Source: Methanomassiliicoccales archaeon (GTDB lineage: Archaea; Thermoplasmatota; Thermoplasmata; RBG-16-68-12; SOIM01). Taken from it: a stretch of DNA of 64,000 bases. This document shows positions 1 through 64,000 of the stretch, piece after piece. The notes beneath the pieces are model-generated. The model searched no databases and had not been told where the DNA came from. It worked only from the letters and a program-made list of their open reading frames with translations. Every line of letters starts with the position of its first letter. The first letter of the stretch is position 1. Where the stretch lies: the NCBI GenBank assembly GCA_030593295.1, contig JAUVHO010000001.1, positions 49,111 to 113,110 on the forward strand, in the 5' to 3' direction. Both the position numbers and the translations under genes were made by a program.

Positions 1-9
1 GCGAACGCG

Positions 10-618
10 ATGCAGTATTACAATGAGGCAATCCAGGACAACCCAGAGAACGCAATCGGATGGAACAACAAGGGCCTATTGCTCGAAAGGGCTGGGAAAT
101 ATCTTGAGGCCGTCAAGTGCCACAACGAGGCCCTGAAGCTCAGGCCGGACTACTCGGACGCCTGGGTCAACAAGGGCGTGGTACTGTACAGAATGGGCAA
201 GGTATCCAAATCCCTCAAGTGCTTTGATAGGGCGTTGGACATCAACCCCGAGCACGAGATCGCCTGGGTGAACAAGGGTAGACTGCTGGCCAAAACAGGG
301 AAAATGGAGGATGCGTTGGAGTGCTTCGACGCGGCGCTGCAGATCGATGACTCGTACGTGATGGCGTGGAACAACAAGGGCGCGACACTGATGAAGATGG
401 AGAGATGGGAAGAGGCCATGAAATGCTTCAACCACGTTCTGAAAGAAAGACCAGGTTTCGTGATGGCGTGGTTCCAGAAAGGGCAGGCACTGCTTGAGCA
501 GGGCAAGGCGGACAACGCGATATACAACTTTGACAAAGCGCTGTCGCTCGACCCAGATTTCGAGAAGGCCAAGAAGGCTCGGGAAAAGGCACAGGCTGAG
601 TCCTGGGGAGAAGATTGA
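10..618 (+). CDS. TPR repeat protein (N-terminus may lie outside the window)
   Basis: 202-aa ORF made of consecutive 34-aa TPR-like units (recurring 'AW.NKG..L...G+..EA..CF..AL.I.P'). The frame is open back to nt 1. The TGA stop overlaps the next gene's ATG (TGATG). Confidence 0.75.
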   Translation: MQYYNEAIQDNPENAIGWNNKGLLLERAGKYLEAVKCHNEALKLRPDYSDAWVNKGVVLYRMGKVSKSLKCFDRALDINPEHEIAWVNKGRLLAKTGKMEDALECFDAALQIDDSYVMAWNNKGATLMKMERWEEAMKCFNHVLKERPGFVMAWFQKGQALLEQGKADNAIYNFDKALSLDPDFEKAKKAREKAQAESWGED

Positions 619-3600
619 TGGAGGATGACCAGAGGGAGGGCTCGTGTCCTTCTTGCAGCGGTATGCTACTGCCTCTCATCGAGTGCGGATCATGCGGTGT
701 CAAGACGGTGAGAGAGGGACTTCAACCCGTTCAGGAGGCGGAGAAGTGTCCCGTCTGTGAGAGATCAGCAAAGATCGTTTTTGAATGTGGGGATTGTCAC
801 GAGACGTATTCATTCCATGACATAATACCGGAGGAGGAGAAATTCGGATGCCCGATGTGCGGCGCGTTCGTCGACCCAGATGCCAAGAAATGTCCATCGT
901 GCGGTTCAAGCTTCGCGGTGGAGGACTTAGAGGAGGCTGCACCCGAGGCAGAGCGCCACAGGAGGCCGAGGAAGGTCGTCGGCGAATACATGGAAGAGGA
1001 TGTCCAGGAGATCATGAAGATCCCGGGGGTCGGCAGGCTCAGGGCAGAGGTCCTCTGTAAGGCGGGTTACAGCTCCCTGAACAAACTCACCAAATCCACG
1101 GTGGAAGAACTCGCCAAGGTGCGACAGATAGGGATGAGGACGGCCAAATCCATCAAGGAAGCTCTCCAAATGATGTACGTCGAGCCGGTGGAGAGCCAAA
1201 GGTTGCTCGAGGAGTCGATGGAGGAGGAGTTCGAGTGCCCGGTCTGCAGGACCATCGTAAGTGCATATGACACGGATTGCTCGGAGTGCGGCACGGCCTT
1301 CGAGAGAGTGGTCCAGGACCAAGCGTTCATCGAAGAGCTGGAGAAGGTGGGCGAGGAGAAATCATCACTTTCATTGTTCGATATGAAACTTCTGGAGAAC
1401 CCCAAGGACGCAGAACTGTGGATAGCCAGAGGAGGCGTCCTCAGGAAGATGGAGAATTACGAGGAGGCTTTGAAATCGTATGATAGGGCGTTGACAATCC
1501 GGCCAGAAACGAAGAGCGCTTGGATTGCCAAGGCAGAGTTGCTTTCTAAACTAGGCAGGCTTGACGAGGCTGCTTCCTGCTACCGAGAGATCGTCGACGA
1601 AAGCGCGACGGCGGCAGGCATTGAACTCGGTAAGGAGGAAGATGCCATGGCGGCCCTAGAGGACTTGCTTGCGGAGGACTGTCCTTCGTGTGGTTCTACA
1701 ATTCCTCTAGGGTCCAATACTTGTCCTTCGTGCGGAATCCATTTCGTTGGACCAGACGAGGAACTCCCGCTTGAGTCGCTTGATGAGGGCGTGGTGACGG
1801 AGGACATTCTCGAAGAAGAACTGATGGAAGAGGAAAGAGGAAGGACTCCCCGGAAGGTGGCCGAAGGACCTGGGCTCACGAATGGAAAAGGTATGGTCAA
1901 CGGCAAGGGCAGAATCAACGGAACCGGCCTTGTGAACGGGCGGGGCATGATAAACGGAACTGGCCTTGTGAACGGGCGGGGCATGATAAACGGAACTGGA
2001 ATGGTCAACGGCAAAGGACTTGTGAACGGACGGGGAATTGTAAATGGAAAAGGAAGGGTCAACGGCCTCATAAACGGAAACGGCTTCACCAATGGGTTGG
2101 CCCTGTCGAATATCACGAGTGGAGCGAGGAAGAGGGTCGGGATCAGGTATGTTGCTCTGGCCGCCGCGTTCGTGATTCTGGTACTTGGACTCTATGGGAT
2201 AGTTCCTCAGGCAGAGAAACGGGTTTCACCCATAACGATCGACGGTCAGTTCCAGGATTGGAGCGGAGTGGACCTGTACACGGACCAAGGTCAAGGACCC
2301 AACCCAGATACAACCATTACCAGATACGGATATTCCCTTGACAACGGGTTCTTCTCGTTCCTGATCGAAGTCCAGGGGGCCGCTCTGGGCGATACGACAG
2401 GATACGACTCGTTCTACCTCTTCGTTGACCAAGATAATGACCCGAGCACTGGCTACATTGTCAAGGACTTGGGCGCAGATTACATGATAGAGGTCTTTGG
2501 TGGCGCTAGAGAGGCGGTCAGCGTTCCAATGTACGGGTATGAGGATACCCAAGACAGATTGAACTTCACCAAGTGGAGCCAGATAGCGACCGGAAGTGCT
2601 GATGTCGGGGGGAACGGACTGGAAGGACAACTCGTGTCCAACGGTCGCTTCGATCTCTCCGGAGACTTCAGGTTGATGTTCTGCGCGGATGATGGAGAGG
2701 GCGGCGTGACGTATTCCTCTGTCAGCATTGGACCCACCCATGGTGCATTGCTCGTCAGGCAGGCAGAGTTCAGCCAGAACCTTGTTGTTGGAAATGGTGC
2801 GAACGATATCATGCAGTTGACATTTGAAGCAAAGGGGGCCGATGTACAGATTGAAAGCGTGAGCTTCGATGTATTTGGCGCGTGGGCCCAGCCGCTTAGC
2901 GGTTTTCAAATTGAAGAAGGTTCGACGACGACCAGGACGGTCGCAGTCGATACTACCCCGTCAACGAATGGGGACTTGATTGAGATCTCGATCGCGGACA
3001 TCATAACCGATACTCCTTACACAATCAGAGGAAGCGGTGCGAAGGCCTACTTCGAGGACTCACCGACCGACATGGTGATTGATGGTTGGTTCGGGGACTG
3101 GGAGCCCGTCCAGAAGGAGACCGATAATGACGCTTCCCCAATTGCCAATCCAGATCTTGACATCCAGGAATCCGCCGTAAGCAAGGATGCCACCAATGAT
3201 ACCATCTGCTTCTATCTTGAGGTCGAGAACGAACTACTGGGTGGAGCGAGCACCCCCCAGGTGAGGCACAAGCACCCTCCGTCCAGCGGAGGACAACCAG
3301 CTCCCCCAGTGATGAGGCTGAAAAGAATGGGGGGAGAGGACGTGACGTACATCTACATCGATTCGAACACGAGCGATGATACTGACGGGACCCTGATAAA
3401 GGACATAGGCGTCAGACCTGATTACATGATTAGAATCGAGGGAGTTTACGGTAGAGTCGTGGCGGAGGAGATGTGTCATTGGGGTCCGGGATGGAACTGC
3501 ACCAACCTTGTGGAAGTTAGCAAGGACACGTCCAGGATAGAAGTATCGGCAAGCATTCCGGGAAGCTCTTCAAATCAGATCGGCGTCGTATTCGCAAGTA

Positions 3601-4331
3601 CGGACTGGAGACAAAGAAAGGACATCACAGAGCTCACGACCAGAACCGCTCACACCCGAGGACAAGTTGGTCCGGAAGCGATGGCCCCCACTTGGCCTGC
3701 CACATGGATTTCTGTTGTCACTGATGCGGACGATGGACACATCATCCAAGACCTCGAGATCTTGGAGGTGTACTTCAGCCTCGACAGCAACTACCTCTAT
3801 GTCAGGATAAGATTGGAATTGTCAGTAGCGCCACCGCTCTCCGCTTATACCTGGTGGATATATCTAGACACGGACGGGGATGGGACCAATGACTGGATTG
3901 TCGTTGAGATGTCGAGCACCGGTACTGGAGAGGTTCACGGCCTGGCGTGGAACACCGTCCTGACCGAATGGGGCGGAACTGCTGCAGATTGGCAGGACAG
4001 CATCAGCGACTTAGACGATGACAGTGCAGCGAGGAGCACAACAATGACCATCGGAATTAACACGTATGGGGTAGTCGACTTCGCGGTTCTGAGGAGCAGA
4101 ATCGGGTCGATAGATACCGATGCGACCATAGCCGCCGCCGACAACGATGCCGAAGATGAGAACCTGGTGGGGAAGACGGAGAATGCTCCCAGTGAGTCGC
4201 TCGGCTACATTATCGACGCCACTGACTCCGGCGATATACCCGAGTTCGAATTCGCACTTCTACCCGTATTGATGTTGGTGGTCCTTCAGACCGTCATGAT
4301 AAAAAGGCGTAAACGCCATTCCGGTTCTTAG
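618..4331 (+). CDS. Large multidomain membrane protein: five CxxC..CxxC zinc ribbons, tandem helix-hairpin-helix, TPR, (V/I)NGxG hexapeptide repeats, TM helix, three-module ectodomain, PEF-CTERM-like C-terminal signal
   Basis: The ORF track starts at TTG 615; ATG 618 is the likelier start. Zinc ribbons include 'CPSCSG..CGSCG', 'CPVCE..CGDC', 'CPMCG..CPSCG', 'CPVCR..CSECG' and 'CPSCG..CPSCG'. HhH: 'IPGVGRLRAEVL..VRQIGMRTAKSI'. TM helix 'YVALAAAFVILVLGLYGIV' starts at nt 2148. Three ectodomain modules begin 'IDGxFxDW'. C-terminus: 'IPEFEFALLPVLMLVVLQTVMIKRRKRH'. Confidence 0.8.
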   Translation: MEDDQREGSCPSCSGMLLPLIECGSCGVKTVREGLQPVQEAEKCPVCERSAKIVFECGDCHETYSFHDIIPEEEKFGCPMCGAFVDPDAKKCPSCGSSFAVEDLEEAAPEAERHRRPRKVVGEYMEEDVQEIMKIPGVGRLRAEVLCKAGYSSLNKLTKSTVEELAKVRQIGMRTAKSIKEALQMMYVEPVESQRLLEESMEEEFECPVCRTIVSAYDTDCSECGTAFERVVQDQAFIEELEKVGEEKSSLSLFDMKLLENPKDAELWIARGGVLRKMENYEEALKSYDRALTIRPETKSAWIAKAELLSKLGRLDEAASCYREIVDESATAAGIELGKEEDAMAALEDLLAEDCPSCGSTIPLGSNTCPSCGIHFVGPDEELPLESLDEGVVTEDILEEELMEEERGRTPRKVAEGPGLTNGKGMVNGKGRINGTGLVNGRGMINGTGLVNGRGMINGTGMVNGKGLVNGRGIVNGKGRVNGLINGNGFTNGLALSNITSGARKRVGIRYVALAAAFVILVLGLYGIVPQAEKRVSPITIDGQFQDWSGVDLYTDQGQGPNPDTTITRYGYSLDNGFFSFLIEVQGAALGDTTGYDSFYLFVDQDNDPSTGYIVKDLGADYMIEVFGGAREAVSVPMYGYEDTQDRLNFTKWSQIATGSADVGGNGLEGQLVSNGRFDLSGDFRLMFCADDGEGGVTYSSVSIGPTHGALLVRQAEFSQNLVVGNGANDIMQLTFEAKGADVQIESVSFDVFGAWAQPLSGFQIEEGSTTTRTVAVDTTPSTNGDLIEISIADIITDTPYTIRGSGAKAYFEDSPTDMVIDGWFGDWEPVQKETDNDASPIANPDLDIQESAVSKDATNDTICFYLEVENELLGGASTPQVRHKHPPSSGGQPAPPVMRLKRMGGEDVTYIYIDSNTSDDTDGTLIKDIGVRPDYMIRIEGVYGRVVAEEMCHWGPGWNCTNLVEVSKDTSRIEVSASIPGSSSNQIGVVFASTDWRQRKDITELTTRTAHTRGQVGPEAMAPTWPATWISVVTDADDGHIIQDLEILEVYFSLDSNYLYVRIRLELSVAPPLSAYTWWIYLDTDGDGTNDWIVVEMSSTGTGEVHGLAWNTVLTEWGGTAADWQDSISDLDDDSAARSTTMTIGINTYGVVDFAVLRSRIGSIDTDATIAAADNDAEDENLVGKTENAPSESLGYIIDATDSGDIPEFEFALLPVLMLVVLQTVMIKRRKRHSGS
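1917..2000 (+). repeat. Near-perfect 36-bp tandem duplication inside the NG hexapeptide-repeat region (1881-2096)
   Basis: 1917-1952 'aacggaaccggccttgtgaacgggcggggcatgata' is repeated at 1953-1988 with a single c>t change. A partial third copy 'aacggaactgga' follows. It encodes 'NGTGLVNGRGMI' twice. Confidence 0.9.
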
Positions 4332-4351
4332 ACCCCAAGGGGAGGGAGTCA

Positions 4352-5542
4352 ATGGAAATCGGCGTAGTCGGAAAGCCAAACGTAGGAAAATCCACCTTCT
4401 TCTCAGCCGCGACATTGGCACCCGCCGAGATAGCCAGTTATCCTTTCACCACCATTGAACCCAACAAGGGAATTGCTTATGTGAAGACCGCGTGCCCGCA
4501 TGTGGAGTTCGAGGTTTCTTGCGATCCCCGGAACGCTCCATGTGAGAACGGGATTAGATTGGTGCCCATAGAACTACTTGATGTTGCAGGGCTTGTGCCG
4601 GATGCCCACGAGGGCAGAGGGCTGGGGAACAAGTTCCTGGACGACCTCAGGCAGGCCAGCGCACTGATCCATATCGTTGATGCCAGCGGCAGCACCGACA
4701 TAGAGGGCAATCCTTGCGGTGTGGGTGAGCACGACCCCATGGAGGATGTCGAGTTCCTTGAGGTGGAAGTATCTCACTGGATCAAGAACATCATCTCCAA
4801 GGACTGGGTCAAGATCGCCCGAATGAGCCAGTACGAGGGAAAGGACCTGGAGAAGCTTCTGTACGAGAAGATGACTGGATTGGGGCTTTCAGAGGTGCAG
4901 ATAAAGGAGGCTTTGAGGGATTCCAATCTCTCGGACCAGCCGGTCGATTGGACGGACGAGGAGCTGCTGACGCTCTCAAAGAAGCTTCAGATAAAAGGAA
5001 AACCGATGATACTCGCTGCCAACAAATCTGACATCGCTCCTAAGGAGAATCTGGAGAAGCTGCAAAGCCTGGATTCCTACATTACCATACCCACTTCCGC
5101 CGAGTTCGAACTTGCCCTCCGAAGGGCGGCCAATGCAGATCTGATCGAGTATGAGATCGGAGCCGAGAACTTCACCATACCCGACCCCTCCAAGCTCAAT
5201 AAGGCACAACTGAAAGGTATGAAGCACATCCAAGAGGTGCTGCCAACACTTGGGACGACCGGCGTCCAGAAGTGCATAGAGAAGGCGGCGTTCGAGCTCC
5301 TCAAGCTGATCATCGTCTTCCCGGTCGAGGACGAGAACAAGTACTGCGACAATGACGGGAACGTCCTGCCCGACGCCTATCTGGTGCCCAGAGGAAGCAC
5401 CGCGAAGGACCTGGCATACAAGGTCCACACGGATCTGGGGGACAATTTCATAAGGGCGATCAACGCGAAGACGAAGAGAGTGGTTGGAGCCGACTACGTG
5501 CTTGAGAACGATGACGTTATCACCATAGTTGCGAGGGCATAG
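4352..5542 (+). CDS. Obg/YchF-family P-loop GTPase with C-terminal TGS-like domain
   Basis: N-terminal G1 motif 'GVVGKPNVGKSTFF', G2 'YPFTT', G3 'LLDVAGLV', G4 'ANKSD'. The C-terminus 'GSTAKDLAYKVHTDLGDNFIRA' is TGS-like. A GGAGGG Shine-Dalgarno sequence lies upstream. Confidence 0.85.
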   Translation: MEIGVVGKPNVGKSTFFSAATLAPAEIASYPFTTIEPNKGIAYVKTACPHVEFEVSCDPRNAPCENGIRLVPIELLDVAGLVPDAHEGRGLGNKFLDDLRQASALIHIVDASGSTDIEGNPCGVGEHDPMEDVEFLEVEVSHWIKNIISKDWVKIARMSQYEGKDLEKLLYEKMTGLGLSEVQIKEALRDSNLSDQPVDWTDEELLTLSKKLQIKGKPMILAANKSDIAPKENLEKLQSLDSYITIPTSAEFELALRRAANADLIEYEIGAENFTIPDPSKLNKAQLKGMKHIQEVLPTLGTTGVQKCIEKAAFELLKLIIVFPVEDENKYCDNDGNVLPDAYLVPRGSTAKDLAYKVHTDLGDNFIRAINAKTKRVVGADYVLENDDVITIVARA

Positions 5543-5543
5543 A

Positions 5544-7913
5544 ATGGGAACCTGGGACGTTAGACTTCTGACAGCATCCTACGATAGAGACAATGTGACC
5601 ATTGAGCTGTTCGGCAAAACAAAGGAAGGCAAGTCAATCACGATCCAGTACGAGGGTTTCAAACCCTACTTCTATGCAGTGGAACCGCCCGAGAGGCTGC
5701 TGGAACAGCTGAGAAATGACGGTGAGGTCCTGAAGATCGAACCCAAGGAGCTCATGTACGAGAATGTGCCCACTCAATGCTCCAAGATCACCCTGAGGCA
5801 TCCCTGGAAGACCCCGGACTACAGGGAAAGATGTAGAGCCGGCGGAGCAAGGCAGGTGCTGGCAGCGGACATCCCGTTCGCACATCGTTTCGTCTACGAT
5901 ATGGACCTTGCATCCAGTGTCAGGGTCGAGGGGGAGGAGATCGAGAAGGACAGAACGACCGATTTGGTGGTCAGGGCCAAAGGTTTCGAAGAGATCGAAC
6001 CTCTCCACCCAGAACTCAAGATCCTGAGCTTCGACATAGAGAACAGCATCAAGGACGGGCACCTGCTGGTCATCGGAGTGGCGATCAGAGAGGATGGAGA
6101 ACTGAGACAGGTCCGCCTCGAGGGCACCGAGAGAGAGATGATCGAGAACTTGGAGAAGCTCATTCGTGATGAAGACCCGGACGTGATAACCGGGTACAAC
6201 ATCGATGGATACGACATTCCAGTGATAGAGGAAAGGGCCGAGAAGTTGGGCATCAAGAGCCTGAGATGGAGCAGGAACGACACGCCCCTGCGGCATATCG
6301 GCAACCGATTCTGGAGGGCTCATGGCAGGATAATCGCGGACGCGTGGTGGAATGCTAAGAAGCAGCTCAAACCAAAACAGGAGACTTTGAACCATGTATC
6401 ACAACTTCTACTTGGGGAGCAGAAGGCGGACGTTGATCCATCAAGCATCGATGAAGAATGGGAGAAGGACTCCGAGAAGGTAATCAAGTACTGCCTGAAG
6501 GACGCCGAACTGGCCCTGCGGATCCTGGAGAAGATAGAGATTATAAACAAATCCATGGACCTTGCAACTGTCTCCAAACTCCCGGTCGACGAGGTCCTGA
6601 ACGGAAGGACATCCACGCTGATCGATTCGATACTCATAAGAGAAGCGGACAAGAACAACATCGGGGTCCCAATGACGAGAAGGGACAGAACCACCGAATC
6701 CATAGAAGGGGGTTATGTCCATGCCATCAAACCCGGAATCCACCACTGGCTGTGCGTGCTGGACTTCAAGGCCATGTATCCCAGCCTGATAATCGAGAAG
6801 AACGTTTGTTTCACCACAGTGGACGATTCCGGACAGACGGTCAGCCCAATAGGTGTTCATTTCCTCTCCGCGGATCAGAGGGAAGGTCTGCTACCGAAAA
6901 TACTGGACAGGCTGATGAAAGAGAGGGATGACATCAAGAGGAAGATGAACGAGGCGGGGACCGAGGATGAGAGGAAGTACTATTACGGCCTTCAGGACGC
7001 GGTCAAGACCCTGATGAACGCCTTCTACGGAGTGTTCGCTTCGGCATTCTACAGGTTCACTAATCCCAAGATAGGGGCAAGCATCACCGCATTCGCCAGG
7101 CAGAACATCAAGAGCATAATCGGCAAGCTGGAAGAAGAGGGCATTCAGATCATTTACGGGGACACGGACAGCATCTTTCTGAAATCGCCGCATGAGAATC
7201 TAGAGCAATCAGTAGAGTTCGGAACCAAGGCGGCCGAGCGCTTCTCCAAAGGAGGTGCGGTACTGGAATTCGAGCAGGTCCTTTCCGCTTTCTTTTCTCA
7301 CGGAAGGAAGAAGAGGTACGTCGGGAAGGCTGTCTGGCCCGAAGAGAAGATGATCGTGCGAGGCTACGAGCTCCGGAGGACGGATGCGTTCGACCTTCAA
7401 GGCAAGACGCAAGAAGCCGTTTTCGAAAGACTACTGGAGGACGACGTGAACGGAGTGATAAAGATAGCCAGGGATACAGTATCGGACGTCCAGCAGGGCA
7501 AGGTACCCCCGGAGCAACTTGTCATCTCCAGGACGTGCAAGGACCCAAAGCAGTACGCAAATCCAAACTCAATGGCAAACGTGCAGGCCGCCAGAAAGCT
7601 CCAGAACATGGGATACGAGTTCACGCCAGGGATGAAGGTCTCGTGGATAGTGACCAACGGAAAGAAGACCCCGTTAGAAGTGGAGCCGTATATCAGCGGC
7701 AGGAAGTTCGAGTCAACACCGGACAGGGATTACTATGCGAGAAGGATCGCACACACATTGTCCTACATAACTGACCACTTCGACTGGGACGAGAGGAGCT
7801 TGCTCGCCGGGTCCCAGCAGGCCACCTTGTTCGAGGGGAACTTCAAGAAGAAAGAGAAAAAGAAGGAGGTCAAGACCACCAACAAGGACCTGACGCTCAA
7901 GGATTTCATGTGA
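5544..7913 (+). CDS. polB: Family B DNA polymerase (intein-free)
   Basis: Exonuclease motifs 'FDIE', 'GYNIDGYDIPV' and 'YCLKDAEL'. Polymerase motifs 'DFKAMYPSLI', 'KTLMNAFYG' and 'YGDTDS'. The ORF track begins at TTG 5529, overlapping the previous gene; ATG 5544 is the likelier start. Confidence 0.92.
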   Translation: MGTWDVRLLTASYDRDNVTIELFGKTKEGKSITIQYEGFKPYFYAVEPPERLLEQLRNDGEVLKIEPKELMYENVPTQCSKITLRHPWKTPDYRERCRAGGARQVLAADIPFAHRFVYDMDLASSVRVEGEEIEKDRTTDLVVRAKGFEEIEPLHPELKILSFDIENSIKDGHLLVIGVAIREDGELRQVRLEGTEREMIENLEKLIRDEDPDVITGYNIDGYDIPVIEERAEKLGIKSLRWSRNDTPLRHIGNRFWRAHGRIIADAWWNAKKQLKPKQETLNHVSQLLLGEQKADVDPSSIDEEWEKDSEKVIKYCLKDAELALRILEKIEIINKSMDLATVSKLPVDEVLNGRTSTLIDSILIREADKNNIGVPMTRRDRTTESIEGGYVHAIKPGIHHWLCVLDFKAMYPSLIIEKNVCFTTVDDSGQTVSPIGVHFLSADQREGLLPKILDRLMKERDDIKRKMNEAGTEDERKYYYGLQDAVKTLMNAFYGVFASAFYRFTNPKIGASITAFARQNIKSIIGKLEEEGIQIIYGDTDSIFLKSPHENLEQSVEFGTKAAERFSKGGAVLEFEQVLSAFFSHGRKKRYVGKAVWPEEKMIVRGYELRRTDAFDLQGKTQEAVFERLLEDDVNGVIKIARDTVSDVQQGKVPPEQLVISRTCKDPKQYANPNSMANVQAARKLQNMGYEFTPGMKVSWIVTNGKKTPLEVEPYISGRKFESTPDRDYYARRIAHTLSYITDHFDWDERSLLAGSQQATLFEGNFKKKEKKKEVKTTNKDLTLKDFM

Positions 7914-8017
7914 TTCACCGCCAGGACTTGCACAAAGGCTTTATATCGATTGGATAATTAGACTTTCCCACTTCTGGATTGCCGGACATGGACCTGAATG
8001 ACACAGAGAGATGAGAG

Positions 8018-8680
8018 ATGCCTAAAAAAGAGCAGCCCAAGATCGAGGAACCAACGCCTCCCGTAGAGGAGGAAGAGGTTGTCGCACCAGAAACAAGGAG
8101 CATGTATCAGTTCGTGCGGGACGCATGGAAAAGCCCGAGTTCGAGCTATGTCAACGACCTCAGAATGGAGAGGATGCTCGAGTGGAGGAGAGGAAACTCC
8201 TTCGTAAGGGTCGAAAGACCCACGAGGATCGACAGGGCCAGGACGCTCGGATACAAGGCTAAGCACGGCTACGTCGTGGTTCGTGCGAGGGTAAGACGCG
8301 GAGGGCTCAGGAAGCATGCCATCAAGGCCGGAAGAAGGCAGAAGAGAAAGGGCATCTCCAAGATCACCATGGGCAAGAGCATCCAGAGGATAGCCGAGGA
8401 GAGGACGGCTAGGAAGTATCCCAACATGGAGGTCCTTTCATCCTATTGGGTGGGACAGGACGGCAAGAGCAAGTATTACGAAGTCATACTGGTCGACCCG
8501 CATAACCCGAGCATAGTCAATGACCCGAAGATAAACTGGATCTGCAATTCCGCCAACAAGGGAAGGGTCTTCAGGGGGCTCACGCCAGCGGGCAAGAAGG
8601 GTAGGGGACTCCGAAAGAAAGGAAAGGGCGCAGAGAAGATTAGACCCTCCATCCGAGCGCATGATGGCAAGGGCAAGTAG
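8018..8680 (+). CDS. rpl15e: 50S ribosomal protein L15e
   Basis: '[12 protein letters not shown]...[30 protein letters not shown]' is typical L15e. The first 28 codons (Pro/Glu-rich) precede the usual L15e N-terminus, so ATG 8102 is an alternative start. TATA-like 'ctttatatcg' at 7939-7948. Confidence 0.9.
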
Positions 8681-8855
8681 TATTTTATCAGACCGGATAA
8701 TGATGCAATAACGGTTAAAAACGACCGTGTTCTGTTTTCAGACGACCATGTCGCAGAAAATAAGCAACGCGGATATGTCGCGTTTTGATCTCGGGGCTGC
8801 GGATGCAATCTTGGTGATTGCAGTCGTCGGCTTCGTCTGTTACTTGCTGGGTTTC

Positions 8856-9722
8856 CTAATGGGAGTCGTCTTCTAGTCCGATCCGCTCGGCAAGCGAGGA
8901 GATCTCCTCCGGGGAGAGCCCAACAACAGGGTAGAATATTGCCAGGAACTCTTTCTTCTCGAATTCTAGATTGTCGATATCGTTCCCGAACACCAGTCCT
9001 TCGACCTTCAGTTTCGTGGCCAGATCATCCATCTCGGAATAATCCTCAACCTGGTGCGACCTGGGTTTTGGGTCCCAGCTTTCCAGGACCTTGACCAGAT
9101 TATCTCCATTTCGATGTATAAAATGGACCTTGCATCCCCTCTTCATCATGAGCCAACATGAGACCGCATCATTGATGTCTTCCACCCTACCCAGGACCTT
9201 GCCCTGGCTCCCAAGCGGTAAACCGGCCGGTCCACGAATGATCTCCCGGTACAGGTATACGTCCTTCCCCCTTACCTCAACGAATATCTCCAGGTCCGGC
9301 TCTGTCAGGTCAACGCTGAGACCTTCGAAGGTCGACATTACGGCAGATCCCAGCTCGACGGCCAGATCCTGACTCGAATATGGATGCGTGCCAGACCTCC
9401 TTGCCCTGATGGCGAATGACACTCCCTCCTTCAGATCGTCCTTGAAGTGTTCCATGACGCTTTTCTTGATATCCTCGATAGACGACGAGCACTCCTCGAC
9501 GGGACTGAAGGAGACCACCCCAAAGGTTCTGGACAAGATATGCGAGGCGACCTCATGATTCTCGGACCTCACGTAGACCCTGCCTTCCTCAGCGGAGGTA
9601 AGACACTCCACACCTTCATTCAGGAACGAGTCCTGGATATTGGTGACCAGCCTGTCCCTGAGCCTCCTCCTGACCTGCGAGGACTTGAGACCTATCTCCC
9701 CGTACCTGACCAGATACAGCAT
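8856..9722 (-). CDS. ThiI-like THUMP-domain protein with degenerate PP-loop
   Basis: The N-terminus 'MLYLVRYGEIGLKS' and THUMP-like region are typical of ThiI. Where ThiI has 'LLSGGIDSPVA' this protein has 'LGRVEDINDAVS', followed by the conserved 'WLMMKRGCKV'. The protein is short at 288 aa. Confidence 0.7.
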   Translation of the reverse strand: MLYLVRYGEIGLKSSQVRRRLRDRLVTNIQDSFLNEGVECLTSAEEGRVYVRSENHEVASHILSRTFGVVSFSPVEECSSSIEDIKKSVMEHFKDDLKEGVSFAIRARRSGTHPYSSQDLAVELGSAVMSTFEGLSVDLTEPDLEIFVEVRGKDVYLYREIIRGPAGLPLGSQGKVLGRVEDINDAVSCWLMMKRGCKVHFIHRNGDNLVKVLESWDPKPRSHQVEDYSEMDDLATKLKVEGLVFGNDIDNLEFEKKEFLAIFYPVVGLSPEEISSLAERIGLEDDSH

Positions 9723-9797
9723 GCGCTCTCATTATCGGAACTCTCTACTAAAACCTCTCGTTAGGTTTATTTGCGACCCGCTCATACTCGCTTCGAG

Positions 9798-10595
9798 ATG
9801 TGGCAATTGGTCCTCCTGGTCATCCTCGTGTTCGGGGTTGCCTTCATATACTCCAACCTTGGGCTCGGGGGAGGTCTTCTCTATGTACCGATCCTTCTAT
9901 CACTGGCCTTCACGGGTGAGGGAGCTGAGGACATCGCTGTTCCCGTTTCGCTCACATTCACAACGGCCACGGGTCTGTCGGCAACCATCAACCACCACAG
10001 GAAGGGGCTCGTGAACTTCAAACTGGCAGGCATCCTCATAACAGGAGCGCTCATCGGCTCGGTCATTGGTGCGCTCTTCAACCTGAACACCTCCAAGCAG
10101 GTCTTCTTGGCGTTCTTCGTGACCGTCATCGTGATAATGGGAGTCAAGATGCTCCATGATTGGAGGAAGAACCGGAGATCGGAGGACGAGGACGACGATT
10201 CCATGATGACCAAGGGGAGGACTGCAGCCTCGGCGAACGGCACACTGGCTTCCGGGTTCCTGTCGGGGGGTCTTGGCATAGGCGGGGGTCTGGTAAATGT
10301 TCCTCTAATGGTCTATGTGCTCGGACGGGGGACCAGGAAGGCGATAGGGACCTCTTCTGCAATGATCGTTGTCACTTCCATATTCGGCTTCTTCAGCTAC
10401 TTGTGGCTGAAGCCCTCCCTGGAAATCGACTTCAACCTGATAGCGCTGCTCTGGCCTTTCGTGTTCGTGGGCGCGTTCGTGGGTTCCAGATGGGGGCTGA
10501 AGAAACTGAAGACAAGGTCAGTGGCGCTCATCTTCATTCTTGTCATGTTCATCGCGGCCGGGAAGATGACTGTGGATCTGATACTTGGAACCTGA
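9798..10595 (+). CDS. TSUP (TauE/SafE) family membrane transporter
   Basis: Multi-TM protein with 'GLGGGLLYVPILL' and 'GLGIGGGLVNVPLMV' half-repeat motifs. The ORF track start is TTG 9771; ATG 9798 is the likelier start. Confidence 0.8.
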   Translation: MWQLVLLVILVFGVAFIYSNLGLGGGLLYVPILLSLAFTGEGAEDIAVPVSLTFTTATGLSATINHHRKGLVNFKLAGILITGALIGSVIGALFNLNTSKQVFLAFFVTVIVIMGVKMLHDWRKNRRSEDEDDDSMMTKGRTAASANGTLASGFLSGGLGIGGGLVNVPLMVYVLGRGTRKAIGTSSAMIVVTSIFGFFSYLWLKPSLEIDFNLIALLWPFVFVGAFVGSRWGLKKLKTRSVALIFILVMFIAAGKMTVDLILGT

Positions 10596-10686
10596 GCGGT
10601 AACTGGAAATGAAAAAGAGTTTTAAGACTGACGGCAATACGTGAGAAGGTCGGAAGGGGTATGGAGAGTTACAGGAGAGGTGTCAA

Positions 10687-11454
10687 GTGGAACTGAGTTT
10701 GACAGTGATGTTGATCATAGGATTCCTCTCGTTCGTGACCGAGTACGTCGACGCCACACTGGGAATGGGTTACGGCACCAGCCTTGCGGCAGTACTTCTC
10801 CTAATGGGTTACAGTCCCCTGGATTTCGTTCCGCCCCTGTTGATCTCACAGTTCGTCGCTGGGATGTTTGCGGGGATTTCTCACCACTTCGTCAGGAACG
10901 TCGATTTCACGTTTGGTTCTCCAGATTTGAAAATCGCGGGAATATTGGGTGCCTGCAGCATCGTGGGCGTGGTGATAGCCGCCTTCGTTGCCGTATGGCT
11001 GGACCCGTTCATCCTCAAGCTGTACATCGGGGTGCTGGTCTTCGCCTTGGGAATTGTCATACTGGTGTTAATCGGCAGGACGTTCGTTTTCACCTGGGGA
11101 AGGATTGTCGGCCTGGGACTTGTCTCGGCGTTCAATAAAGGTCTCAGTGGGGGAGGATACGGACCGATGGCCACTGGAGGCCAGATATTGTCGGGTGTGG
11201 AGACCAAGAGCGCAGTGGGAATAACATCACTGGCCGAGGGCATCGCCTCCATAGCCGGAGTAGCTGCCTGGATGTACGTTGGTTGGACGGAAATCGGCTT
11301 CACCTTACCGCTCACAATAGGTGCCATATTATCGGTCCCGTTCTCGGCGCTCACTGTCAAGAGACTGCATGCGAGGAACCTGAGGGCCGTTGTGGGATTG
11401 GCCATAATGATCCTAGGACTCGTGATAATACTGCAAACGGTATTCACGGCGTGA
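10687..11454 (+). CDS. TSUP (TauE/SafE) family membrane transporter, second divergent copy
   Basis: Multi-TM protein with 'DATLGMGYGTSLAAVLLLMG' and 'GLSGGGYGPMATGGQIL' motifs. GTG start; ATG 10708 is an alternative. Confidence 0.75.
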   Translation: MELSLTVMLIIGFLSFVTEYVDATLGMGYGTSLAAVLLLMGYSPLDFVPPLLISQFVAGMFAGISHHFVRNVDFTFGSPDLKIAGILGACSIVGVVIAAFVAVWLDPFILKLYIGVLVFALGIVILVLIGRTFVFTWGRIVGLGLVSAFNKGLSGGGYGPMATGGQILSGVETKSAVGITSLAEGIASIAGVAAWMYVGWTEIGFTLPLTIGAILSVPFSALTVKRLHARNLRAVVGLAIMILGLVIILQTVFTA

Positions 11455-11473
11455 GGTTTCGGAGGATTTCGAG

Positions 11474-12322
11474 ATGATAAAGAAAGTATTGGTTGGCGTG
11501 GACATCAACATAGAAGAATGCATGCCGTTGGATTATACAGGGAGCCTGTGCAAGATCTTGGACGCCGAACTGGTGGCCTTGCATGTGGTGGAGGAGCTTC
11601 AGGTCTACAGCCTCTTCGGGACCGTACCCGCTCTCAAAAGGGAAGAGATAATGGAGGAGAGAAGAGCCATCGTCATGCAGACCGAGCTACTTGGGGAGAG
11701 GTTCGGCATAAAGGCCACCGGAAGGCTGGTCGAGGGTATCTCTCCCGCCGAAGAGCTGCTGAGGGTGGCCCATGAAGAAAAGATAGACCTGATAGTCGTC
11801 GGATGCCACGGCAGATCTGTGCTCATGGAAGCTTTGCTCGGCGGGGTTTCGAGTCAGATCGTCCACCATTCCAAGGTTCCAGTCCTGGTTATCAGGAACC
11901 CGAGAGGGTTCTCCAAGATACTCATGTGCACGGGAGGCTCCAAATACGCCGACGACGCGATCGATTACGCATCGGGGATAGCTGAAAAGGCTGGATCTGA
12001 GGTGACGATCCTCAGTGTTGCACCATCGGACGACCCGAAGATCGTGGAACGCGCCACCGAGATAGCGAGGACCGGAGCCGAAGCACTGAAGGAGAAGGGG
12101 ATCAAGGCGACCCCCAAGGTCAGCAGTGGTCATCCAGCAGAGGAGATCCTGAGGGAAGCGAGGAAGGGGGACTACAGACTCATTGTGATGGGCTACAAGG
12201 GAACATCGGCGGTCGTTGACCTTCTCCTGGGAGATGTCGTGTCCAAGGTAATGCACCACTCCCGCAGGCCAACGCTGATCTTCAGAGAGGATCCAAAACA
12301 AAGGAAGCCGGCGAAAGATTAG
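11474..12322 (+). CDS. Tandem-domain universal stress protein (UspA family)
   Basis: Two USP halves, each ending in a 'GxxG(9x)G(S/T)' type motif ('VVGCHGRSVLMEALLGGVSSQIVHHSKVPVLVI' and 'VMGYKGTSAVVDLLLGDVVSKVMHHSRRPTLIF'). Confidence 0.85.
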   Translation: MIKKVLVGVDINIEECMPLDYTGSLCKILDAELVALHVVEELQVYSLFGTVPALKREEIMEERRAIVMQTELLGERFGIKATGRLVEGISPAEELLRVAHEEKIDLIVVGCHGRSVLMEALLGGVSSQIVHHSKVPVLVIRNPRGFSKILMCTGGSKYADDAIDYASGIAEKAGSEVTILSVAPSDDPKIVERATEIARTGAEALKEKGIKATPKVSSGHPAEEILREARKGDYRLIVMGYKGTSAVVDLLLGDVVSKVMHHSRRPTLIFREDPKQRKPAKD

Positions 12323-12348
12323 CTCGATATCTTGAATCAAGGAGGTGG

Positions 12349-12624
12349 ATGGACTTGGGGAAGAAATCGGAGAGAACGAAGGACATAGCGGGAATGCTGG
12401 GGCTGGGGATGATATTCGGTACCGGGCTCATCACGATAATTACTTGGCTGGTAGCGTGGTGGAACGGCATCACGACAGGGACATACAAGGTGCTGGTGAA
12501 CATCAACTCGGTGGGAGAGATGTTCGCGGAGTTCTGGCTCATCTGGATCGTCCTTGGGTTCTCCATCTGGGGGATGTACTGGTACGTTCATGAGGCGATC
12601 CTGGAAGAGGATGAGATTGAGTAG
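12349..12624 (+). CDS. Small membrane protein, unknown function
   Basis: 91-aa ORF with two to three hydrophobic helices. It fills the gap between the USP and acyl-CoA ligase genes on the same strand. Confidence 0.4.
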   Translation: MDLGKKSERTKDIAGMLGLGMIFGTGLITIITWLVAWWNGITTGTYKVLVNINSVGEMFAEFWLIWIVLGFSIWGMYWYVHEAILEEDEIE

Positions 12625-12643
12625 GTGAAGGAGGAGACACTGG

Positions 12644-14197
12644 ATGCTTCTCTCGGAGATACTTGAAGAGGCTGACGAGAATCACGGGCAAGAACAAGCG
12701 GTGGTTTGCGGGGAGACCAGGTACACCTATTCGGATTTGAAGAACAGAGTGGAAAGACTCGCTGTGGGCCTGACAGAGAGGGGTTTGGGATCATCAGATA
12801 GGATAGCCATTGTCCACAGGAACTGCCATCATTTTCTAGAGGCCTACTTCGCGGTGGCGAGAATCGAGGCGGTCTTGGTGCCCATCAACTACAGGTTGTC
12901 GGTCAGCGACATCACCCACATACTGGAGAACTCGGGCTCCAAGGCAATCATAATTGAAGGTCATTTGCTGGAAATGGTCAGACCGGCGTTGGAGCAGACT
13001 ATCGGCTTGGAACTGGTGGTCGTGACCGGGGAGATGCACGGTAGCATGCCGGGTAAGGGCGTTCTGTATGATGAACTCATCAAAGGTGACGTACACGGAC
13101 TCCCGAAGCCGGATATCGATGAAGACGTCATGGCGCATCTCTACTACACCAGCGGAACGACCGGAAGGCCGAAGGGTGTCATCCTGACCCACAGGAACAA
13201 CTATGTCCACGCCGTCAACGCAATTGAAGAGATCCAGCTGCGTGGAGAAGACAACTGGCTTCACGTGTCACCCATGTACCATCTCGCTGACGCCTGGTCC
13301 ACGTGGGCGATCACAATGGTCGGCGGAACGCACCTGTTCGTTCCTGAGTTCAACGCGGAGCGTGTCCTGCGGACGATCGAGAGGGACAGGGCCACGATCA
13401 GCAATTTCATTCCTGTGATGTTGACGAGGATCGTGAATCAGCCAAATGTTGGCAGTTACGATTTGAACAGCTTCCGATTGGTCATGAGCGGAGGGGCACC
13501 CATAGCGGCAAAGGTGATAGGAAAGGTCATTGAGATCTTCGGTTGTGATTACATTCAAACCTATGGACTGACGGAGACCAGCCCTTACTTGACAATGTCC
13601 ATCCTGAAGGACCATCTTAAGGAACTTCCATTCGAGGAGAGACTGGAATATCTGGCTACCGCAGGCAGGCCGTTCAAGGATGTTCGCCTTAAAGTCGTAA
13701 GGAAGAATGGGGAGGAAGTGGAGCCGGACAGTGAAGAAGTCGGTGAGATAGTCGCCAAAGGGGAGACGATAACACCTGGATACTGGGAGCTCCCGGAAGA
13801 GACCGAGAGGAGGATAGTGGACGGATGGCTGCACACGAGAGACCTCGCGACGGTCAACCCAGAGGGATATGTCACGATAGTGGATAGGATGGACGACATG
13901 ATAATCACAGGGGGAGAGAACGTCTACTCCATTGAGGTGGAGAATGTGCTGAATGGCCATCCGCAGGTTTCGGAAGCCGCGGTCATAGGCCTGAAGGATG
14001 AGATATGGGGTGAAAGGATAGCCGCGATAATAGTCCCCAAGGGAGAGGTACCGACCGAACAAGAGATAATAGATCACTGCAAGAGAGAACTGGCGTCGTT
14101 CAAGGCCCCGAAAGAGATCATTCTCACCGATGAAATCCCGATGGCAACCTCAGGCAAGATCAAGAAGAACCTACTCAGGCAGAAATACGGTGGCTGA
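12644..14197 (+). CDS. AMP-dependent acyl-CoA synthetase/ligase
   Basis: AMP-binding signature 'YYTSGTTGRPKGV', 'YGLTE', 'GWLHTRDL' and C-terminal 'SGKIKK'. Confidence 0.9.
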   Translation: MLLSEILEEADENHGQEQAVVCGETRYTYSDLKNRVERLAVGLTERGLGSSDRIAIVHRNCHHFLEAYFAVARIEAVLVPINYRLSVSDITHILENSGSKAIIIEGHLLEMVRPALEQTIGLELVVVTGEMHGSMPGKGVLYDELIKGDVHGLPKPDIDEDVMAHLYYTSGTTGRPKGVILTHRNNYVHAVNAIEEIQLRGEDNWLHVSPMYHLADAWSTWAITMVGGTHLFVPEFNAERVLRTIERDRATISNFIPVMLTRIVNQPNVGSYDLNSFRLVMSGGAPIAAKVIGKVIEIFGCDYIQTYGLTETSPYLTMSILKDHLKELPFEERLEYLATAGRPFKDVRLKVVRKNGEEVEPDSEEVGEIVAKGETITPGYWELPEETERRIVDGWLHTRDLATVNPEGYVTIVDRMDDMIITGGENVYSIEVENVLNGHPQVSEAAVIGLKDEIWGERIAAIIVPKGEVPTEQEIIDHCKRELASFKAPKEIILTDEIPMATSGKIKKNLLRQKYGG

Positions 14198-14211
14198 CGT
14201 CTCGCGAATGA

Positions 14212-14994
14212 CTATTCTGGAATCTCGCCACCTTTAGTGAAATAGGTGATGTAGTTAAGTCCCCTCTTGGCGATCATTGAACTGGGTTTAAGTTCCTGAG
14301 CCTTTTCGAAGAAGGGTCTGGCCTCCTCGTATCTCTTCATGCTCTGAAGGGTGGTCCCTTTCTTGGCATATGCATCGGGGTTGTCTGGAGAGTATTTGAT
14401 CGCGTTGTCAAAACACTCGCTCGCATTCTCAAGGTTGCCCAGTGTCAGGTTGCACACAGCGTACTTGCACCAGAAGGTCCCGTCCTCGGCCTTGTCATCC
14501 GCGGACCTCTCGAACTTCTCCAGGTCGTTCTTGGCCTTCTCCACCGCTTTGAACGCCTTCTCTTTCCCGGGTCCGGCCAGAGGATGGTCCGGTGAAAGAT
14601 CAGTTGCCTCCACATAGTACTTGTAGGCCTCTGCCTGGTTCCCGTAGAATGCTTCTATGCGCCCCTTGAACTCCAAATCGTTCGCCTTAATCCGGTTGAT
14701 CTTCTTCTCGAACTTCTGCTCCCGGGCAGCGTCACCCAGGGTCGTGGCGAGGTCCTTCAGATCGGTATACACTTCAGGAGAGTCAAGGGGTCTCCAGAAA
14801 TAGTCCTCCGCCTCATCCACTTTGACATCGATCTGGGCCAGAACATCCTTTGCTCTTGAGGGATCCGAAACCTGAACGGTCCCAGAAGGGTCCCTTTGGA
14901 AGCCGATATCAGAAAGTGCGTTCAGAATCGCTTTGACGTTCTCACCCATGTCCAGGGTCACATCCAAGTTCTCCAATGAAGTCATGACAACCAC
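14212..14994 (-). CDS. TPR-containing protein
   Basis: The C-terminal half has TPR-like units ('AEAYKYYVEATDLSPDHP', 'ASECFDNAIKYSPDNPDAYAKKG', 'YEEARPFFEKAQELKP'). Confidence 0.65.
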   Translation of the reverse strand: MVVMTSLENLDVTLDMGENVKAILNALSDIGFQRDPSGTVQVSDPSRAKDVLAQIDVKVDEAEDYFWRPLDSPEVYTDLKDLATTLGDAAREQKFEKKINRIKANDLEFKGRIEAFYGNQAEAYKYYVEATDLSPDHPLAGPGKEKAFKAVEKAKNDLEKFERSADDKAEDGTFWCKYAVCNLTLGNLENASECFDNAIKYSPDNPDAYAKKGTTLQSMKRYEEARPFFEKAQELKPSSMIAKRGLNYITYFTKGGEIPE

Positions 14995-15042
14995 TCCTGC
15001 AACGTTCTCGGCGCATTAAAGCTTTTTCAATTCCGGGCCAGG

Positions 15043-15582
15043 TCATTCCTCGAGGTTCTCTGCATGGAGGTCCAGATGGTCCTTTTCGATCTCGACCAGG
15101 GCTCCAAAGAACTCCTTCAGTCGCTCTTCAGTGGTTTCGTCCCGGAACTTGGTGTAGGCCTTTATTGCCCTATCTTCCCTTTCCCAGCCTTCCTGTGAAT
15201 TGGCCTTGAACTCGCTGGAACAAGGAACGGATTCCAGACCTGGCTTGTCTATCTTCAAGAACTTGCATATCGCCGAAGCGTGTTCGTTCTCGACCTTCTT
15301 CAAGGCCTTGAACTTCGCGAGGCCGTACTCATCGCCGGCTTCCTTTGCGGCATCCATCGCACACGTGTAGAAGGCCGTGTTGTCCAGTTCCAGTTTCAGT
15401 GCGGCCTCAAGGTCAGACCGTGCGACATCATTGAGCTCCACGTTGAACTCGTTGGGGTTCCAGTCCTCCGCCATAACGAAATATTCTGTTACTGCTCCGC
15501 AGAACGGGCATCTTGTGGGAGCTTCTGTCCCGATATATGGATCCCCGCATATTCTACATCTGAATACTCTGACTTCTGACAT
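15043..15582 (-). CDS. Rubrerythrin-like diiron protein with N-terminal rubredoxin-type zinc ribbon
   Basis: 'CRICG..(12)..CPFCG' followed by a ferritin-like four-helix region with two ExxH motifs ('ENEH', 'EKDH'). The ORF track starts at 15630. ATG 15582 is preceded by GAGGA and is the likelier start. Confidence 0.7.
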   Translation of the reverse strand: MSEVRVFRCRICGDPYIGTEAPTRCPFCGAVTEYFVMAEDWNPNEFNVELNDVARSDLEAALKLELDNTAFYTCAMDAAKEAGDEYGLAKFKALKKVENEHASAICKFLKIDKPGLESVPCSSEFKANSQEGWEREDRAIKAYTKFRDETTEERLKEFFGALVEIEKDHLDLHAENLEE

Positions 15583-16242
15583 TCTTCCTCTCCCCGAGGG
15601 ATTCTCGTTCCCAAACTTGACGGTCCTCATACTTCTATCAGCTTATTATATTCTTTCTCATTTCTCTAGTATCGCCATCAAAACATTAATCTACACCCAT
15701 CTTCATCGTCAAGGTAGCCTCGAATACAGAAGCAGGAGGGAAGCGCTTTGGGCCGAAGAGGGGTTCCTATAGTCAAGTATTCTGAGCAGGTCAGAGAGCC
15801 TGTCAAGAGGTCTGCAATATGAGGCGGAGTTCTATTATTGATTGGCATCTTCATCTATCTAGTAAGCGTATTGTTGTTCCTCAACTGGTGCTTCGGACCA
15901 AGTTTCCTCATGCTGACAGCGGGGACATTTCTCACGGGATTTGGTGCGATGCTGGTGTGGAAAATCCGAGGAATAGCAGGAATCTTATTCTCGATGGCCA
16001 GTGTGCTACTTTTCACGACCTACTTATTTTGGGGAGCCTGCTAGAAGGAGATTCGTATTCCGATGCAACGTCTGCAGTTAACGTTGCACATTCATGGAAT
16101 ACAGACTAGGTACCTATCCTCACCCCTCCATATCGGGTCGTGCGTCCAACGCATTCAGCCTCTTGAGCGAGCCCGTATGATCTGAGAGTTCAGAAACCAG
16201 TCACAGGCGTGGGTCAGGTTCCAGTTGGATGAGAAGAAAGAA

Positions 16243-16695
16243 TCATCCGCCCATCAGGCCATTGTACAATGCTCTGGCCAATGATATCCTCTCCTTCCCC
16301 TTCGGAGCGTCAATCTCACACTGGCAGAAATAGGATGCCACGCCCGAGACATTGGCGCCAAGGAGACCGACCTGATCCGTGTCAATGAACGTATTGGCAG
16401 TTGCCGTTTTGCCATCAACAAAGAAAGTGACCGAATATTCTCCACCCACACCTTCGTCCCTAATCTCGACCTCGCAGAGAGTGCTTGCCTGGTAGTTCGT
16501 GGCTCTGACCATCACTACGTCGTAACTCTCAACATCGACCTCCCACAATGGGGCAAAGAGCACTGTCAAGGTCACCACCACAAAAACGATGACATATATC
16601 CTCCGCCTCCGAAGGTCTTGATCCGCGTCCGTCTTAGGTTCAAGGTTAGGCGGTTCTGGAACTTCCTCAGGTGCTGGTACTGGGTATTCCTCCAC
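16243..16695 (-). CDS. Membrane-anchored protein, paralog of 23060-23560
   Basis: Pro/Glu-rich N-terminus, one TM helix, ectodomain of about 95 aa. It shares 'LFAPLWEVDVESYDVV', 'IRDEGVGGEYSV.FFVDGK' and 'IDAPKGKERISL' with 'LFVPLMETEVSKYEVV', 'IRDKGVGGYYYVEVFADGQ' and 'IDPPTLKEKKSIL' of the other copy. Confidence 0.55.
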   Translation of the reverse strand: MEEYPVPAPEEVPEPPNLEPKTDADQDLRRRRIYVIVFVVVTLTVLFAPLWEVDVESYDVVMVRATNYQASTLCEVEIRDEGVGGEYSVTFFVDGKTATANTFIDTDQVGLLGANVSGVASYFCQCEIDAPKGKERISLARALYNGLMGG

Positions 16696-16874
16696 GAGCC
16701 CTACTCCCCCACGGCAATATCCCTTTGTTCTGCAATATCTAGTGGAGAGATAAATAGATTACCTCGGACGTAGAGAGACGAAACTCTTAATATGCCCATA
16801 ATGATTCGATTCTCACGGATCATTGATGCTGCCAACCTGGAGGGGCTGGTACAAGGTCACGGGAGGATGAACGG

Positions 16875-17288
16875 ATGAGAAAGGATGTCTTGTGGGGAGC
16901 GGCTGTTATGGTATTATTGGGAGCTATCTTGATGACCTTGAGCACAGTTATGATGTTCAACGCGGCTTCGAGGATGGCTGAAACTCCGAGCGCATATGAT
17001 ATCGTCGACGCTTACAATGATGCTCTAAGAGGTTCTTTGATAGGATCGGTAGGCACCATCGTCGCCTTCATCGGTATTGGAATAGGGTTTATCGGAATGG
17101 CTTTTGAAGAGCATGGTAGGAGTGTCAGGACTCTTTACCAACAGGTTGACAAAGGCCGCTATGTTGAAGAAAGGCCTCAATATCAGCAACAACCGATCTT
17201 ATATGCGTGTCCCAATTGTGATTCAACCCTGACCTGGATTTCCGAAAAGCATGCGCATTACTGTTTTGAGTGTAAGGAGTTCGTGTAG
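16875..17288 (+). CDS. Two-TM protein with C-terminal zinc ribbon
   Basis: Two hydrophobic helices, then 'CPNCDS..(13)..CFEC'. A GGGAGG sequence lies upstream of the ATG. Confidence 0.55.
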   Translation: MRKDVLWGAAVMVLLGAILMTLSTVMMFNAASRMAETPSAYDIVDAYNDALRGSLIGSVGTIVAFIGIGIGFIGMAFEEHGRSVRTLYQQVDKGRYVEERPQYQQQPILYACPNCDSTLTWISEKHAHYCFECKEFV

Positions 17289-17306
17289 AGCTATGGTTCC
17301 AGCTCC

Positions 17307-17681
17307 TCATTTCTGAGGCTTGAGTGGATTTGCCCAATCAATTGATGAGCCACAATTGGCACAGTCCTTCGGGGACGATTGCCTGGTGATGGTGGTGTGA
17401 CAATGGGGACAGTTCTGCATGGCCTTCATTCTGTTACTTCCTGCCGTCCAGAGAGAGATCATGCCTAAGATGATGAGGATCATCCCGACAATCACGGAGA
17501 GCAAACCAAAGATCACATTACCGGCTGCCACTCTGCAGTTCTCTTCTTGGAAAGGTGATCCGCCCCAAGCTCTGCCGGGACAACCTGCGAGGAAATCCTG
17601 ATTCTCAGTGTACATCGTAGCACCGAATACTACAATGATGACGCCAATGACCAGTAAGATAACTCTGACGGCTGACATCAA
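17307..17681 (-). CDS. Two-TM protein with C-terminal zinc ribbon
   Basis: TM1, a Cys-containing loop, TM2, then 'CPHCH..(12)..CANCG'. Same architecture as 18761-19198. Confidence 0.55.
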   Translation of the reverse strand: MMSAVRVILLVIGVIIVVFGATMYTENQDFLAGCPGRAWGGSPFQEENCRVAAGNVIFGLLSVIVGMILIILGMISLWTAGSNRMKAMQNCPHCHTTITRQSSPKDCANCGSSIDWANPLKPQK

Positions 17682-17790
17682 GAGCTTTGCCCTCCAGAGC
17701 GATTTTATGAGCTCGTCTCATCTGGACATGAGTCCGGTCAATTATGAATGTATCGTAGTTAATCGGATTGATTGTTTCTGACGATGGTCT

Positions 17791-18045
17791 CTAAGGACTG
17801 TACACGGTCTTCCTGTGCCCAAATCTCGTGAAGATGACGTCCTCCCCTTCTATGGCATAAATCCCTCTGTAGTCCCCCACCTTCAGTCGCCACGCATTTG
17901 CAACGCCAGATAGTTTGCTCACATCGCACTTTGGCCTTCGCCTTCGCGGGTCTTTCGCCAGAAGCTCAAAGACCGAACCAAACCTCTGCTGGGTTTCCCT
18001 GGGAAGGTTCCTGAACTCTTTCTCTGCACTGTGGGTGAAGAACAC
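17791..18045 (-). CDS. RelE/ParE-family toxin
   Basis: '...LSGVANAWRLKVGDYRGIYAIEGEDVIFTRFGHRKTVY' matches the RelE/ParE C-terminal core. GTG start 24 nt after the upstream antitoxin stop. Confidence 0.8.
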   Translation of the reverse strand: MFFTHSAEKEFRNLPRETQQRFGSVFELLAKDPRRRRPKCDVSKLSGVANAWRLKVGDYRGIYAIEGEDVIFTRFGHRKTVYSP

Positions 18046-18069
18046 TGTGTAGTCTGGCAGATCCTCACC

Positions 18070-18285
18070 TCAGAGCTCAAGCTCTTCCTTTATTTCAGCC
18101 CAGGTCCGCCTCTTCTCTCCCCGCAGCCGCCTCAAATGCTCAAGGAAGAACTCCTCGGGAGGATGGACGGTCAGAAGATCATTGATGAGGTCGTCGTAGG
18201 TCGCTCCTCCCACTTTGTATCCTCTCAGTTTGTCCAGTGTCTCTTTGCGGACGGGGATGGTGGTGTATTTTGCTTCTGATGTCAT
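18070..18285 (-). CDS. Putative antitoxin partner of RelE
   Basis: 71-aa ORF immediately upstream of the toxin. It shares 'T.....ET.DKL+.....G.TYDD(L/I)I' with the antitoxin at 58398-58601. Confidence 0.65.
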   Translation of the reverse strand: MTSEAKYTTIPVRKETLDKLRGYKVGGATYDDLINDLLTVHPPEEFFLEHLRRLRGEKRRTWAEIKEELEL

Positions 18286-18452
18286 TGAATCAATTGAAAT
18301 AATGGATATGATGATATTAATAACTTTCTTGAAGCGGAGGGAAGTGACATGAAGAAAACAGTCAATGGCGGTACAACGATATCAATCACAAGCATATTTG
18401 TACTAGTTATTGGCTTTGTAGATGGCCGAGAGAATTGAGGAGGAATCTGGAT

Positions 18453-18620
18453 ATGACCGAGAAAGGAAAGAAGAAAAAGAAGGTAGAGATCGTTTGCGAG
18501 AGGTGTGGAAAAAAGATAGACACGACCAAGTCGTATTATCAGATCAATTACGACAAGGGAGAAGATGTCATAGACAGGTTTGAGTGTTCTCCGTGCTATC
18601 TTGCACACGTGAATATCTGA
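18453..18620 (+). CDS. Small Lys-rich zinc-ribbon protein
   Basis: 'CERCG..(27)..CSPC'. GAGGAGG lies 10 nt upstream of ATG 18453; the ORF track start at 18435 is less likely. It is divergent from the TA operon. Confidence 0.4.
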   Translation: MTEKGKKKKKVEIVCERCGKKIDTTKSYYQINYDKGEDVIDRFECSPCYLAHVNI

Positions 18621-18760
18621 GCAAAAGAGAAATTACTGTTATCGTTGTTAGAAGTGCGTTCAGAGCCTTGGCTTATGTCTCATGCGCTCTCTTAGGCAGG
18701 AGGCGAAGGCGAGAAGTTGAAAGAAGCCCACAGAAAACGTAAACCCAACTTCTAACATGT

Positions 18761-19198
18761 ATGGCGAATCCTTATGTAGCGCCGGATCGTTTTCTCTTTA
18801 TGCATAAGGATTCGTTGCGGTGGGAGGAATATACCCATACCTCAATTCTAGGAGTCATCTTGGTAGTCTCATGGCTTGTCATCTTCGTCAATGGAGTCCT
18901 TATCTATTCCGAGAATCACCATGAGGCTCAACATTGCCGTGCAATCGAAGATGGGTCGCCAAACGCAGCATGTTCGAGAGCTGAGACTTACGAGGTCATT
19001 GGAATTGCAATGGCAGTCTTTGCATTCATTGCCATCGTTATTGGAATAATCATAGTCGTTCTTGCAGGAGATAGCGTCGAATTCACTTGTCCGCGCTGCC
19101 AGATGTCCAAGAGAATAGGCGTACGATCTGTACCAACTAGCTGTCCTAATTGCGGTCTACAAGTTGGGGAATTTGAAAGCTATCAGAGCAGGGGATGA
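18761..19198 (+). CDS. Two-TM protein with C-terminal zinc ribbon
   Basis: TM1, a Cys-containing loop, TM2, then 'CPRCQ..(14)..CPNCG'. Confidence 0.55.
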   Translation: MANPYVAPDRFLFMHKDSLRWEEYTHTSILGVILVVSWLVIFVNGVLIYSENHHEAQHCRAIEDGSPNAACSRAETYEVIGIAMAVFAFIAIVIGIIIVVLAGDSVEFTCPRCQMSKRIGVRSVPTSCPNCGLQVGEFESYQSRG

Positions 19199-19232
19199 GC
19201 GTATGAGAGGCACAAGCCGAGGTTCTAAAGGG

Positions 19233-19643
19233 CTATTGCTTCTTCTTGCGTCTTTGGTATCTCCCAATGAGAACAACCTCTATCGCAATTGCTGTGAAAA
19301 GCAAAATCCAGGCGATATCTCTCCATAAGCCACCAAAGACGAATATTATGGACAACATGAAATCAATGGCAAATGCGCTGGTCATAATCAATAAGAAATA
19401 TCTAGATCCGACAATATCCCTTTGTTCTTGTGTAGGAAGAACCTTTGGATATACTCCCACAACGAGAAGAATCGCACTTAGGTTAAGGAAAACGAATGGC
19501 ATGAGAGAATAGACAAGCCCGTCGTCGATGTAAGGAAAGTACAAATAGGCGAGAACGAGAAAGGTAATCCCCATTGTGAGAGAAAATGCCCTTCCCCATG
19601 GTGATGCCAACGGAATTTCTTTGCTCACTCCTATCTCCTCCAA
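19233..19643 (-). CDS. Four-TM membrane protein, unknown function
   Basis: 136-aa ORF with four hydrophobic helices and a basic C-terminus 'RYQRRKKKQ'. Confidence 0.5.
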   Translation of the reverse strand: MEEIGVSKEIPLASPWGRAFSLTMGITFLVLAYLYFPYIDDGLVYSLMPFVFLNLSAILLVVGVYPKVLPTQEQRDIVGSRYFLLIMTSAFAIDFMLSIIFVFGGLWRDIAWILLFTAIAIEVVLIGRYQRRKKKQ

Positions 19644-19763
19644 AGACCGCTCACCGATCTCGCTAGTGTTGATGACACAGCGGTTAAAAGTGAATCGATG
19701 CAGGGCTATTTCAATTCATCGTGAAAAGCATAATAAGGTATCTGGGCATTTTAAAGAAGAGGG

Positions 19764-20714
19764 ATGGCAGTGTCGATTCGTGAGAGAATCGGAAAAGTAG
19801 GAAAGAAAAGAATCGTAGCAGTAATCATTGTCATGCTCCTCGTTCTGGCAGTTCCACTCTGGATTCTCCTGCAACCCAAATCCACTCCTGATTTCGTCCA
19901 GTCAAGAGGAGTCAAGTGGCACGTTTTCCTAGAGGAGCCTATTCAGTTTGATGAAGTCAGACCGATTATCACCGTTTTCGTATCCCAGGTGGACACTCTT
20001 TTCAAAATTCGTACTGATTCTATCCTGTATGAATACCTTGAGGATGATGGCGTGGACGACTACTCTCGTTCTGAAGACAGTCGTCGAAGGTTCCCATCCC
20101 CGGAAAGCGGACCTGTCGAAGTACCCATTTATTTCTTGACAGGCTTTGGTAGCGGGTCAGAATTCGGTTGGGGTGAGAGAAATCCCCAGCATTTCATATG
20201 GACGAATGACCTATGGTTCAAGATTGTCATTCCAAGCAGAGGTCGAGATCACTATCTAACGGGAAATTCAGATACCCTTATCACATTGCTTCATGAATTC
20301 GGACACAACATGGGATTGAAAGACCTAAGAGAAGGCGGAGATGTTACTGGATGTTCCCATTTGTTGGTTGTCATGGGGAACAAGGTGATGAATCTGACCC
20401 TTGAGAAGGATGAGGAATATTATCACCCTCAATATGAGGATCCTCTGATCAACAGGACAAGGACCATTGAAATCATGGACGAGGGGCAACCATCCGTCTT
20501 GTTTCTTGTGGAAGAGGTCTACTTTGAGAACAACATCCTACATTTCATCTCGTACAGCATGGATGTTCAAGGAAGGGTTCATCTAGTTGGCCTTGAGGCT
20601 CATGTAGCTGACCTCGAGCAGCTTAGAGGTCTGTGGACAAAAGAGGAAGCCGCTTTCATTGGTATGGAAGGAGAGTTCGAGCTCCCCTGTCCTCAGGAGT
20701 TTGGAAAAGGATAA
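19764..20714 (+). CDS. Membrane-anchored putative zinc metalloprotease (metzincin-like HExxHxxGxxD)
   Basis: N-terminal TM anchor 'IVAVIIVMLLVLAVPLWILL' and motif 'LLHEFGHNMGLKD'. Confidence 0.55.
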   Translation: MAVSIRERIGKVGKKRIVAVIIVMLLVLAVPLWILLQPKSTPDFVQSRGVKWHVFLEEPIQFDEVRPIITVFVSQVDTLFKIRTDSILYEYLEDDGVDDYSRSEDSRRRFPSPESGPVEVPIYFLTGFGSGSEFGWGERNPQHFIWTNDLWFKIVIPSRGRDHYLTGNSDTLITLLHEFGHNMGLKDLREGGDVTGCSHLLVVMGNKVMNLTLEKDEEYYHPQYEDPLINRTRTIEIMDEGQPSVLFLVEEVYFENNILHFISYSMDVQGRVHLVGLEAHVADLEQLRGLWTKEEAAFIGMEGEFELPCPQEFGKG

Positions 20715-21454
20715 GAGGCTTCCCTTAGAGATCTCTCAACGACCTCTATGCTCTCTCCAGTCTGCTTCGACATCCACTCGACAAAACCAATGAGCTCAAT
20801 CCCTTGATTGACCTCCTTCCTGATGATTCTATGCGATTCTCCAACGACAGGAGAGAACTCCCCTGTCAGAGCAGATTCAGAGAAAATGTCAACTATAGTG
20901 CTCACCGCTCCGTTCAAGCCTACAGCAGCCTTTGCGCATCCAGGATAGATCTTGTCGACTTGTCTTGGGCTTGCCTTTCCGCCTAACTCATCCAATGAGG
21001 TTATGGCCGGGCACAAGCCTTCTCCTAGCGACCTAATCCGATTGCCCACCGTGGATATCGGAAAGGACATGCAGTGAAGCGGTCGATCATCATAGACTTT
21101 GCATCTACTCCGTTCATCGAGAAAAGGGCAATCGTCATGATCCATATTCCATACTAGGACCAATACTCTGTCTGATCTGCTATCTTTTGCAGCCATAAAG
21201 GGCGTATAGCGGAAAACGATACCCATCTTCTCTGCCATTCTATCCAATTGCCTTGCTTCCCAATCAAGCAAAAGGATTGTCATTCGTGCAGGAATCGTCA
21301 GATAATATATGCCAATGGTACGAGACAATTGCTTGATCTTTGAGAGGTATTCAGGCAACCTGGATTTGTTTAGATTTCCACGGAGATTCCTACAGCACTC
21401 GCCACAGTCTTCGATGCACTTGAATTTCTCTCCTCCTTGACTCATCTGCCTCAT
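20693..21454 (-). CDS. YkgJ-type CxxCxxCC cysteine-cluster (zinc/iron-chelating) domain protein
   Basis: 'KCIEDCGECCRNL' near the N-terminus and further Cys ('DDCPFLDERSRCKVYDDRPLHC'). ATG 21454 forms an ATGA overlap with the upstream gene's stop. Confidence 0.65.
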   Translation of the reverse strand: MRQMSQGGEKFKCIEDCGECCRNLRGNLNKSRLPEYLSKIKQLSRTIGIYYLTIPARMTILLLDWEARQLDRMAEKMGIVFRYTPFMAAKDSRSDRVLVLVWNMDHDDCPFLDERSRCKVYDDRPLHCMSFPISTVGNRIRSLGEGLCPAITSLDELGGKASPRQVDKIYPGCAKAAVGLNGAVSTIVDIFSESALTGEFSPVVGESHRIIRKEVNQGIELIGFVEWMSKQTGESIEVVERSLREASYPFPNS

Positions 21455-21837
21455 CCCCAATAACTGTATGTGGTTATGCAACTTGGGTCTCCATCGAACT
21501 GTAACCACTCAAGCACAAATTCAATGTTCCTCCCATTAGCGGGAACATCATCCGACATCTCGCAAACCCATGCCAGTGTGAAAACCGTTTCTTCCGTGAA
21601 CTCTCCTCTCCAGGACCCTCCTGGCGGGATCTCCCCCTTTTCCTCAAACTTGCCATCGCAACCGGGAACGCAATCTGCCTTCAACCATATTTTTTGGTCA
21701 GCACCAGTGGTGTTCTTGACAATAATAATTGTCTTGTCCGAGTCTGATCTGGGGGAAAGGTTCATAGCCGCCACCAAGACCAATACAAAGATGACGAAAA
21801 CACCCACTCCCATTGCCCATTTGGTTGTTTCTTTCAT
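21451..21837 (-). CDS. Membrane-anchored or secreted small protein, unknown function
   Basis: N-terminal hydrophobic helix 'WAMGVGVFVIFVLVLVAAM' and a Cys-containing ectodomain of about 95 aa. Confidence 0.5.
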   Translation of the reverse strand: MKETTKWAMGVGVFVIFVLVLVAAMNLSPRSDSDKTIIIVKNTTGADQKIWLKADCVPGCDGKFEEKGEIPPGGSWRGEFTEETVFTLAWVCEMSDDVPANGRNIEFVLEWLQFDGDPSCITTYSYWG

Positions 21838-21845
21838 GCCATCAC

Positions 21846-22370
21846 CTATTCCTTTTGGAATATCACTCCGCCTCTAATCCACCTGAACCTATCTTTCGAC
21901 ATCTTGAGGGCTCCCCACCTCTTGAGAACAGTCGGATAAACCCTCAAGCTTTTGCTTTCATCATCAAACCTAGGCTCCGCCATACCTTTCACTGTTTGGT
22001 CCTTGAGATCAACTACTAGCAATCCCATCTGTCTTTCATTGCATTTTGTTTGAATCTTCACGGGGTCCAGTCTGTGAATAGTGTGCGGGATCGCGAGGTA
22101 TTTCAGGTGACCAGGGTACTTCTTGAGCTGGTTCAGACCATGCTTTCGGTGTCTAATTGCATGTTTGAGCTTGTTCTCTATCTCCACGACCTCGATGATA
22201 CAGTCCAATACTCCAGACCCCACAGGACCGTGAACGAATACGAGGTCAGGGGCTCTCATTCCCTTGCCTCTTGGCTCCTCATAGCATAGGAATTTGAATC
22301 CGTCCACATCGTCAAATCTGTGGTAGAGGTAATGACCGATAGGGTCTTTGAGTTTCTGTTCTCTGACCAT
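21846..22370 (-). CDS. Putative PD-(D/E)xK nuclease-fold protein
   Basis: 'APDLVFVHG..(11)..IIEVVEIENK...GLNQLKKY' fits the D...ExK...QLxxY pattern of restriction-endonuclease-like proteins. Motif reading only. Confidence 0.45.
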   Translation of the reverse strand: MVREQKLKDPIGHYLYHRFDDVDGFKFLCYEEPRGKGMRAPDLVFVHGPVGSGVLDCIIEVVEIENKLKHAIRHRKHGLNQLKKYPGHLKYLAIPHTIHRLDPVKIQTKCNERQMGLLVVDLKDQTVKGMAEPRFDDESKSLRVYPTVLKRWGALKMSKDRFRWIRGGVIFQKE

Positions 22371-22380
22371 AGAACCCCCC

Positions 22381-22959
22381 CTATTCGATTGAGATCCATT
22401 CCTTCCATTTCATGTCCCAAAGATATCCGACCCATTCGTTGGGCTTGTCTAGGTAACCGCCAATGATCAGAAGGAATTCAAATGGCTTCTGATTCCTTAG
22501 TGTTCTTGATCTGATACAATCCCCTGCTTCTTTACGAATTGCCTCCGTCGTGGTCCCGTCTGTGTATGTAATCATTATCCTCAACGGAGCCTTTGACACA
22601 AGCAACTTGGGTATCTCTTCGGAGCATATGCCAGCATATTCATTCTCGTGCTCGATGGCTGCAACCGGGTCTTCCCCACCACCATTTTCGTACCATAGGA
22701 AGTCCAAAATGGTGTGTTCCTGACAGCAGTTCAGCTTGTGGGACATACGAGCGAGGAAAACGCCCATATGATAAGTCCATTCAGTAGGTGTCTCCTCTCC
22801 AAGCATTTTGTAATTCCGATAGTGTACCCCAATATCCAATTCGGGGTTCATAGCCGCTTTCACGAATTCTTCCACGAATGTTTTGTACCACTCTTCAGCG
22901 CTTATCATGGTCCCGCCTCTGGAAGACATAGACTCCGAAATATGAAATGCTTGTTGCAA
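22381..22959 (-). CDS. Hypothetical cytoplasmic protein (possible second nuclease-like core 'LDFLWYE..AAIEHENE')
   Basis: 192-aa ORF, 10 nt upstream of the previous gene on the same strand. The true start is probably an internal Met ('MISAEEW'). Confidence 0.45.
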   Translation of the reverse strand: MQQAFHISESMSSRGGTMISAEEWYKTFVEEFVKAAMNPELDIGVHYRNYKMLGEETPTEWTYHMGVFLARMSHKLNCCQEHTILDFLWYENGGGEDPVAAIEHENEYAGICSEEIPKLLVSKAPLRIMITYTDGTTTEAIRKEAGDCIRSRTLRNQKPFEFLLIIGGYLDKPNEWVGYLWDMKWKEWISIE

Positions 22960-23059
22960 TGACGTGTGAGATCACAAGTCGCAAGCGGAAGTTTGAATTG
23001 GATGCGGTCACCACGTCCAAGGGTCTTCATGCATTTGTTCTCTCCAGAAGTCATGAGCT

Positions 23060-23560
23060 CTAAAGCCCCGTCAGCATCTGCAATATTGACTTCTTCTCTT
23101 TGAGTGTTGGTGGATCAATCGCATATGAGAAGTCCTCCTCCTGTGTATGCTCAAGTCCATAGAAGTGGACATCGATATCCCGAATGTCGCCTTCGGGTAT
23201 GTGGTAGTTCTCGTATTCTCTTTGGCCATCAGCGAATACTTCGACATAATAGTATCCTCCAACTCCCTTGTCTCGAATTGTGATAGTGTAGTAGGTAGTA
23301 TAGCCAAAGTCGTCAATATCAGTCTCTACCACTTCATACTTTGATACTTCTGTCTCCATCAAAGGCACAAAAAGCAATACCAAGATCACTATCAAGGCAA
23401 TGATTCCGACAATTGTCTTTCCCATGCTCCTGTTGGTTGATGTTTCTCTGGGAGGTGGTGTTGGTTGTGCTGACCTCCTCTGCTGTGGCGGTGGCATTCG
23501 CCTTTCTACTCTGACTCTTACTCCCCCGTCCGTCAAATCCCTCTCCAAACTCAGAATCAC
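23060..23560 (-). CDS. Membrane-anchored protein, paralog of 16243-16695
   Basis: Pro-rich N-terminus, TM helix 'IVGIIALIVILVLLFVPL', and an ectodomain sharing the motifs listed for 16243-16695. Confidence 0.55.
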   Translation of the reverse strand: MILSLERDLTDGGVRVRVERRMPPPQQRRSAQPTPPPRETSTNRSMGKTIVGIIALIVILVLLFVPLMETEVSKYEVVETDIDDFGYTTYYTITIRDKGVGGYYYVEVFADGQREYENYHIPEGDIRDIDVHFYGLEHTQEEDFSYAIDPPTLKEKKSILQMLTGL

Positions 23561-23682
23561 ATGCTAGTCTAAATAGATTGCTCCAAAGCTCCGAGACGCA
23601 GTTTTCGAAGAAGAACATTTGTTTGCATTCTTCAGAGAGTCGCAGACAATAGGTTATTAACGGCTGAAGAATTCTGTGAATC

Positions 23683-24366
23683 ATGGATAGATACAATATC
23701 ACTTGGCCAGAGCTGAAAGAACACGCTGGCAAGCAGAAACCGCTGATCCTACCCATCGGCTCAGTTGAAGGACATGGAGCCCATCTGCCAATTCTGACGG
23801 ACACTCTGATCGCTTCACTTGTTTCAGAAGAACTTGCAGAGAGAAATGGCTGGATATCCCTACCACCAGTGACATACACAATAGCCGTTCCCGCAAGAAT
23901 CGGAAATGTTGGTATCTCCAAGGAGACATTCGGAAGCTATTTGAGAGAGATTATTGAGCATTTCATAGAATTCGGACAGAAGAGGTTCATTCTGATACTT
24001 GGACACGGTGGTCCGGATATGAAGAAGACAATCAGAGAGGAGGGTACGAAGCTGTGTGACAAGAGGGAGATATCGATCTTCGCCTTCCATATAATGAGAG
24101 TGTTGGAGGATTTGAAACTGGTCGACCAGAGGGAGGACAGACACGCTGGAGAATGGGAGACGAGTGTGATGTTATCGGCGTATGGTGAGCTTGTGGGAGA
24201 CGTTGGCATCTACAGGAGCTCAGAAGACATTAGGAAATACAGTGTGTACGGCGATCCCAGGAAGGCGTCAAAAGCAAGAGGCAGGGATTACTTGGAAAAG
24301 CTTCTCAACAGAATTGAAGAGGAGATGAAGGGTCTGGAACCTGTTGGATTCTCATGCAATTGGTAG
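23683..24366 (+). CDS. Creatininase-family amidohydrolase
   Basis: 'LPIGSVEGHGAHLPILTDTLIA' and 'GHGG' match the creatininase/ArfB-family metal-binding signatures. Confidence 0.8.
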   Translation: MDRYNITWPELKEHAGKQKPLILPIGSVEGHGAHLPILTDTLIASLVSEELAERNGWISLPPVTYTIAVPARIGNVGISKETFGSYLREIIEHFIEFGQKRFILILGHGGPDMKKTIREEGTKLCDKREISIFAFHIMRVLEDLKLVDQREDRHAGEWETSVMLSAYGELVGDVGIYRSSEDIRKYSVYGDPRKASKARGRDYLEKLLNRIEEEMKGLEPVGFSCNW

Positions 24367-24443
24367 TCATCCCTTGCTGAATCTCGACCCATTCAGTCCT
24401 GCTTCAGTTCTTACCCCCAAATCATGTTGCCTGAAGGAAGCTC

Positions 24444-25034
24444 ATGGCGGTTGCCTGGCACCTCCAATGCTTCCCCAAAACGAAATATACATCGAACCCG
24501 ATGTTGAAATCTGTGAGAAGGATCAGTCCGAATGAAGCGCTGGATATTCATGACCGTGAGGGTTGCTTGAAGGATGTCCATGTTGTAGGGGAATTCTGCA
24601 TACCCCTTCTTTTTCCGATAGGGCAAGCCTACAGATTCACCAACTGCTTGTTTGACCATTACATTTCATCAACTGCACTTCATGCAGAACCAGTTGAGTG
24701 GGACCGTTGTGTGTTCAAATCAATAGAGATTGATGCCGGCGTCTACTTCATCAAGGGTTTAACATGCCTTGACAGCGAGTTTCTTAGTGAGGTGCTCTTC
24801 GACTCAGGAGGCCACAACAGCCCTGAGACACCCATTCTATTTGAGCGTGTCAAGTTCCTTCGATTTGTCGATTTCTGGGATTGTTGGTTCAAGGGTCCCA
24901 TCATCTTTCGAGACGTTGAATTTACAGAGGGAACGAACCTACTAGCAGAGAAGGAAGGGTATGTGGAGTTCGAATATCCTCCTGTTCTGGAGAATGTGCA
25001 AGGAACGTTGGATGTCCCAAGGAATCTAGCTTAG
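24444..25034 (+). CDS. Hypothetical protein (possible beta-helix repeat)
   Basis: 196-aa ORF. Loosely periodic 'F..V.F...V.F..C.F.G...F.DV.F' in the C-terminal half. The start is uncertain. Confidence 0.4.
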   Translation: MAVAWHLQCFPKTKYTSNPMLKSVRRISPNEALDIHDREGCLKDVHVVGEFCIPLLFPIGQAYRFTNCLFDHYISSTALHAEPVEWDRCVFKSIEIDAGVYFIKGLTCLDSEFLSEVLFDSGGHNSPETPILFERVKFLRFVDFWDCWFKGPIIFRDVEFTEGTNLLAEKEGYVEFEYPPVLENVQGTLDVPRNLA

Positions 25035-25133
25035 TCAAGAATGTGTGACATGCCGGCTCGATGATAAAGGTCGCACCCCCGTTAATGGAGAAGTGACCCA
25101 GCGTGGTCGAAAAAGAGAAGAAATGGGACCAGA

Positions 25134-25218
25134 TGCGGAGGCGAGGATTCGAACCCCGGAACTCCTTCGAGACTAGACCCTGAATCTAGCGCCGTTGACC
25201 AGACTTGGCTACCTCCGC
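25134..25218 (-). tRNA. tRNA-Leu (anticodon CAG)
   Basis: Hand-folded cloverleaf. Acceptor GCGGAGG/CCTCCGC, anticodon arm CTAGA-TTCAGGG-TCTAG, long variable arm, T-arm CGGGG-TTCGAAT-CCTCG, discriminator A. CCA is not encoded. Confidence 0.9.
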
Positions 25219-25272
25219 ACGTACAGCCCAATCTTCACCACCGTAATGCAAACAAGGATACAAGAAACCATA

Positions 25273-25971
25273 CTAGCAGCTGGCCATCCAGTCCTCATCA
25301 AAGTCCTCGAATTCCTCTACCTCAAAATCACCCATCATGACCATCATGGGCTTCAAAACCTTCTTCCATTCTTCACGTGGGACGAGCCTCTTGGACTGGC
25401 TCATATATGTGATTTTACTGCCCAGTATTCCAGCATGTGGGTTGAGATAGGTGTCCACGAACTTCTTCACGGTCGTCTCGCCTCTGCAATAGACGGAATA
25501 CCAGATATCCCTTCCAAACCCACGGAATACATGCGCCAAGTAGGCGGGAGAGAACCCCTTGTTTGGCTTGAAGTTGGATAGGAATTCGTACACTTCATCG
25601 AGACGGTTTGGGTCTGCTTCCACCGAGATGGAGAACCTCTTCATGTCGCGTGGTGTTCCTTTTACAGGAATGAAGAACCTCGGATTCACAAGTGGGATGA
25701 CTCTGATCCCTTCCACTTCCTTCATCGGGGCCACGTGTTTGGAAATGTAGTTCCCAACCACATCCAGGTTCTTGGCGTCAAGGACGAGGCTGACATCCTC
25801 CTGAAGACTCCTGTGTGTGAGATAGACCGCCCTCGCCCCGTTTCCACCCCACTTCTTGTGGTTCCTAACAATTCTTCTCCAAACCTTGTCTATGTTTGCG
25901 GTCTGAAGAGAGACCACTCCCCTGCTGGACGTTTCTTTTAGTCTGATCTTCACGCGTACGATTGCGAGCAT
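25273..25971 (-). CDS. Hypothetical protein (possibly two Lrp/AsnC-ligand-binding-like alpha/beta halves)
   Basis: 232-aa ORF with an acidic C-terminus 'DFEVEEFEDFDEDW'. The domain guess comes from the pattern only. Confidence 0.5.
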   Translation of the reverse strand: MLAIVRVKIRLKETSSRGVVSLQTANIDKVWRRIVRNHKKWGGNGARAVYLTHRSLQEDVSLVLDAKNLDVVGNYISKHVAPMKEVEGIRVIPLVNPRFFIPVKGTPRDMKRFSISVEADPNRLDEVYEFLSNFKPNKGFSPAYLAHVFRGFGRDIWYSVYCRGETTVKKFVDTYLNPHAGILGSKITYMSQSKRLVPREEWKKVLKPMMVMMGDFEVEEFEDFDEDWMASC

Positions 25972-26078
25972 ATTATGCCCCCTAACTCCCCATTACAAAG
26001 AAGTTGAGTTGACCTCCGTTGGTCATTTTCGAAACGGTTTGAGTCTATTTATTTGTTTCTTTCACCAATTCCTGTTTC

Positions 26079-27002
26079 TTAGATTCTATCTCTTTCGCTC
26101 TCCGATTGCTCAGAGATCAGTGGCTCCTGCTCCCTTCTGCGCTTGGAGATGGCGACCATCATAACGACAAATGCGATGATGACGATTACCAGCACTATCA
26201 ACAACCAGAGGTAATCCATGATATCCGAGAAGAGATCTCCATCCCCGCTAGGGGCAGTAAAGGAGTAGGACTTCAGGTTCATGGTCCTCATGGAAACCCC
26301 GGTGGAATTGTACAGACGCGACTTCACCATGTACCCAGACTTTGTGGACATGTACGTATAGGTGGTATTGCCATCGACCTCAGTCGCCTTGATCACATAG
26401 GTCGAGAACTTACCGGCTGCAACTTCCACGGTCTCCTTTGATTCGACCTCGAAATCCGTGGTCACAGAAACCGTCGCACTGGTAGAGTTAACCTCCATCA
26501 AATCAGTAATGATTTCCACGCTGAATGTGGTGCTGGTGGTTGCAGACCAAGTGTCGCCCTCTTTGATCGGGAAGTCAAATCCGTTCAGTGGCGGATCGTA
26601 CGAGATATTCATGAAAGCGGAGAAGTAATCTCCAGAAATGAAATCTGGGATGTCAAAATCCACCATCATGCTCTCCTTCACGGTCGCCAGATCAGATACC
26701 CTCATGTAGATGAGCCCGTCCAAGGTATATTCGAACATGCCCAGGGTCCCTCCGAAAGAAGCGTTACCTTCTCCAGATAGGGACACATCATAGACTTGGT
26801 GACCGGAATACTGGGTCTCACCCTGAACCTCGTAGGTCCAGTCGCCGTACAGGGTCGCCATATCCTCCAACTTGAAGTTAACAGAGTAGACCCACTTGTC
26901 ACCAGCATTGAATTCGGGCAAGTTCATATCGGCCAACACTGGGATTGGTATTGTCGTCAAAACAGCCAGAGCACAAATCAGAAGAACGAACCACCTTACC
27001 AT
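26079..27002 (-). CDS. Secreted protein with signal peptide and C-terminal TM anchor
   Basis: N-terminus 'MVRWFVLLICALAVLTTIPIPVLA'. C-terminal helix 'LWLLIVLVIVIIAFVVMMVAI' followed by 'SKRRRE'. Confidence 0.6.
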   Translation of the reverse strand: MVRWFVLLICALAVLTTIPIPVLADMNLPEFNAGDKWVYSVNFKLEDMATLYGDWTYEVQGETQYSGHQVYDVSLSGEGNASFGGTLGMFEYTLDGLIYMRVSDLATVKESMMVDFDIPDFISGDYFSAFMNISYDPPLNGFDFPIKEGDTWSATTSTTFSVEIITDLMEVNSTSATVSVTTDFEVESKETVEVAAGKFSTYVIKATEVDGNTTYTYMSTKSGYMVKSRLYNSTGVSMRTMNLKSYSFTAPSGDGDLFSDIMDYLWLLIVLVIVIIAFVVMMVAISKRRREQEPLISEQSESERDRI

Positions 27003-27057
27003 TGCAGATCGACCTTATCACATCAAGTGATTGCAAATGAAAAGTCTTTTGGCTCGG

Positions 27058-27705
27058 CTACAGGTCGCGGATGAGTTCGATCGTCACATCGTGCAGACTC
27101 TTCAGGACCAGATCGGCTTGACCAAAATCTCCGGTTTCCGTATCTTCCGTTGGGATGGCTATCCCTTTCATTCCTGCATTCTTCGCTGCAACGATGCCTT
27201 TTGGAGCGTCCTCAATGACCACGCAGACCTTTGGATCCGCATCCATCCTCTCTGCTGCCAGTAACAAGACATCCGGTTGTGGCTTGAGGTTCTCGACCTC
27301 TGACCCATTCGCGATCGCTTTGAAGAACTTCTTCATCTCGAACTTCTCCAAGAGCTTATCCACGTACAACCAGTAAGAGTTGGAGGCCAACCCCAATACA
27401 AACTCCTCGTGCAACCTTCCAAGAACCTCGACCGCCCCGGGCATTGCGGGGACCTCTTCCTCGATCGACCTCAAGAAGTAGCGGTTCGCAACCGGCCTCA
27501 CATCATCCTCGACGAACTCTTCCTTGTAGTTGCGTCTCTCCAGGAACTCAACAAACGTGGACCCTTGGACCACGAACTCCTGCCTGAACTCCTCCCATGT
27601 GATTTCGACACCAAGAGTGCGAAAAGCCTCCTGCCAGGCCTTGAACTTGTAATGCTCGGTATCGACAAGAATTCCATCCAGATCGAAGATGACTGCCTCG
27701 GCCAT
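27058..27705 (-). CDS. HAD-superfamily hydrolase (subfamily IA, beta-phosphoglucomutase-like)
   Basis: Motif I 'VIFDLDGILVDTE', motif II 'LASNS', motif III/IV 'K..P......VIEDAPKGIVAAKNAGM'. Confidence 0.85.
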   Translation of the reverse strand: MAEAVIFDLDGILVDTEHYKFKAWQEAFRTLGVEITWEEFRQEFVVQGSTFVEFLERRNYKEEFVEDDVRPVANRYFLRSIEEEVPAMPGAVEVLGRLHEEFVLGLASNSYWLYVDKLLEKFEMKKFFKAIANGSEVENLKPQPDVLLLAAERMDADPKVCVVIEDAPKGIVAAKNAGMKGIAIPTEDTETGDFGQADLVLKSLHDVTIELIRDL

Positions 27706-27840
27706 TCGATACCCAAATGCCTCTGGAATACAAATCAGTTCCGAAAAAACGAGATGAGATGGATTACACTATTAACAGGGGTTTTTCGCGACAATCGCGG
27801 GGAAAACGAGTCCTGGCAAAAAGTGGAAGATGAAGAAGCT

Positions 27841-28062
27841 TTAGTGCTTCTTCATTATTTTCATCCAGACGCCACTCTCATAGACTTGGAGCTTTCTCTT
27901 GCTCAAGGTCGTCTTGAACTCGTCCCAATCTATGATCTCGAGGCGGTCGTTCCTTCCCTTGGTAAACTGAACACCAGTGGTTCCCTTTACCCGTCCAGGC
28001 TTCAATCCCTTCTTCTTTGCAATTTCCATTGCTTTTTCAGGTGTTATTGGTTGCATCACCAT
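27841..28062 (-). CDS. Small basic hypothetical protein
   Basis: 73-aa ORF between the HAD gene and the glmM promoter region. No recognisable motif. Confidence 0.45.
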   Translation of the reverse strand: MVMQPITPEKAMEIAKKKGLKPGRVKGTTGVQFTKGRNDRLEIIDWDEFKTTLSKRKLQVYESGVWMKIMKKH

Positions 28063-28229
28063 GTTCTTCCCTCCAGGAGGGTTTAGGTCCTGTGACCAGT
28101 CCTGTATGGCACACCTGCATATTAAACTTTCCTAGGCCAGATTTTTACAATTGGGGAAAAATATAAATAGCCAGTAAAAGAGGGCGTCTTCCTTTTTTTT
28201 CGAGTTCTCGAGATTTTGTTAAGGAAAGG

Positions 28230-28237
28230 TTTTAAAA
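28230..28237 (+). promoter_or_regulatory. TATA box for glmM (leaderless transcript predicted)
   Basis: 'ttttaaaa' is centred about 26 nt upstream of ATG 28259. There is no Shine-Dalgarno sequence in between. Confidence 0.45.
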
Positions 28238-28258
28238 CGGGTTGCGAATGGCACCTGC

Positions 28259-29566
28259 ATGAGTCTCTTTGGCTCCTCTGGAATAAGGGGAAGAGTATTT
28301 GAGGAGATCACCCTGGAACTAGCCTCGGACATAGGCAAAGCGGTAGGGAGCTCTTATAAGAGAGTGTTGATCGGGCGGGATACGAGAACCTCGGGGGAGA
28401 TGTTCAGGTCGGCGATAGTCTCCGGAATTCTATCCTCAGGAGCCGAAGCATTTGACGCTGGGATCGTCAGCACTCCCACGCTCGCATGGGGTGGAAGAGG
28501 GTTCGACTGCGGCCTGATGATAACTGCTTCTCACAACCCTGGTGAGTACAACGGCGTGAAGTTCTGGAACCCCAACGGACTTGCGTTCCTGAAGGAGCAG
28601 AGAGACAAGTTAGACGATCAATTGAACAGGAAGGAGTTCGAGCCAGTTCCCTGGGACAAGATTGGTTCCTTGAGCGGTTATGACACAGCTGTTGAGGAGC
28701 ACATGGAGAAGATCCTCTCGGGCGTCGGCACATCGGACATCAAGGTCGTGGTGGACTGCGGAGGCGGTGCCACGTTCAACATAACGCCCGCTCTGCTGAA
28801 GAGAATGGGCTGCGATGTGGTCGTACTCAACGGTGAGCCAGACGGTCGTTTCTCCGCCAGGAACCCCGAGCCCATAGAAGAGAACCTCTCGGGATTGATC
28901 GGCGCCGTGAAGAGCTCTAATGCGGATCTGGGCATCGCACATGATGGCGACGGGGACCGGATGACGGCCGTGGACGAGAAGGGCAGATACATCGGGGGTG
29001 ACAAGTTGCTCTCGATACTGGCACTCAACGAGGTAATAGATAGTCTGGTGGTGCCCGTAGACGCTTCCATGGTAGTCGACGATTTGCTTCCAGACGCACA
29101 GATCTACAGAACAAGAGTCGGCGATGTCTTCGTAGGCGAGGAACTCAAGAAGCGGAATGCGGATTTTGGAGCCGAGCCCTCAGGCACCTGGATATTCCCG
29201 AGGCATTTCCTGTGTCCGGACGGGGTCTACGCAGGAGCGCTCCTGGCAGAGATGGTCTCCGGGAAGAAACTGTCAGAGATGGCGGATGAAGTACCAGAGT
29301 ACCCGCAGCAAGTGGAAGGCATCATGTTCGACACGAGAAGGAGAGAGGAGATCACCAAAGGACTCGACGAGAAGATGAGGTCCATCGACTGCGTTGAGTT
29401 GACAACGATCGACGGATGGCGACTGCAGTTCGAAGAAGGATGGGCGCTGGTTAGGTTATCTGGCACCGAGCCAAAGGTCAGGATCAAGGTGGAGGCCAGG
29501 GAGCCGAACACGGTAGATGATATATATCGAACGATTCATTCAATCACGGAAGAAGTGCTACGATGA
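28259..29566 (+). CDS. glmM: Phosphoglucosamine/phosphohexose mutase
   Basis: Active-site loop 'ITASHNPGEYNGVKF', metal loop 'AHDGDGDR', sugar loop 'GAEPSG'. Confidence 0.9.
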   Translation: MSLFGSSGIRGRVFEEITLELASDIGKAVGSSYKRVLIGRDTRTSGEMFRSAIVSGILSSGAEAFDAGIVSTPTLAWGGRGFDCGLMITASHNPGEYNGVKFWNPNGLAFLKEQRDKLDDQLNRKEFEPVPWDKIGSLSGYDTAVEEHMEKILSGVGTSDIKVVVDCGGGATFNITPALLKRMGCDVVVLNGEPDGRFSARNPEPIEENLSGLIGAVKSSNADLGIAHDGDGDRMTAVDEKGRYIGGDKLLSILALNEVIDSLVVPVDASMVVDDLLPDAQIYRTRVGDVFVGEELKKRNADFGAEPSGTWIFPRHFLCPDGVYAGALLAEMVSGKKLSEMADEVPEYPQQVEGIMFDTRRREEITKGLDEKMRSIDCVELTTIDGWRLQFEEGWALVRLSGTEPKVRIKVEAREPNTVDDIYRTIHSITEEVLR

Positions 29567-30789
29567 AGGCATATATCCTAGCAGCTGGGGAAGGGACGCG
29601 GATGCGGCCGTTGACGGCAAATATCCCCAAACCGCTCCTGCCGGTGGCCGGGAAGCCGTTCTTGCTGCACACACTTGAATCCCTCAAGGAGAACGATGTC
29701 AAGGACATCACGATACTGATAGGGTGGAGAGGGAGGAGAATCAGAGAGTATCTGGGTGACGGTTCCGAACTGGGCTTGAACATCGATTACGAGGAACAGG
29801 AGAGAAGGCTGGGGACCGCACACGCCATCGGCCTGGCGAGGGCACACATTGATGGTCCGTTCATCAGCATCAACGGGGACGTGGTCATCACTCCCAATTC
29901 TGTCAAAGGGTTCATTTCAGCCTGGAAGAAGAGCAAAGGGACAATGATGGCGCTCGCCAAAGTGAAGGACCCCAAGGGTCTTGGTGTCATCGAGGTGGAG
30001 GACGACGTTGTCAAAGGAATCGAAGAGAAACCCAAACGTCCCAAGTCCAACCTCATCAATGCCGGTTTGTACGCGTTCGACGAGGGCATCTTCGAGCTCA
30101 TCGAAAAGACACCCAAGTCCAAGAGAGGGGAGTACGAGATAACCGACACCCTCCTCTTGCTGATGGAGAAGGAAAGCGTTCACGGGCACATCCTGTCCGA
30201 AGAGTGGATTGACGTGGGCAGACCCTGGGACCTGTTGAAAGCGAACGAGATTCTCTTGAGGAGCGTCCACGGGGAGCACAACGGAACCGTGCAGAAGAAC
30301 GTGGTCATGGAGAACAGCGTTCATATCGGAGAGGGTACGAATGTCAAGAGCGGAGCGTACATAATCGGACCTACCATCATCGGAAAGAACTGCGATATAG
30401 GACCCAACTGTCTCATTAGGGCCAGCACGTATATCGGGGACGGGTGCAAGATCGGAAGCGCTTCAGAGGTCAAGAACTCGATCATCATGGACGGGACCAA
30501 CGTGCCGCACCACAATTACGTCGGGGACAGCGTCCTCGGGGAGAGGTGCAACCTCGGATCCGGCACCAAGATAGCCAACCTGAGGCTCGATGAGAAGAAC
30601 ATCAAGATCGCGTACAAGGGACAGCACATGGACACCGGCCTCCGGAAGCTGGGCGCCATTCTGGGAGACGACGTCAAGACCGGGATAAACGCTTCCATAG
30701 ACGTAGGGACCATCATCGGAGAGAACGTGTTCATAGGACCGGGCGCGGTGGTCAAGGGGGTCATCGCTCCAAACTCAAGAATCCTCTGA
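29563..30789 (+). CDS. Bifunctional sugar-1-phosphate nucleotidylyltransferase/acetyltransferase (archaeal GlmU-like)
   Basis: N-terminus 'ILAAGEGTRMRPLT' (NTP-transferase) and a C-terminal left-handed beta-helix of hexapeptide repeats. ATGA overlap with glmM. Confidence 0.9.
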   Translation: MKAYILAAGEGTRMRPLTANIPKPLLPVAGKPFLLHTLESLKENDVKDITILIGWRGRRIREYLGDGSELGLNIDYEEQERRLGTAHAIGLARAHIDGPFISINGDVVITPNSVKGFISAWKKSKGTMMALAKVKDPKGLGVIEVEDDVVKGIEEKPKRPKSNLINAGLYAFDEGIFELIEKTPKSKRGEYEITDTLLLLMEKESVHGHILSEEWIDVGRPWDLLKANEILLRSVHGEHNGTVQKNVVMENSVHIGEGTNVKSGAYIIGPTIIGKNCDIGPNCLIRASTYIGDGCKIGSASEVKNSIIMDGTNVPHHNYVGDSVLGERCNLGSGTKIANLRLDEKNIKIAYKGQHMDTGLRKLGAILGDDVKTGINASIDVGTIIGENVFIGPGAVVKGVIAPNSRIL

Positions 30790-30798
30790 GGAAGGGGT

Positions 30799-31920
30799 AT
30801 GAAGATACTGCAAGTTTCGCCTTACTTCTACCCACACGTGGGTGGAGTGGAATCTCATGTTCTGGACCTGTCCAAGGAACTGGCTTCCAGGGGGCATGAG
30901 GTCTCGGTCCTCACCACCAACATGGGCAAGATGCCCGAAAGGGAGAGCATGCTGGGCTTTGAGATAATACGGGTCAAGCCTCTTTCCATAGTTCTCAAGA
31001 CCCCCATAGTCCCCAGGGTAAGAGGTCGGGTCAGCAGGACTGATGCGGACGTTATCCATTCCCACTCACCACCTCCACTGAGTTCCTATTACACCGCCAA
31101 GGGATGCAAATCGAACAAGATACCGCACGTGATCACATACCACGCAGACATAGAGATACCCAGCAGAATAGGGAAGCTGGTTGCAGGGTTCTACAGGAGA
31201 ACTTACGGAGCTTACACGGTCAAGAGAGTGGACAAGATCATAGTGACCTCCGGCAGCTATCATGCCACATCCAGGTCCGTTTGGAGGTACTCCCCGGAGA
31301 TCATCCCCAACACGGTGGACGCGGACAGGTTCAACCCCGAGAACGACGGCTCAGCGGTGAGGGAGAAGCACGGGATAGGTCCCGACGACCCAACTGTTCT
31401 CTTCGTTGGAAGGATCGTCTGGCACAAGGGGATCGAGTATATCATGGAAGCTTCCACACTGATGAAGAAGGTGAAGTTCCTGGTCGTCGGGAGTGGGGAG
31501 AACCTCGAGAAGTACAAGGCAAAGGCGGAGGCCATGGGTATTAGTGACAGGGTCATCTTCACGGGTCGCCTGTCCTGGGCGGACCTGCCGAACTACTACG
31601 CCGCGTGTGACGTCTTCACCCTTCCGTCGATCTCTCGACTGGAGGCCTTCGGGATAGCAACACTGGAAGCAATGGCAACCGGGAAGCCGGTAGTGGTGGG
31701 AGACATACCGGGAGTGAGGGAAGTGATCGAGGATGGGAAGCAGGGCTTGGTCTTCGATGTGATGGACGCAGAGGACCTGGCCAGCAAGTTATCCACGCTA
31801 ATCGAGGATCCTGGATTGCAGAAGAAGATGGGGGACGAAGGACGAAAGAAGGTGGAGAAGCGGTTCCTCATTTCAACGGTCGCGGACCAGATCGAAAAGG
31901 TGTACGAAGAGCTCACTTAA
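30799..31920 (+). CDS. Glycosyltransferase family 4 (GT-B)
   Basis: 'GGVESHV' N-terminal domain and C-terminal 'LPSISRLEAFGIATLEAMATGKPVV' (EX7E-type motif). Confidence 0.85.
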   Translation: MKILQVSPYFYPHVGGVESHVLDLSKELASRGHEVSVLTTNMGKMPERESMLGFEIIRVKPLSIVLKTPIVPRVRGRVSRTDADVIHSHSPPPLSSYYTAKGCKSNKIPHVITYHADIEIPSRIGKLVAGFYRRTYGAYTVKRVDKIIVTSGSYHATSRSVWRYSPEIIPNTVDADRFNPENDGSAVREKHGIGPDDPTVLFVGRIVWHKGIEYIMEASTLMKKVKFLVVGSGENLEKYKAKAEAMGISDRVIFTGRLSWADLPNYYAACDVFTLPSISRLEAFGIATLEAMATGKPVVVGDIPGVREVIEDGKQGLVFDVMDAEDLASKLSTLIEDPGLQKKMGDEGRKKVEKRFLISTVADQIEKVYEELT

Positions 31921-32306
31921 TCAATGACCTCGAGAGGATAGGGGTTGCCGTCCAGATCCCAGGCTTTCCATGAATCGGGCTTGTATGGGACCTTTGTGAT
32001 AATGTGCACGTAGCCGAACTTCCCGAAGAGCCCCAGGTCAGCGCCAGAAGGATTGTTGTACTCAGTGGGATGCGAGTGAACCGTTCCCACGACAGTGTAA
32101 TCGATCGGTAGCATGTGCAAACGGAGAAGTGCGGACCTTTCCCCGGAAATGGTGCCAGGCAGAAGCATTATCTCGGTGATGATGCCTTTCTCGCACCTGA
32201 GTACGCCGGCGAACTCGTTTGGGAAGTTCTCCTTTGAGACCTCGAGAATCAGGTCGAGTATCTCCCTCTTTATCGCATAGGCCCTCTTCCTACCCACTTC
32301 AATCAC
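31917..32306 (-). CDS. JAMM/MPN+ metalloprotease
   Basis: 'GTVHSHPTEYNNPSGADL' matches HxHx7SxxD, with an upstream Glu. The stop shares the palindromic TTAA with the GT4 gene's stop. Confidence 0.8.
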   Translation of the reverse strand: MIEVGRKRAYAIKREILDLILEVSKENFPNEFAGVLRCEKGIITEIMLLPGTISGERSALLRLHMLPIDYTVVGTVHSHPTEYNNPSGADLGLFGKFGYVHIITKVPYKPDSWKAWDLDGNPYPLEVID

Positions 32307-32308
32307 TC

Positions 32309-33106
32309 TTAACCCAGTTTCTCAATGAACCTTGCATAGAAATCTTCCTGGAACCTGATGAAGCTGGCCTTGTTCTCTGAGATGGTCATCTCCACCTTCT
32401 CTTTCCCAGAGAGTGAGATTATCTCCTGTCCGTCCAGGACCATGTGGCACTCCTTCGACTCTGCGAACTCCATCTCGATACAGCTCTTTGCGGGTATCAC
32501 CAGGGGTCTTCCTGAGAGCTTGAACGGTGCTATCGGAACCATGACCATTGCCTCCACCCTGGGATCTATTATCGGACCTCCGGCGCTCATTGCATAACTA
32601 GTTGATCCGGTGGGAGTGGCTATCATCACACCATCCGCCCTGAAGTCGTCTGCCAGGCTTCCATCTATCGTGATCTTGAAGTGTCTCATCTTTGCCACAT
32701 GTGCGGTATGGAACACGACCTCGTTGAGGCAGTCGGAGACCCTCTCGCCGTCCTTGAGCACCTTCAACTTGATCCTCTCATCCAGCTTGTAGTCCCCGCT
32801 GAGGGCTCTTCCAATGGCCGTCTCGATGTCATCCACGTGTACCTCTGTCAAGAAGCCCATGACACCGGCGTTGATGCCGAGAAGCTTGGAGTTCGACCGC
32901 TGAAATGCTCTGAGGATTGTCCCATCCCCGCCAATGGTAATAATGAAATCCGCGTCCATCTGGTCGAGTGGGGTCGGTTCCTTGCCCAGGACCTTTGCGA
33001 GGTCGGTATCGAACATAATCTCATGGCCGCCAAGGGCTGCTTCGATCCTTCCGGCCAGCTTATCCAGGCCATCCACGTCCGGCTTTGCGGATATTCCAAT
33101 TCTCAT
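32309..33106 (-). CDS. nadK: NAD kinase
   Basis: 'GGDGTILR', 'NEV' and 'DGVMIATPTGSTSYAMSAGGPI' motifs. Confidence 0.9.
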   Translation of the reverse strand: MRIGISAKPDVDGLDKLAGRIEAALGGHEIMFDTDLAKVLGKEPTPLDQMDADFIITIGGDGTILRAFQRSNSKLLGINAGVMGFLTEVHVDDIETAIGRALSGDYKLDERIKLKVLKDGERVSDCLNEVVFHTAHVAKMRHFKITIDGSLADDFRADGVMIATPTGSTSYAMSAGGPIIDPRVEAMVMVPIAPFKLSGRPLVIPAKSCIEMEFAESKECHMVLDGQEIISLSGKEKVEMTISENKASFIRFQEDFYARFIEKLG

Positions 33107-33864
33107 ATTACCTCATCCAGCAGCTTCTTGTCCCCTACGGCGATGAAATTCGACCTCTCTCGAGGACCGAACCTCATTTCGAGAACATCTCCATCTGTAT
33201 TGTATATTTCTCCTCCGGCCTCTCTCAATATGAGTGCCCCTGCAGCAAGGTCCACCAGTCTGATCATGGGTTCGGCGTCCACCATGTAAAGGTCGGCGAT
33301 ACCGCTTGCCACCATGGCCAGCTCCAGAGATGCCGCACCGTAGTTCCTGGCTCTCCTGGCCATTGCCGCCAATTCGAAGGCCTTGGGATTTGCATTGCTG
33401 CCCAAATACAGCAGGAAGACCGACTTGTCTGGATCGTATTCCTTGACCTTGATGGGTGATCCGTCCTTGTAAGCACCTCTGCCTTTCTCGGAGTGATAGA
33501 CGGTCCCATTGGCAAGGTCCCTGATGAGTCCGAACTCGATATCGGACATGACCTCCTTTCCCACTGCCAAAGAGACTGAGTAGAACGGTATCCCCGCCAG
33601 AGCATTGTAAGTGCCGTCTATGGGGTCGATCACGAGCGTCTGTTCAGCACCATTGTCAATGAAGTCGGCCTCCTCGCTCAGGACGTTGAGCGGGTTCCCG
33701 TGTTCATTCAAAGTCTCTAATATGGCCTCCTCCGCGATCCGGTCAATCTTCTGCGTGGGCGTTCCATCAGCACCGATTCCCATCTCGGCGCTCAGGTCCT
33801 CCCCTTCCCGATCCCGGACAGCAAGGTGAACCGCTTCAGCAATCTCCTCCAGGAGACCTATCAT
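33103..33864 (-). CDS. Inositol monophosphatase / FBPase-family phosphatase
   Basis: 'VLSEE', 'VIDPIDGT' and 'WDLAAG'-like 'VDLAAGAL' motifs. The ORF track starts at 33954. ATG 33864 sits about 26 nt downstream of a minus-strand TATA and matches the usual family N-terminus. Confidence 0.85.
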   Translation of the reverse strand: MIGLLEEIAEAVHLAVRDREGEDLSAEMGIGADGTPTQKIDRIAEEAILETLNEHGNPLNVLSEEADFIDNGAEQTLVIDPIDGTYNALAGIPFYSVSLAVGKEVMSDIEFGLIRDLANGTVYHSEKGRGAYKDGSPIKVKEYDPDKSVFLLYLGSNANPKAFELAAMARRARNYGAASLELAMVASGIADLYMVDAEPMIRLVDLAAGALILREAGGEIYNTDGDVLEMRFGPRERSNFIAVGDKKLLDEVI

Positions 33865-33888
33865 CGTTACAGCACAGAAGTTCCGAGA

Positions 33889-33898
33889 TATTATACTT
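33889..33898 (-). promoter_or_regulatory. TATA box for the IMPase-NADK-JAMM operon (leaderless)
   Basis: Minus-strand 'aagtataata' is centred about 27 nt upstream of ATG 33864. Confidence 0.4.
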
Positions 33899-33933
33899 TT
33901 CCGGGAATGGCCCATAGCCAAATACTCGATACG

Positions 33934-33943
33934 TTTATATAGA
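33934..33943 (+). promoter_or_regulatory. TATA box for the thermosome gene
   Basis: 'tttatataga'. The predicted TSS is near 33965. GGAGG at 33978-33982 lies 7 nt before ATG 33990. Confidence 0.45.
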
Positions 33944-33989
33944 AGTTCAATCATAGAGGAACCACTTCACCACTAATGGAGGAATAAGT

Positions 33990-35630
33990 ATGTTAGGTGG
34001 ACAAACACCAATTCTGATACTAAAGGAAGGAACAAGAAGGGAAAAGGGAAAGGGCGCACAGTTCAACAACATCGCTGCCGCAAAGGCGGTCGCGGATGCT
34101 GTGAGATCCACCCTCGGTCCAAGGGGCATGGACAAGATGCTCGTGGACAGTATGGGGGACGTTGTGATCACAAATGACGGTGTGACCATTCTCAAGGAGA
34201 TTGATATCGAACATCCAGCGGCCAAAATGCTGGTGGAAGTCGCCAAGACCCAGGACGAGGAATGCGGGGACGGAACAACGACCGCGGTCATCCTTGCGGG
34301 AGAACTTCTGAAGAAGAGCGAGGGCATGATCGAGTCCAACATACATCCGACCATCATCGCAGGCGGTTTCAGACTGGCGGCCAACAAGGCGAGAGAGGTT
34401 CTGGACAAGATCGCACAGAAGGTCTCGATAAAGGACCGGAAGACGCTCCACAACATTGCGACAACTGCAATGATCAGCAAGAGCGCCTCGACGCACAGGG
34501 ACCTCCTGGCAGATGTGGCAGTCGACGCTGTTACCTCGGTAGCCGAGGAGCACAGCAAGGGCAAGTACCGGGTCGACACCGACGACATCCAGGTGATAAG
34601 GAAACAAGGCGGATCGGTCACCGACACAGAGATGATCCACGGAATAATCATAGACAAGGAAGTTGTCCATACGGGCATGCCAAAGTCAGTGAAGAACGCA
34701 AGAATCGCTTTGATAGATTCCGCTCTTGAGGTCAAGAAGACAGAGGTCGACGCGAAGATAGAGATAACCGACCCCTCTCAGCTGAACGCGTTCCTGCAGG
34801 AAGAGGAGAACATGCTCAAGGGGATGGTCCAGATCATCAAGAAGAGCGGCGCGAACGTGGTCTTCTGTCAGAAGGGCATAGACGACCTTGCACAGCACTT
34901 TCTGGCCAAGGAAGGCATCTACGTGGTCCGAAGGGTCAAGAAATCGGACATGGAGAAACTTTCGAAGTCCACAGGCGGCACCATCATCACCAAGCTCGAC
35001 GAGCTTGTCAAGGGCGATTTGGGTGCGGCCAAGAGCGTCAGGCAGGAGAAGATCGGCGACGACGACATGACCTTCGTAACTGGATGCAAGAGCCCGAAGG
35101 CGGTATCCATACTCATCCGAGGCGGAACCGAGCACGTGGTCGACGAGCTCGACAGGTCTCTTGAGGACGCCCTAAGCGTTGTTGCGGTTGCCATCGAAGA
35201 CGGAAGGATAGTTACTGGCGGCGGCTCTGCAGCTTCAGAAATCGCTCTCAGGCTCAGAGAATATGCATCTTCAGTGGGCGGTAGGGAACAGATCGCCATC
35301 GATGCCTTCGCGGAGGCAATGGAGGTCATTCCAAGAACGCTGGCAGAGAACGCTGGCCTTGATCCCATTGACACCCTGATAGACCTGAGGAAAGCGCACA
35401 AGAAGGGCAAGAAGCATGCCGGGGTCAACGTCGTTTCAGGCGGCCTTCTGGACATGAAGAGGAGCAACGTCCTCGAGCCGATAAGGGTCGGAACACAGGC
35501 AATCGAGTCTGCGACCGATGCAGCAGTGATGGTCCTGAGAATCGATGATGTTATCGCTTCAAAGGGCGGCGAAGGCCCACCGATGCCAGGCGGACCTGGT
35601 GGAATGGGCGGAATGGGAGAAGACTTCTAA
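33990..35630 (+). CDS. ths: Thermosome subunit (group II chaperonin)
   Basis: '[11 protein letters not shown]', 'ITNDGVTIL', 'GDGTTT', '[10 protein letters not shown]' and a C-terminal '[10 protein letters not shown]' tail. Confidence 0.95.
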
Positions 35631-35740
35631 CCTTCTTCCTCTCTTATTTCCCATCCCACGATAGATACAAATCATCGGAATCGCTACTAGCGCCCGCAAG
35701 AACTCATCTCAAGCGCATTAAGGCAAACGAGGAAGGTCTG

Positions 35741-36280
35741 ATGCCAGAAGAAGAGAACGGGAACCAGACAACAGAAGAACAGATCGATGAGCAGGAAGCA
35801 GGAGAGGCCGAAGGCCAGGATGACCTGCTCAAGCGACTCAAGTACCTCCAGGCCGAATATGAGAACTACAAGAAGAGAACGGCCAAGGAGATGCAAGTGT
35901 TCACTGAGTATTCCTATCAGAAGATATTCTCCACCATACTGCCTATTGTGGACGACCTGGAAAAGGCCGGCGACACCATCAAGGACGAGGAGGACGCCGA
36001 CGGGGTCAGGATGATCTACAACAACCTCATGGAAACGCTTAGGAACGAGGGACTGGAGGAGATCGGCGCCGTAGGCGATGATTTCGACCCTTTCAAGCAC
36101 GAATGCGTATCTCAGGTGGAGAATGGGGAGATGGAAAGCAACAAGATAGCAGAGGTCATCCAGAAGGGATATAGTTTCAAATCCAAGGTATTGAGACCAT
36201 CAAAGGTGGTCGTAGTGAGGAATGAAGTGAAGGAGGAAGGCAATGACGAAGATAATAGGGATAGATCTGGGGACGACTAA
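35741..36280 (+). CDS. grpE: Nucleotide exchange factor GrpE
   Basis: Coiled-coil '[18 protein letters not shown]', 'DDLEKA' and a C-terminal beta domain '[17 protein letters not shown]'. The 3' end overlaps the dnaK start by 38 nt. Confidence 0.85.
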
Positions 36281-38084
36281 TTCGGAAGCTGCTTATCTGG
36301 AAGGCGGACGGCCGAAGATAATACCCAGTGCCGAAGGCACGTCGTTCGGTGGGAAGATGTTCCCGTCGGTGGTCGCCTTTACCGAGGACGGTCAACGTCT
36401 GGTGGGGGAAGCTGCAAAGAGACAGGCGGTTCTGAACCCTGAGAATACGGTAATGAGGATCAAGAGGAAGATGGGGACGGACCACAAGGTGAAGATCGGT
36501 GACAAGGAGTACACGCCCCAAGAGATATCGGCGATGATACTGCAGAAGATCAAGACGGACGCGGAAGCCTACTTAGGAGAGGAGGTCACGGACGCTGTCA
36601 TCACGGTTCCAGCATATTTCAACGACAATCAGAGGCAGGCCACGAAGGATGCCGGGGAAATAGCAGGTCTGAAAGTCCAAAGGCTCATCAATGAGCCCAC
36701 GGCCGCCGCAATCGCATACGGTCTGGAGAAGATCGAGGAACAGAAGCTCGTGGTTCTGGACCTGGGCGGCGGAACGTTCGATGTCACCATAATGGAGATA
36801 GGTGATGGGGTGTTCGAGGTCGTTTCGACGAGCGGTGACACACAGCTGGGCGGCTCGGACATGGATGAGAAGATCGTCGAGTGGCTGGCTGACGGGTTCC
36901 AAAAGAAGGAGGATATCGACCTAACGGGCGACCTGAGCGCCATGCAGAGGCTCCGGGATGCCGCGGAGAAGGCCAAGATCGAGCTTACCAGCACGGTGAC
37001 CACAACCATCAACCTGCCGTTCATAGCGTCAAAGGATGACAAACCAAGGCATCTGGAAATGAGCCTGACAAGGGCGAAGCTGGAGGAACTGATAGAACCG
37101 GTGCTCTCCCGCTGCGAAGAGCCCATAGGGAAGGTCTTCAAGGACGCCAAATTGGACTACAAGGATATCGGAAAGGTCATCCTAGTGGGCGGACCGACGC
37201 GAATGCCGGTAGTCAAAGGGAGGTTCGAGAAGATAATCGGGAAGAAGGCGGAACGAGGTGTGGACCCGATGCAGTGCGTCGCCATGGGAGCGGCAATCCA
37301 GGGAGGTGTGCTCGCTGGAGAAGTGACCGACCTATTGCTTCTTGATGTTACCCCGTTGTCAGTGGGTGTGGAAACCCTCGGCGGGGTGATGACCAAGTTG
37401 ATAGACAGGAACGCGACCATTCCCACCAGCAAGAGCCAGATCTTCACGACGGCCGCTGACGGACAGACGAGCGTCGATATCCACGTCCTGCAAGGAGAGA
37501 GGGATATGTCCCAAGACAACACTACATTGGGCAGGTTCCATCTCGTTGGCATTCCGCCCGCACCCAGAGGCATACCCCAGATAGAGGTCTCGTTCGACAT
37601 CGACGAGAACGGGATCATGAACGTATCTGCCAAGGACCTTGGAACCGGAAAGGAGCAGACCATAACAATAACCGCATCCACCAAGCTCGGCCAGGATGAG
37701 ATAGACGGAATGATAAAGGACGCCGAGGACTCCGCCGAAGAGGACAAGAAGAGAAGGGAGATCGTGGAGACCAAGAACGCTGCCGATTCGCTCATCTATT
37801 CCTCGCAGAAGACGCTGGAGGAGCTGAGCGACCAGATAAGCGATGAGACAAAGAAGGCGGTCAAGGAGAAGATCGGGGATCTGCAAAAGGCACTGGAAGC
37901 TGACGACATCGCACAGATCAAGCAGAGCATGGAGATCCTGGCAAAAGAGGTCCAGAAGATTGGAACCGAGATCTATCAGAAGACCGCGGCGCAGCAGCAG
38001 GCCGAACCCAAGGAAGAGGAGAGAGAAACCTCCGATGACGAGAAGGTCAGGGACGCGGAATACGAGATAGTGGACGATGAGTAG
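36243..38084 (+). CDS. dnaK: Hsp70 chaperone DnaK
   Basis: '[10 protein letters not shown]', 'DLGGGTFDV' and '[11 protein letters not shown]' signatures. Confidence 0.97.
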
Positions 38085-38119
38085 ACTTTATATTCTGTCG
38101 GTGATGTATCACATTCAGG

Positions 38120-39283
38120 ATGGCCAAACGAGACTATTATGAGGTACTTGAAATCGAGAAAGGTGCCTCTGCGAAGGACATAAAGAAAGCTTACCGCAAG
38201 CTCGCCAAGAAGCATCATCCAGATCTGAACAAGAAGAACCCCAAGGATGCGACGGAGAAGTTCAAAGAGGTCTCCGAAGCGTACGAGGTTCTTGCGGACA
38301 ACGATAAGAAGGCGAGATACGACAGGTACGGTCATGCGGGCGTTGAGTCCACTTTTGGAACAGGAGGCTTCACCTGGTCGGACTTCACACATTACAGGGA
38401 CATAGAGGATATCTTCGGGAGGGACATCTTCAGGGATCTCTTCGGGATACGTTTCGGCGGGGACATATTCGGTGATCTCTTCGGGAGCAGAGCTCGAAGA
38501 GGGCCGTCAAGGAGAAGAGGGCGAGACATCAGGTTCGATCTTGACATCACACTGGAGGATGCGGCCTATGGGACAAAGAAGCGTGTCAAGATACCTCATC
38601 TGGCACAGTGCGAATCCTGCAACGGGACCGGAGCAGAGGGGGGGATGATCTCAACGTGCTCCATGTGCAACGGCAACGGTCAGGTGCAGGATGTGAGGAG
38701 AGAAGGCTTCAGCCAGTTCATCACTATTACCACATGCCCCAAGTGCAGGGGAAGAGGACAGCTCGCGGAGAAAGTGTGTCCGGAATGCAGGGGGAGCGGT
38801 TCGATACACAAGACCAGCACGCTGGAGATAGATGTTCCCAAGGGCGCCTTCGATGGCCTCAGGTTGAAGATACCCGGAAAAGGAGAGGCCGGAAATCTGG
38901 GAGGACCCCCCGGGAACTTGTACATATTCGTTCACGTCAAGCCCCATGAGATCTTCGACAGGAGAGGTGCGGACATCATACTTGAACTTCCGATAAGTTT
39001 CGCTCAGGCGGCGCTGGGCGACAAGGTCGAGGTCCCCACGCTGGACGGGAGGGCCAGACTGACCATACCTCCAGGAACGCAGACCAACACCATCTTCAAA
39101 ATCAGGAGAAAGGGGCTGCCGGACATCGACGGCTACGTGAGAGGTGATGAGCTCGTCAAGGTGGTCGTGGTCACGCCGGAGAAGCTATCGTCCGAACAGC
39201 GGAGGCTCATGAAGGAGTTCGCTGAAGTCAATGGAGACTACCACAAGAAAGGCAAGAAAAGCATTTTCCACAAGAGAAGGTAG
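38120..39283 (+). CDS. dnaJ: Type I Hsp40 co-chaperone DnaJ
   Basis: J domain 'DYYEVL..HPD', a G/F region, and four CxxCxGxG motifs ('CESCNGTG', 'CSMCNGNG', 'CPKCRGRG', 'CPECRGSG'). Confidence 0.95.
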
Positions 39284-39608
39284 GACTAAGGTATCGGCAA
39301 TTGACCGAAGTACGCCAGAAGCTTCACGAAGCCATAGACGCTGAAAATCGCAACGGCACCGATGGCAACCACAATCAGCGTTTTTACAACTTCACTCTTC
39401 CCATTTCTGGCCATGATACCTGCCTTCCAAGAATGAGAGAAACAAGAACTCTCGTTCAAATTCCCCTCATATAAAACATATGCCACCATTGTATATAGTG
39501 TTTTTCATCTGATTTCGTTGAATAATATTAATGTCATATGCAAATTTATGCAGGTTTTCCTACCAATTTCGCAAAAATGTTTATTTCAGTAACTCAATCC
39601 AAGAGTGA

Positions 39609-40355
39609 ATGGAGAAGACCATTGGACTGCTTACGAGAGATTTCAGATTGTTCCATGACTTGGTGAAAGCTCTCAAGAGGAGAGACATGGCTTTCGTCAG
39701 CCTCTCTTTCGATGATCCGATACCGCCTACCGTGGGTGCCGTGATAACCACGCATGACGAGATGAGCGACATCGATTTCGAGAACAAGGTCGCCTGCACG
39801 GATGTGGGAATGGCAATCGCGGAATCCTTGCGTATACTCAAAGGGAAGGAACGGTTCGATGAGCTGATAGTGGGAATAGACCCGGGAGCTAGGCCTGGAA
39901 TCGCGGTCGTTGGTGACGGGATCGTGCTTGAGACTAGAGGAGCCGCCTCCCCCGAGGACGTGGCACCGCTGATGAAGAAGATAGTGGCATCATATCCAGC
40001 GGACCATATTGGGCTGAAGATAGGGCACGGGGACCCAACCAACAGGAACAGGATCATCAACTCCTTGTCGACCCGGAATTACGAGATCGAGATCGTGGAT
40101 GAGAAGGGCACGACCCACAGGTCGGACTCTCCAGACCAGGAAGCGGCCATCGGCATAGCCTCCATGAGAGGGCACCCGGCCAAGAGGAAATACGCCATCA
40201 CACCCTCCCCAGGAGAGATAAAGGACCTTCAGAACAGGAGCAGGATCCAGAGCAAAGGGAAGATCACCATATCCAAGTCACTGGCCGGCCAAGTGGCGGA
40301 GGGGAACATCACCCTCGAAGAGGCCGTAAAGAGACAAGAGAACAACCAATCCTGA
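39609..40355 (+). CDS. Conserved-looking hypothetical protein with RuvC/YqgF-like 'VGIDPG' core
   Basis: 'ELIVGIDPGARPGIAVVGDG' resembles the first strand and Asp of RNase H-fold resolvases. The rest is unassigned. Confidence 0.45.
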   Translation: MEKTIGLLTRDFRLFHDLVKALKRRDMAFVSLSFDDPIPPTVGAVITTHDEMSDIDFENKVACTDVGMAIAESLRILKGKERFDELIVGIDPGARPGIAVVGDGIVLETRGAASPEDVAPLMKKIVASYPADHIGLKIGHGDPTNRNRIINSLSTRNYEIEIVDEKGTTHRSDSPDQEAAIGIASMRGHPAKRKYAITPSPGEIKDLQNRSRIQSKGKITISKSLAGQVAEGNITLEEAVKRQENNQS

Positions 40356-40397
40356 CGACGTATCCAGTGGCGGACGAGCGATATTCATTGCGTAATG

Positions 40398-40407
40398 TAT
40401 TTAAATA
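40398..40407 (+). promoter_or_regulatory. TATA box for cdc48 (leaderless)
   Basis: 'tatttaaata' is centred about 27 nt upstream of ATG 40431. Confidence 0.5.
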
Positions 40408-40430
40408 GCCTTCCTTAATAGGTGGGCGCT

Positions 40431-42659
40431 ATGCCTGAATCAGTGGAACTTAGAGTTGCTGAAGCTCCTCAATCGGATGTTGGATTGGGAAGGGCCAGGG
40501 TGGACACCCAGACCCGCATGTCCTTGAACATTGACATAGGGGAGACCATCGAGATAAGCGGCAAGAACGTGACCGCGGCCAAGCTTTTCAGGGTCATGCA
40601 GGAGGACGAAGGTAAGAACCTGGTCAGGATCGATGGTCTGGTCAGACGGAACGTGGGCGTCTCGATAGGCGACAAGGTTAGGATAAAGAAGGCCGAGGTC
40701 TCTGAGGCTGAGAGGATAACGATAGCACCCATAATCTCTGAAGGTCACAAAATAAGCTTCGGCCAGGGCATAGAGAACTTCGTGCGGAGGGGGCTTCTCA
40801 AGAGGCCCATGAGCAAGGGAGACGTTGTGATCATTCCAGGTATTGCCATCATGGGCGGCGCATTGCCGTTTCTTGTAACCAAGATCGTTCCCAAGGGAAT
40901 CGTCCAGATAGTTGACGACACCCTCATCGAGATGAAGGAAGAACCTGTCCGTGAAGCGGACATGATCACCTCCACAATCTCATACGAGGACATAGGTGGA
41001 CTGGATGATGAGCTTCAAAGAGTAAGAGAGATGATAGAGCTTCCCTTGAAGCACCCAGAGCTTTTCGAAAGACTTGGGATCGACCCGCCAAAAGGTGTTC
41101 TGCTCTTCGGTCCGCCAGGAACTGGTAAGACCCTGATAGCCAAAGCGGTGGCAAGCGAGGCGGGAGCCAGCTTCTTTTCGATTCAGGGCCCAGAAATCAT
41201 GTCCAAGTACTACGGCGCGTCCGAGGAGAGGCTGAGAGAGAAGTTCGAAGAGGCCGAGAAGAGCGCCCCGTCAGTGATATTCATCGATGAGCTGGATTCG
41301 ATCGCGCCCAGAAGGGAAGACGTCAGCGGAGAGGTGGAGAGAAGGGTGGTCGCACAGCTGCTGACGCTAATGGACGGACTGAGCGCGAGAGGCGACCTGA
41401 TAGTCATAGGCGCCACCAACAGGGAAGAGGCCATTGACCCGGCGCTGCGAAGAGGCGGCAGGTTCGACAGGGAGATAGAGATCGGGGTCCCGGACCGAAA
41501 GGGAAGGCAGAAGATACTTCAAATCCACACCAGGGGCATGCCGTTCGAGGGGGAAGAGAAGGACAGGGACGAGCTTTTGATGGAGCTGGCTAATATCACG
41601 TACGGCTTCGTTGGAGCCGACCTGGCAGCACTCGCAAGGGAAGCGGCCATGAAGGCATTGAGACGCTATCTACCAGAGATCGATCTGGACCAACCGATCC
41701 CGGCGGAGATATTGGAGAAGATAAGAGTCACAAAGGACGACTTCAAGGACGCCTTGAAAGAGGTTGAACCCAGCGCCATGAGGGAAGTGCTTGTTGAGAT
41801 CCCGCGGGTGAAATGGGAGGACGTCGGAGGTTTGGCTGAGATCAAGGAGAAGCTCAAGGAGATGATCGAGATGCCCCTCACAGACCCTGAGTCGTTCGAG
41901 GAAATGGGCATAACTCCACCCAGGGGTGTACTTCTGTACGGCCCACCGGGTTGCGGCAAGACCTTGATAGCAAAAGCACTGGCAAACGAATCAAAGGCGA
42001 ACTTCATCACGGTCAAAGGTCCAGAGGTCATATCCAAATGGGTCGGAGAAAGCGAGAAGGCTATCAGGATCATCTTCAAGAAGGCCAAGCAGGTCTCTCC
42101 CGCAATAATATTCCTGGATGAGATAGATGCAATCGCCCGCATGAGAGGGGGTATCTCGGGGGACTCGGGCGTCACGGAGAGAGTGGTGAACCAGTTGCTG
42201 ACATCTATGGACGGACTGGAGAGCTTAGAGGGCGTTGTTGTGCTGGGCGCCACCAACCGCCCGGACATGCTCGACCCTGCACTGCTGAGAGCGGGAAGGT
42301 TCGACAGACTCCTGTTAATCCCTGTACCCGACAGGGACGCAAGACTTGAGATACTGAGAGTCCACACCAAGAAGATGCCGCTGAACAAGGAAGTCCATCT
42401 GGAAGAACTGGCCGATGAACTTGAAGGTTATTCCGGGGCCGACATTCAGTCGCTCTGTAGGGAAGCAGGAGTACTGGCCATGAAGGAGAAGAAAAAGAAG
42501 AAAGAGGTCACCCTGGAGCACTTCCACGAGGCGCAGAAGAGCGTCCGTCCATCGATCAATCCGGAGACGAACAAATTCTATGAGACGATCGGGCAGATGA
42601 TAAATCAAGCGGGAAGGAAGCCCGACAGTGATCGGGACAGATCTTTCTATGTTGCTTAG
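40431..42659 (+). CDS. cdc48: Cdc48/VCP-type AAA+ ATPase
   Basis: N-domain plus two AAA modules ('GPPGTGKT'..'DELD' and 'GPPGCGKT'..'DEID'). The ORF track start is GTG 40422; promoter spacing favours ATG 40431. Confidence 0.95.
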
Positions 42660-42765
42660 ATGCTTCCCGAAACATATGGCACCAGATAGTCTTTTATAGT
42701 CTGGACACGTTTGACCCATAGCCACCGAAGTTGCTCTGGGGCAACGTAAAATGAGGTGAGATGGG

Positions 42766-43005
42766 ATGAAGAAATTTGCTACTGAGCTGAGGGGAAAGAC
42801 CGTTATGACGAATGATGGTCAAATCCTCGGGATGATTGAGAACTTCATTGTGGATACCAAGAACGGAAAACTTGTTGACGTACTGGTCATTCCGGCAGAG
42901 GAGATAGAGCCCCGATTGTTCAAGACGGACACACAGGGAAGAATCATACTGCCCTTCGCTGGCATGAAGGCGATAAAAGACGTTGTCGTCATGGACATGG
43001 AATAG
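42766..43005 (+). CDS. PRC-barrel domain protein
   Basis: 'GKTVMTNDGQILGMIENFIVDTKNGKLVDVLV' is typical of stand-alone archaeal PRC barrels. Confidence 0.7.
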   Translation: MKKFATELRGKTVMTNDGQILGMIENFIVDTKNGKLVDVLVIPAEEIEPRLFKTDTQGRIILPFAGMKAIKDVVVMDME

Positions 43006-43092
43006 GCCCTCCCAGCCATTCGGATCTCTTTCCGTATTCTGAAGACCTGCAAATGTGATTAGCGTTGGGTTTCGTTGTAGACTTCTCAGAAA

Positions 43093-43102
43093 GATAAAAA
43101 TA
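43093..43102 (+). promoter_or_regulatory. TATA box for the nfeD-stomatin operon (leaderless)
   Basis: 'gataaaaata' is centred about 27 nt upstream of ATG 43126. Confidence 0.45.
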
Positions 43103-43125
43103 GGGAGTCATGGATACTTCAACCA

Positions 43126-43587
43126 ATGGAGTGGGAGTGGCAGATAGGGCTGATATTCGTTATCGTCGGTGTAATCCTGTTCATAGTTGAGGTTGCATCA
43201 CCGGGCTTCTTTGTGGCCATTCCTGCAACGGTTCTGATATTCCTGGGTGCCCTCGGCATGATCTTGGACGGTTTCTTCCTGAGCATGTGGAGCCCGATCG
43301 TTGCCATTGGGGTCACGGTCCCGGCTTTCCTCGGCACCATGTACGCGTACAAGAAGCTTGCTCCGCCTCAGCCACCGACCACAACGGTAGGTCGCTCCCT
43401 GGTCGGTAAGAGGGGGATCGTGGACACGGACATAGTACCCAACACGATCAAGGGCAAGGTCAGGATTGAGAATCAGACCTGGAGCGCAACGTCCGATCAC
43501 TACATACCAAAGGACACTCTGGTCGAGGTGGTCCAGAGCAGGGGCGTTCACGTGATTGTTAAAGAGGTCCAGGAACAAGGACCCTAG
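43126..43587 (+). CDS. NfeD-family membrane protein (short form, C-terminal OB-like domain)
   Basis: Three N-terminal TM helices, then 'GKRGIVDTDIVPNTIKGKVRIENQTWSATS'. It lies directly upstream of the SPFH gene. Confidence 0.8.
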   Translation: MEWEWQIGLIFVIVGVILFIVEVASPGFFVAIPATVLIFLGALGMILDGFFLSMWSPIVAIGVTVPAFLGTMYAYKKLAPPQPPTTTVGRSLVGKRGIVDTDIVPNTIKGKVRIENQTWSATSDHYIPKDTLVEVVQSRGVHVIVKEVQEQGP

Positions 43588-43611
43588 ACATCCCTGGGGA
43601 GGGGAGAAACG

Positions 43612-44829
43612 ATGTTTGACCCGCAAGAAGAGAGAAGTTGGAAGCAACCTGAGAAGAAGTGGTGGATTGTGTTCAGTCTATTCCCGCTGTGGATTCCTGA
43701 AGTGACGGCGCAGCTTGAAGGTCTGATACTCGCGATTGTGATCTTGGTCATCTTTGCGCTGATGGCCATCCTGGGGGCGATGATTAGGATCATCCAGCCC
43801 TATCAGCAGGGACTTTACATCCGGCTGGGGAATTTCATGAGGGTCCTCAACCCGGGGGTAAACTTCGTTGCACCTTTGGTTTCACAAGTAGTAAAGATCG
43901 ACCTTCGAACACAGGTCCTGGATGTCCCGAGACAGGAGGTCATCACCAAGGACAACTCACCGACCAATGTTGACGCCATCATCTACATAAAAGTCATCGA
44001 TCCAATCAAATCGTTCTTCGAGGTGACGGATTATACCATAGCGACAATCGCACTGGCACAGACAACACTACGATCCATCCTGGGAGACATGGAACTCGAT
44101 GAGATACTCTACAACAGAGACACGATCAACGTACGACTGAGGGACGTGTTGGACCATGCAACCGACGCTTGGGGCGTCAAGGTCGAGGCTGTCGAGATAA
44201 GGGAAGTGGACCCGGTCGGACCGGTCAAGGCGGCAATGGAAGAACAGACGGCGGCAGAGAGGCAGAGAAGAGCCGCCATCCTAAGAGCGGACGGAGAGAA
44301 GAGATCTGCGATCCTTGTCGCGGAAGGTAGCAAGAGATCTCGGATCCTGGAGGCAGAGGGTCTGAGGCAGGCCAAGGTACTGGAGGCTGAGGGTCAGAGG
44401 TTAGCAATCATCCTGGAAGGTCAGGGTAACGCCCAGAAGCTCAGGATATTGGCGCTCGGTGCGGCCCCGCTGGACTCCAAGGCGCTCACGGTATTGTCAC
44501 TGGACACGGTCAAGGAGATGGCGAACGGCCAGGCAACCAAGATAGTGTTCCCGTTCGAGATCTCAAGGCTCATGGAGACCGCAAGCGAGTACATGGGAGC
44601 CAGCAGGAAGATCCCCGAGAGGGAAATCGCACAGTACGGAGACCTCGAGAGACTCTTGGGCCAAGCGGACGATGTTCTCGGACCCATACCCAAGCATGAA
44701 GAACTTCGGGCAGAATTGAAGACAATCGAGAATCAGTTAATTGAGGAGACAAAGGAGGCAGAGGAGATCGCTCACATCTCTGAGAAGGGGAAATACGCCA
44801 AGAAGATACCGAGAGAAAAAGAAGAGTGA
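43612..44829 (+). CDS. SPFH/band-7 (stomatin/prohibitin-like) protein
   Basis: TM anchor, then 'IIQPYQQGLYIRLG', 'VITKDNSPTNVDAIIYIKV' and an Ala/Glu-rich coiled coil 'AAERQRRAAILRAEGE'. Confidence 0.9.
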   Translation: MFDPQEERSWKQPEKKWWIVFSLFPLWIPEVTAQLEGLILAIVILVIFALMAILGAMIRIIQPYQQGLYIRLGNFMRVLNPGVNFVAPLVSQVVKIDLRTQVLDVPRQEVITKDNSPTNVDAIIYIKVIDPIKSFFEVTDYTIATIALAQTTLRSILGDMELDEILYNRDTINVRLRDVLDHATDAWGVKVEAVEIREVDPVGPVKAAMEEQTAAERQRRAAILRADGEKRSAILVAEGSKRSRILEAEGLRQAKVLEAEGQRLAIILEGQGNAQKLRILALGAAPLDSKALTVLSLDTVKEMANGQATKIVFPFEISRLMETASEYMGASRKIPEREIAQYGDLERLLGQADDVLGPIPKHEELRAELKTIENQLIEETKEAEEIAHISEKGKYAKKIPREKEE

Positions 44830-44930
44830 CACCCTAGCACGCAGAGGTCAACCTCACACCGGATTCTGATTTGAAGGGTCTTAAATAGTAAACTCGCAAA
44901 TGGTTCTCCGGAACGAAGGGGGTTGCGGGA

Positions 44931-46205
44931 TTGAGTAGCTCAGAGAACATAGGAATATTGCTCTTGGACCTAGGGGAACCGCCAGAATACGATGAGTACA
45001 CTTACTATTCTTTTCGGGATTACGCGAAGACACTTGTTGATATCGGGCTCATAGGTAGGGAATTCCTGGAGGAGGACAGAGGAACCGTACTGATGGATAG
45101 GGAGAGCCTGAACCTGGATAACGGCACGAACGGCTCGGAGTACTTGGACGCGTGGCTGAAACCAGTCAACGGACAGGGTTCAAAACCGCGGAAGAAGCCG
45201 GCCGTTTCAGGCATCATCAGAGGGTCAACAGAAGGTCAGAGATACTTGAGGAACAAAGGACGGGGACGGGGGGAGCCTGATTTCTATGAGATGTACGGCT
45301 TCGATGTGTGCCAGAAATGGCAGATGATGGGGGGTAGATCACCATTCTTCGATCAGTCGATGTCCATCAAGGACGAGGTCCGGGATGGTCTGGAAACCAG
45401 GTACGGAAAGAAGATCTCGATTCGAATGGCATACGGCATGGACCCGGTTCCGAGCAAACAGAAGCAGACTGTTGACGCCGTCATCAAGGACTTCGTAGAG
45501 AAGGACAAGATAACCCATCTGTTGGTTGCTGAGCACCTCAACGTATTCACCGATGTGACCAGTGACCTGTACCTTAGGAAGAAGATCGAGGACAGCCTGA
45601 GAGAAGTCAAGTCCAAGATCCCGGTAAGCTATACCAACCAGCTGGGAGAGAACGACTCTTTCGCGATGGGCGTCGCTGCCAAGATACAGGACGAGATGAA
45701 GATACTTCCAGAGAGAACCAATGTGATGATTGCACTGTCCCACCACGGCCTCCCGCCCATGAAGGTCGGAGAGTACGACGGAGAGAAGGACTCGTATCAG
45801 GAGAACTCCAAGAGAGTGTTCGACATCACCCGAAAGAAGATAATGACCACCGTTCAGAGAAAGGGACGGTTTGACGTTGTACAAGTTTTCACAAGGGAGA
45901 TGGAGCACCCTTACACAGGAAATCACAATGTTCTTGTGCCCAGAAGGGCGCTTGACATGGCAGTGTCCAGGAGGTTCGACCACTACATCGAGATCCCATA
46001 CGAATTCCCTGCGGACGGGGTCCATGTGCTGATCAAACTGAGGCAATCGTACGGCATCGATCCTCCCAGATGGAACAGCGTTTTCGAGACCAACTTCCCG
46101 TACAAGAGCCTCAAGGCGAAGATCACCAGCGCATACTTCTACCCAGAATACAAGATTAGGGCCTATTATTCCGAAATAACGAGAGTGCTGGATCGTCTGC
46201 TTTAG
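44931..46205 (+). CDS. Divergent ferrochelatase-like (class II chelatase fold) protein
   Basis: The query segments 'IGILLLDLGEPPEY', 'GGRSPFFDQS', 'IALSHHGLP' and 'IPYEFPADGVHVL' align to the Bacillus HemH segments 'GLLVMAYGTP', 'GGISPLAQ', 'VSAHSLP' and 'VPVGFVADHLEVL'. TTG start. The protein carries large insertions. Confidence 0.55.
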   Translation: MSSSENIGILLLDLGEPPEYDEYTYYSFRDYAKTLVDIGLIGREFLEEDRGTVLMDRESLNLDNGTNGSEYLDAWLKPVNGQGSKPRKKPAVSGIIRGSTEGQRYLRNKGRGRGEPDFYEMYGFDVCQKWQMMGGRSPFFDQSMSIKDEVRDGLETRYGKKISIRMAYGMDPVPSKQKQTVDAVIKDFVEKDKITHLLVAEHLNVFTDVTSDLYLRKKIEDSLREVKSKIPVSYTNQLGENDSFAMGVAAKIQDEMKILPERTNVMIALSHHGLPPMKVGEYDGEKDSYQENSKRVFDITRKKIMTTVQRKGRFDVVQVFTREMEHPYTGNHNVLVPRRALDMAVSRRFDHYIEIPYEFPADGVHVLIKLRQSYGIDPPRWNSVFETNFPYKSLKAKITSAYFYPEYKIRAYYSEITRVLDRLL

Positions 46206-46211
46206 AAAGGA

Positions 46212-48104
46212 TCAGTTCTGGATTTGAATCGTGCCATCAGCGATAGCGTGGACCCACAATGCTTCGCCGGCTGTCAGCAAGTGGGCATCATTGACCTTTT
46301 GAAGATTGAATGGACCGCTCGGTGAATATGCTTCCACACGATCGTAGGAGATCCCGCTCAAGAGGTTCCCTACCGTACGCTGGGTCATGGACGGGAAGCC
46401 GATCAGGTTCCAGCCGGCCTTGATCTGTATGGAGATCTGGGGTTGAACAACGCCTGTGACCGTCCAAATGCCGGACTGGGGGCCAAAGACCCAGATCCCC
46501 ATGCTCTCATCGACGTAGGTCAGGTCATTGAACGGTTTTGATGGAGTGTATGATTTCCAAGGGTTCAGTTGGTCCCCGGTGTCGTATGCCCACAGGGCAC
46601 CATTCTGTTGAAGCTGGAGCATTGACGCCGGATCGGTGTAGCTTGTCTGGAATGGAATGGAAACCAAGTTCGCATTGGAGGCGGTCATGATGCGGCATTT
46701 ACCGCCAGCTACGCGCGAGGTGTTCCTCCACCCCTGATAGTCCCTCGTTGTGATTTGATAGAAGAGGTTGTCGGGATCCATCCCGCCGCCCACATGAACG
46801 AAGCTGGTCGTACCGGCGAAGACCACGCCAATGGGTGTGGTGTTGAAGGATCCGTATCCGCAGAAGAGGCTGTTCCTGCCGAGGTAGATCTCATAGACGA
46901 ACACATCCGCTTCTCCGCCACCATCGTCGGGTGACAAGGACCATTCCAGAACGATATCTTGCTTGCTCACTGACAATTCAACTTTCTGAAGATCCGCAAC
47001 CTCCGGCGGATTCCCGCTTGGCATCTTGTTGAACTCGTCCAGGATCATGTACGCCCTGTAGCTGGTCACCCATGATTCGTCCGTGTTGTCCGGGTCCCCG
47101 TAGTTGGTGGGCAGGCCGCCGTCATCGTCCCCGTCCGCTGCCATCTGCCTGTCCGTTAGGTTGAGGAAGTTGAGATAATAGATGTCCTCGCCGGTGATGT
47201 CCCAGATTCCGAGATGGCCTCCGGCGTACCATGCTTCCCAGCCTACCTGACTCCTTCCGGGACCAGAACCTGGATTCACCACTTGTGTCTCTAAGAACGG
47301 TCCATATGTCTGCATCCAGGTCACGTTGGGGAACTCCTGCATGCTTGACTTCCATATGCCCCACATCGAGGTCCCGCCCGCAAGCGCCCAGCTTTCGGTT
47401 GACAGCAAAGAGGGATCGTTCTCCATCTCTGTCATTGTAGCATTGCCGTATCCAACTGCTTCCCATCTTGCTGTAGCATTGCCGGTATCCAGAGCATACA
47501 TGTACATGTTGCCCGCAGCCCAACCACGGATATGGACCCGGGTCTCGAAAGGAAAGAGGAAGATATCGGGTTCCATGCCACTGACACTGGATATGAACTG
47601 CATTGATGCATTCGCGTACCAGCTGTACGTCCAATTATTGTATGCGTTGCGGAATCTCTGTTCGGCTGCGAGGGCCCAAGAGGAGCTGTAGACCTTTCCC
47701 GAATCGGGCTCCAGCCAAGCAGGGTGAGCAATCGAGTAGTTCCAAGCGTTCAGAACACTAGGAAAGTAAGTGTTGTCACCAGTCAGTTCATAGTACCTAC
47801 ACCAGACCCAGATGGACTCAAGGGTGTTATCGGTGTTCTCGAATGCGATGTCCTCTGCCTCATTCATCCCTCCGTCCACACCTTGCAGTGTTGCGAAGAA
47901 CTGCGCCGTTTTCGTGAAGTTATCGAGGTGCCAGTCCACTTGGGCAGGCAAGGGTCCAATATCCGAGTTCGACCGATCGACTTCAATTGTATCACTCAAA
48001 GAGGGCGATGTCGCAAATCCAGATAGACCCAGTACAAGACTGAGAGTTATGAGAATCAAGCCCACTTGTCGCCCAGAGCCACCAAGAAGCATCTCCTTAC
48101 CCAA
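46212..48104 (-). CDS. Secreted protein: unknown N-terminal module, FN3-like domain, shared C-terminal 'GWNL(I/V)GFPS' module
   Basis: Signal peptide 'VGLILITLSLVLGLSGFA'. The C-terminal 150 aa or so is homologous to the C-termini of 51281-53491 and 53604-55571. Confidence 0.7.
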   Translation of the reverse strand: MGKEMLLGGSGRQVGLILITLSLVLGLSGFATSPSLSDTIEVDRSNSDIGPLPAQVDWHLDNFTKTAQFFATLQGVDGGMNEAEDIAFENTDNTLESIWVWCRYYELTGDNTYFPSVLNAWNYSIAHPAWLEPDSGKVYSSSWALAAEQRFRNAYNNWTYSWYANASMQFISSVSGMEPDIFLFPFETRVHIRGWAAGNMYMYALDTGNATARWEAVGYGNATMTEMENDPSLLSTESWALAGGTSMWGIWKSSMQEFPNVTWMQTYGPFLETQVVNPGSGPGRSQVGWEAWYAGGHLGIWDITGEDIYYLNFLNLTDRQMAADGDDDGGLPTNYGDPDNTDESWVTSYRAYMILDEFNKMPSGNPPEVADLQKVELSVSKQDIVLEWSLSPDDGGGEADVFVYEIYLGRNSLFCGYGSFNTTPIGVVFAGTTSFVHVGGGMDPDNLFYQITTRDYQGWRNTSRVAGGKCRIMTASNANLVSIPFQTSYTDPASMLQLQQNGALWAYDTGDQLNPWKSYTPSKPFNDLTYVDESMGIWVFGPQSGIWTVTGVVQPQISIQIKAGWNLIGFPSMTQRTVGNLLSGISYDRVEAYSPSGPFNLQKVNDAHLLTAGEALWVHAIADGTIQIQN

Positions 48105-48126
48105 GAACCAGAACCCGTTTCTCGGA

Positions 48127-49002
48127 TTAAAGGCTAACCGTTTCCATTGCCAACTTCCTCAGCCTCTTTACCCTCTCCTCCATCGGGGGATGAGTAGAGA
48201 ACATCCTGGCAAGCATGTTACCGCGGAATGGATTCACTATGAAAAGCGATGATGAAGCCGGATTCCCCCTCGTTATGGGTTTCCTCTTGTTGGCATGCTC
48301 GAGCTTGAGCAAAGCGTCCGCAAGGTCGTTGGGCCTGTGAATGGTCATTGCACCCGTCCGATCCGCCTTGTACTCCCTGCTTCTGGATATCGCCAGGCGT
48401 ATAAGCATAGCCGCAAGGGGTGCCGTGATGGCCACTACGATGATGAGGAGGAGGGTCCCGGCATCGGCCCTTCTCCTTCCAAGTATCATGTTCCACCAGA
48501 AGATCCTAGCCAGGAAGGCGATGGCTCCGGCAACGGTGGCGGCCACGGTCATCACAAGGATGTCCCTGTTCTTCACATGGGCGAGCTCGTGCGCAACCAC
48601 CCCGTCCAGTTCCCGGTCATTGAGCATCTTGAGCAGTCCGTTCGTTACTGCCACGATGGCCTTGCTCGGATTCCTTCCAGTGGCGAAGGCATTTGGGGTG
48701 TCAGAAGGTATGATGGCGATCCTGGGTTCAGGAAGACCGTAGAACGAATTCACCCTCTGGACGCTCTTGTAGAGCCTCGGAGCTTCCCTGGGTGTGGCTA
48801 TCTTGGCCTTGTACGACCACATGATTATCCTGTCGCTATAGAAGTAAGAGATGACATTGATGGCTATCGCCATACCAAGAAAGAGCGCAATTGCGAACCA
48901 CCAAAAGTCTCCGAAGAAGAATCCACCCAGGACCCAGCCTATGAGAACGAATATCGATATCAACACCATGAACAGACCGAATACTCTCATGTTTGGATGC
49001 AT
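48127..49002 (-). CDS. htpX: M48 zinc metalloprotease HtpX
   Basis: Four TM helices, 'HELAHVKNRD' (HExxH) and a downstream 'EYKADR'. Confidence 0.92.
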   Translation of the reverse strand: MHPNMRVFGLFMVLISIFVLIGWVLGGFFFGDFWWFAIALFLGMAIAINVISYFYSDRIIMWSYKAKIATPREAPRLYKSVQRVNSFYGLPEPRIAIIPSDTPNAFATGRNPSKAIVAVTNGLLKMLNDRELDGVVAHELAHVKNRDILVMTVAATVAGAIAFLARIFWWNMILGRRRADAGTLLLIIVVAITAPLAAMLIRLAISRSREYKADRTGAMTIHRPNDLADALLKLEHANKRKPITRGNPASSSLFIVNPFRGNMLARMFSTHPPMEERVKRLRKLAMETVSL

Positions 49003-49077
49003 TGCACCCTCATATCACCGAATGTTGCATATTAAGATTTCGAAGTCCGCGAAGAAGATCGCACTCTGGCTCCATGA

Positions 49078-50937
49078 TCATTTCTGGATTTCGATGTCGC
49101 CCGGGGGCAGTATCCTGACCATCTCGTCGATGGGGACCTGGAACATCTGGCTCAGCTCTCTTGCGATGGTCTCCTTCTTCGTTTCCCCTGGTTTAAGTAC
49201 GATGACTCGCTCGCTTTGAGCCTCCAGAGCACTTCTCGGACCGCACATGACCTTCCTTGCGTCCTGGTAGTATATCTCGCCGACAGCGACCTCCATCTCC
49301 AGATCACGGAAATGATTCCTTTTACCTCTGATCACGAAGGCACCTTTCGGCAGGAACTCCCCCGATTCTGGGTGCTTGCTGACCTGCTCTGGCTTGACCC
49401 AATACGCTATACCTCCGGCCAGCTTCGAGCTCCAGGCCTTTGAGAAGGTTACCGCGAACTGACACGCCTCCTTCAAGGTGACTTCACCGGCACTGGACCC
49501 GCCCTTTATCACCACACTCGGCGCACCCCTGACCTCGGCGTGGGCGAACCTGTCGCCATCCTTGAGGTGCTTCTTCACGATCCTGTCATTGCTCCTGGCG
49601 TCCCTCCCGGCTATGACCAGATTTCCTTCGCTTGATATGAACCATCTGTACGCGTCGAACCAGTACTGCTTCGTGGGTTCTATCCTGGGATACTTCTCCC
49701 TTCTGGCCCTCTGCTTCGCAGCCTTCTCTATTTCCTCCTGGGTCTCGACGATGACGTCCTTCAGTCTTCCCCTCTTGGCCTTCTGCTTCTTGGCCTTCTC
49801 GTAGAAGATGTTGGCGTTGTCATAGACGCTCTTGTTGTATTGGAGGGCGAATTTCTTTCCGTTGGGGAGGACGATGGATGCCGTGTGTTTCTTATGGTCA
49901 ATGGATTCGATCAGGGGGTCCTTGGTCTTGCCGGAGCGTAGCTCTATCAGCACTAATTCGAAGGGCCCTGGATTCGCGTGGATGTAGTCCGCAACCTCCC
50001 TGTACTGTGTTTCTTTCTCAATTGATTCTTTGATGGCCACTTCCTGCTGTCTTATCATCCTCTCGAATCTGGCGGTCTCGTCATCCTCCTCGACCTCTTC
50101 CACATCCTCGGTGATGGAGGAGACAAAGCTCTTCAAGGCTTCTGAAAAAGATTCTGATGAGATGATGTCCAGTCCCTCGTGCACCTTCAGGGGAATGGGA
50201 GTGGCATCGATGGTCTCCTCCTCTTGGATAACCAGTGTAGGTGACAGCTCGGTCTGGATGGACTTGAAAATGCCCTGCAATTCCTGGTGGACCCGGCTAA
50301 TCTGGTCACCGGACAGTTCATTGGCAGGAGATTTCTTGTCGATATCGGATCGAAGGCACAGTTCCTCCGAGTACTGGCCACCGAGGTTCATATCGAGAGC
50401 CAATGTCCTGACGAGATCTTTATCGGATTCCTTGATGATTGAGCCGAACTCTTCCAGTGAAAGCGATTTGGGATCGTGGTGGCTCGGCGGGAATTTGTAT
50501 TCCTCGCCTATCTTAATCTCCCTGCTGCTCCAGGACTCCCTTCTGAAATGGTTGACGATCTTACCATCCTGGATGAGAACGACGTTCCCCTTTCCGAACA
50601 GCTCGTAGATCAGCTCGAAGTTCTCTTTCTTCTCGAAACCGATTACGACGACCCTATCGAAATCATGTTGTCTTACGGAAACCAATCTTGCGTTGGACAG
50701 GTGTTTTCTCAGGACCATAGCGAATGTTCCAGGTTGGCCCTCACCCTTCTTGTGATCACGAATGAAGAACCATTTCCCCGCCTTGGTGAATATGGCCTTC
50801 TTTCCGTAGTCCTTGGAGCTCGCTCTGATCGAGAGCTCATCACCGGTCTGATAGGCCTTGTCGAATCGGCCTCCGATCAAGGACTGCAGCTCTTGTACGA
50901 CCGCCATTAGGTCGAAGCTGCTCATCGCTTTCTTCAT
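49078..50937 (-). CDS. NFACT-family protein (FbpA / Rqc2 / RqcH homolog)
   Basis: NFACT-N start 'MSSFDLMAVVQEL', a central coiled coil, and an NFACT-R/DUF814-like segment 'GRDARSNDRIVKKHLKDGDRFAHAEVRGAPSVVIK'. The ORF track starts at 51033; Met at 50937 or 50925 is likelier. Confidence 0.85.
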   Translation of the reverse strand: MKKAMSSFDLMAVVQELQSLIGGRFDKAYQTGDELSIRASSKDYGKKAIFTKAGKWFFIRDHKKGEGQPGTFAMVLRKHLSNARLVSVRQHDFDRVVVIGFEKKENFELIYELFGKGNVVLIQDGKIVNHFRRESWSSREIKIGEEYKFPPSHHDPKSLSLEEFGSIIKESDKDLVRTLALDMNLGGQYSEELCLRSDIDKKSPANELSGDQISRVHQELQGIFKSIQTELSPTLVIQEEETIDATPIPLKVHEGLDIISSESFSEALKSFVSSITEDVEEVEEDDETARFERMIRQQEVAIKESIEKETQYREVADYIHANPGPFELVLIELRSGKTKDPLIESIDHKKHTASIVLPNGKKFALQYNKSVYDNANIFYEKAKKQKAKRGRLKDVIVETQEEIEKAAKQRARREKYPRIEPTKQYWFDAYRWFISSEGNLVIAGRDARSNDRIVKKHLKDGDRFAHAEVRGAPSVVIKGGSSAGEVTLKEACQFAVTFSKAWSSKLAGGIAYWVKPEQVSKHPESGEFLPKGAFVIRGKRNHFRDLEMEVAVGEIYYQDARKVMCGPRSALEAQSERVIVLKPGETKKETIARELSQMFQVPIDEMVRILPPGDIEIQK

Positions 50938-51181
50938 TGCTTGGCAAAAAGTGGAGGCAGTACTTAATCCTATTATGTTCTCAGTCAAGTTCGTCCAAGG
51001 AAAACCATTCAGTCTCTTCGTCAAGAATCTCATATTGCAGCATCATAAATGATTCGTATTCGGATATCTCGTAAGTTGTGTGCACAATCAATTAGATGGC
51101 TTCTGGAGAATAAAGAGATTTCGGCCTACAGATTGAACATAGGAAACATTAAGAATCGAGAACGATTAATGGGATGCTGGC

Positions 51182-51255
51182 GCCGATGTAGCATAGTCTG
51201 GTGGTGCGATACCTTGGTAAGGTATAGGTCGAGGGTTCGAATCCCTCCATCGGCT
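51182..51255 (+). tRNA. tRNA-Thr (anticodon GGU)
   Basis: Hand-folded cloverleaf. Acceptor GCCGATG/CATCGGC, D-arm GCAT/GTGC, anticodon arm ATACC-TTGGTAA-GGTAT, variable AGGTC, T-arm GAGGG-TTCGAAT-CCCTC, discriminator T. CCA is not encoded. The 3' 20 nt plus 3 nt downstream (51236-51258) form repeat copy 1. Confidence 0.92.
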
Positions 51256-51280
51256 TCTACGAGTTTTAGTTCGAAACGTC

Positions 51281-53491
51281 CTAGTAATTGTCAACAATCC
51301 AACTGGTATCAGTTTCCACGTAGACCCAATAGCCCCATCCTGCTTGCATGAACTCTCCATCACTCATTACTCTCAGGAAATACGGTGAAGCTAACGGATC
51401 AAAACCTTCCACCCTAGCAGCTCCGATCTGAGCTTTCAAATCCCCAATGGTATAGGAGGGGGTGAAAGATGGGAAACCTACGAGATTCCATCCGGTTCTC
51501 AGATATATTGTGGTTGTCTTCGGGATGAGTCCCGCGACAGTGAGATTCGACACCTCACTGACGTTTGTCCACACACCCATTGAATGATTGAGGTTCTCAA
51601 GTTCTCCAAGGTAGGGTTTGAACTTCATATGCCACTTCCACTTCTCCGCGGACGAATCGTAATACCATGCCTTGTCCCACTTCAAAGTCTGAGGGACTTT
51701 TCCTATGCTTTCATCTGACTGGATTAGTGGTACGGACACGAGGTTGGGACCTTCCTGTAACGGTCTTGTGAACTTGCCTGCCTGATTCTCAGCACAGCTG
51801 ATGTTGTTGTTCAGATCTACTGCACACACCAGATAGAAGTAGTTGCTAGGGTCACCCTCACCTGCATGATTGTCAACGAATTCAGTTGTACCATTGGGAA
51901 GAAAGGCAACGGAAACATAACCTGACCCAAGGGAGTCATAGACTGTACTTCTGCGGATTTCGTAACTCACGACAGTTTCGAGGCCCCTTCCATCATCAGA
52001 AGACAGGGACCAAGTGATAATGACATTCTCCCAGTCTGTGCCACTGAGAGTGGCCTGGACATCTTCAGGCGGGGAAGCCGGGGGAAGTTGATTGTGATAA
52101 GTTATTGATACACCATCAAGCATTGGAGTCTTCTCAGGTTGCTCTGTGGAAAGAAAGGCCCTGTATCTCAGATACCTATCATCATTGTGCCCAGACCACA
52201 AGGGTTGACCAGTCGGAATTGCATAGTAGGTATCGGGGGTTCCGTCTGGTCCCACGAAGTCCCAGATCATTTTGTCATTGTTGCTAGCTATCTGGAATTT
52301 GAGTTCTGTCCCTGGAGGTTGAGAAGTGGGAATCCAGCTGATATTGCCATATTTTGTGGACAAACTATGCGTATCCAGGACTGATGAATTGTAAACACCC
52401 TCTTCAATGTAATAGGAATCAGCGACTCCCACCCTTCTGCAACCACAAACCACTTCTGACGCATCATAATAGATCTTCAGTTTTCCGGTTTCATTCAATA
52501 CGCAGGGATTGTAGAGATTGTAGGAATCAAAGCTCCCTGGGGGACCCGGACCAAGGATGGGATTTGAATGGTACTTGGTCCAGTTGATACCATTGATGGA
52601 AGTTGCGTATGCAATCGTGTAGCGAACATAGGAGTCATCACCCACTATGCCTTTGGTGTACCACATCCTGTAGGTGTATCCGTCGAAAATCACAAAAGGT
52701 CTATAGATGTACTTCTTGTACACCTCCCCATCGGGTCTCATAACTGGGCCTCCCGGGTGTTTGGTCCAGTTCAATCCATCTGGAGAAGTGGCGTAGCCCA
52801 CACCCGGCTCAGAAGGCCTGAACCTCCCAGTGTACCACATTTTGTACAAGGATCCTTGTCGAATAACGGAACCCAACAGAAGCTCATTAGAATCCCACTC
52901 CCCTTCTTCGCCCTTTTGCATGATGGGGTTCAATGGGCTCTTTGTCCAAGAGATTCCGTCTATGGACTCAGCATATCCGATACTCCAGTTGATGATGCCA
53001 GTTCCCCCCAAGTACCACATTCTGTATATGGATCCCTCTTTCAGAATCCTGGGAGTATGTATCGCATATGATTCCCAGCTTCCTGGGGGTCCAGAAGTGA
53101 GGACGGGATTGTGTTCGTATTCTGTCCAATTCACCCCGTCCTCAGATTCGGCATAGCCGAAACTCGTTGCGGTGCCATTCCAACCTGAATACCACATTTT
53201 GTAGGTTCCACCTTCTTTGAGCACGAATGGACTGGACGCGCCATATTGGTCCCAGGCACCAGGACTGCCCTCAACAATTGGGTTCAGAGGATATTTCCTC
53301 CACTCCGTAGCAAGTATCACCTTCCCGGGAACAGATATTGTGTCGACGTTATACGGTTCCCCCAAAAGAAAATCCTCTTGGGTTCCTTGGTCCCAAACAT
53401 TGCCGGTTCCAACGCCTATGGATAGGACAAGTTGGAATAGGATGATTGTCGAAATCCATTTAAGGCGCCCACATACTCCTCCATTATTCAT
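51281..53491 (-). CDS. Secreted protein: five-bladed beta-propeller-like repeats (GH43/32/130-clan-like), FN3-like domain, shared C-terminal module
   Basis: Signal peptide 'LKWISTIILFQLVLSIGVG'. Five repeats end in 'YKMWYSG', 'YRMWYLG', 'YKMWYTG', 'YRMWYTKG' and 'LKIYYDA'. The ORF track extends to 53683 by reading through the tRNA-like repeat; Met at 53491 is the likelier start. Confidence 0.75.
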   Translation of the reverse strand: MNNGGVCGRLKWISTIILFQLVLSIGVGTGNVWDQGTQEDFLLGEPYNVDTISVPGKVILATEWRKYPLNPIVEGSPGAWDQYGASSPFVLKEGGTYKMWYSGWNGTATSFGYAESEDGVNWTEYEHNPVLTSGPPGSWESYAIHTPRILKEGSIYRMWYLGGTGIINWSIGYAESIDGISWTKSPLNPIMQKGEEGEWDSNELLLGSVIRQGSLYKMWYTGRFRPSEPGVGYATSPDGLNWTKHPGGPVMRPDGEVYKKYIYRPFVIFDGYTYRMWYTKGIVGDDSYVRYTIAYATSINGINWTKYHSNPILGPGPPGSFDSYNLYNPCVLNETGKLKIYYDASEVVCGCRRVGVADSYYIEEGVYNSSVLDTHSLSTKYGNISWIPTSQPPGTELKFQIASNNDKMIWDFVGPDGTPDTYYAIPTGQPLWSGHNDDRYLRYRAFLSTEQPEKTPMLDGVSITYHNQLPPASPPEDVQATLSGTDWENVIITWSLSSDDGRGLETVVSYEIRRSTVYDSLGSGYVSVAFLPNGTTEFVDNHAGEGDPSNYFYLVCAVDLNNNISCAENQAGKFTRPLQEGPNLVSVPLIQSDESIGKVPQTLKWDKAWYYDSSAEKWKWHMKFKPYLGELENLNHSMGVWTNVSEVSNLTVAGLIPKTTTIYLRTGWNLVGFPSFTPSYTIGDLKAQIGAARVEGFDPLASPYFLRVMSDGEFMQAGWGYWVYVETDTSWIVDNY

Positions 53492-53534
53492 GCCCACAGC
53501 ACCCCAATACCAAAGTAATGTCCAAACTAATAAT

Positions 53535-53584
53535 CCTTTCGACGTCGGCTTTGAAACTGAACTTCGAAACCCTCCATCGCTTCT
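53535..53584 (+). repeat. tRNA-Thr 3'-end repeat, copy 2 (att-like)
   Basis: 53563-53584 'ttcgaaaccctccatcgcttct' matches the tRNA core 'ttcgaatccctccatcggcttct' with one substitution and one 1-nt deletion. The left arm 'cctttcgacgtcggctttgaaactgaac' is shared only with copy 3. Confidence 0.85.
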
Positions 53585-53603
53585 GTAGAACCATGATGCC
53601 CAT

Positions 53604-55571
53604 CTAGGAGTTCGTGACTGTCCAAGTCCTGTCGGACTCAACGTAGATCCAATAGCCGTGCCCTGCCTGTAAGAACTCTCCATCGTTCATTACTCTAAGG
53701 TTGTATGGTGGAGCCTGTGAATCGAATCCTTCTACCCTTGCGGCACCTGTTTTGGCCTTCAAGTCCAAGAGGGAGTAAGACGTATCGAAAGAGGGGAAGC
53801 TGACAAGATTCCATCCAGCTTCGAAACTGATATCAGTAAATGAGGGAACAAGCCCCGCTACAGTTAGATTGGAATCCTCAACGACGTTGACCCAGACTCC
53901 CATTCGATGATTGATAGTCTTCAAGTCCCCCTTGTACGGCTTGAAGGTCACATATGATTTCCACATGTCCTCAAATGCGACGTAGGTCCATGCCTTGTCG
54001 AATCTGACTGTCTGTAGAACTCCTTCTGTTGACTCGTCAAACTGGATAAGTGGAACGGATATTAGACGCTGCCCTTCTAGAAGCGGGCGTGTAAACTTGG
54101 CGACTTGGTTCTTCGTGCATGAGGTGCTGTCTGTTGTGTTCACTGCACAAATGATATAGAAATAGGAGTCCACGTTGCCCTCTCCAGCGAGAACATCTGT
54201 GTACGTACCAGTTCCGTTTGAGACCGTGTCATACAGGACATACCCCAATCCTTGGGAATCGAAAGATGTGTTGCGGTAGATGTCATATCGTTTCACGCCA
54301 TCCGCACTGCCGTCGTCATCAGGAGACAAATCCCAACTCAGAGTCACGTTCTGTGAGTTCTCTCCACTGAGGACAGCCATCGGATTGATAGGGGGTCTCA
54401 GCGAAGAAGAACCGTTTGGTGTTGAGAATATTCGGACTATCCCCTGGCTACGACTTCCCGTAATGAGTTCGGGATGTCCGTCAACGTCGGGGTCACCGAC
54501 ATAGAGACTTGCCCCCCATCCTTTGAGCGATCCTGACGTCCAGTCCAGTTCATAAGTCGATGTAGAAACGTTGTATTTGTAAATCTGGAACGATTCGGCA
54601 TGAACGTAGTTACCGTACGCAATGATTATCTCCTCAATCGAATCGCCGTCGGAATCGCCTGCGATTGCATATCTGGGTGTGTCATTTGGCCTGACGGTCC
54701 AATTGTCCTCGACAATCCAGTTGCCTCCGACTTGCCCATAGATTACAACAACTCCGTGATACCCTACCCGGAGAATCTCAGGATTTCCATCCGAATCGAA
54801 GTCACCTATTCCTATGCCCATCGACGAGTAACCACTACTCGATCCCGCCCCTTCCAAACCGTACGTGCTACCATCAAATCCGTAGACCTCTATGTCCACT
54901 TTACCCGTTCCCAGCACGATCTCATTGTATGAGTCCGCATCAGCATTTCCAATTCTTAGCAGGTTGCCAGTAGTGGGCGCAGACCAGATCAGGGAATAAC
55001 CGGAAGAATTCACCGAATATACTATCAGGTCGGATCCTGTGACGCCTACCAACTCATCCTGCTTATCACCGTCCAAGTCTCCTACTGCAATATCATGGAA
55101 ATTTCCAAGAATGCTTAGTTCTACAACATATGATGAGGGGGTCACACCTAGAATATGAATACCTCTGGTGCCGTTCACTCCCCCTGGAAAGATCACTTCG
55201 TTCATTCCATCGCCATCTATGTCAGATACAATCAACTGAACAGAAGGAGAGATACTGGCAGTGGATCTCTGCAGCGTAATATCGGGAATTCTCCGTTCCT
55301 CCACATATCCAACGCCGTCCCGATAGACGTATGCGACAAGTTCGGGTGTGCCAGAGCCTATGTAGTAATCGTAGTTGGTCAATAGTTCAGTGTCTCCGTC
55401 GTTATCCCAATCTCCTACACACAATCCACGAATGGTTACATAGGTCTCATTGATAACTTGGATCTCGGCTTCTTGATTGTATTTCGATGCATATCCTTCT
55501 GAAGGTAGCACAAGAATGGAAGTCAATAGTAGAGCGCCCACGAGCAAACATCGCCTGCCATTTGCTGTCAT
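53604..55571 (-). CDS. Secreted FG-GAP/VCBS-type beta-propeller protein, FN3-like domain, shared C-terminal module
   Basis: Signal peptide 'CLLVGALLLTSILVLPSEGYA'. Repeated Ca-binding-like loops: 'DWDNDGDTE', 'DIDGDGMNE', 'DLDGDKQDE', 'DFDSDGNPE', 'DSDGDSIEE', 'DPDVDGHPE'. Confidence 0.8.
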   Translation of the reverse strand: MTANGRRCLLVGALLLTSILVLPSEGYASKYNQEAEIQVINETYVTIRGLCVGDWDNDGDTELLTNYDYYIGSGTPELVAYVYRDGVGYVEERRIPDITLQRSTASISPSVQLIVSDIDGDGMNEVIFPGGVNGTRGIHILGVTPSSYVVELSILGNFHDIAVGDLDGDKQDELVGVTGSDLIVYSVNSSGYSLIWSAPTTGNLLRIGNADADSYNEIVLGTGKVDIEVYGFDGSTYGLEGAGSSSGYSSMGIGIGDFDSDGNPEILRVGYHGVVVIYGQVGGNWIVEDNWTVRPNDTPRYAIAGDSDGDSIEEIIIAYGNYVHAESFQIYKYNVSTSTYELDWTSGSLKGWGASLYVGDPDVDGHPELITGSRSQGIVRIFSTPNGSSSLRPPINPMAVLSGENSQNVTLSWDLSPDDDGSADGVKRYDIYRNTSFDSQGLGYVLYDTVSNGTGTYTDVLAGEGNVDSYFYIICAVNTTDSTSCTKNQVAKFTRPLLEGQRLISVPLIQFDESTEGVLQTVRFDKAWTYVAFEDMWKSYVTFKPYKGDLKTINHRMGVWVNVVEDSNLTVAGLVPSFTDISFEAGWNLVSFPSFDTSYSLLDLKAKTGAARVEGFDSQAPPYNLRVMNDGEFLQAGHGYWIYVESDRTWTVTNS

Positions 55572-55798
55572 TCTGACAACTCCCTCCTCTCAAATCATCA
55601 TCTGTTAGGTTTTCTATTCCAGACAGAGAGTATGAGATATCAATCATCGAGAATATAACCATTGTGCATGAATTCAGGCTCCCTCTTCCCAAGCATGTCT
55701 ACTTACTAAGTGTTCACATCAACCCAGATGTGGCGGATGAGCCCTCTTCTCCCTCCTGCTCACATCACAAACGAAGATTTCTGACGTTATGTTTAAAG

Positions 55799-55848
55799 CC
55801 TTCTTCGTCGGCTTTGAAGCTGAACTTCGAATCCCTCCATCGGCTTCT
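55799..55848 (+). repeat. tRNA-Thr 3'-end repeat, copy 3 (att-like)
   Basis: 55826-55848 is identical (23/23) to 51236-51258. The left arm 'ccttcttcgtcggctttgaagctgaac' resembles the left arm of copy 2. Confidence 0.9.
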
Positions 55849-55934
55849 TGTGGATGTGAAACTGGAGTTTGAGCTATTCTCCAGGCTTGAGCGTAAAAGA
55901 ACCGTACCACATTTCTTAAGACCCCCAAACCCTA

Positions 55935-57389
55935 TTGAAAACTTGGATGCGACTAACAAAGACACTCATTCTAGTCCTGGTCATCCCCATTCTCCTCATT
56001 CCGATCGCCGTCGCGGATGTCACACCTGTACCGGTCTGGCCTTCCTCAGACATGTTGAACCATGATGCGTCCCACAACCTGACCACATGGTTCGCCACAA
56101 GCCTGAACGTCCACTTCGACGCGAACGTTTCTGGACAATGGTCCACGCCTGATCAGTCGCATCTTCCGCCGGGTTTCCAGGCACAGGATTCATACACCCT
56201 CCCCCTCACGGATGGGAGCGTGGAAGCTCGATATCTGGCATCCGGGATCCTCAAGGACATCATGCTGGATGGGGAGACACCGTACATTGCACAATCCGAA
56301 GATGAGAACGACCTGAGAGAAGTTACATACCAGATTGCCACCGACCTGGAGCTGAATCACAGCCAGGCACAGTTCTTCCAGGGTATCGCGGTATGGTTCG
56401 CGGACATGCCAGAGGATGAGTTGCTGATAATCGTGAGATTGGAGGAGCAATCAGCCCTGGGTAGCCCATACATCTTCAACAGCCTTCATGTTGGGTTCAG
56501 ATCATCGGATCTGAGGGTGGTGTCGGTATACGTGACAGTCTGGTATTCCTCCTTGGGGGACGCTTCATTCGCCACTTCGGACGCGATCACACTCTCCCAG
56601 GGCAATGCAGTGGATTTCTTTGAAGCCGGGGATGTCTCGGGGTCTTCATATCTTGTGGGGATCTGGAACGGGACCACTTACGCGTACCTGATACGAACCA
56701 CATGGGATGTGGGTCCTGCGTCGTCATACTACCTTGACGAATGGGTGGATGTTAACACCGGCGAAGTTCTGGGGAGAGAAGGCCCGCAGGTTATCATAGT
56801 GGACACGGGTCTGCCGTTCGGTGCTTGGTTCTGGGCACTGGTAGCGATCATTACGACCTCTCTGGTCGTGGGACTGGCCATGTTCTACCGCATCAACTCG
56901 GAGAGAGCACTGGACCACTTCACCAGAGGAAGGATATTCGGATACCTGCAGGCGAATCCGGGTGCCAATTACACGATGATTAGGGAATCCCTGAGATTGT
57001 CCAACGGTACCGCCGCCTATCACCTCTGGGTACTGGAGAGGTTGGGATTCATCAGGTCCGTCAGCAAGGGACGGATAAAGCAGTTCTACCCCCAGGGCGT
57101 CTCGCTCTCGAAAGGTTCTCTAATCCTTACCAGGCTCCAGTATTCCATTCTCGACCTGCTGGAAGCGGAAGGTCCCCTCAGTCAAGCGGATATCGCGAGG
57201 TCGCTAGAGATGTCCAGGCAGAGAGCGCATTACAACGTCAAGGTTCTCAGATCGCTGGAGCTCATTGAGCAAACAGGTGACAAGAAGGAGAAACTGTCCT
57301 TCAAAGGGGAGGAGACGATCGCGGGCGGTGAGGATGGTCTCTTCGTGTCGCCTTCTGTCAAAGAAAAGGCTTCCTCAAAGGAGAATTGA
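55935..57389 (+). CDS. Membrane-tethered putative transcription regulator: extracellular domain, TM helix, two winged-helix (ArsR/MarR-like) domains
   Basis: Signal/anchor 'LILVLVIPILLIPIAVA', mid TM 'WFWALVAIITTSLVVGLAMFY'. Then 'IFGYLQANPGANYTMIRESLRLSNGTAAYHLWVLERLGFI' and 'LQYSILDLLEAEGPLSQADIARSLEMSRQRAHYNVKVLRSLELI'. Confidence 0.7.
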   Translation: MKTWMRLTKTLILVLVIPILLIPIAVADVTPVPVWPSSDMLNHDASHNLTTWFATSLNVHFDANVSGQWSTPDQSHLPPGFQAQDSYTLPLTDGSVEARYLASGILKDIMLDGETPYIAQSEDENDLREVTYQIATDLELNHSQAQFFQGIAVWFADMPEDELLIIVRLEEQSALGSPYIFNSLHVGFRSSDLRVVSVYVTVWYSSLGDASFATSDAITLSQGNAVDFFEAGDVSGSSYLVGIWNGTTYAYLIRTTWDVGPASSYYLDEWVDVNTGEVLGREGPQVIIVDTGLPFGAWFWALVAIITTSLVVGLAMFYRINSERALDHFTRGRIFGYLQANPGANYTMIRESLRLSNGTAAYHLWVLERLGFIRSVSKGRIKQFYPQGVSLSKGSLILTRLQYSILDLLEAEGPLSQADIARSLEMSRQRAHYNVKVLRSLELIEQTGDKKEKLSFKGEETIAGGEDGLFVSPSVKEKASSKEN

Positions 57390-57416
57390 GGTTCTGAGAC
57401 CACCAAGCGAAGATAC

Positions 57417-57426
57417 TTATATAAAA
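57417..57426 (+). promoter_or_regulatory. TATA box for the RRM protein gene
   Basis: 'ttatataaaa'. GGAG at 57449-57452 lies 7 nt before ATG 57460. Confidence 0.45.
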
Positions 57427-57459
57427 ACGGTTTAAACCAGACACCATAGGAGATTGTTA

Positions 57460-57741
57460 ATGAACATCTACGTAGGAAATCTGGACCGCGAGGTCACCGA
57501 GACCGAACTGAAGGAGGCTTTTGAGGCCTTCGGCGAAGTTTCGTCGTGTAAGATCATCACGGACAGATTCACTGGAGCATCGAGAGGATTCGGATTCGTC
57601 GAGATGTCCGGAGAAGAGGAAGCCAAGAAAGCGATGGCTGAGATGGATGGCCAGGATTTGAAAGGAAGGAACATCAAGGTCAATGAAGCACGACCTCGCA
57701 CCGAGAGAGGTGGAGGCGGAGGCGGCGGACGCCGCTTCTAA
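57460..57741 (+). CDS. Glycine-rich RNA-binding protein with a single RRM domain (bacterial Rbp type)
   Basis: RNP-2 'IYVGNL', RNP-1 'RGFGFVEM', C-terminal 'RGGGGGGGRRF'. The ORF track start is TTG 57454; ATG 57460 is the likelier start. Confidence 0.85.
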   Translation: MNIYVGNLDREVTETELKEAFEAFGEVSSCKIITDRFTGASRGFGFVEMSGEEEAKKAMAEMDGQDLKGRNIKVNEARPRTERGGGGGGGRRF

Positions 57742-57926
57742 TGGCGACCCTCTGAAAAGACAGGAATCATAACAGAACTTCGACCAATGACGGCTGGGAA
57801 GGGATTTAGGACCCTTTGGGATTCCTTCATTTAACTTCTTTTGTCCGAGAGGAATTTGGTGAAATTCGATGAGGAGAGCGGGAGCTTTCTTCTCCTGCAA
57901 AGGAAAGTATTTTCAATCAATCGACA

Positions 57927-58355
57927 ATGCCAATTAAGATGACTGAGTTGAATGAGGACGAGAAGAGATTCGTTGACAGCGTGAGGGATGTGGTGACGGA
58001 GTTCCTGGAGACTCGTACAGAAGAAGACATCGACAACGGCGTTGGAGCCTTTGTCCTTTCCGGGAGCGGTTCGGTGTATCACGGAGTGCCAGTCGGTGCA
58101 GCAAGATGGATCCATGGAGAGGAGAACGCGATCGGCAACATGGTTACAAAGGAAGGCGTGACCTCAAGAGTGAAGATGATCGTGATCGTTGGAGGTGATG
58201 AGAACATATGCATGCCTTGCGGGATTTGCAGGACCTGGATACAGAAATTCGGCAACGAAGATACTTCAATTCTGGCCGGGAATCAGAAGCTGACCAAGGT
58301 CGAGAAGTTCACCATCGCTGAGCTCTATCCCCATGCGTATGAGGGTGGATTCTGA
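57927..58355 (+). CDS. Cytidine/deoxycytidylate deaminase-fold protein (Cdd-like)
   Basis: Zinc motifs 'HGEENAI' (H/C-A-E type) and 'PCGICRTW' (PCxxC), with 'ELYPHAY' near the C-terminus. Confidence 0.7.
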   Translation: MPIKMTELNEDEKRFVDSVRDVVTEFLETRTEEDIDNGVGAFVLSGSGSVYHGVPVGAARWIHGEENAIGNMVTKEGVTSRVKMIVIVGGDENICMPCGICRTWIQKFGNEDTSILAGNQKLTKVEKFTIAELYPHAYEGGF

Positions 58356-58397
58356 GCGTATATGCCTCAATAAGACATAAGTACTATAGCCACCATA

Positions 58398-58601
58398 TTG
58401 TACATAGATATTATGGCAACAACAGTAGCCCTTTCAGAAAACACCCGAGACAAATTAAAGTCATTCGGCAGGAAGGGGGACACATACGACGATATCATCT
58501 GTCGAATGATGGAGATCGTTGACAGAGAGTTATATCTTGACGAGGTTTACCGACGCCTCGAAGAGAAAGAGAAGTTCGTACCCCTGGACGAGTTGGAATG
58601 A
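58398..58601 (+). CDS. Putative antitoxin partner of RelE
   Basis: 67-aa ORF with an ATGA overlap to the toxin gene. It is homologous to 18070-18285 ('NTRDKLKSFGRKGDTYDDII'). Confidence 0.6.
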   Translation: MYIDIMATTVALSENTRDKLKSFGRKGDTYDDIICRMMEIVDRELYLDEVYRRLEEKEKFVPLDELE

Positions 58602-58876
58602 GCTATGAGATAAGAGTCCATCCCAAGGCCATAAAGAATCTCAGACGTTTGCCAGAAGATGCACAGAAACTGATAGGAGAGAAGCTCAGAGAGCTTTCGA
58701 AAAGTCTCAATAATCCCAAGTCCAAGTTGGATATCAGGAAAATGAGGGGAAAGAAGAAGGATCCTCAGTTATTCAGGTTGCGGGCAGGCGTTTACAGAGT
58801 TGTATTCGAATTCTCAGACGAGGTCATCTGGATTGCGAGAATTTCCCATAGGAGAGACTCGTATAGGGGGCTTTGA
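58598..58876 (+). CDS. RelE/ParE-family toxin
   Basis: 'FRLRAGVYRVVFEFSDEVIWIARISHRRDSY' is the RelE/ParE core. Confidence 0.8.
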   Translation: MSYEIRVHPKAIKNLRRLPEDAQKLIGEKLRELSKSLNNPKSKLDIRKMRGKKKDPQLFRLRAGVYRVVFEFSDEVIWIARISHRRDSYRGL

Positions 58877-58882
58877 GTTTTG

Positions 58883-59665
58883 ATGAAAGAGAAGTACCCC
58901 AGCACTGGGCATGAAACGGCTTCAAAAAAAATCGTGGATTTTTTCTCCGACGAGAAGACTGTGGAAGCCGTGATCCTCTACGGTTCATGTGCACGAGGGA
59001 AAGCCAGCAAGGACAGTTGCCTTGACATAATGGTCCTGGTATCTCCCGAAGCCTCTTCCATTGCCAGAGGTGAATTGGAGCAACGATGGAGTAATCTCTA
59101 TGAATCGGAAGAAGTCTTCAAGAAGCTTCTGAAGGTCGGGAGATATTCGCACGTTGATCTGAGTTTCATCGACGGTCAGTTCAAGCCACAACCTCGTGAC
59201 TGGACATCTGGGCCGGATGAGTTCGAATTAGAGATAGGCAACACCCTGGTCTACAGCGTTCCACTCTGGGAACGAGGTGATTACTTCAAGGAGTTGAAAG
59301 AGAATTGGCTGCCCTACTACGACGAAGAACTCAGAAGGAGAAGACTGGCCAAAGTTCGGAAGTATTGCCTCAATAATTTGGACCGTATTCCCTTGTTTGT
59401 CGACCGGGGCCTGTACTTCCAAGCTTTCAACCGATTCTACGATGCGTTTCGGGAGTTTCTGCAGGGCATATTCATCTCTCGGAGAATCTATCCTATTGCC
59501 TACGACAAATGGATCCGGGAGCAAATCGAGGAAATTCTGGGATTGCCAGAGCTATTCCAGCAACTGAAGGGGTTCCTTGAAGTGAAACGGCTTGACAGTC
59601 AGGAGCTTACCCAGAAAGCAGGAGAACTGGAGGGACTTGTTGAGAAATATATCACTAGGATCTAA
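58883..59665 (+). CDS. Pol-beta-superfamily nucleotidyltransferase with helical C-terminal domain (second catalytic carboxylate missing)
   Basis: 'ILYGSCARGKASKDSCLDIMVLV' has GS..RG, but the DxD/E position reads D-I-M. The gene starts 7 nt after the relE stop. Confidence 0.65.
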   Translation: MKEKYPSTGHETASKKIVDFFSDEKTVEAVILYGSCARGKASKDSCLDIMVLVSPEASSIARGELEQRWSNLYESEEVFKKLLKVGRYSHVDLSFIDGQFKPQPRDWTSGPDEFELEIGNTLVYSVPLWERGDYFKELKENWLPYYDEELRRRRLAKVRKYCLNNLDRIPLFVDRGLYFQAFNRFYDAFREFLQGIFISRRIYPIAYDKWIREQIEEILGLPELFQQLKGFLEVKRLDSQELTQKAGELEGLVEKYITRI

Positions 59666-59715
59666 TCCCCCTGGCCTCGTAACCCTTTTGTACTGCTGAC
59701 CCGCTTCCTTGAACA

Positions 59716-60498
59716 ATGGATCATGAATCTAAAGTGAGGGTCGCTGAAGAGATTGGAAAAACGGTCGGAGAGAAGTTTGGAAAAGGCATCCTTTACGGAT
59801 TTCTTTCCGGATCGGTGGCTCGTGGGGAGGATACTGAACTTTCTGATCTTGAAGTCGTCTTTGTCACGAAGGAGAAGATAAGGATTCCCGGGATGTCTTC
59901 AGATGGTTATCGTGAGTTCTTGCACAAGGACCTCCAGGTCCAGATTGAGTTTCGCACGAAGGATGAGGCTGAGGAAGCAGTCGTAGATATTGGACCATGC
60001 TGGCCAATCGAAGTTGCTTACTTTCTGAACCCGCAGATGATATTTGGTGATAAGGACATAGGAGAGATGATGGCATCCGAGTTCAGAAAGAAGGTCGATG
60101 GCCTTCCGGATTCGACATTTCAGAGGGCAGCTGGACATTCTCTTCTTTGGGTTCGTGATAGCTTTCGAAAAGTCCTGAACGCCTGTAATGATGAAGATGA
60201 GATTCGAGCCATTCAGTCAGCATCTGGAATGTGTGATGAGGCTTCCAAGTTGGTTGCTCTCGTGAATAGGCGCTATTACTACAGTGCAGACGCGCGAATG
60301 AGTGAGGAAAGTAAGTCCTTTTCCAAGCTTCCTTCTAGTTTCCATTCACTGTTAGAGCAGTTGACTCTGGCACGCGGCATTGATGATATTCGAGCAACAG
60401 CAACAGGTCTATGGTCAACATGCAAAGCCCTGGCCACTTCAGAAGAAATCGTGATCGAGAGCTATGAGAGCCTCAAGAACCTGAAGCTGGAACAATAG
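59716..60498 (+). CDS. Kanamycin-nucleotidyltransferase-like (KNTase/ANT(4')-fold) protein
   Basis: 'LSGSVARGEDTELSDLEVVFV' (GS..RG..DxE), then 'VQIEFRTKDEA' and a helical C-terminal domain. These align by eye with the KNTase segments 'SDIEMMCV' and 'VEVNFDSEE'. Confidence 0.7.
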   Translation: MDHESKVRVAEEIGKTVGEKFGKGILYGFLSGSVARGEDTELSDLEVVFVTKEKIRIPGMSSDGYREFLHKDLQVQIEFRTKDEAEEAVVDIGPCWPIEVAYFLNPQMIFGDKDIGEMMASEFRKKVDGLPDSTFQRAAGHSLLWVRDSFRKVLNACNDEDEIRAIQSASGMCDEASKLVALVNRRYYYSADARMSEESKSFSKLPSSFHSLLEQLTLARGIDDIRATATGLWSTCKALATSEEIVIESYESLKNLKLEQ

Positions 60499-60565
60499 AC
60501 CAGCAAACTGAATTCCGCCAACCATATAGACAAAACCTGAATAGAATACCATTACAGGAACCCGA

Positions 60566-60727
60566 ATGAGAAGACCATACACTCTTGAGAACGAATACTG
60601 GCAGTTCTTCGGCTATGGCGATGGATGGCTTCCAGCGAAGTGCGAAGAGTGCTATGAACTGCTCGATAAGAACATGAAGCCCAACACGCACTGCATCAAC
60701 TGCTGGAAACTGGAAGGGATGGTATGA
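60566..60727 (+). CDS. Possible 53-aa Cys/Trp-rich small protein (below the ORF-track cutoff)
   Basis: My own translation: 'MRRPYTLENEYWQFFGYGDGWLPAKCEECYELLDKNMKPNTHCINCWKLEGMV' with CxxC..CxxC. No clear Shine-Dalgarno sequence. Confidence 0.3.
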   Translation: MRRPYTLENEYWQFFGYGDGWLPAKCEECYELLDKNMKPNTHCINCWKLEGMV

Positions 60728-60871
60728 CCTGGACGAGGATTACGTGAAGTAATCGGTCCGACACACAAACATATTATATAACACCATAATACAGAATACC
60801 TCAGGTCAGTAGTTCGAGGAAGGGGGCGAGTTCAGCCTGTTCTTTCCTACAGCTGGATCAGGGGCGATCAC

Positions 60872-61579
60872 ATGATAAACTACATCCCATTGGTTGGAGC
60901 CATTGCGTCAGGCATCTTCATGGCCCTCCTGCTTAAGCAGTACTTGGTTAGAAGGAAGACTCACCAACTGCTTTGGTCCATTGGAGTAACATTATGGTTC
61001 ATTTTGATGGTCTTCGAGTTCCTATCTGCGGAAGAGTTGGCAGGGGGAAACGTATGGATGTACAAGCTGTTCTATGCCCTGGCGGCGGTCACCGTCGGTT
61101 TCATGGGCGCCGGCTCCCTCAGCTTGCTTGCTGGCAAACCCTGGGCCACGTACTTCACTGCCTATGTCATCGTGATCTCCGTCGTCCTCCTTGGTTTGGG
61201 GCTCACCGCGTCAATTGACGAGAGCCTCCTAACGGATGGCTACGAGAACATTGAAGGAGGAGCTGGCGGGGCCATGACAGTCCCCACCCGATACTTGACC
61301 CCGTTATTGACGGTGCCGGGAGGAATCCTCTTGATCGGGATAGCCCTTTACAGCTTCTGGAAGGACAGGTCGAGGTGGTATAATCTGTTCATTGCTGGGG
61401 GTGCGTTCCTTCCGACGATAGGAGGTGCCATGGCAAGAGCGGGTGACAATAGGTTCTTCTACGCCTTCGACACGATCGGGATCATACTGCTGTCAGTAGG
61501 TTTCTACGTGAGCATGACATACATCAAGAAAAGGGCAGAGGCCAGAATGGATGACGAGCCACAAGAAACAGAAAAATAG
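60872..61579 (+). CDS. Polytopic membrane protein, unknown function
   Basis: 235-aa ORF with about six hydrophobic helices and an acidic C-terminal tail. Confidence 0.6.
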   Translation: MINYIPLVGAIASGIFMALLLKQYLVRRKTHQLLWSIGVTLWFILMVFEFLSAEELAGGNVWMYKLFYALAAVTVGFMGAGSLSLLAGKPWATYFTAYVIVISVVLLGLGLTASIDESLLTDGYENIEGGAGGAMTVPTRYLTPLLTVPGGILLIGIALYSFWKDRSRWYNLFIAGGAFLPTIGGAMARAGDNRFFYAFDTIGIILLSVGFYVSMTYIKKRAEARMDDEPQETEK

Positions 61580-61621
61580 ATGAATTGAAATCAAGATGAC
61601 ATACGAGAAGGGGGAAGGGGA

Positions 61622-62662
61622 ATGGAACACAAGTACGCACCGCCGGTCCTGGTGAGTTTTGGTATAACAAGAGAATGCGACCTCAAGTGCCCTCACTGCT
61701 ACAGCGATTCGGGCGAGAAGGACCCCGAGGAACTGACGACCGAAGAAGCGAAACGGGTGATAAGCGAGATTGGGGAGCTGGGAGCCAAGATCATCATCAT
61801 GGATGGTGGAGAGCCTACTCTGAGAGGCGATCTGGTCGAACTCGTCGCCCACGCAAGCGCATCCGGAGTGAAGCCGGTCCTTGGTTCCAATGGAATGTCG
61901 TTGACCGAAGAACTCGTGCAGCAGCTCCTGGACGCAGGATGCCTTGGGGTTGCTATAAGCCTGGACGGGGCAAACAGTGAAACACACGATACGTTCAGAG
62001 GTCTGGAAGGCGGGTTCGACAGAACGATACAAGGGATGAAGAACTGCCACAAACTGGGACTGCCGTTCCAGGTCGCTCCTCTCATGTACCAGCAGAACTG
62101 GGAGCAACTGGAGGCCATCGTTTCCACGGCAAAGGACCTGAACGCGGATGCGGTGGAAATATTCGACTACGTGCCATCTGGAAGGGGAAGAGGAGAGAGC
62201 AAGTACGAGCTCTCGACCGACCAGAGGAAGGAGATCATCAATCAGGTCATTGGTTGGCAGTCAAAGGGGGACATCACCTACCGAGTCATAGCGCTACCGC
62301 AATACTGGGTGGACGTGGAGCGGAAGGTCCCTGAGGAAGAGGTCTTAGACAAGTATACCAGAAGTTGCTGCGCGGCCGGGACCAGATACATAACCATTCT
62401 CCCGAACGGGGACATCATCCCGTGCATGCTCCTGCAGGTGAAGTTGGGGAACGTGAAAGAGGACAGCCTGCTCGATGTGTGGTATGATTCTCCAATCCTC
62501 GAAGAACTCAGGGACAGGAACAACCTCAAAGGCAAATGCGGTCGCTGCAAGTACAAGATCTCATGCGCAGGTGCGCGATGCAAGGCATACGAGATGACTG
62601 GCGACATGATGGCTGAGGACCCGACGTGCTGGTTCTCGGAAGAAGTGATATCGGGGGAATGA
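61622..62662 (+). CDS. Radical SAM enzyme with C-terminal SPASM domain (NirJ/AhbD-like)
   Basis: 'ECDLKCPHCY' (CxxxCxxC), 'GGEPTL', and SPASM cysteines 'CCAAG..PCMLL' and 'GKCGRCKYKISCAGARCKAY..DPTC'. Confidence 0.9.
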   Translation: MEHKYAPPVLVSFGITRECDLKCPHCYSDSGEKDPEELTTEEAKRVISEIGELGAKIIIMDGGEPTLRGDLVELVAHASASGVKPVLGSNGMSLTEELVQQLLDAGCLGVAISLDGANSETHDTFRGLEGGFDRTIQGMKNCHKLGLPFQVAPLMYQQNWEQLEAIVSTAKDLNADAVEIFDYVPSGRGRGESKYELSTDQRKEIINQVIGWQSKGDITYRVIALPQYWVDVERKVPEEEVLDKYTRSCCAAGTRYITILPNGDIIPCMLLQVKLGNVKEDSLLDVWYDSPILEELRDRNNLKGKCGRCKYKISCAGARCKAYEMTGDMMAEDPTCWFSEEVISGE

Positions 62663-62916
62663 ACCTCTTGAAGTCCATGGAATGGGAAGGGAATGTGTGG
62701 GACGCCCTCAAGTATGCAGTAACTGGGATGCCGGTCTTTGTGAGGAAGGGGGCCCTGAGGAAGATCATCGAGGCCAGCGAGGAGAATGCGAGAAACAGAG
62801 ACTCTGAGATAGTTCAAGCACCAGACCTCATCTCAGCGGCCAAGGAAAAGGTCCCCAAGAGCGTCCAGAGCTCTTGCTTTACCGCTTTGCGTGAGTACGG
62901 AGTGAAGGTCGACTAA
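62659..62916 (+). CDS. Small protein resembling the protochlorophyllide-reductase BchB/ChlB C-terminal (PCP_red-like) domain
   Basis: 'W..DALKYAVTGMPVFVRKGALRKIIEASEENARNRDSEIVQAPDLISAAKEK' fits the W..EA...L..IP.FVR......IE..A pattern. ATGA overlap with the radical SAM gene's stop. Confidence 0.45.
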   Translation: MNLLKSMEWEGNVWDALKYAVTGMPVFVRKGALRKIIEASEENARNRDSEIVQAPDLISAAKEKVPKSVQSSCFTALREYGVKVD

Positions 62917-64000
62917 CGTTCTGTTTCTGTTTTCCTAAATGCGATCAGAAGGACCGCCCCTATGATTGAGACGATTACCGCTGACTGCAAGCCCACTCCA
63001 TAGGATGATACGCTGGCAATAAAGCCTGCGATGGGAGCACCAACCGCGACACCGGCGACCAGAAGAGCGTAGAAAACTCCCGAAGCCATACCGCGGACTT
63101 CTTTCTTAGTTCCGCGAACGACCATGGTTGAAGAGGACGGAAAGACCAGTCCATGCCCGACACCAAAGATCACCATGGCAGGGAGAAGCGAGGGCAACGT
63201 GTTGAAATATGGGATCATTAGCATTGCGATGGTGATGGCGATTAGCCCTGCCAGTGCCGGAACCTTCGCACCCATCTTGTCACAAAGGATGCCGCTGGGA
63301 TAGTGGATCATCACGGATAGAATGGCGAAGGTCGAGAAGGCGATGACAACTTCGGTCGGACCCATCCCTAAGTCTTTCATGTATAAGGGCACCAGAACCG
63401 TGAAGGCACCCATGAGGAAATAGAGGCTGAAAATGGAGGAATATGACAACAGGACCGCTTTGCGCCTGAGCATAGCGATGAAATCCCGCAGATCCTCACT
63501 GAACCTTGATTTCACCCTCTGGAAGCCTTCGGGCTCCTTCACCCGCAACGCGAAACCAACGGCGACGAACAACATGGCTGACAGCACGTAGAAGAAGGGA
63601 TGATATCCGAACCTGTCTATGACCATTCCACCGATGGCGAAGCCCACGATCACCGAGAGAGCCAAAGCCATGCCGTACTTGGCCATCATCCTGCCCTTCC
63701 TTTCCTCGGGAGCCATCCTGGAAGCCATGCCCATAGAAGATGGCCCGACGAAACCTCCGCCGAGACCGTGGGACATCCTGACGAGAAGCAGTTGAAATGG
63801 ATCCGCGGCCACGGTGTAAAGGAGTACACTCACAGCGTCCCAAGTGAGTCCGATAATGAAAGGAAACCTGAGCCCGATCTTGTCCGCGAGGCGGCCGAAG
63901 ACTATGTTGGCGGGAATGTGTACGATCGAGTACATGGCGACTATGATCCCTATGAGCAACGGATCGATGAGTGGATCCAAGTGGACCGCGTACAACGCAA
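62913..64000 (-). CDS. MFS transporter (5' end outside the window)
   Basis: More than ten TM helices and the loop motif 'GRLADKIGLRFP' near the visible N-terminus. The frame is open to the window edge. Confidence 0.85.
   Translation of the reverse strand, partial: ALYAVHLDPLIDPLLIGIIVAMYSIVHIPANIVFGRLADKIGLRFPFIIGLTWDAVSVLLYTVAADPFQLLLVRMSHGLGGGFVGPSSMGMASRMAPEERKGRMMAKYGMALALSVIVGFAIGGMVIDRFGYHPFFYVLSAMLFVAVGFALRVKEPEGFQRVKSRFSEDLRDFIAMLRRKAVLLSYSSIFSLYFLMGAFTVLVPLYMKDLGMGPTEVVIAFSTFAILSVMIHYPSGILCDKMGAKVPALAGLIAITIAMLMIPYFNTLPSLLPAMVIFGVGHGLVFPSSSTMVVRGTKKEVRGMASGVFYALLVAGVAVGAPIAGFIASVSSYGVGLQSAVIVSIIGAVLLIAFRKTETER

Follow-up and report, generated by a model that had tools for sequence, protein, structure and literature searches.

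A duplicated all-beta C-terminal domain of exported proteins from sediment Thermoplasmata and its possible role in non-covalent retention at the cell surface

Why should exported archaeal proteins with unlike heads share one and the same C-terminal end? The question is raised by three genes in the window, i.e., the whole stretch of 64,000 nucleotides analyzed here, and all three were found on the minus strand where an earlier note on this DNA had placed them. Their layout, in which FN3 designates a fibronectin type III domain and tail the C-terminal domain of interest, is as follows.

46212..48104, minus strand: P0001 gene, 630 aa from a TTG start (a likely start is M5); signal peptide, head of about 330 aa from an unnamed family, FN3, and tail
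46692..47018, minus strand: P0001 FN3, aa 363-471
46215..46691, minus strand: P0001 C-terminal tail, aa 472-630; a divergent subtype, with about 32% identity to the P0002 and P0003 tails
51281..53491, minus strand: P0002 gene, 736 aa; signal peptide, GH130/GH32-like five-bladed propeller, beta-sandwich, FN3, and tail
51767..52087, minus strand: P0002 FN3, aa 469-575
51284..51766, minus strand: P0002 C-terminal tail, aa 576-736; unit A at about aa 575-654, unit B at about aa 659-734
53604..55571, minus strand: P0003 gene, 655 aa; signal peptide, FG-GAP propeller, FN3, and tail
54090..54410, minus strand: P0003 FN3, aa 388-494
53607..54089, minus strand: P0003 C-terminal tail, aa 495-655

As had been claimed, an N-terminal hydrophobic, signal-like segment is present and a C-terminal hydrophobic segment is absent in each of the three proteins. 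The two-part end behind unlike heads has been borne out by pairwise BLAST, in which the FN3 segments match one another with E values of 1e-8 to 9e-30 and the tails with E values of 5e-24, 1e-24, and 4e-73 (31-62% identity over 155-160 aa), whereas the heads show no significant similarity (best E 0.19). The assignments of the heads stand as well: that of P0002 matches five-bladed propellers of the GH130/GH32 type, that of P0003 matches FG-GAP (7e-16), and that of P0001 belongs to no named family, with neither a Pfam match nor a PDB sequence match. Orthologues of P0001 are 620-630 aa long and carry FN3 and tail in all cases.

The first of the two shared parts, earlier described as FN3-like, is a fibronectin type III domain, by structure as well as by profile. 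These domains are seven-stranded beta-sandwiches of about 100 aa. In the Foldseek search with a two-domain model of FN3 and tail, FN3 structures dominate (3mpc_A, TM 0.73; 7jgu, TM 0.70; human fibronectin, titin, and others), the FN3 domain of chitinase A1 was matched in the PDB profile search (E 0.0025), and Pfam fn3 was matched in 4 of 30 paralogues. The second part, for which a length of about 150 aa had been given, measures instead about 160 aa and is a tandem duplication of an all-beta unit of about 80 aa, since hhalign joins its two halves at 97.9% (E 3e-13). Its landmarks, once listed as invariant in the three proteins, hold only in part over 26 paralogues, in which S15, W47, K54, W70, G96-W97-N98, P103, E124, L135, G147, and W151 remain invariant and the rest do not. 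The tail contains 4.4% Trp, almost no Cys, and on average 2.6 N-glycosylation sequons. Its AlphaFold (AF2) model, computed for P0002, is very confident (pLDDT 95.7) and has twelve strands, each 3-8 residues long, in 160 aa. In the two-domain model (pTM 0.89) a single strand continues from FN3 into the tail, and both domains are thus predicted to form one rigid module.

The absence of a known name for the tail, also proposed in the earlier note, was upheld by all searches against characterized families. Pfam gave no match to the tail with whole proteins, with tails at E <= 10, or with distant variants, and the 26 tails searched at E <= 10 retrieved only scattered chance matches. No NCBIfam match was obtained for the three proteins at E <= 1, and PDB sequence profiles yielded FN3 matches and a spurious Kelch-design motif only. 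In the latter case, the matches to designed Kelch proteins rest on the short motif 'vEaYDP..W' (E 160 per stretch, the score being summed over repeats), and kinship with Kelch or beta-propeller blades was rejected; the tail model is not a propeller. SLH, GW (SH3_8), choline-binding, LysM, and other named anchoring repeats were discarded in the absence of any matching Pfam model or Foldseek fold, and so were the CBM families, of which CBM32 (2w1u_B) is the sole representative in the Foldseek list, with an E value of 1.3 and a probability of 0.05, and which have no Pfam match. Searched alone against PDB structures, the tail model has no neighbor (best match of any kind, E 0.07, TM 0.16), and the predicted fold is apparently new. 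A single Foldseek match was found in BFVD, a 'putative hemin binding protein' of an uncultured marine phage (E 7e-4, TM 0.60), and the literature searched contained no description of the domain.

The family proved to extend beyond the three genes from which it had been known, with 33-35 genes in the 2.1-Mb genome, three of them in the window. One count gave 33 ORFs, in which the tail always lies 0-11 residues before the stop, and a second one gave 35 genes here and 14-53 in genomes of the same genus or family, with 0 to 53 copies over the whole order. The tail is found no more than 8 residues from the C-terminus in 236 of 239 homologues and is likewise C-terminal in 17 of 20 cases from distant lineages of the phylum, and a profile search returned 14,699 protein clusters (clustering at 50% identity), of which 919 have E <= 1e-30. 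Internal and multiple copies also exist. A bacterial protein of Cloacimonadota (PKD/LamG/dockerin) ends in a dockerin and has five internal copies of the tail type, and two or three tail copies are carried by each of two archaeal proteins; the tail is therefore not obligatorily terminal, and a general binding or spacer domain fits these proteins as well.

Complete members of the family begin with a signal-like segment and are free of hydrophobic segments at the C-terminus, and the description of a constant tail with a swapped head is well founded. At least 10 head types stand behind the tail in 30 paralogues (10 NosD/beta-helix, 3 FG-GAP, 3 CARDB, and 2 PKD; also M14, M28, S8, M20, VWA, BNR, and GH130-like), tails 84-86% identical occur on unrelated heads of this genome, and the identities of heads and tails are discordant. 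The functional unrelatedness of the heads argues against a substrate-specific binding module. Heads homologous to the tail-bearing ones are also found in some 15-20 paralogues that end in a transmembrane (TM) helix and a charged cytoplasmic tail, an example of both endings being an adjacent gene pair on C28 with heads 49% identical. A crude secretome comprises 25 proteins with signal peptide and tail, and 25 with signal peptide and C-terminal TM helix; in all, roughly 160 secreted or membrane proteins are predicted for this genome. In bacterial homologues of the P0001 head, the C-terminal place is taken by a T9SS type A sorting domain (TIGR04183). The earlier guess of a domain for surface attachment or export is indirectly supported by the C-terminal position and by these TM-helix and T9SS alternatives, from which we infer attachment itself. 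A tail-bearing SBP_bac_5 protein is not encoded in an ABC transporter operon, and hence provides no argument for retention. PGF-CTERM signals consist of a C-terminal motif followed by a hydrophobic helix and a basic cluster. The tail proteins were rejected as substrates of this kind because the maximal Kyte-Doolittle value over 17 residues, within the last 40 residues, is <= 1.02 in 33 of 33 members. One gene of the exosortase/archaeosortase family is present in this genome.

The equivalence of the slot with that of the T9SS domain in bacterial homologues brings up a sorting signal recognized by its own machinery, either equivalent in archaea to the C-terminal domain of T9SS or an outer-envelope module of the autotransporter kind; it might be cleaved once exported, and the lineage could possess a second membrane. 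The strict C-terminal position, the preponderance of beta-helix passengers, which follow a signal peptide, and the twelve strands of the tail model agree with such a signal. T9SS type A sorting domains fold as Ig-like beta-sandwiches of 70-100 aa, and a 12-stranded transmembrane barrel is expected to have strands of at least about 9 residues. Nevertheless, hhalign of the tail or its units with the real sorting domains of P0286-P0290 gave probabilities of <= 0.2%, so that homology was rejected, and NCBIfam has no match; neither sorting-domain structures nor membrane beta-barrels appear among the Foldseek matches in PDB, and strands of 3-8 residues are too short to span a membrane, which also discards an outer-membrane or autotransporter-like barrel. 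Besides, N-glycosylation sequons are conserved inside the domain, internal copies exist, and no linked sorting-machinery genes were found beside the tail loci. In favor of a second membrane, two membranes have been reported for the cultured Methanomassiliicoccales member M. luminyensis (PMC10673518), and NCBI places some related MAGs in Methanomassiliicoccales. On balance, a sorting signal appears highly improbable.

Heads and tails have had separate histories: tails group by genome and heads by family. Genome G120 has 20 tails on diverse heads that are 43-100% identical to one another and <= 41% identical to any outside tail, and in the genome studied here paralogous tails diverge down to 25% identity. 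Among orthologues of P0001, one is 90% identical in the head and 50% in the tail, and another 78% in the head and 92% in the tail. The idea that the P0001 tail had recently been exchanged with that of another class of paralogues was discarded for the close orthologues, since their tails still match P0001 best; the discordance therefore corresponds to exchange within the ortholog group or to fast evolution, and class swapping has been seen only at larger distance (P0264). The similarity of tails within G120 would also keep subunits compatible if tails of different proteins packed into a sheet or oligomer, displaying their heads on an S-layer-like base. Lattice contacts would be suited by the pseudo-twofold tandem duplication and the predicted rigid unit of FN3 and tail, and there are indeed many paralogues that share one conserved module; however, such a lattice would still be without a link to the membrane, tails of one genome are as low as 25% in identity, and tandem copies within single polypeptides are unusual for lattice domains. 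Self-assembly is accordingly regarded as improbable.

A lectin- or CBM-like tail should also be considered. Such a putative domain would aim many exoproteins at a common target outside the producer, either a polymer or a particle (detritus, biofilm matrix, or another cell), with no tether to the producer itself. The invariant residues, including four Trp, Lys, Asn, and Glu, are of the kinds that line sugar-binding sites, Trp makes up 4.4% of the tail, and both the multiple internal copies in the bacterial PKD/LamG/dockerin protein and one distant archaeal copy that precedes a glycosidase-like region point in the same direction. Binding modules usually accompany matching catalytic domains, but among the heads found here are peptidases of four families, VWA, FG-GAP, and beta-helices. 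A module that binds a substrate would not be expected to lie strictly at the extreme C-terminus or to alternate with membrane helices and the T9SS domain. For tail types peculiar to a lineage, a partner that is equally lineage-specific is a better fit than a universal polymer, and Foldseek retrieved no CBM beyond the poor CBM32 match already mentioned. This reading is considered unlikely, with somewhat more in its favor than self-assembly.

The explanation that accounts best for these data is that the tail acts as a non-covalent cell-surface retention module, to which we give about an even chance and for which we infer both the binding and the target on the cell. FN3 and tail would constitute an exchangeable C-terminal module that holds Sec-exported proteins on the own surface of sediment Thermoplasmata without a membrane anchor. 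The signal peptide would carry the protein across the membrane, the FN3 domain would serve as a spacer, and the two all-beta units of the tail would dock non-covalently on a common envelope component, perhaps a protein anchored in the membrane, or else a glycan or lipoglycan belonging to the coat of the cell itself. As cargo, the module would carry beta-helix, FG-GAP, and propeller heads, either adhesin-like or enzymatic, together with M14, M28, S8, and M20 peptidases. In archaea, anchoring by interaction with other surface-anchored components is a recognized class (PMC6098224), and a cultured member of the Methanomassiliicoccales shows no S-layer (PMC10673518). A more specific proposal sees in the tail a docking domain of new fold, belonging to a surface-display system not described so far, which would plug dozens of exoenzymes and adhesins into a dedicated lineage-specific receptor on a cell possibly devoid of S-layer, with an FN3-tail cassette passed between genes; it is tentative and rather doubtful. 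Identities down to 25% within the own genome are loose for a module fitting one receptor. No conserved partner gene was found beside 112 tail loci, where shadow ORFs and other surface proteins are the only recurrent neighbors, and neither a membrane protein with a single related tail unit nor a repeated cohesin-like scaffold was found.

A retention module of this type would resemble SLH, GW, and choline-binding anchors in its manner of binding, and would occupy the slot filled elsewhere by a membrane helix at the C-terminus or by the T9SS sorting domain, being unrelated to all of them. Like the T9SS type A domain (Por_Secre_tail) of Bacteroidota and the FCB group, it is predicted to fold as an all-beta domain and stands at the extreme C-terminus in dozens of proteins with signal peptides in a genome, with enzymatic and adhesin-like cargo; in contrast, it has no match to that domain in sequence, profile, or fold, is twice as long and internally duplicated, and resides in an archaeon without known T9SS or outer membrane. 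SLH domains, the GW modules of InlB and Ami, and choline-binding repeats, which are cell-wall anchors of Gram-positive bacteria, are likewise repeated units (from 20 up to about 80 aa according to type) on unrelated exoproteins, usually terminal and sometimes in several copies, and bind an envelope polymer non-covalently, which is the mechanism proposed for the tail, although the latter matches none of them in Pfam (E <= 10) or by fold, and its host lacks peptidoglycan as well as teichoic acid and any secondary cell-wall polymer. Position and kind of cargo are shared with the archaeal TM helix and the PGF-CTERM/archaeosortase lipid anchor, and heads occur here with either TM helix or tail; the tail differs from these anchors as a predicted soluble folded domain of 160 aa, without hydrophobic segment or tripartite signal. 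Another parallel is the dockerin-cohesin pair of cellulosomes, in which many enzymes plug into a common partner by one small terminal module; for the tail such a partner is only proposed, there is no similarity to dockerin, and the Cloacimonadota protein has tail-type domains beside a true dockerin.

The tail family is large and unnamed, with no Pfam or NCBIfam entry and no solved or fold-matched structure, and it marks about 2% of the genes in some sediment Thermoplasmata. Naming it could allow annotators to recognize the surface proteome of abundant uncultured archaea, would help to tell peptidases retained on the cell from those released, which is relevant to models of protein degradation in marine sediments, and would correct the annotation of some carriers as 'nitrous oxide reductase maturation protein NosD'. 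If the anchoring role is true, the tail would represent a new type of non-covalent anchor and a candidate scaffold for surface display; and if it belongs to a docking system, archaea would have a fourth general means of anchoring their surface proteins, in addition to membrane helices, lipid anchors, and S-layer stalks.

Three minus-strand genes of the window encode proteins composed of a variable N-terminal part (the head), an FN3 segment and a C-terminal domain of about 160 residues (the tail), and the three open reading frames proposed in the earlier note have been confirmed:

46212-48104, minus strand: P0001, 630 aa
51281-53491, minus strand: P0002, 736 aa
53604-55571, minus strand: P0003, 655 aa

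When these three parts of each protein were compared pairwise, the tails matched one another with E values of 5e-24, 1e-24 and 4e-73 (31-62% identity across 155-160 residues) and the FN3 segments with E values of 1e-8 to 9e-30, whereas the heads gave nothing significant (best E 0.19), in agreement with the constant tail and differing heads that had been claimed. A signal-like hydrophobic start and a non-hydrophobic C-terminus are present in all three, as the claim of signal peptides and absent C-terminal TM anchors implied, and the head assignments also held: P0002 matched GH130/GH32-type five-bladed propellers, P0003 matched FG-GAP repeats, and the P0001 head found no Pfam or PDB match. The source's gene model of P0001 (P0245, 575 aa) is without signal peptide; the longer protein, starting near 48092-48104, is backed by orthologues of 620-636 aa.

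P0002 and P0003 lie at a tRNA-Thr(GGT) repeat locus with the following elements:

51182-51255: tRNA-Thr(GGT)
51182-51258, 53531-53585 and 55794-55848: the repeat locus in the window
5730-8872 of the related contig L128: the corresponding locus

The 3' end of the tRNA (TTCGAATCCCTCCATCGGC...) recurs at 53563-53585 and 55826-55848, and these repeats flank P0002 and P0003 exactly, delimiting two single-gene units with a GC content of 0.48 versus ~0.54 around them. The same tRNA and two repeats are found in L128, where an MNT/HepT toxin-antitoxin pair, not P0002, forms the unit adjoining the tRNA. The arrangement resembles a hotspot for variable insertions; no integrase is seen there. Another observation concerns a tail gene beyond the window (C30:9849-12278) with a beta-helix head and FN3, which is broken by one in-frame TAG inside the FN3 motif 'GLTNG*LYCYRVSAVNG'; single in-frame TAGs also occur in tail genes of two relatives. 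A nonsense mutation or sequencing error is more likely than recoding, because TAG terminates ~38% of the crude gene set of this genome.

The FN3-like segment is a true FN3 domain. In an AlphaFold2 model of FN3 plus tail, built from an alignment of 25 paralogous modules (pLDDT 95.2, pTM 0.89), the first ~105 residues match 3mpc_A (Foldseek TM 0.73), as well as fibronectin, titin and others, and the profile of the module matched the FN3 domain of chitinase A1. One long strand bridges the FN3 end and the tail in this model, which, together with the high pTM, suggests that both form a rigid unit. The tail modelled separately (alignment A3, 26 paralogues; pLDDT 95.7, pTM 0.88) shows twelve short strands and one helix. 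It is a tandem duplication, its halves matching with 97.9% probability (E 3e-13, profile-profile alignment), and each ~80-residue unit has three beta-hairpins and roughly the pattern 'L..GWNL(V/I)S.P ... v..YD....W ... G.GYWV.V....W.V'. Residues S15, W47, K54, W70, G96-W97-N98, P103, E124, L135, G147 and W151 are invariant over the 26 paralogues. Across 138 tails, Trp amounts to 4.4% and Cys to 0.2%, and N-glycosylation sequons average 2.6 per tail, with three recurrent sites each present in 41-62% of members. Twelve strands and beta-helix passengers would recall an autotransporter-like barrel, which is excluded because the strands have only 3-8 residues and no outer-membrane protein was matched by fold.

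The earlier note knew no name for the tail, and the Pfam, PDB and Foldseek searches it proposed matched no characterised family. Pfam gave nothing for the three tails, for 26 tails at E <= 10 or for distant variants, and neither did NCBIfam; a Kelch-like identity was rejected, the PDB sequence profile giving only a short motif in designed proteins (per-stretch E 160). Against 350,542 PDB chains (Foldseek), the tail model found none below E 0.07 (best TM-score 0.16), so that the predicted fold appears novel relative to the PDB. In a viral library, the single match was to a protein of an uncultured marine phage (E 7e-4, TM 0.60).

An HMM of the three tails, also proposed in the note, extends the family to 33 ORFs in the source genome (2.14 Mb, 91 contigs). 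In all 33 the tail lies 0-11 residues from the stop, and in 27 a recognisable FN3 is directly upstream. A second count, from a search across genomes, gave 35 matches in this genome, 14, 53 and 40 in three genomes of the genus, 47 and 32 in the same family, 26-48 in a second family, 11-15 in a third and 0-12 in other families of the order. Tail matches occur in 23 of 151 genomes of the phylum, and another family of the class shows a second large expansion, with at least 24 copies in genome G120. Among 1.84 billion representative proteins, 14,699 match at E <= 1e-3, 5,415 at <= 1e-10 and 919 at <= 1e-30, the named sources being Thermoplasmata and Methanomassiliicoccales-labelled or 'Methanobacteriota' MAGs. 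Of 239 homologues retrieved, 236 have the tail no more than 8 residues from their C-terminus. Distant lineages of the phylum likewise place the double unit at the end of the protein (17 of 20 cases), there with CARDB, cohesin-like or Big_5 domains before it instead of FN3. Five internal copies are found among PKD and LamG domains in a Cloacimonadota bacterial protein with a C-terminal dockerin (MCF7912336.1, 3,424 aa), and two or three copies in two archaeal beta-helix proteins; therefore, the tail is an autonomous fold and not solely a terminal signal.

The cargo is very diverse. Among 30 paralogues scanned, ten carry NosD/right-handed beta-helix heads, three FG-GAP, three CARDB and two PKD, with one each of M14, M28, S8 and M20 peptidases and of VWA, BNR and GH130-like heads; elsewhere the tail is carried by PQQ propellers, cellulase plus PA14, LTD plus VWA and SBP_bac_5 proteins. 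The secreted beta-helix proteins P0018, P0052, P0007 and P0089 bear the NCBI labels 'nitrous oxide reductase family maturation protein NosD' or 'NosD domain-containing protein', probably a misnomer for surface proteins that could mislead nitrogen-cycle surveys. By their sequence identities, heads and tails have separate histories. For example, in G120 twenty tails on diverse heads share 43-100% identity (median 64%) and at most 41% with any tail of other genomes, while several of its heads find their best match in other genomes; in the source genome, tails 84-86% identical sit on unrelated heads. One P0001 orthologue is 90% identical in the head and 50% in the tail, another 78% and 92%, and FN3 identity follows the tail in all those compared. 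Close P0001 orthologues still have a P0001-type tail as best match, tail-class swapping being observed only at larger distance.

The same heads also occur with other endings. The source genome has 57 tail-less genes with a head common to tail-bearing genes, of which ~15-20 have a membrane helix and then a charged cytoplasmic tail at their C-terminus, and others end in PKD domains or a different module ('GYQVSV...EIGY'). On contig C28, a membrane-helix gene adjoins a tail gene with a 49% identical head. In the crude secretome (longest-ORF call), signal-peptide proteins with the tail and those with a C-terminal membrane helix number 25 each. At least five secreted proteins share the ending '...LWKFHS..MP...YN.....G.GYQ(V/I)S......(E/F)(I/V)GY', which may be another unnamed terminal domain, on heads homologous to tail-bearing proteins (e.g., C4:1848-4769, C41:75742-78582, C43:60787-62973, C43:70673-72769, C46:17551-22866). 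Membrane-anchored beta-helix paralogues (e.g., C28:42396-46943, C30:18291-21287, C41:4180-12184) have long, strongly acidic, Glu/Pro-rich cytoplasmic tails beyond the TM helix. A single exosortase/archaeosortase-family gene is present (C43:20644-21504; PF09721, 49.5 bits), and the 25 C-terminal TM anchors listed show no obvious PGF-CTERM motif. Across Thermoplasmata, the P0001 head is conserved and every time comes with FN3 plus tail, whereas its bacterial homologues (30-34% identity, e.g., Ca. Eisenbacteria) have a T9SS type A sorting domain at the C-terminus. This domain takes the same terminal place but is unrelated to the tail, homology having been ruled out (hhalign <= 0.2%).

The simplest reading, held with about even confidence, is that FN3 plus tail acts as a portable C-terminal anchor, through which exported proteins would bind non-covalently to a common envelope component and so stay on the surface of the producing cell, because anchors alternate within the genome and across domains of life, heads and tails have separate histories, the position is strictly terminal and the cargo is unrelated. 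A glycan would be a fitting ligand for the invariant Trp, Lys, Asn and Glu residues. A receptor emerged neither from the neighbourhoods of tail genes nor when membrane proteins were searched for related units, and divergence of tails to 25% identity within the source genome counts against anchoring. A generic binding domain would account just as well for the several internal copies in a bacterial protein. Among the rivals, a module of lectin or CBM type directed at external polymers is rather unlikely, and a self-assembly or lattice domain is less probable still. A sorting signal read by machinery, possibly tied to a second membrane, is very improbable. Among cultured Methanomassiliicoccales, whose kinship to the source MAG is taken solely from NCBI labels of related MAGs, M. 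luminyensis is reported to have two membranes and M. alvi one, with no S-layer (PMC10673518). As archaeal anchoring strategies, reviews name membrane helices, lipid anchors and attachment to other anchored components (PMC6098224). Terminal domains shared across a secretome, for sorting or anchoring, are already known in kind; what is new is a very abundant, unnamed tail, unrelated in sequence and modelled fold to the known examples, by which these archaea, for which no module of this kind has been described, may retain a diverse set of exported proteins on their surface.

Follow-up and report, generated by a model that had tools for sequence, protein, structure and literature searches.

Tycheposon islands of Prochlorococcus arise by insertion at the 3' part of full-length tRNA genes, tRNA-Thr(GGT) being one of their seven targets; newcomers displace older material outward, partial tRNA copies lie between the units, and variability peaks beside the tRNA (bioRxiv 10.1101/2020.12.28.424599). 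CIMEs, known from streptococcal ICE-IME accretion, are att-flanked modules devoid of integration genes that line up in tandem at the 3' end of a target gene, and they can be mobilised once an integrase-bearing element joins the array (PMC5704250). In archaea, DNA inserted as tandem elements or by gene capture at a tRNA gene is bounded by direct repeats of the 3' part of the tRNA; the site is re-used in tandem, and the integrase of such elements can be lost after integration (PMC8371274). Integrons, including those of archaeal MAGs (PMC9668308), hold mostly one-ORF cassettes, each with a site-like repeat, that are inserted next to the platform; their cargo is diverse and often of unknown function, and the recombinase lies outside the cassettes. 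A tRNA-Thr(GGU) locus of a Methanomassiliicoccales archaeon resembles each of these systems in these structural features. Its best reading is a tRNA-seeded additive island with integron-like geometry, built by serial integrase-less insertions with a recombinase in trans, and among the three options raised by the original prediction the cassette array with such a geometry fits best.

The window, that is, the whole 64-kb stretch of DNA that was analysed, contains an intact tRNA-Thr(GGU) gene (51182-51255, plus strand; ARAGORN; Rfam RF00005, 68.7 bits) that serves as the anchor of the array, in an attB- or attI-like role. The segment from its T-loop to the tRNA 3' end plus 3 nt (51236-51258, plus strand) forms the left, attL-type junction. 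This 23-nt core, TTCGAATCCCTCCATCGGCTTCT, recurs exactly at 55826-55848, with zero matches expected from 100 shuffles, and a further copy at 53563-53584 differs by one substitution and one 1-nt deletion; the distances between successive copies are 2327 and 2263 nt. Both distal copies are preceded by a common left arm that is not derived from the tRNA (86% identity over 49 nt between 53531-53579 and 55794-55842). The repeated unit of about 43 nt consists of a 20-nt stretch of this arm, the P arm CGTCGGCTTTGAAACTGAAC, followed by the tRNA-Thr(GGU) 3' core. Site 2 (53543-53584, plus strand; nhmmer E=1.3e-15), an attP-like internal junction, joins the P arm at 53543-53562 to the degenerate core, and site 3 (55806-55848, plus strand), a terminal attR-type junction, joins the P arm at 55806-55825 to a core identical to the tRNA end.

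These sites delimit two single-gene cassettes on the minus strand, cassette 1 at 51259-53542 and cassette 2 at 53585-55805. Gene 1 (51281-53491, minus strand) and gene 2 (53604-55571, minus strand) are long ORFs antisense to the tRNA, with stop codons 22 and 19 nt from the core, respectively. The G+C content is 45-50% in both intervals against 51-57% in the flanks, a mild AT-enrichment. The product of gene 1 carries a signal/TM segment and a GH130/GH32-like beta-propeller, followed by a C-terminal module of FN3 and beta-sandwich domains, and that of gene 2 carries a signal peptide and FG-GAP repeats, followed by the same module. The two proteins are 55% identical over the C-terminal 262 aa, whereas their N-terminal parts are unrelated; the 19-22-nt spacers between stop codons and cores are also unrelated to each other. 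Thus, the repeat copies with their spacings and non-tRNA left arm, the antisense single genes with nearby stops, the paralogy restricted to the 3' ends of the genes and the AT-richer intervals, all of which had been claimed from the letters of the window, were reproduced. Gene 1 starts about 50 nt from the P arm, and a TATA-like box read from the sequence, ctaataatcc (53527-53536, minus strand), abuts the P arm about 40 nt upstream of this start. The box is a putative cassette promoter; a motif resembling it also adjoins the P arm in W3, L002b and L026d.

The extended repeat is not limited to the window but recurs in seven other, related Thermoplasmata/Methanomassiliicoccales assemblies. An alignment of 15 distal sites (from the window and loci L012, L021/22, L025, L026-28, L002 and L001) gives the consensus CGTCGGCTTTGAAACTGAAC-TTCGAAnCCCTCCATCGGCTTCT, in which conservation is equal in the P arm and in the part derived from the tRNA; often the site also has a short P' motif (GTRGRA...). 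Full sites are confined to co-oriented arrays, mostly directly behind tRNA-Thr, in the 426 kb searched, and a dispersed intergenic repeat of the REP/MITE type was rejected for that sequence. Every site is co-oriented with the tRNA, irrespective of the orientation of the cargo. Because the outer sites are decayed in L026 and L002, parts of the arrays may be fossils. We also rejected the idea that the site is bound to genes with the C-terminal module, since the RRM, DUF6326, K+ channel, MazG and 1202-aa cargo lacks this module; in L003, L005 and L008, which have short homologues of it, the site is absent. The array of L002, on contig JAGLME010000026.1, lies between a TSP3 gene and a winged-helix (HTH) gene, with no tRNA within the 8 kb examined, and the TSP3/winged-helix junction in L013-L019 is empty and without a core-like target. 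A simple model of insertion at a tRNA end does not explain the L002 array or this empty junction.

The array is embedded in conserved flanks. On the left, a gene for NFACT/RqcH (49078-50937, minus strand; Pfam) is divergent from the tRNA; its orthologues are 70-97% identical, and in the relatives compared, where the identity is 70-88%, they adjoin tRNA-Thr; tRNA-Thr(GGU) lies beside NFACT also in L012 and L021-L028. On the right lies a gene for a membrane protein with two winged-helix (MarR-type) domains (55947-57389, plus strand; Pfam), whose orthologues are 84-94% identical and whose upstream alignment shows conservation beginning at the promoter region. Beyond it, a gene for an RRM RNA-binding protein (57454-57741, plus strand) lies in a region, 57448-57869, with 73-76% identity to the RRM cassettes of L012, L021 and L026 (blastn); the gene is a chromosomal paralogue of the relatives' RRM cassette.

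Between these flanks, homology breaks exactly at the core. Left homology with the window stops at 51258 in L012 (85.9% identity), L021 and L026 (69%) and at 51257 in L025, and right homology restarts at 55826 in L012 (90.2%) or at 55806 in L002 (91.8%). The 43-nt sites are all that the window interior has in common with L012, L021, L025 and L026. Neither cassette has a nucleotide match in the relatives besides the end site and a distant similarity (66-69%) in the region coding for the C-terminal module, which cassette 1 shows to L002 and cassette 2 to L002 and L001.

The cargo behind the tRNA turns over. The window has the GH-propeller and FG-GAP genes, L012 has RRM and a 1202-aa protein, L021/22 have DUF6326, RRM and a K+ channel, L025 has a 5.6-kb three-gene module (a wHTH protein, a STAND ATPase and a beta-propeller) and then RRM, and L026-28 have RRM, RRM2 and MazG with a 155-aa ORF. 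Different cargo and different cassette numbers thus occur at the same tRNA, as would be expected from the original prediction. That prediction had also placed one antisense gene in each cassette, which holds in the window but not in general, because cargo is found in either orientation, some of it sense relative to the tRNA, and one module has three genes. The proposed role as a surface-protein diversification locus is too narrow, given the RRM, K+ channel, DUF6326, MazG and STAND ATPase cargo elsewhere. Module sizes range from 0.6 to 5.6 kb, and in the window and L002 only 10-25 nt separate cargo stop codons from the core. Although the flank proteins of the window and of L012, its nearest relative, are 94-97% identical, their arrays have no module in common, which indicates a fast turnover rather than a slow decay.

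A pair of occupied and unoccupied sites was found among the relatives. In L023, L024 and L012, GGGAGAGAATG, which belongs to the RRM module, comes after the tRNA core. In L021 this core is followed by GTAGGATTTG and the DUF6326 gene, and a second site, consisting of the P arm and a variant core, precedes the same GGGAGAGAATG. L023 and L021 thus form a clean attB/attL/attR triple in which the new module adjoins the tRNA. The earlier reading of the repeats as att-type junctions holds. All three variant bases of the distal core of L021 lie 5' of TCGGCTTCT, and the crossover would most likely fall within these last 9 nt of the core. L021 and L025 have an extra unit beside the tRNA, ahead of the RRM unit that comes first in L012, L023 and L024; the RRM module is the only module seen at differing positions (position 1 vs. 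position 2). Neither a circular form nor an identical cassette at two positions in a single population was observed. The RRM module is conserved beside the tRNA in the 70% to 94% relatives and may represent ancestral flank with an old attR.

A gene that could move the modules was searched for at several levels. Pfam analysis of about 47 ORFs of at least 150 aa, 8 of which had no Pfam match at all, revealed no integrase, recombinase or transposase in the window, in agreement with the claim that no mobility gene is present in the 64 kb. No integrase appeared at the loci of the relatives, covered over at most about 22 kb each, in either precomputed or fresh annotation, and about 15 modules from seven assemblies contained no integrase domain or fragment. 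The cassette proteins of unknown function gave no recombinase with Pfam, NCBIfam or PHROGs, nor did a PDB sequence search with the 404-aa wHTH protein that lies beside the tRNA in L025. A search for a parent virus or plasmid carrying the site yielded chance matches only: one each in IMG/VR for the P arm and the core (L011, and L029 inside an ORF) and two in a metagenome scan (L009, L010).

Taken together, these data suggest that the locus is probably an additive array of small integrase-less modules that arose through successive rounds of site-specific recombination at the tRNA-Thr(GGU) 3' end. Each module would carry one attP-like site of about 43-60 nt, in which the 20-nt P arm precedes a 23-nt tRNA-end copy, often with P' in addition. 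The module, presumably circular, would recombine with the tRNA end so that the tRNA is rebuilt and the newcomer lands beside it; earlier modules would be shifted outward and would keep a P arm and core as their far-side boundary. The recombinase would be supplied in trans, either by a resident gene elsewhere or by an element with its own integrase that is present transiently, joins the modules by accretion and mobilises them. Its action in trans is what we infer from the absence of a recombinase gene in the 64 kb of this genome examined, and circular intermediates, the type and source of the recombinase and its activity at the present day are likewise elements that we infer. In a more far-reaching version, which is possible and which we put forward tentatively, the locus would be a dedicated archaeal gene-capture platform, with the tRNA-Thr end as landing site, single-gene circular cassettes, a 43-nt sequence-conserved site made of the P arm and a tRNA-end mimic, a chromosomal recombinase that inserts, excises and reshuffles the cassettes, and sub-families that bring their own promoter; it would be analogous to integrons in function and unrelated to them.

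Other explanations have to be weighed against the additive array. The modules could be fossils of tandem integrations, that is, integrative plasmids or proviruses at tRNA-Thr that decayed to a cargo gene and an attR (gene capture or CIME formation by decay). Tandem re-use of tRNA sites and loss of the integrase after integration are documented in archaea (PMC8371274, PMC6563490) and likewise in bacteria (PMC5704250; tycheposon preprint, bioRxiv 10.1101/2020.12.28.424599), the 5.6-kb module of L025 resembles a small island, and outer sites do decay. We nevertheless consider this origin rather unlikely: an integrase fragment is present in none of the modules, several of them are too tight to have held an integrase when their sizes and the 10-25-nt distances from stop to core are considered, and repeated independent decay to exactly one gene is unlikely. 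The lack of any common module in the window and L012 also speaks against it. Homologous recombination in the conserved flanks could instead have swapped the cargo of a replacement island, with the 43-nt element as a portable homology patch or a regulatory or terminator motif. Surface proteins like those in the window are typical cargo of replacement islands, their cassettes have conserved ends (the C-terminal module on one side, the P arm and TATA-like motif on the other) that could aid the swapping of head domains, and the site is without recombinase-type symmetry. In four independent comparisons, however, the breakpoints coincide at the core and are not scattered over kilobases of flank, the core is exactly duplicated in the occupied/unoccupied pair, and the sites keep a single orientation whatever that of the cargo. 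Since the sites are also absent from other intergenic regions of the sequence searched, and 43 nt is short for efficient homologous recombination, we regard this explanation as improbable.

Two further explanations are hardly credible. Local tandem duplication of a unit that includes the tRNA end, with later divergence of the two genes, would fit the similar unit lengths (2327 and 2263 nt) and the C-terminal module common to both genes at 55% identity. But homologues in other genomes are at least as near to gene 1 and gene 2 as these are to each other, and the C-terminus of gene 1 has its closest matches there (60% and 59%), ahead of gene 2 (55%). Because the two genes are not each other's closest paralogs, and because relatives hold unrelated cargo between the same sites, we rejected this option of the original prediction; the non-coding site, moreover, is 86-100% conserved next to coding sequence with 55% protein identity and unrelated spacers. 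The repeat is just as unlikely to serve as a functional RNA or as a signal for processing, for example as a tRNA-like element, a trans-splicing 3' tRNA half or a primer-binding site. Its core is the exact tRNA 3' end, and the site consensus can form a 6-7-bp hairpin, TTTGAA/TTCGAA, with 73% of cells paired. Covariation in the site alignment, however, is not above that of shuffles, and the hairpin is broken in L021c, L021d and L002b, so that the hairpin or dyad symmetry (extended, GGCTTTGAA / TTCGAAnCC) was rejected; on the aligned sequences the dyad appears weak and unsupported, unlike that of typical tyrosine-recombinase core sites or attC. Rfam sees the true tRNA only, ARAGORN finds none at the distal copies, these copies lack the 5' strand of the T-stem, and an RNA role leaves the breakpoints at the core unexplained. 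A 3' half is not needed since the tRNA is intact, and because TCT, not CCA, follows the discriminator, the complement would make a poor primer-binding site; we therefore rejected the split-tRNA, tRNA-like and primer-binding forms of this idea.

The additive array differs from the described systems in several respects. At their tRNA-proximal end, tycheposons encode a recombinase of the tyrosine (or serine) type together with a replication module (primase/helicase). Neither occurs in any unit here, where the tRNA-proximal genes are cargo (the propeller protein, RRM, DUF6326 and the wHTH protein of L025). The units here are mostly single genes with a common non-tRNA P arm, and the host is an archaeon. 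The att-flanked modules lack integration and transfer genes, as in CIMEs, but CIMEs derive by decay from ICEs or IMEs, span many kilobases and usually sit beside a recognisable ICE or IME, whereas these modules are minimal and no helper was seen. As in tRNA-integrating elements, repeats of the tRNA 3' part flank the units, the tRNA is intact and occupied and unoccupied sites differ by breakpoints at the core; an integrase of its own, intact or split, was not found in the units. The archaeal cases (PMC8371274) are proviruses and plasmids that measure from several to tens of kilobases and contain integrase genes or pieces of them, which is not so here. Unlike in integrons, no IntI lies beside the array, whose neighbours are NFACT/RqcH and the MarR-type membrane protein, and the anchor is the end of a tRNA gene rather than attI. 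Where attC sites are imperfect inverted repeats (R''-L''/L'-R') with a conserved hairpin, the present sites are conserved in sequence over 43 nt, and in contrast to co-oriented, mostly promoterless, Pc-driven integron cassettes, the cargo has both orientations, with TATA-like boxes inside cassettes and apparently its own promoters. Xer/dif-type systems (pdif modules, IMEX) have inverted 11-bp arms around a 6-8-bp spacer and alternating pdif sites, whereas all sites here are direct and the dyad is weak. In the literature searched we found no description of arrays of single-gene units with one common attP arm.

With relatives holding differing modules at the same spot and no recombinase gene seen, the locus works like a gene-capture hotspot. 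Even with fossil units, it would represent a well-resolved equivalent, in archaea, of the tRNA-seeded additive islands of marine bacteria. If the modules do move as integrase-less units, they would make up a compact archaeal cassette system that docks at the end of a tRNA gene. The 43-nt sequence is a search key for such arrays and for their recombinase in metagenomes. Were the model true, it would give a streamlined, uncultured Thermoplasmata lineage a route for swapping surface proteins, channels, RNA-binding proteins and defence-like genes among close relatives.

The last 20 nt of tRNA-Thr(GGU) (51182-51255) plus three downstream nucleotides, here called the core (51236-51258), were found again in identical form at 55826-55848 and, with one substitution and one deletion, at 53563-53584; shuffled sequence gave zero core matches of this kind. 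Both distal copies share a non-tRNA left arm (86% identity over 49 nt). The two intervals (2327 and 2263 nt; 45-50% G+C against 51-57% outside) are each filled by a single antisense gene, gene 1 (51281-53491) and gene 2 (53604-55571), with stop codons 22 and 19 nt from the core. The repeats, left arm and antisense genes of the original prediction are thus all present and non-random. The two proteins share a C-terminal module of 262 aa (55% identity) and have unrelated N-terminal parts, a GH130/GH32-like propeller in gene 1 and FG-GAP repeats in gene 2. The predicted structure of this module (pLDDT 95) contains an FN3 domain and then more beta-strand domains, from which we read the module as an extracellular stalk-like part. 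A third gene (46212-48104, minus strand) bears a distant version of the module, and its position is kept in all relatives (product of 570-636 aa), so the module is present in a stable core gene too. Around the array lies core chromosome (PolB, thermosome, DnaK/DnaJ/GrpE, Cdc48, L15e, NFACT), and a Pfam search of the ~47 window ORFs of at least 150 aa detected no integrase, recombinase or transposase, as had been predicted.

A scan for the left-arm pattern, covering one genome of each species, led to two MAGs: L001 (Methanomassiliicoccales), and L002 (Thermoplasmata), which shares synteny with the right flank of the window. Further loci were retrieved around orthologues of both flank genes, encoding NFACT and a winged-helix membrane protein, and showed arrays in L012, L021/L022, L025 and L026-L028 and partial arrays in L023 and L024. 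Breakpoints were determined by blastn of the window against these relatives. Left homology ended at 51258 for L012 (85.9% identity), L021 and L026 (69%) and at 51257 for L025, and right homology started at 55826 for L012 (90.2%) and at 55806 for L002 (91.8%), for which the left side is not applicable. On the right, L021 and L025 matched only at the 43-nt sites and the paralogue of the RNA-binding protein (RRM) gene, and L026 only at the 43-nt sites and distant paralogous sequences. Within 51259-55825, the 43-nt sites were the sole matches to L012, L021, L025 and L026; L002 and L001 were, in addition, distantly similar (66-69%) where the C-terminal module is encoded.

The array behind the same tRNA was different in every lineage. 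The window carries the propeller and FG-GAP proteins, and L012, whose flank proteins are ~94% identical to those of the window, carries an 83-aa RRM protein, encoded in sense, and a 1202-aa GH/CARDB membrane protein that lacks the shared C-terminal module. The arrays hold DUF6326, RRM and an Ion_trans_2/TrkA channel in L021/L022; RRM, a second RRM and MazG with a 155-aa ORF, between progressively decayed sites, in L026-L028 (NFACT 70%); a 788-aa beta-helix protein and a 153-aa ORF between three sites in L002; and a 1245-aa PKD protein, encoded in sense, with a 641-aa beta-helix protein in L001. L025 has a 5.6-kb module (404-aa wHTH protein, 941-aa AAA_16/TPR ATPase, PD40 propeller) and then RRM. 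This module adjoins tRNA-Thr (L025 1505-5741) and is possibly a defence-like island; its ATPase is STAND-type. The 404-aa protein has its winged helix at the N terminus, drew no hits from Pfam, NCBIfam, PHROGs or the PDB sequences, and is a putative candidate for a mobility function. Of the metagenomic contigs with a close NFACT orthologue, many were only 2-7 kb long and ended inside the array (L023, L024, P0086, P0087), in L023 exactly at the left arm after the RRM module (position 1), suggesting that strain-level heterogeneity breaks assemblies there. Right of the window array and its RRM gene, a small accessory cluster (58598-60498), also conserved in L012, encodes a nucleotidyltransferase, a KNTase_C-type protein and a ParE-type toxin, the last named after its annotated orthologue in L012.

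One insertion stands out as the clearest, an attB/attL/attR triple. The start of the RRM module, GGGAGAGAATGATTTAG, comes after the tRNA core in L023, L024 and L012. L021 instead has GTAGGATTTG and the DUF6326 gene after this core, and further out the left arm and a variant core (TTCCAATCTCTCCGTCGGCTTCT) precede the same GGGAGAGAATGATTTAG. Together with the exact breakpoints at the core, this bears out the prediction that the repeats are att sites. All three variant bases lie 5' of TCGGCTTCT, which would fit a crossover in the last 9 nt of the core; selection on the tRNA would look alike. The RRM module (~650 nt) is 85-95% identical across L012, L021, L023 and L024, its homology stops at the core on both sides, and its next neighbour differs from genome to genome. 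The RRM cassettes also share ~240 non-coding nt behind the RRM gene, 85-95% conserved (L012 5776-6016; L021 7917-8168, minus strand; L026 9005-9227, minus strand), and part of this segment is conserved downstream of the window's chromosomal RRM paralogue (57742-57900). RNAalifold predicted a long stem with almost no covariation; the segment could be a structured 3' UTR or small RNA.

Fifteen distal sites fit the consensus CGTCGGCTTTGAAACTGAAC followed by TTCGAAnCCCTCCATCGGCTTCT, often with GTRGRA next. Conservation of the first part, the 20-nt P arm, equals that of the tRNA-derived half; the core varies most in its T-loop part (TTCGAAn) and least in TCGGCTTCT. A profile search of the 426 kb of compared sequence found full sites only in these arrays, co-oriented with the tRNA without exception. 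A weak, diverged solitary copy (L003/L004 17741-17782; nhmmer E about 1e-4 to 6e-3 at ~75% identity) has a NikR gene on one side and a MazE/PIN toxin-antitoxin pair on the other, in a locus with no tRNA. All distal sites have the same 9-mer in direct orientation at both ends, CGTCGGCTT and CATCGGCTT (in the window, 53543-53551 with 53576-53583 and 55806-55814 with 55839-55847), and the P arm may itself have arisen by fusion of an older core end to a P' arm, the motif often found after the core. Read as its reverse complement, the P' motif GTAGGATTTGAAC gives the T-loop-like GTTCAAATCC (minus strand: L021 about 7830-7868, L001 about 6795-6822, L002 about 7339-7351), and the right flank of site L021c has GGTTCAAGGTTCAAATCCCTG, which looks like a T-arm fragment from another tRNA. 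The left arm of the L012 terminal site (9860-9906), GATTGAGG-TTGGAAC-CCCTCC, differs from the standard P arm and resembles a T stem-loop; site arms are therefore of more than one type. In four antisense cassettes, three of which encode the C-terminal module, a shared TATA-like motif (like TTATAATCCTTTTCC; reverse complement GGAAAAGGATTATAA) directly precedes the P arm (window 53527-53536 and 55791-55800; L002 about 4965-4980 and L026 about 6930-6945, minus strand). This sub-family seems to carry a putative promoter fused to the site.

Tandem duplication, also offered by the original prediction, is excluded: the gene 1 module is nearer to proteins of other genomes (60% and 59%) than to gene 2 (55%), the non-coding site is much better conserved than the neighbouring coding sequence, and the cargo that relatives carry between these sites is unrelated. 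There was no support for a functional RNA or hairpin at the site. Replacement of cargo by homologous recombination does not explain single-nucleotide breakpoints recurring in independent comparisons, the duplicated core at a new insertion or the fixed site orientation, and site-specific recombination at the tRNA end is the reading that remains. It leaves two observations unexplained. The L002 array adjoins a TSP3-repeat gene on its left, with no tRNA within the 8 kb examined, and the TSP3/winged-helix junction in L013-L019 is empty and lacks core-like sequence. In L021/L014, moreover, the winged-helix gene is separated from the last site by a ~17-kb block (L021 1-6930 with L014 1-10000, versus window 55849-55946) that comprises two ADH genes, DUF6326, unknown genes and genes for a beta-helix/PKD protein and a TSP3-repeat protein; this block is missing from the window and L012.

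The units might be fossil elements that each lost an integrase, a loss known in principle (bioRxiv 10.1101/2020.12.28.424599; PMC8371274; PMC6563490; PMC5704250). However, about 15 modules contained no integrase remnant, several have no room for an integrase, and cargo has turned over completely between genomes with flank proteins ~94% identical, so the fossil reading fits poorly. We favour integrase-less modules served by a recombinase in trans, the best supported of the three options predicted, although our scans found no recombinase. The enzyme could be encoded by a resident gene, as in integron logic, or by a transient integrase-bearing element acting through accretion and cis-mobilisation, as in CIME/tycheposon logic; the data do not separate these two forms.

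The geometry resembles that of an integron, with one ORF and one site per unit and proximal insertion, but the locus falls outside integrons on three counts: IntI, attC structure, and cassette orientation and promoters. It shares its junctions with tandem tRNA-site integration but not an integrase in each unit. The closest analogues are tRNA-seeded additive islands, including tycheposon islands, whose targets include tRNA-Thr(GGT) (bioRxiv 10.1101/2020.12.28.424599), and CIMEs (PMC5704250). In a literature search of incomplete coverage, we found no prior account of arrays of single-gene integrase-less units with one common attP arm at an archaeal tRNA. The cargo is general rather than specific to surface proteins, and the predicted diversification of surface proteins is too narrow a reading. 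We suggest, tentatively and with more doubt than confidence, that the locus may be a dedicated, integron-analogous capture platform.
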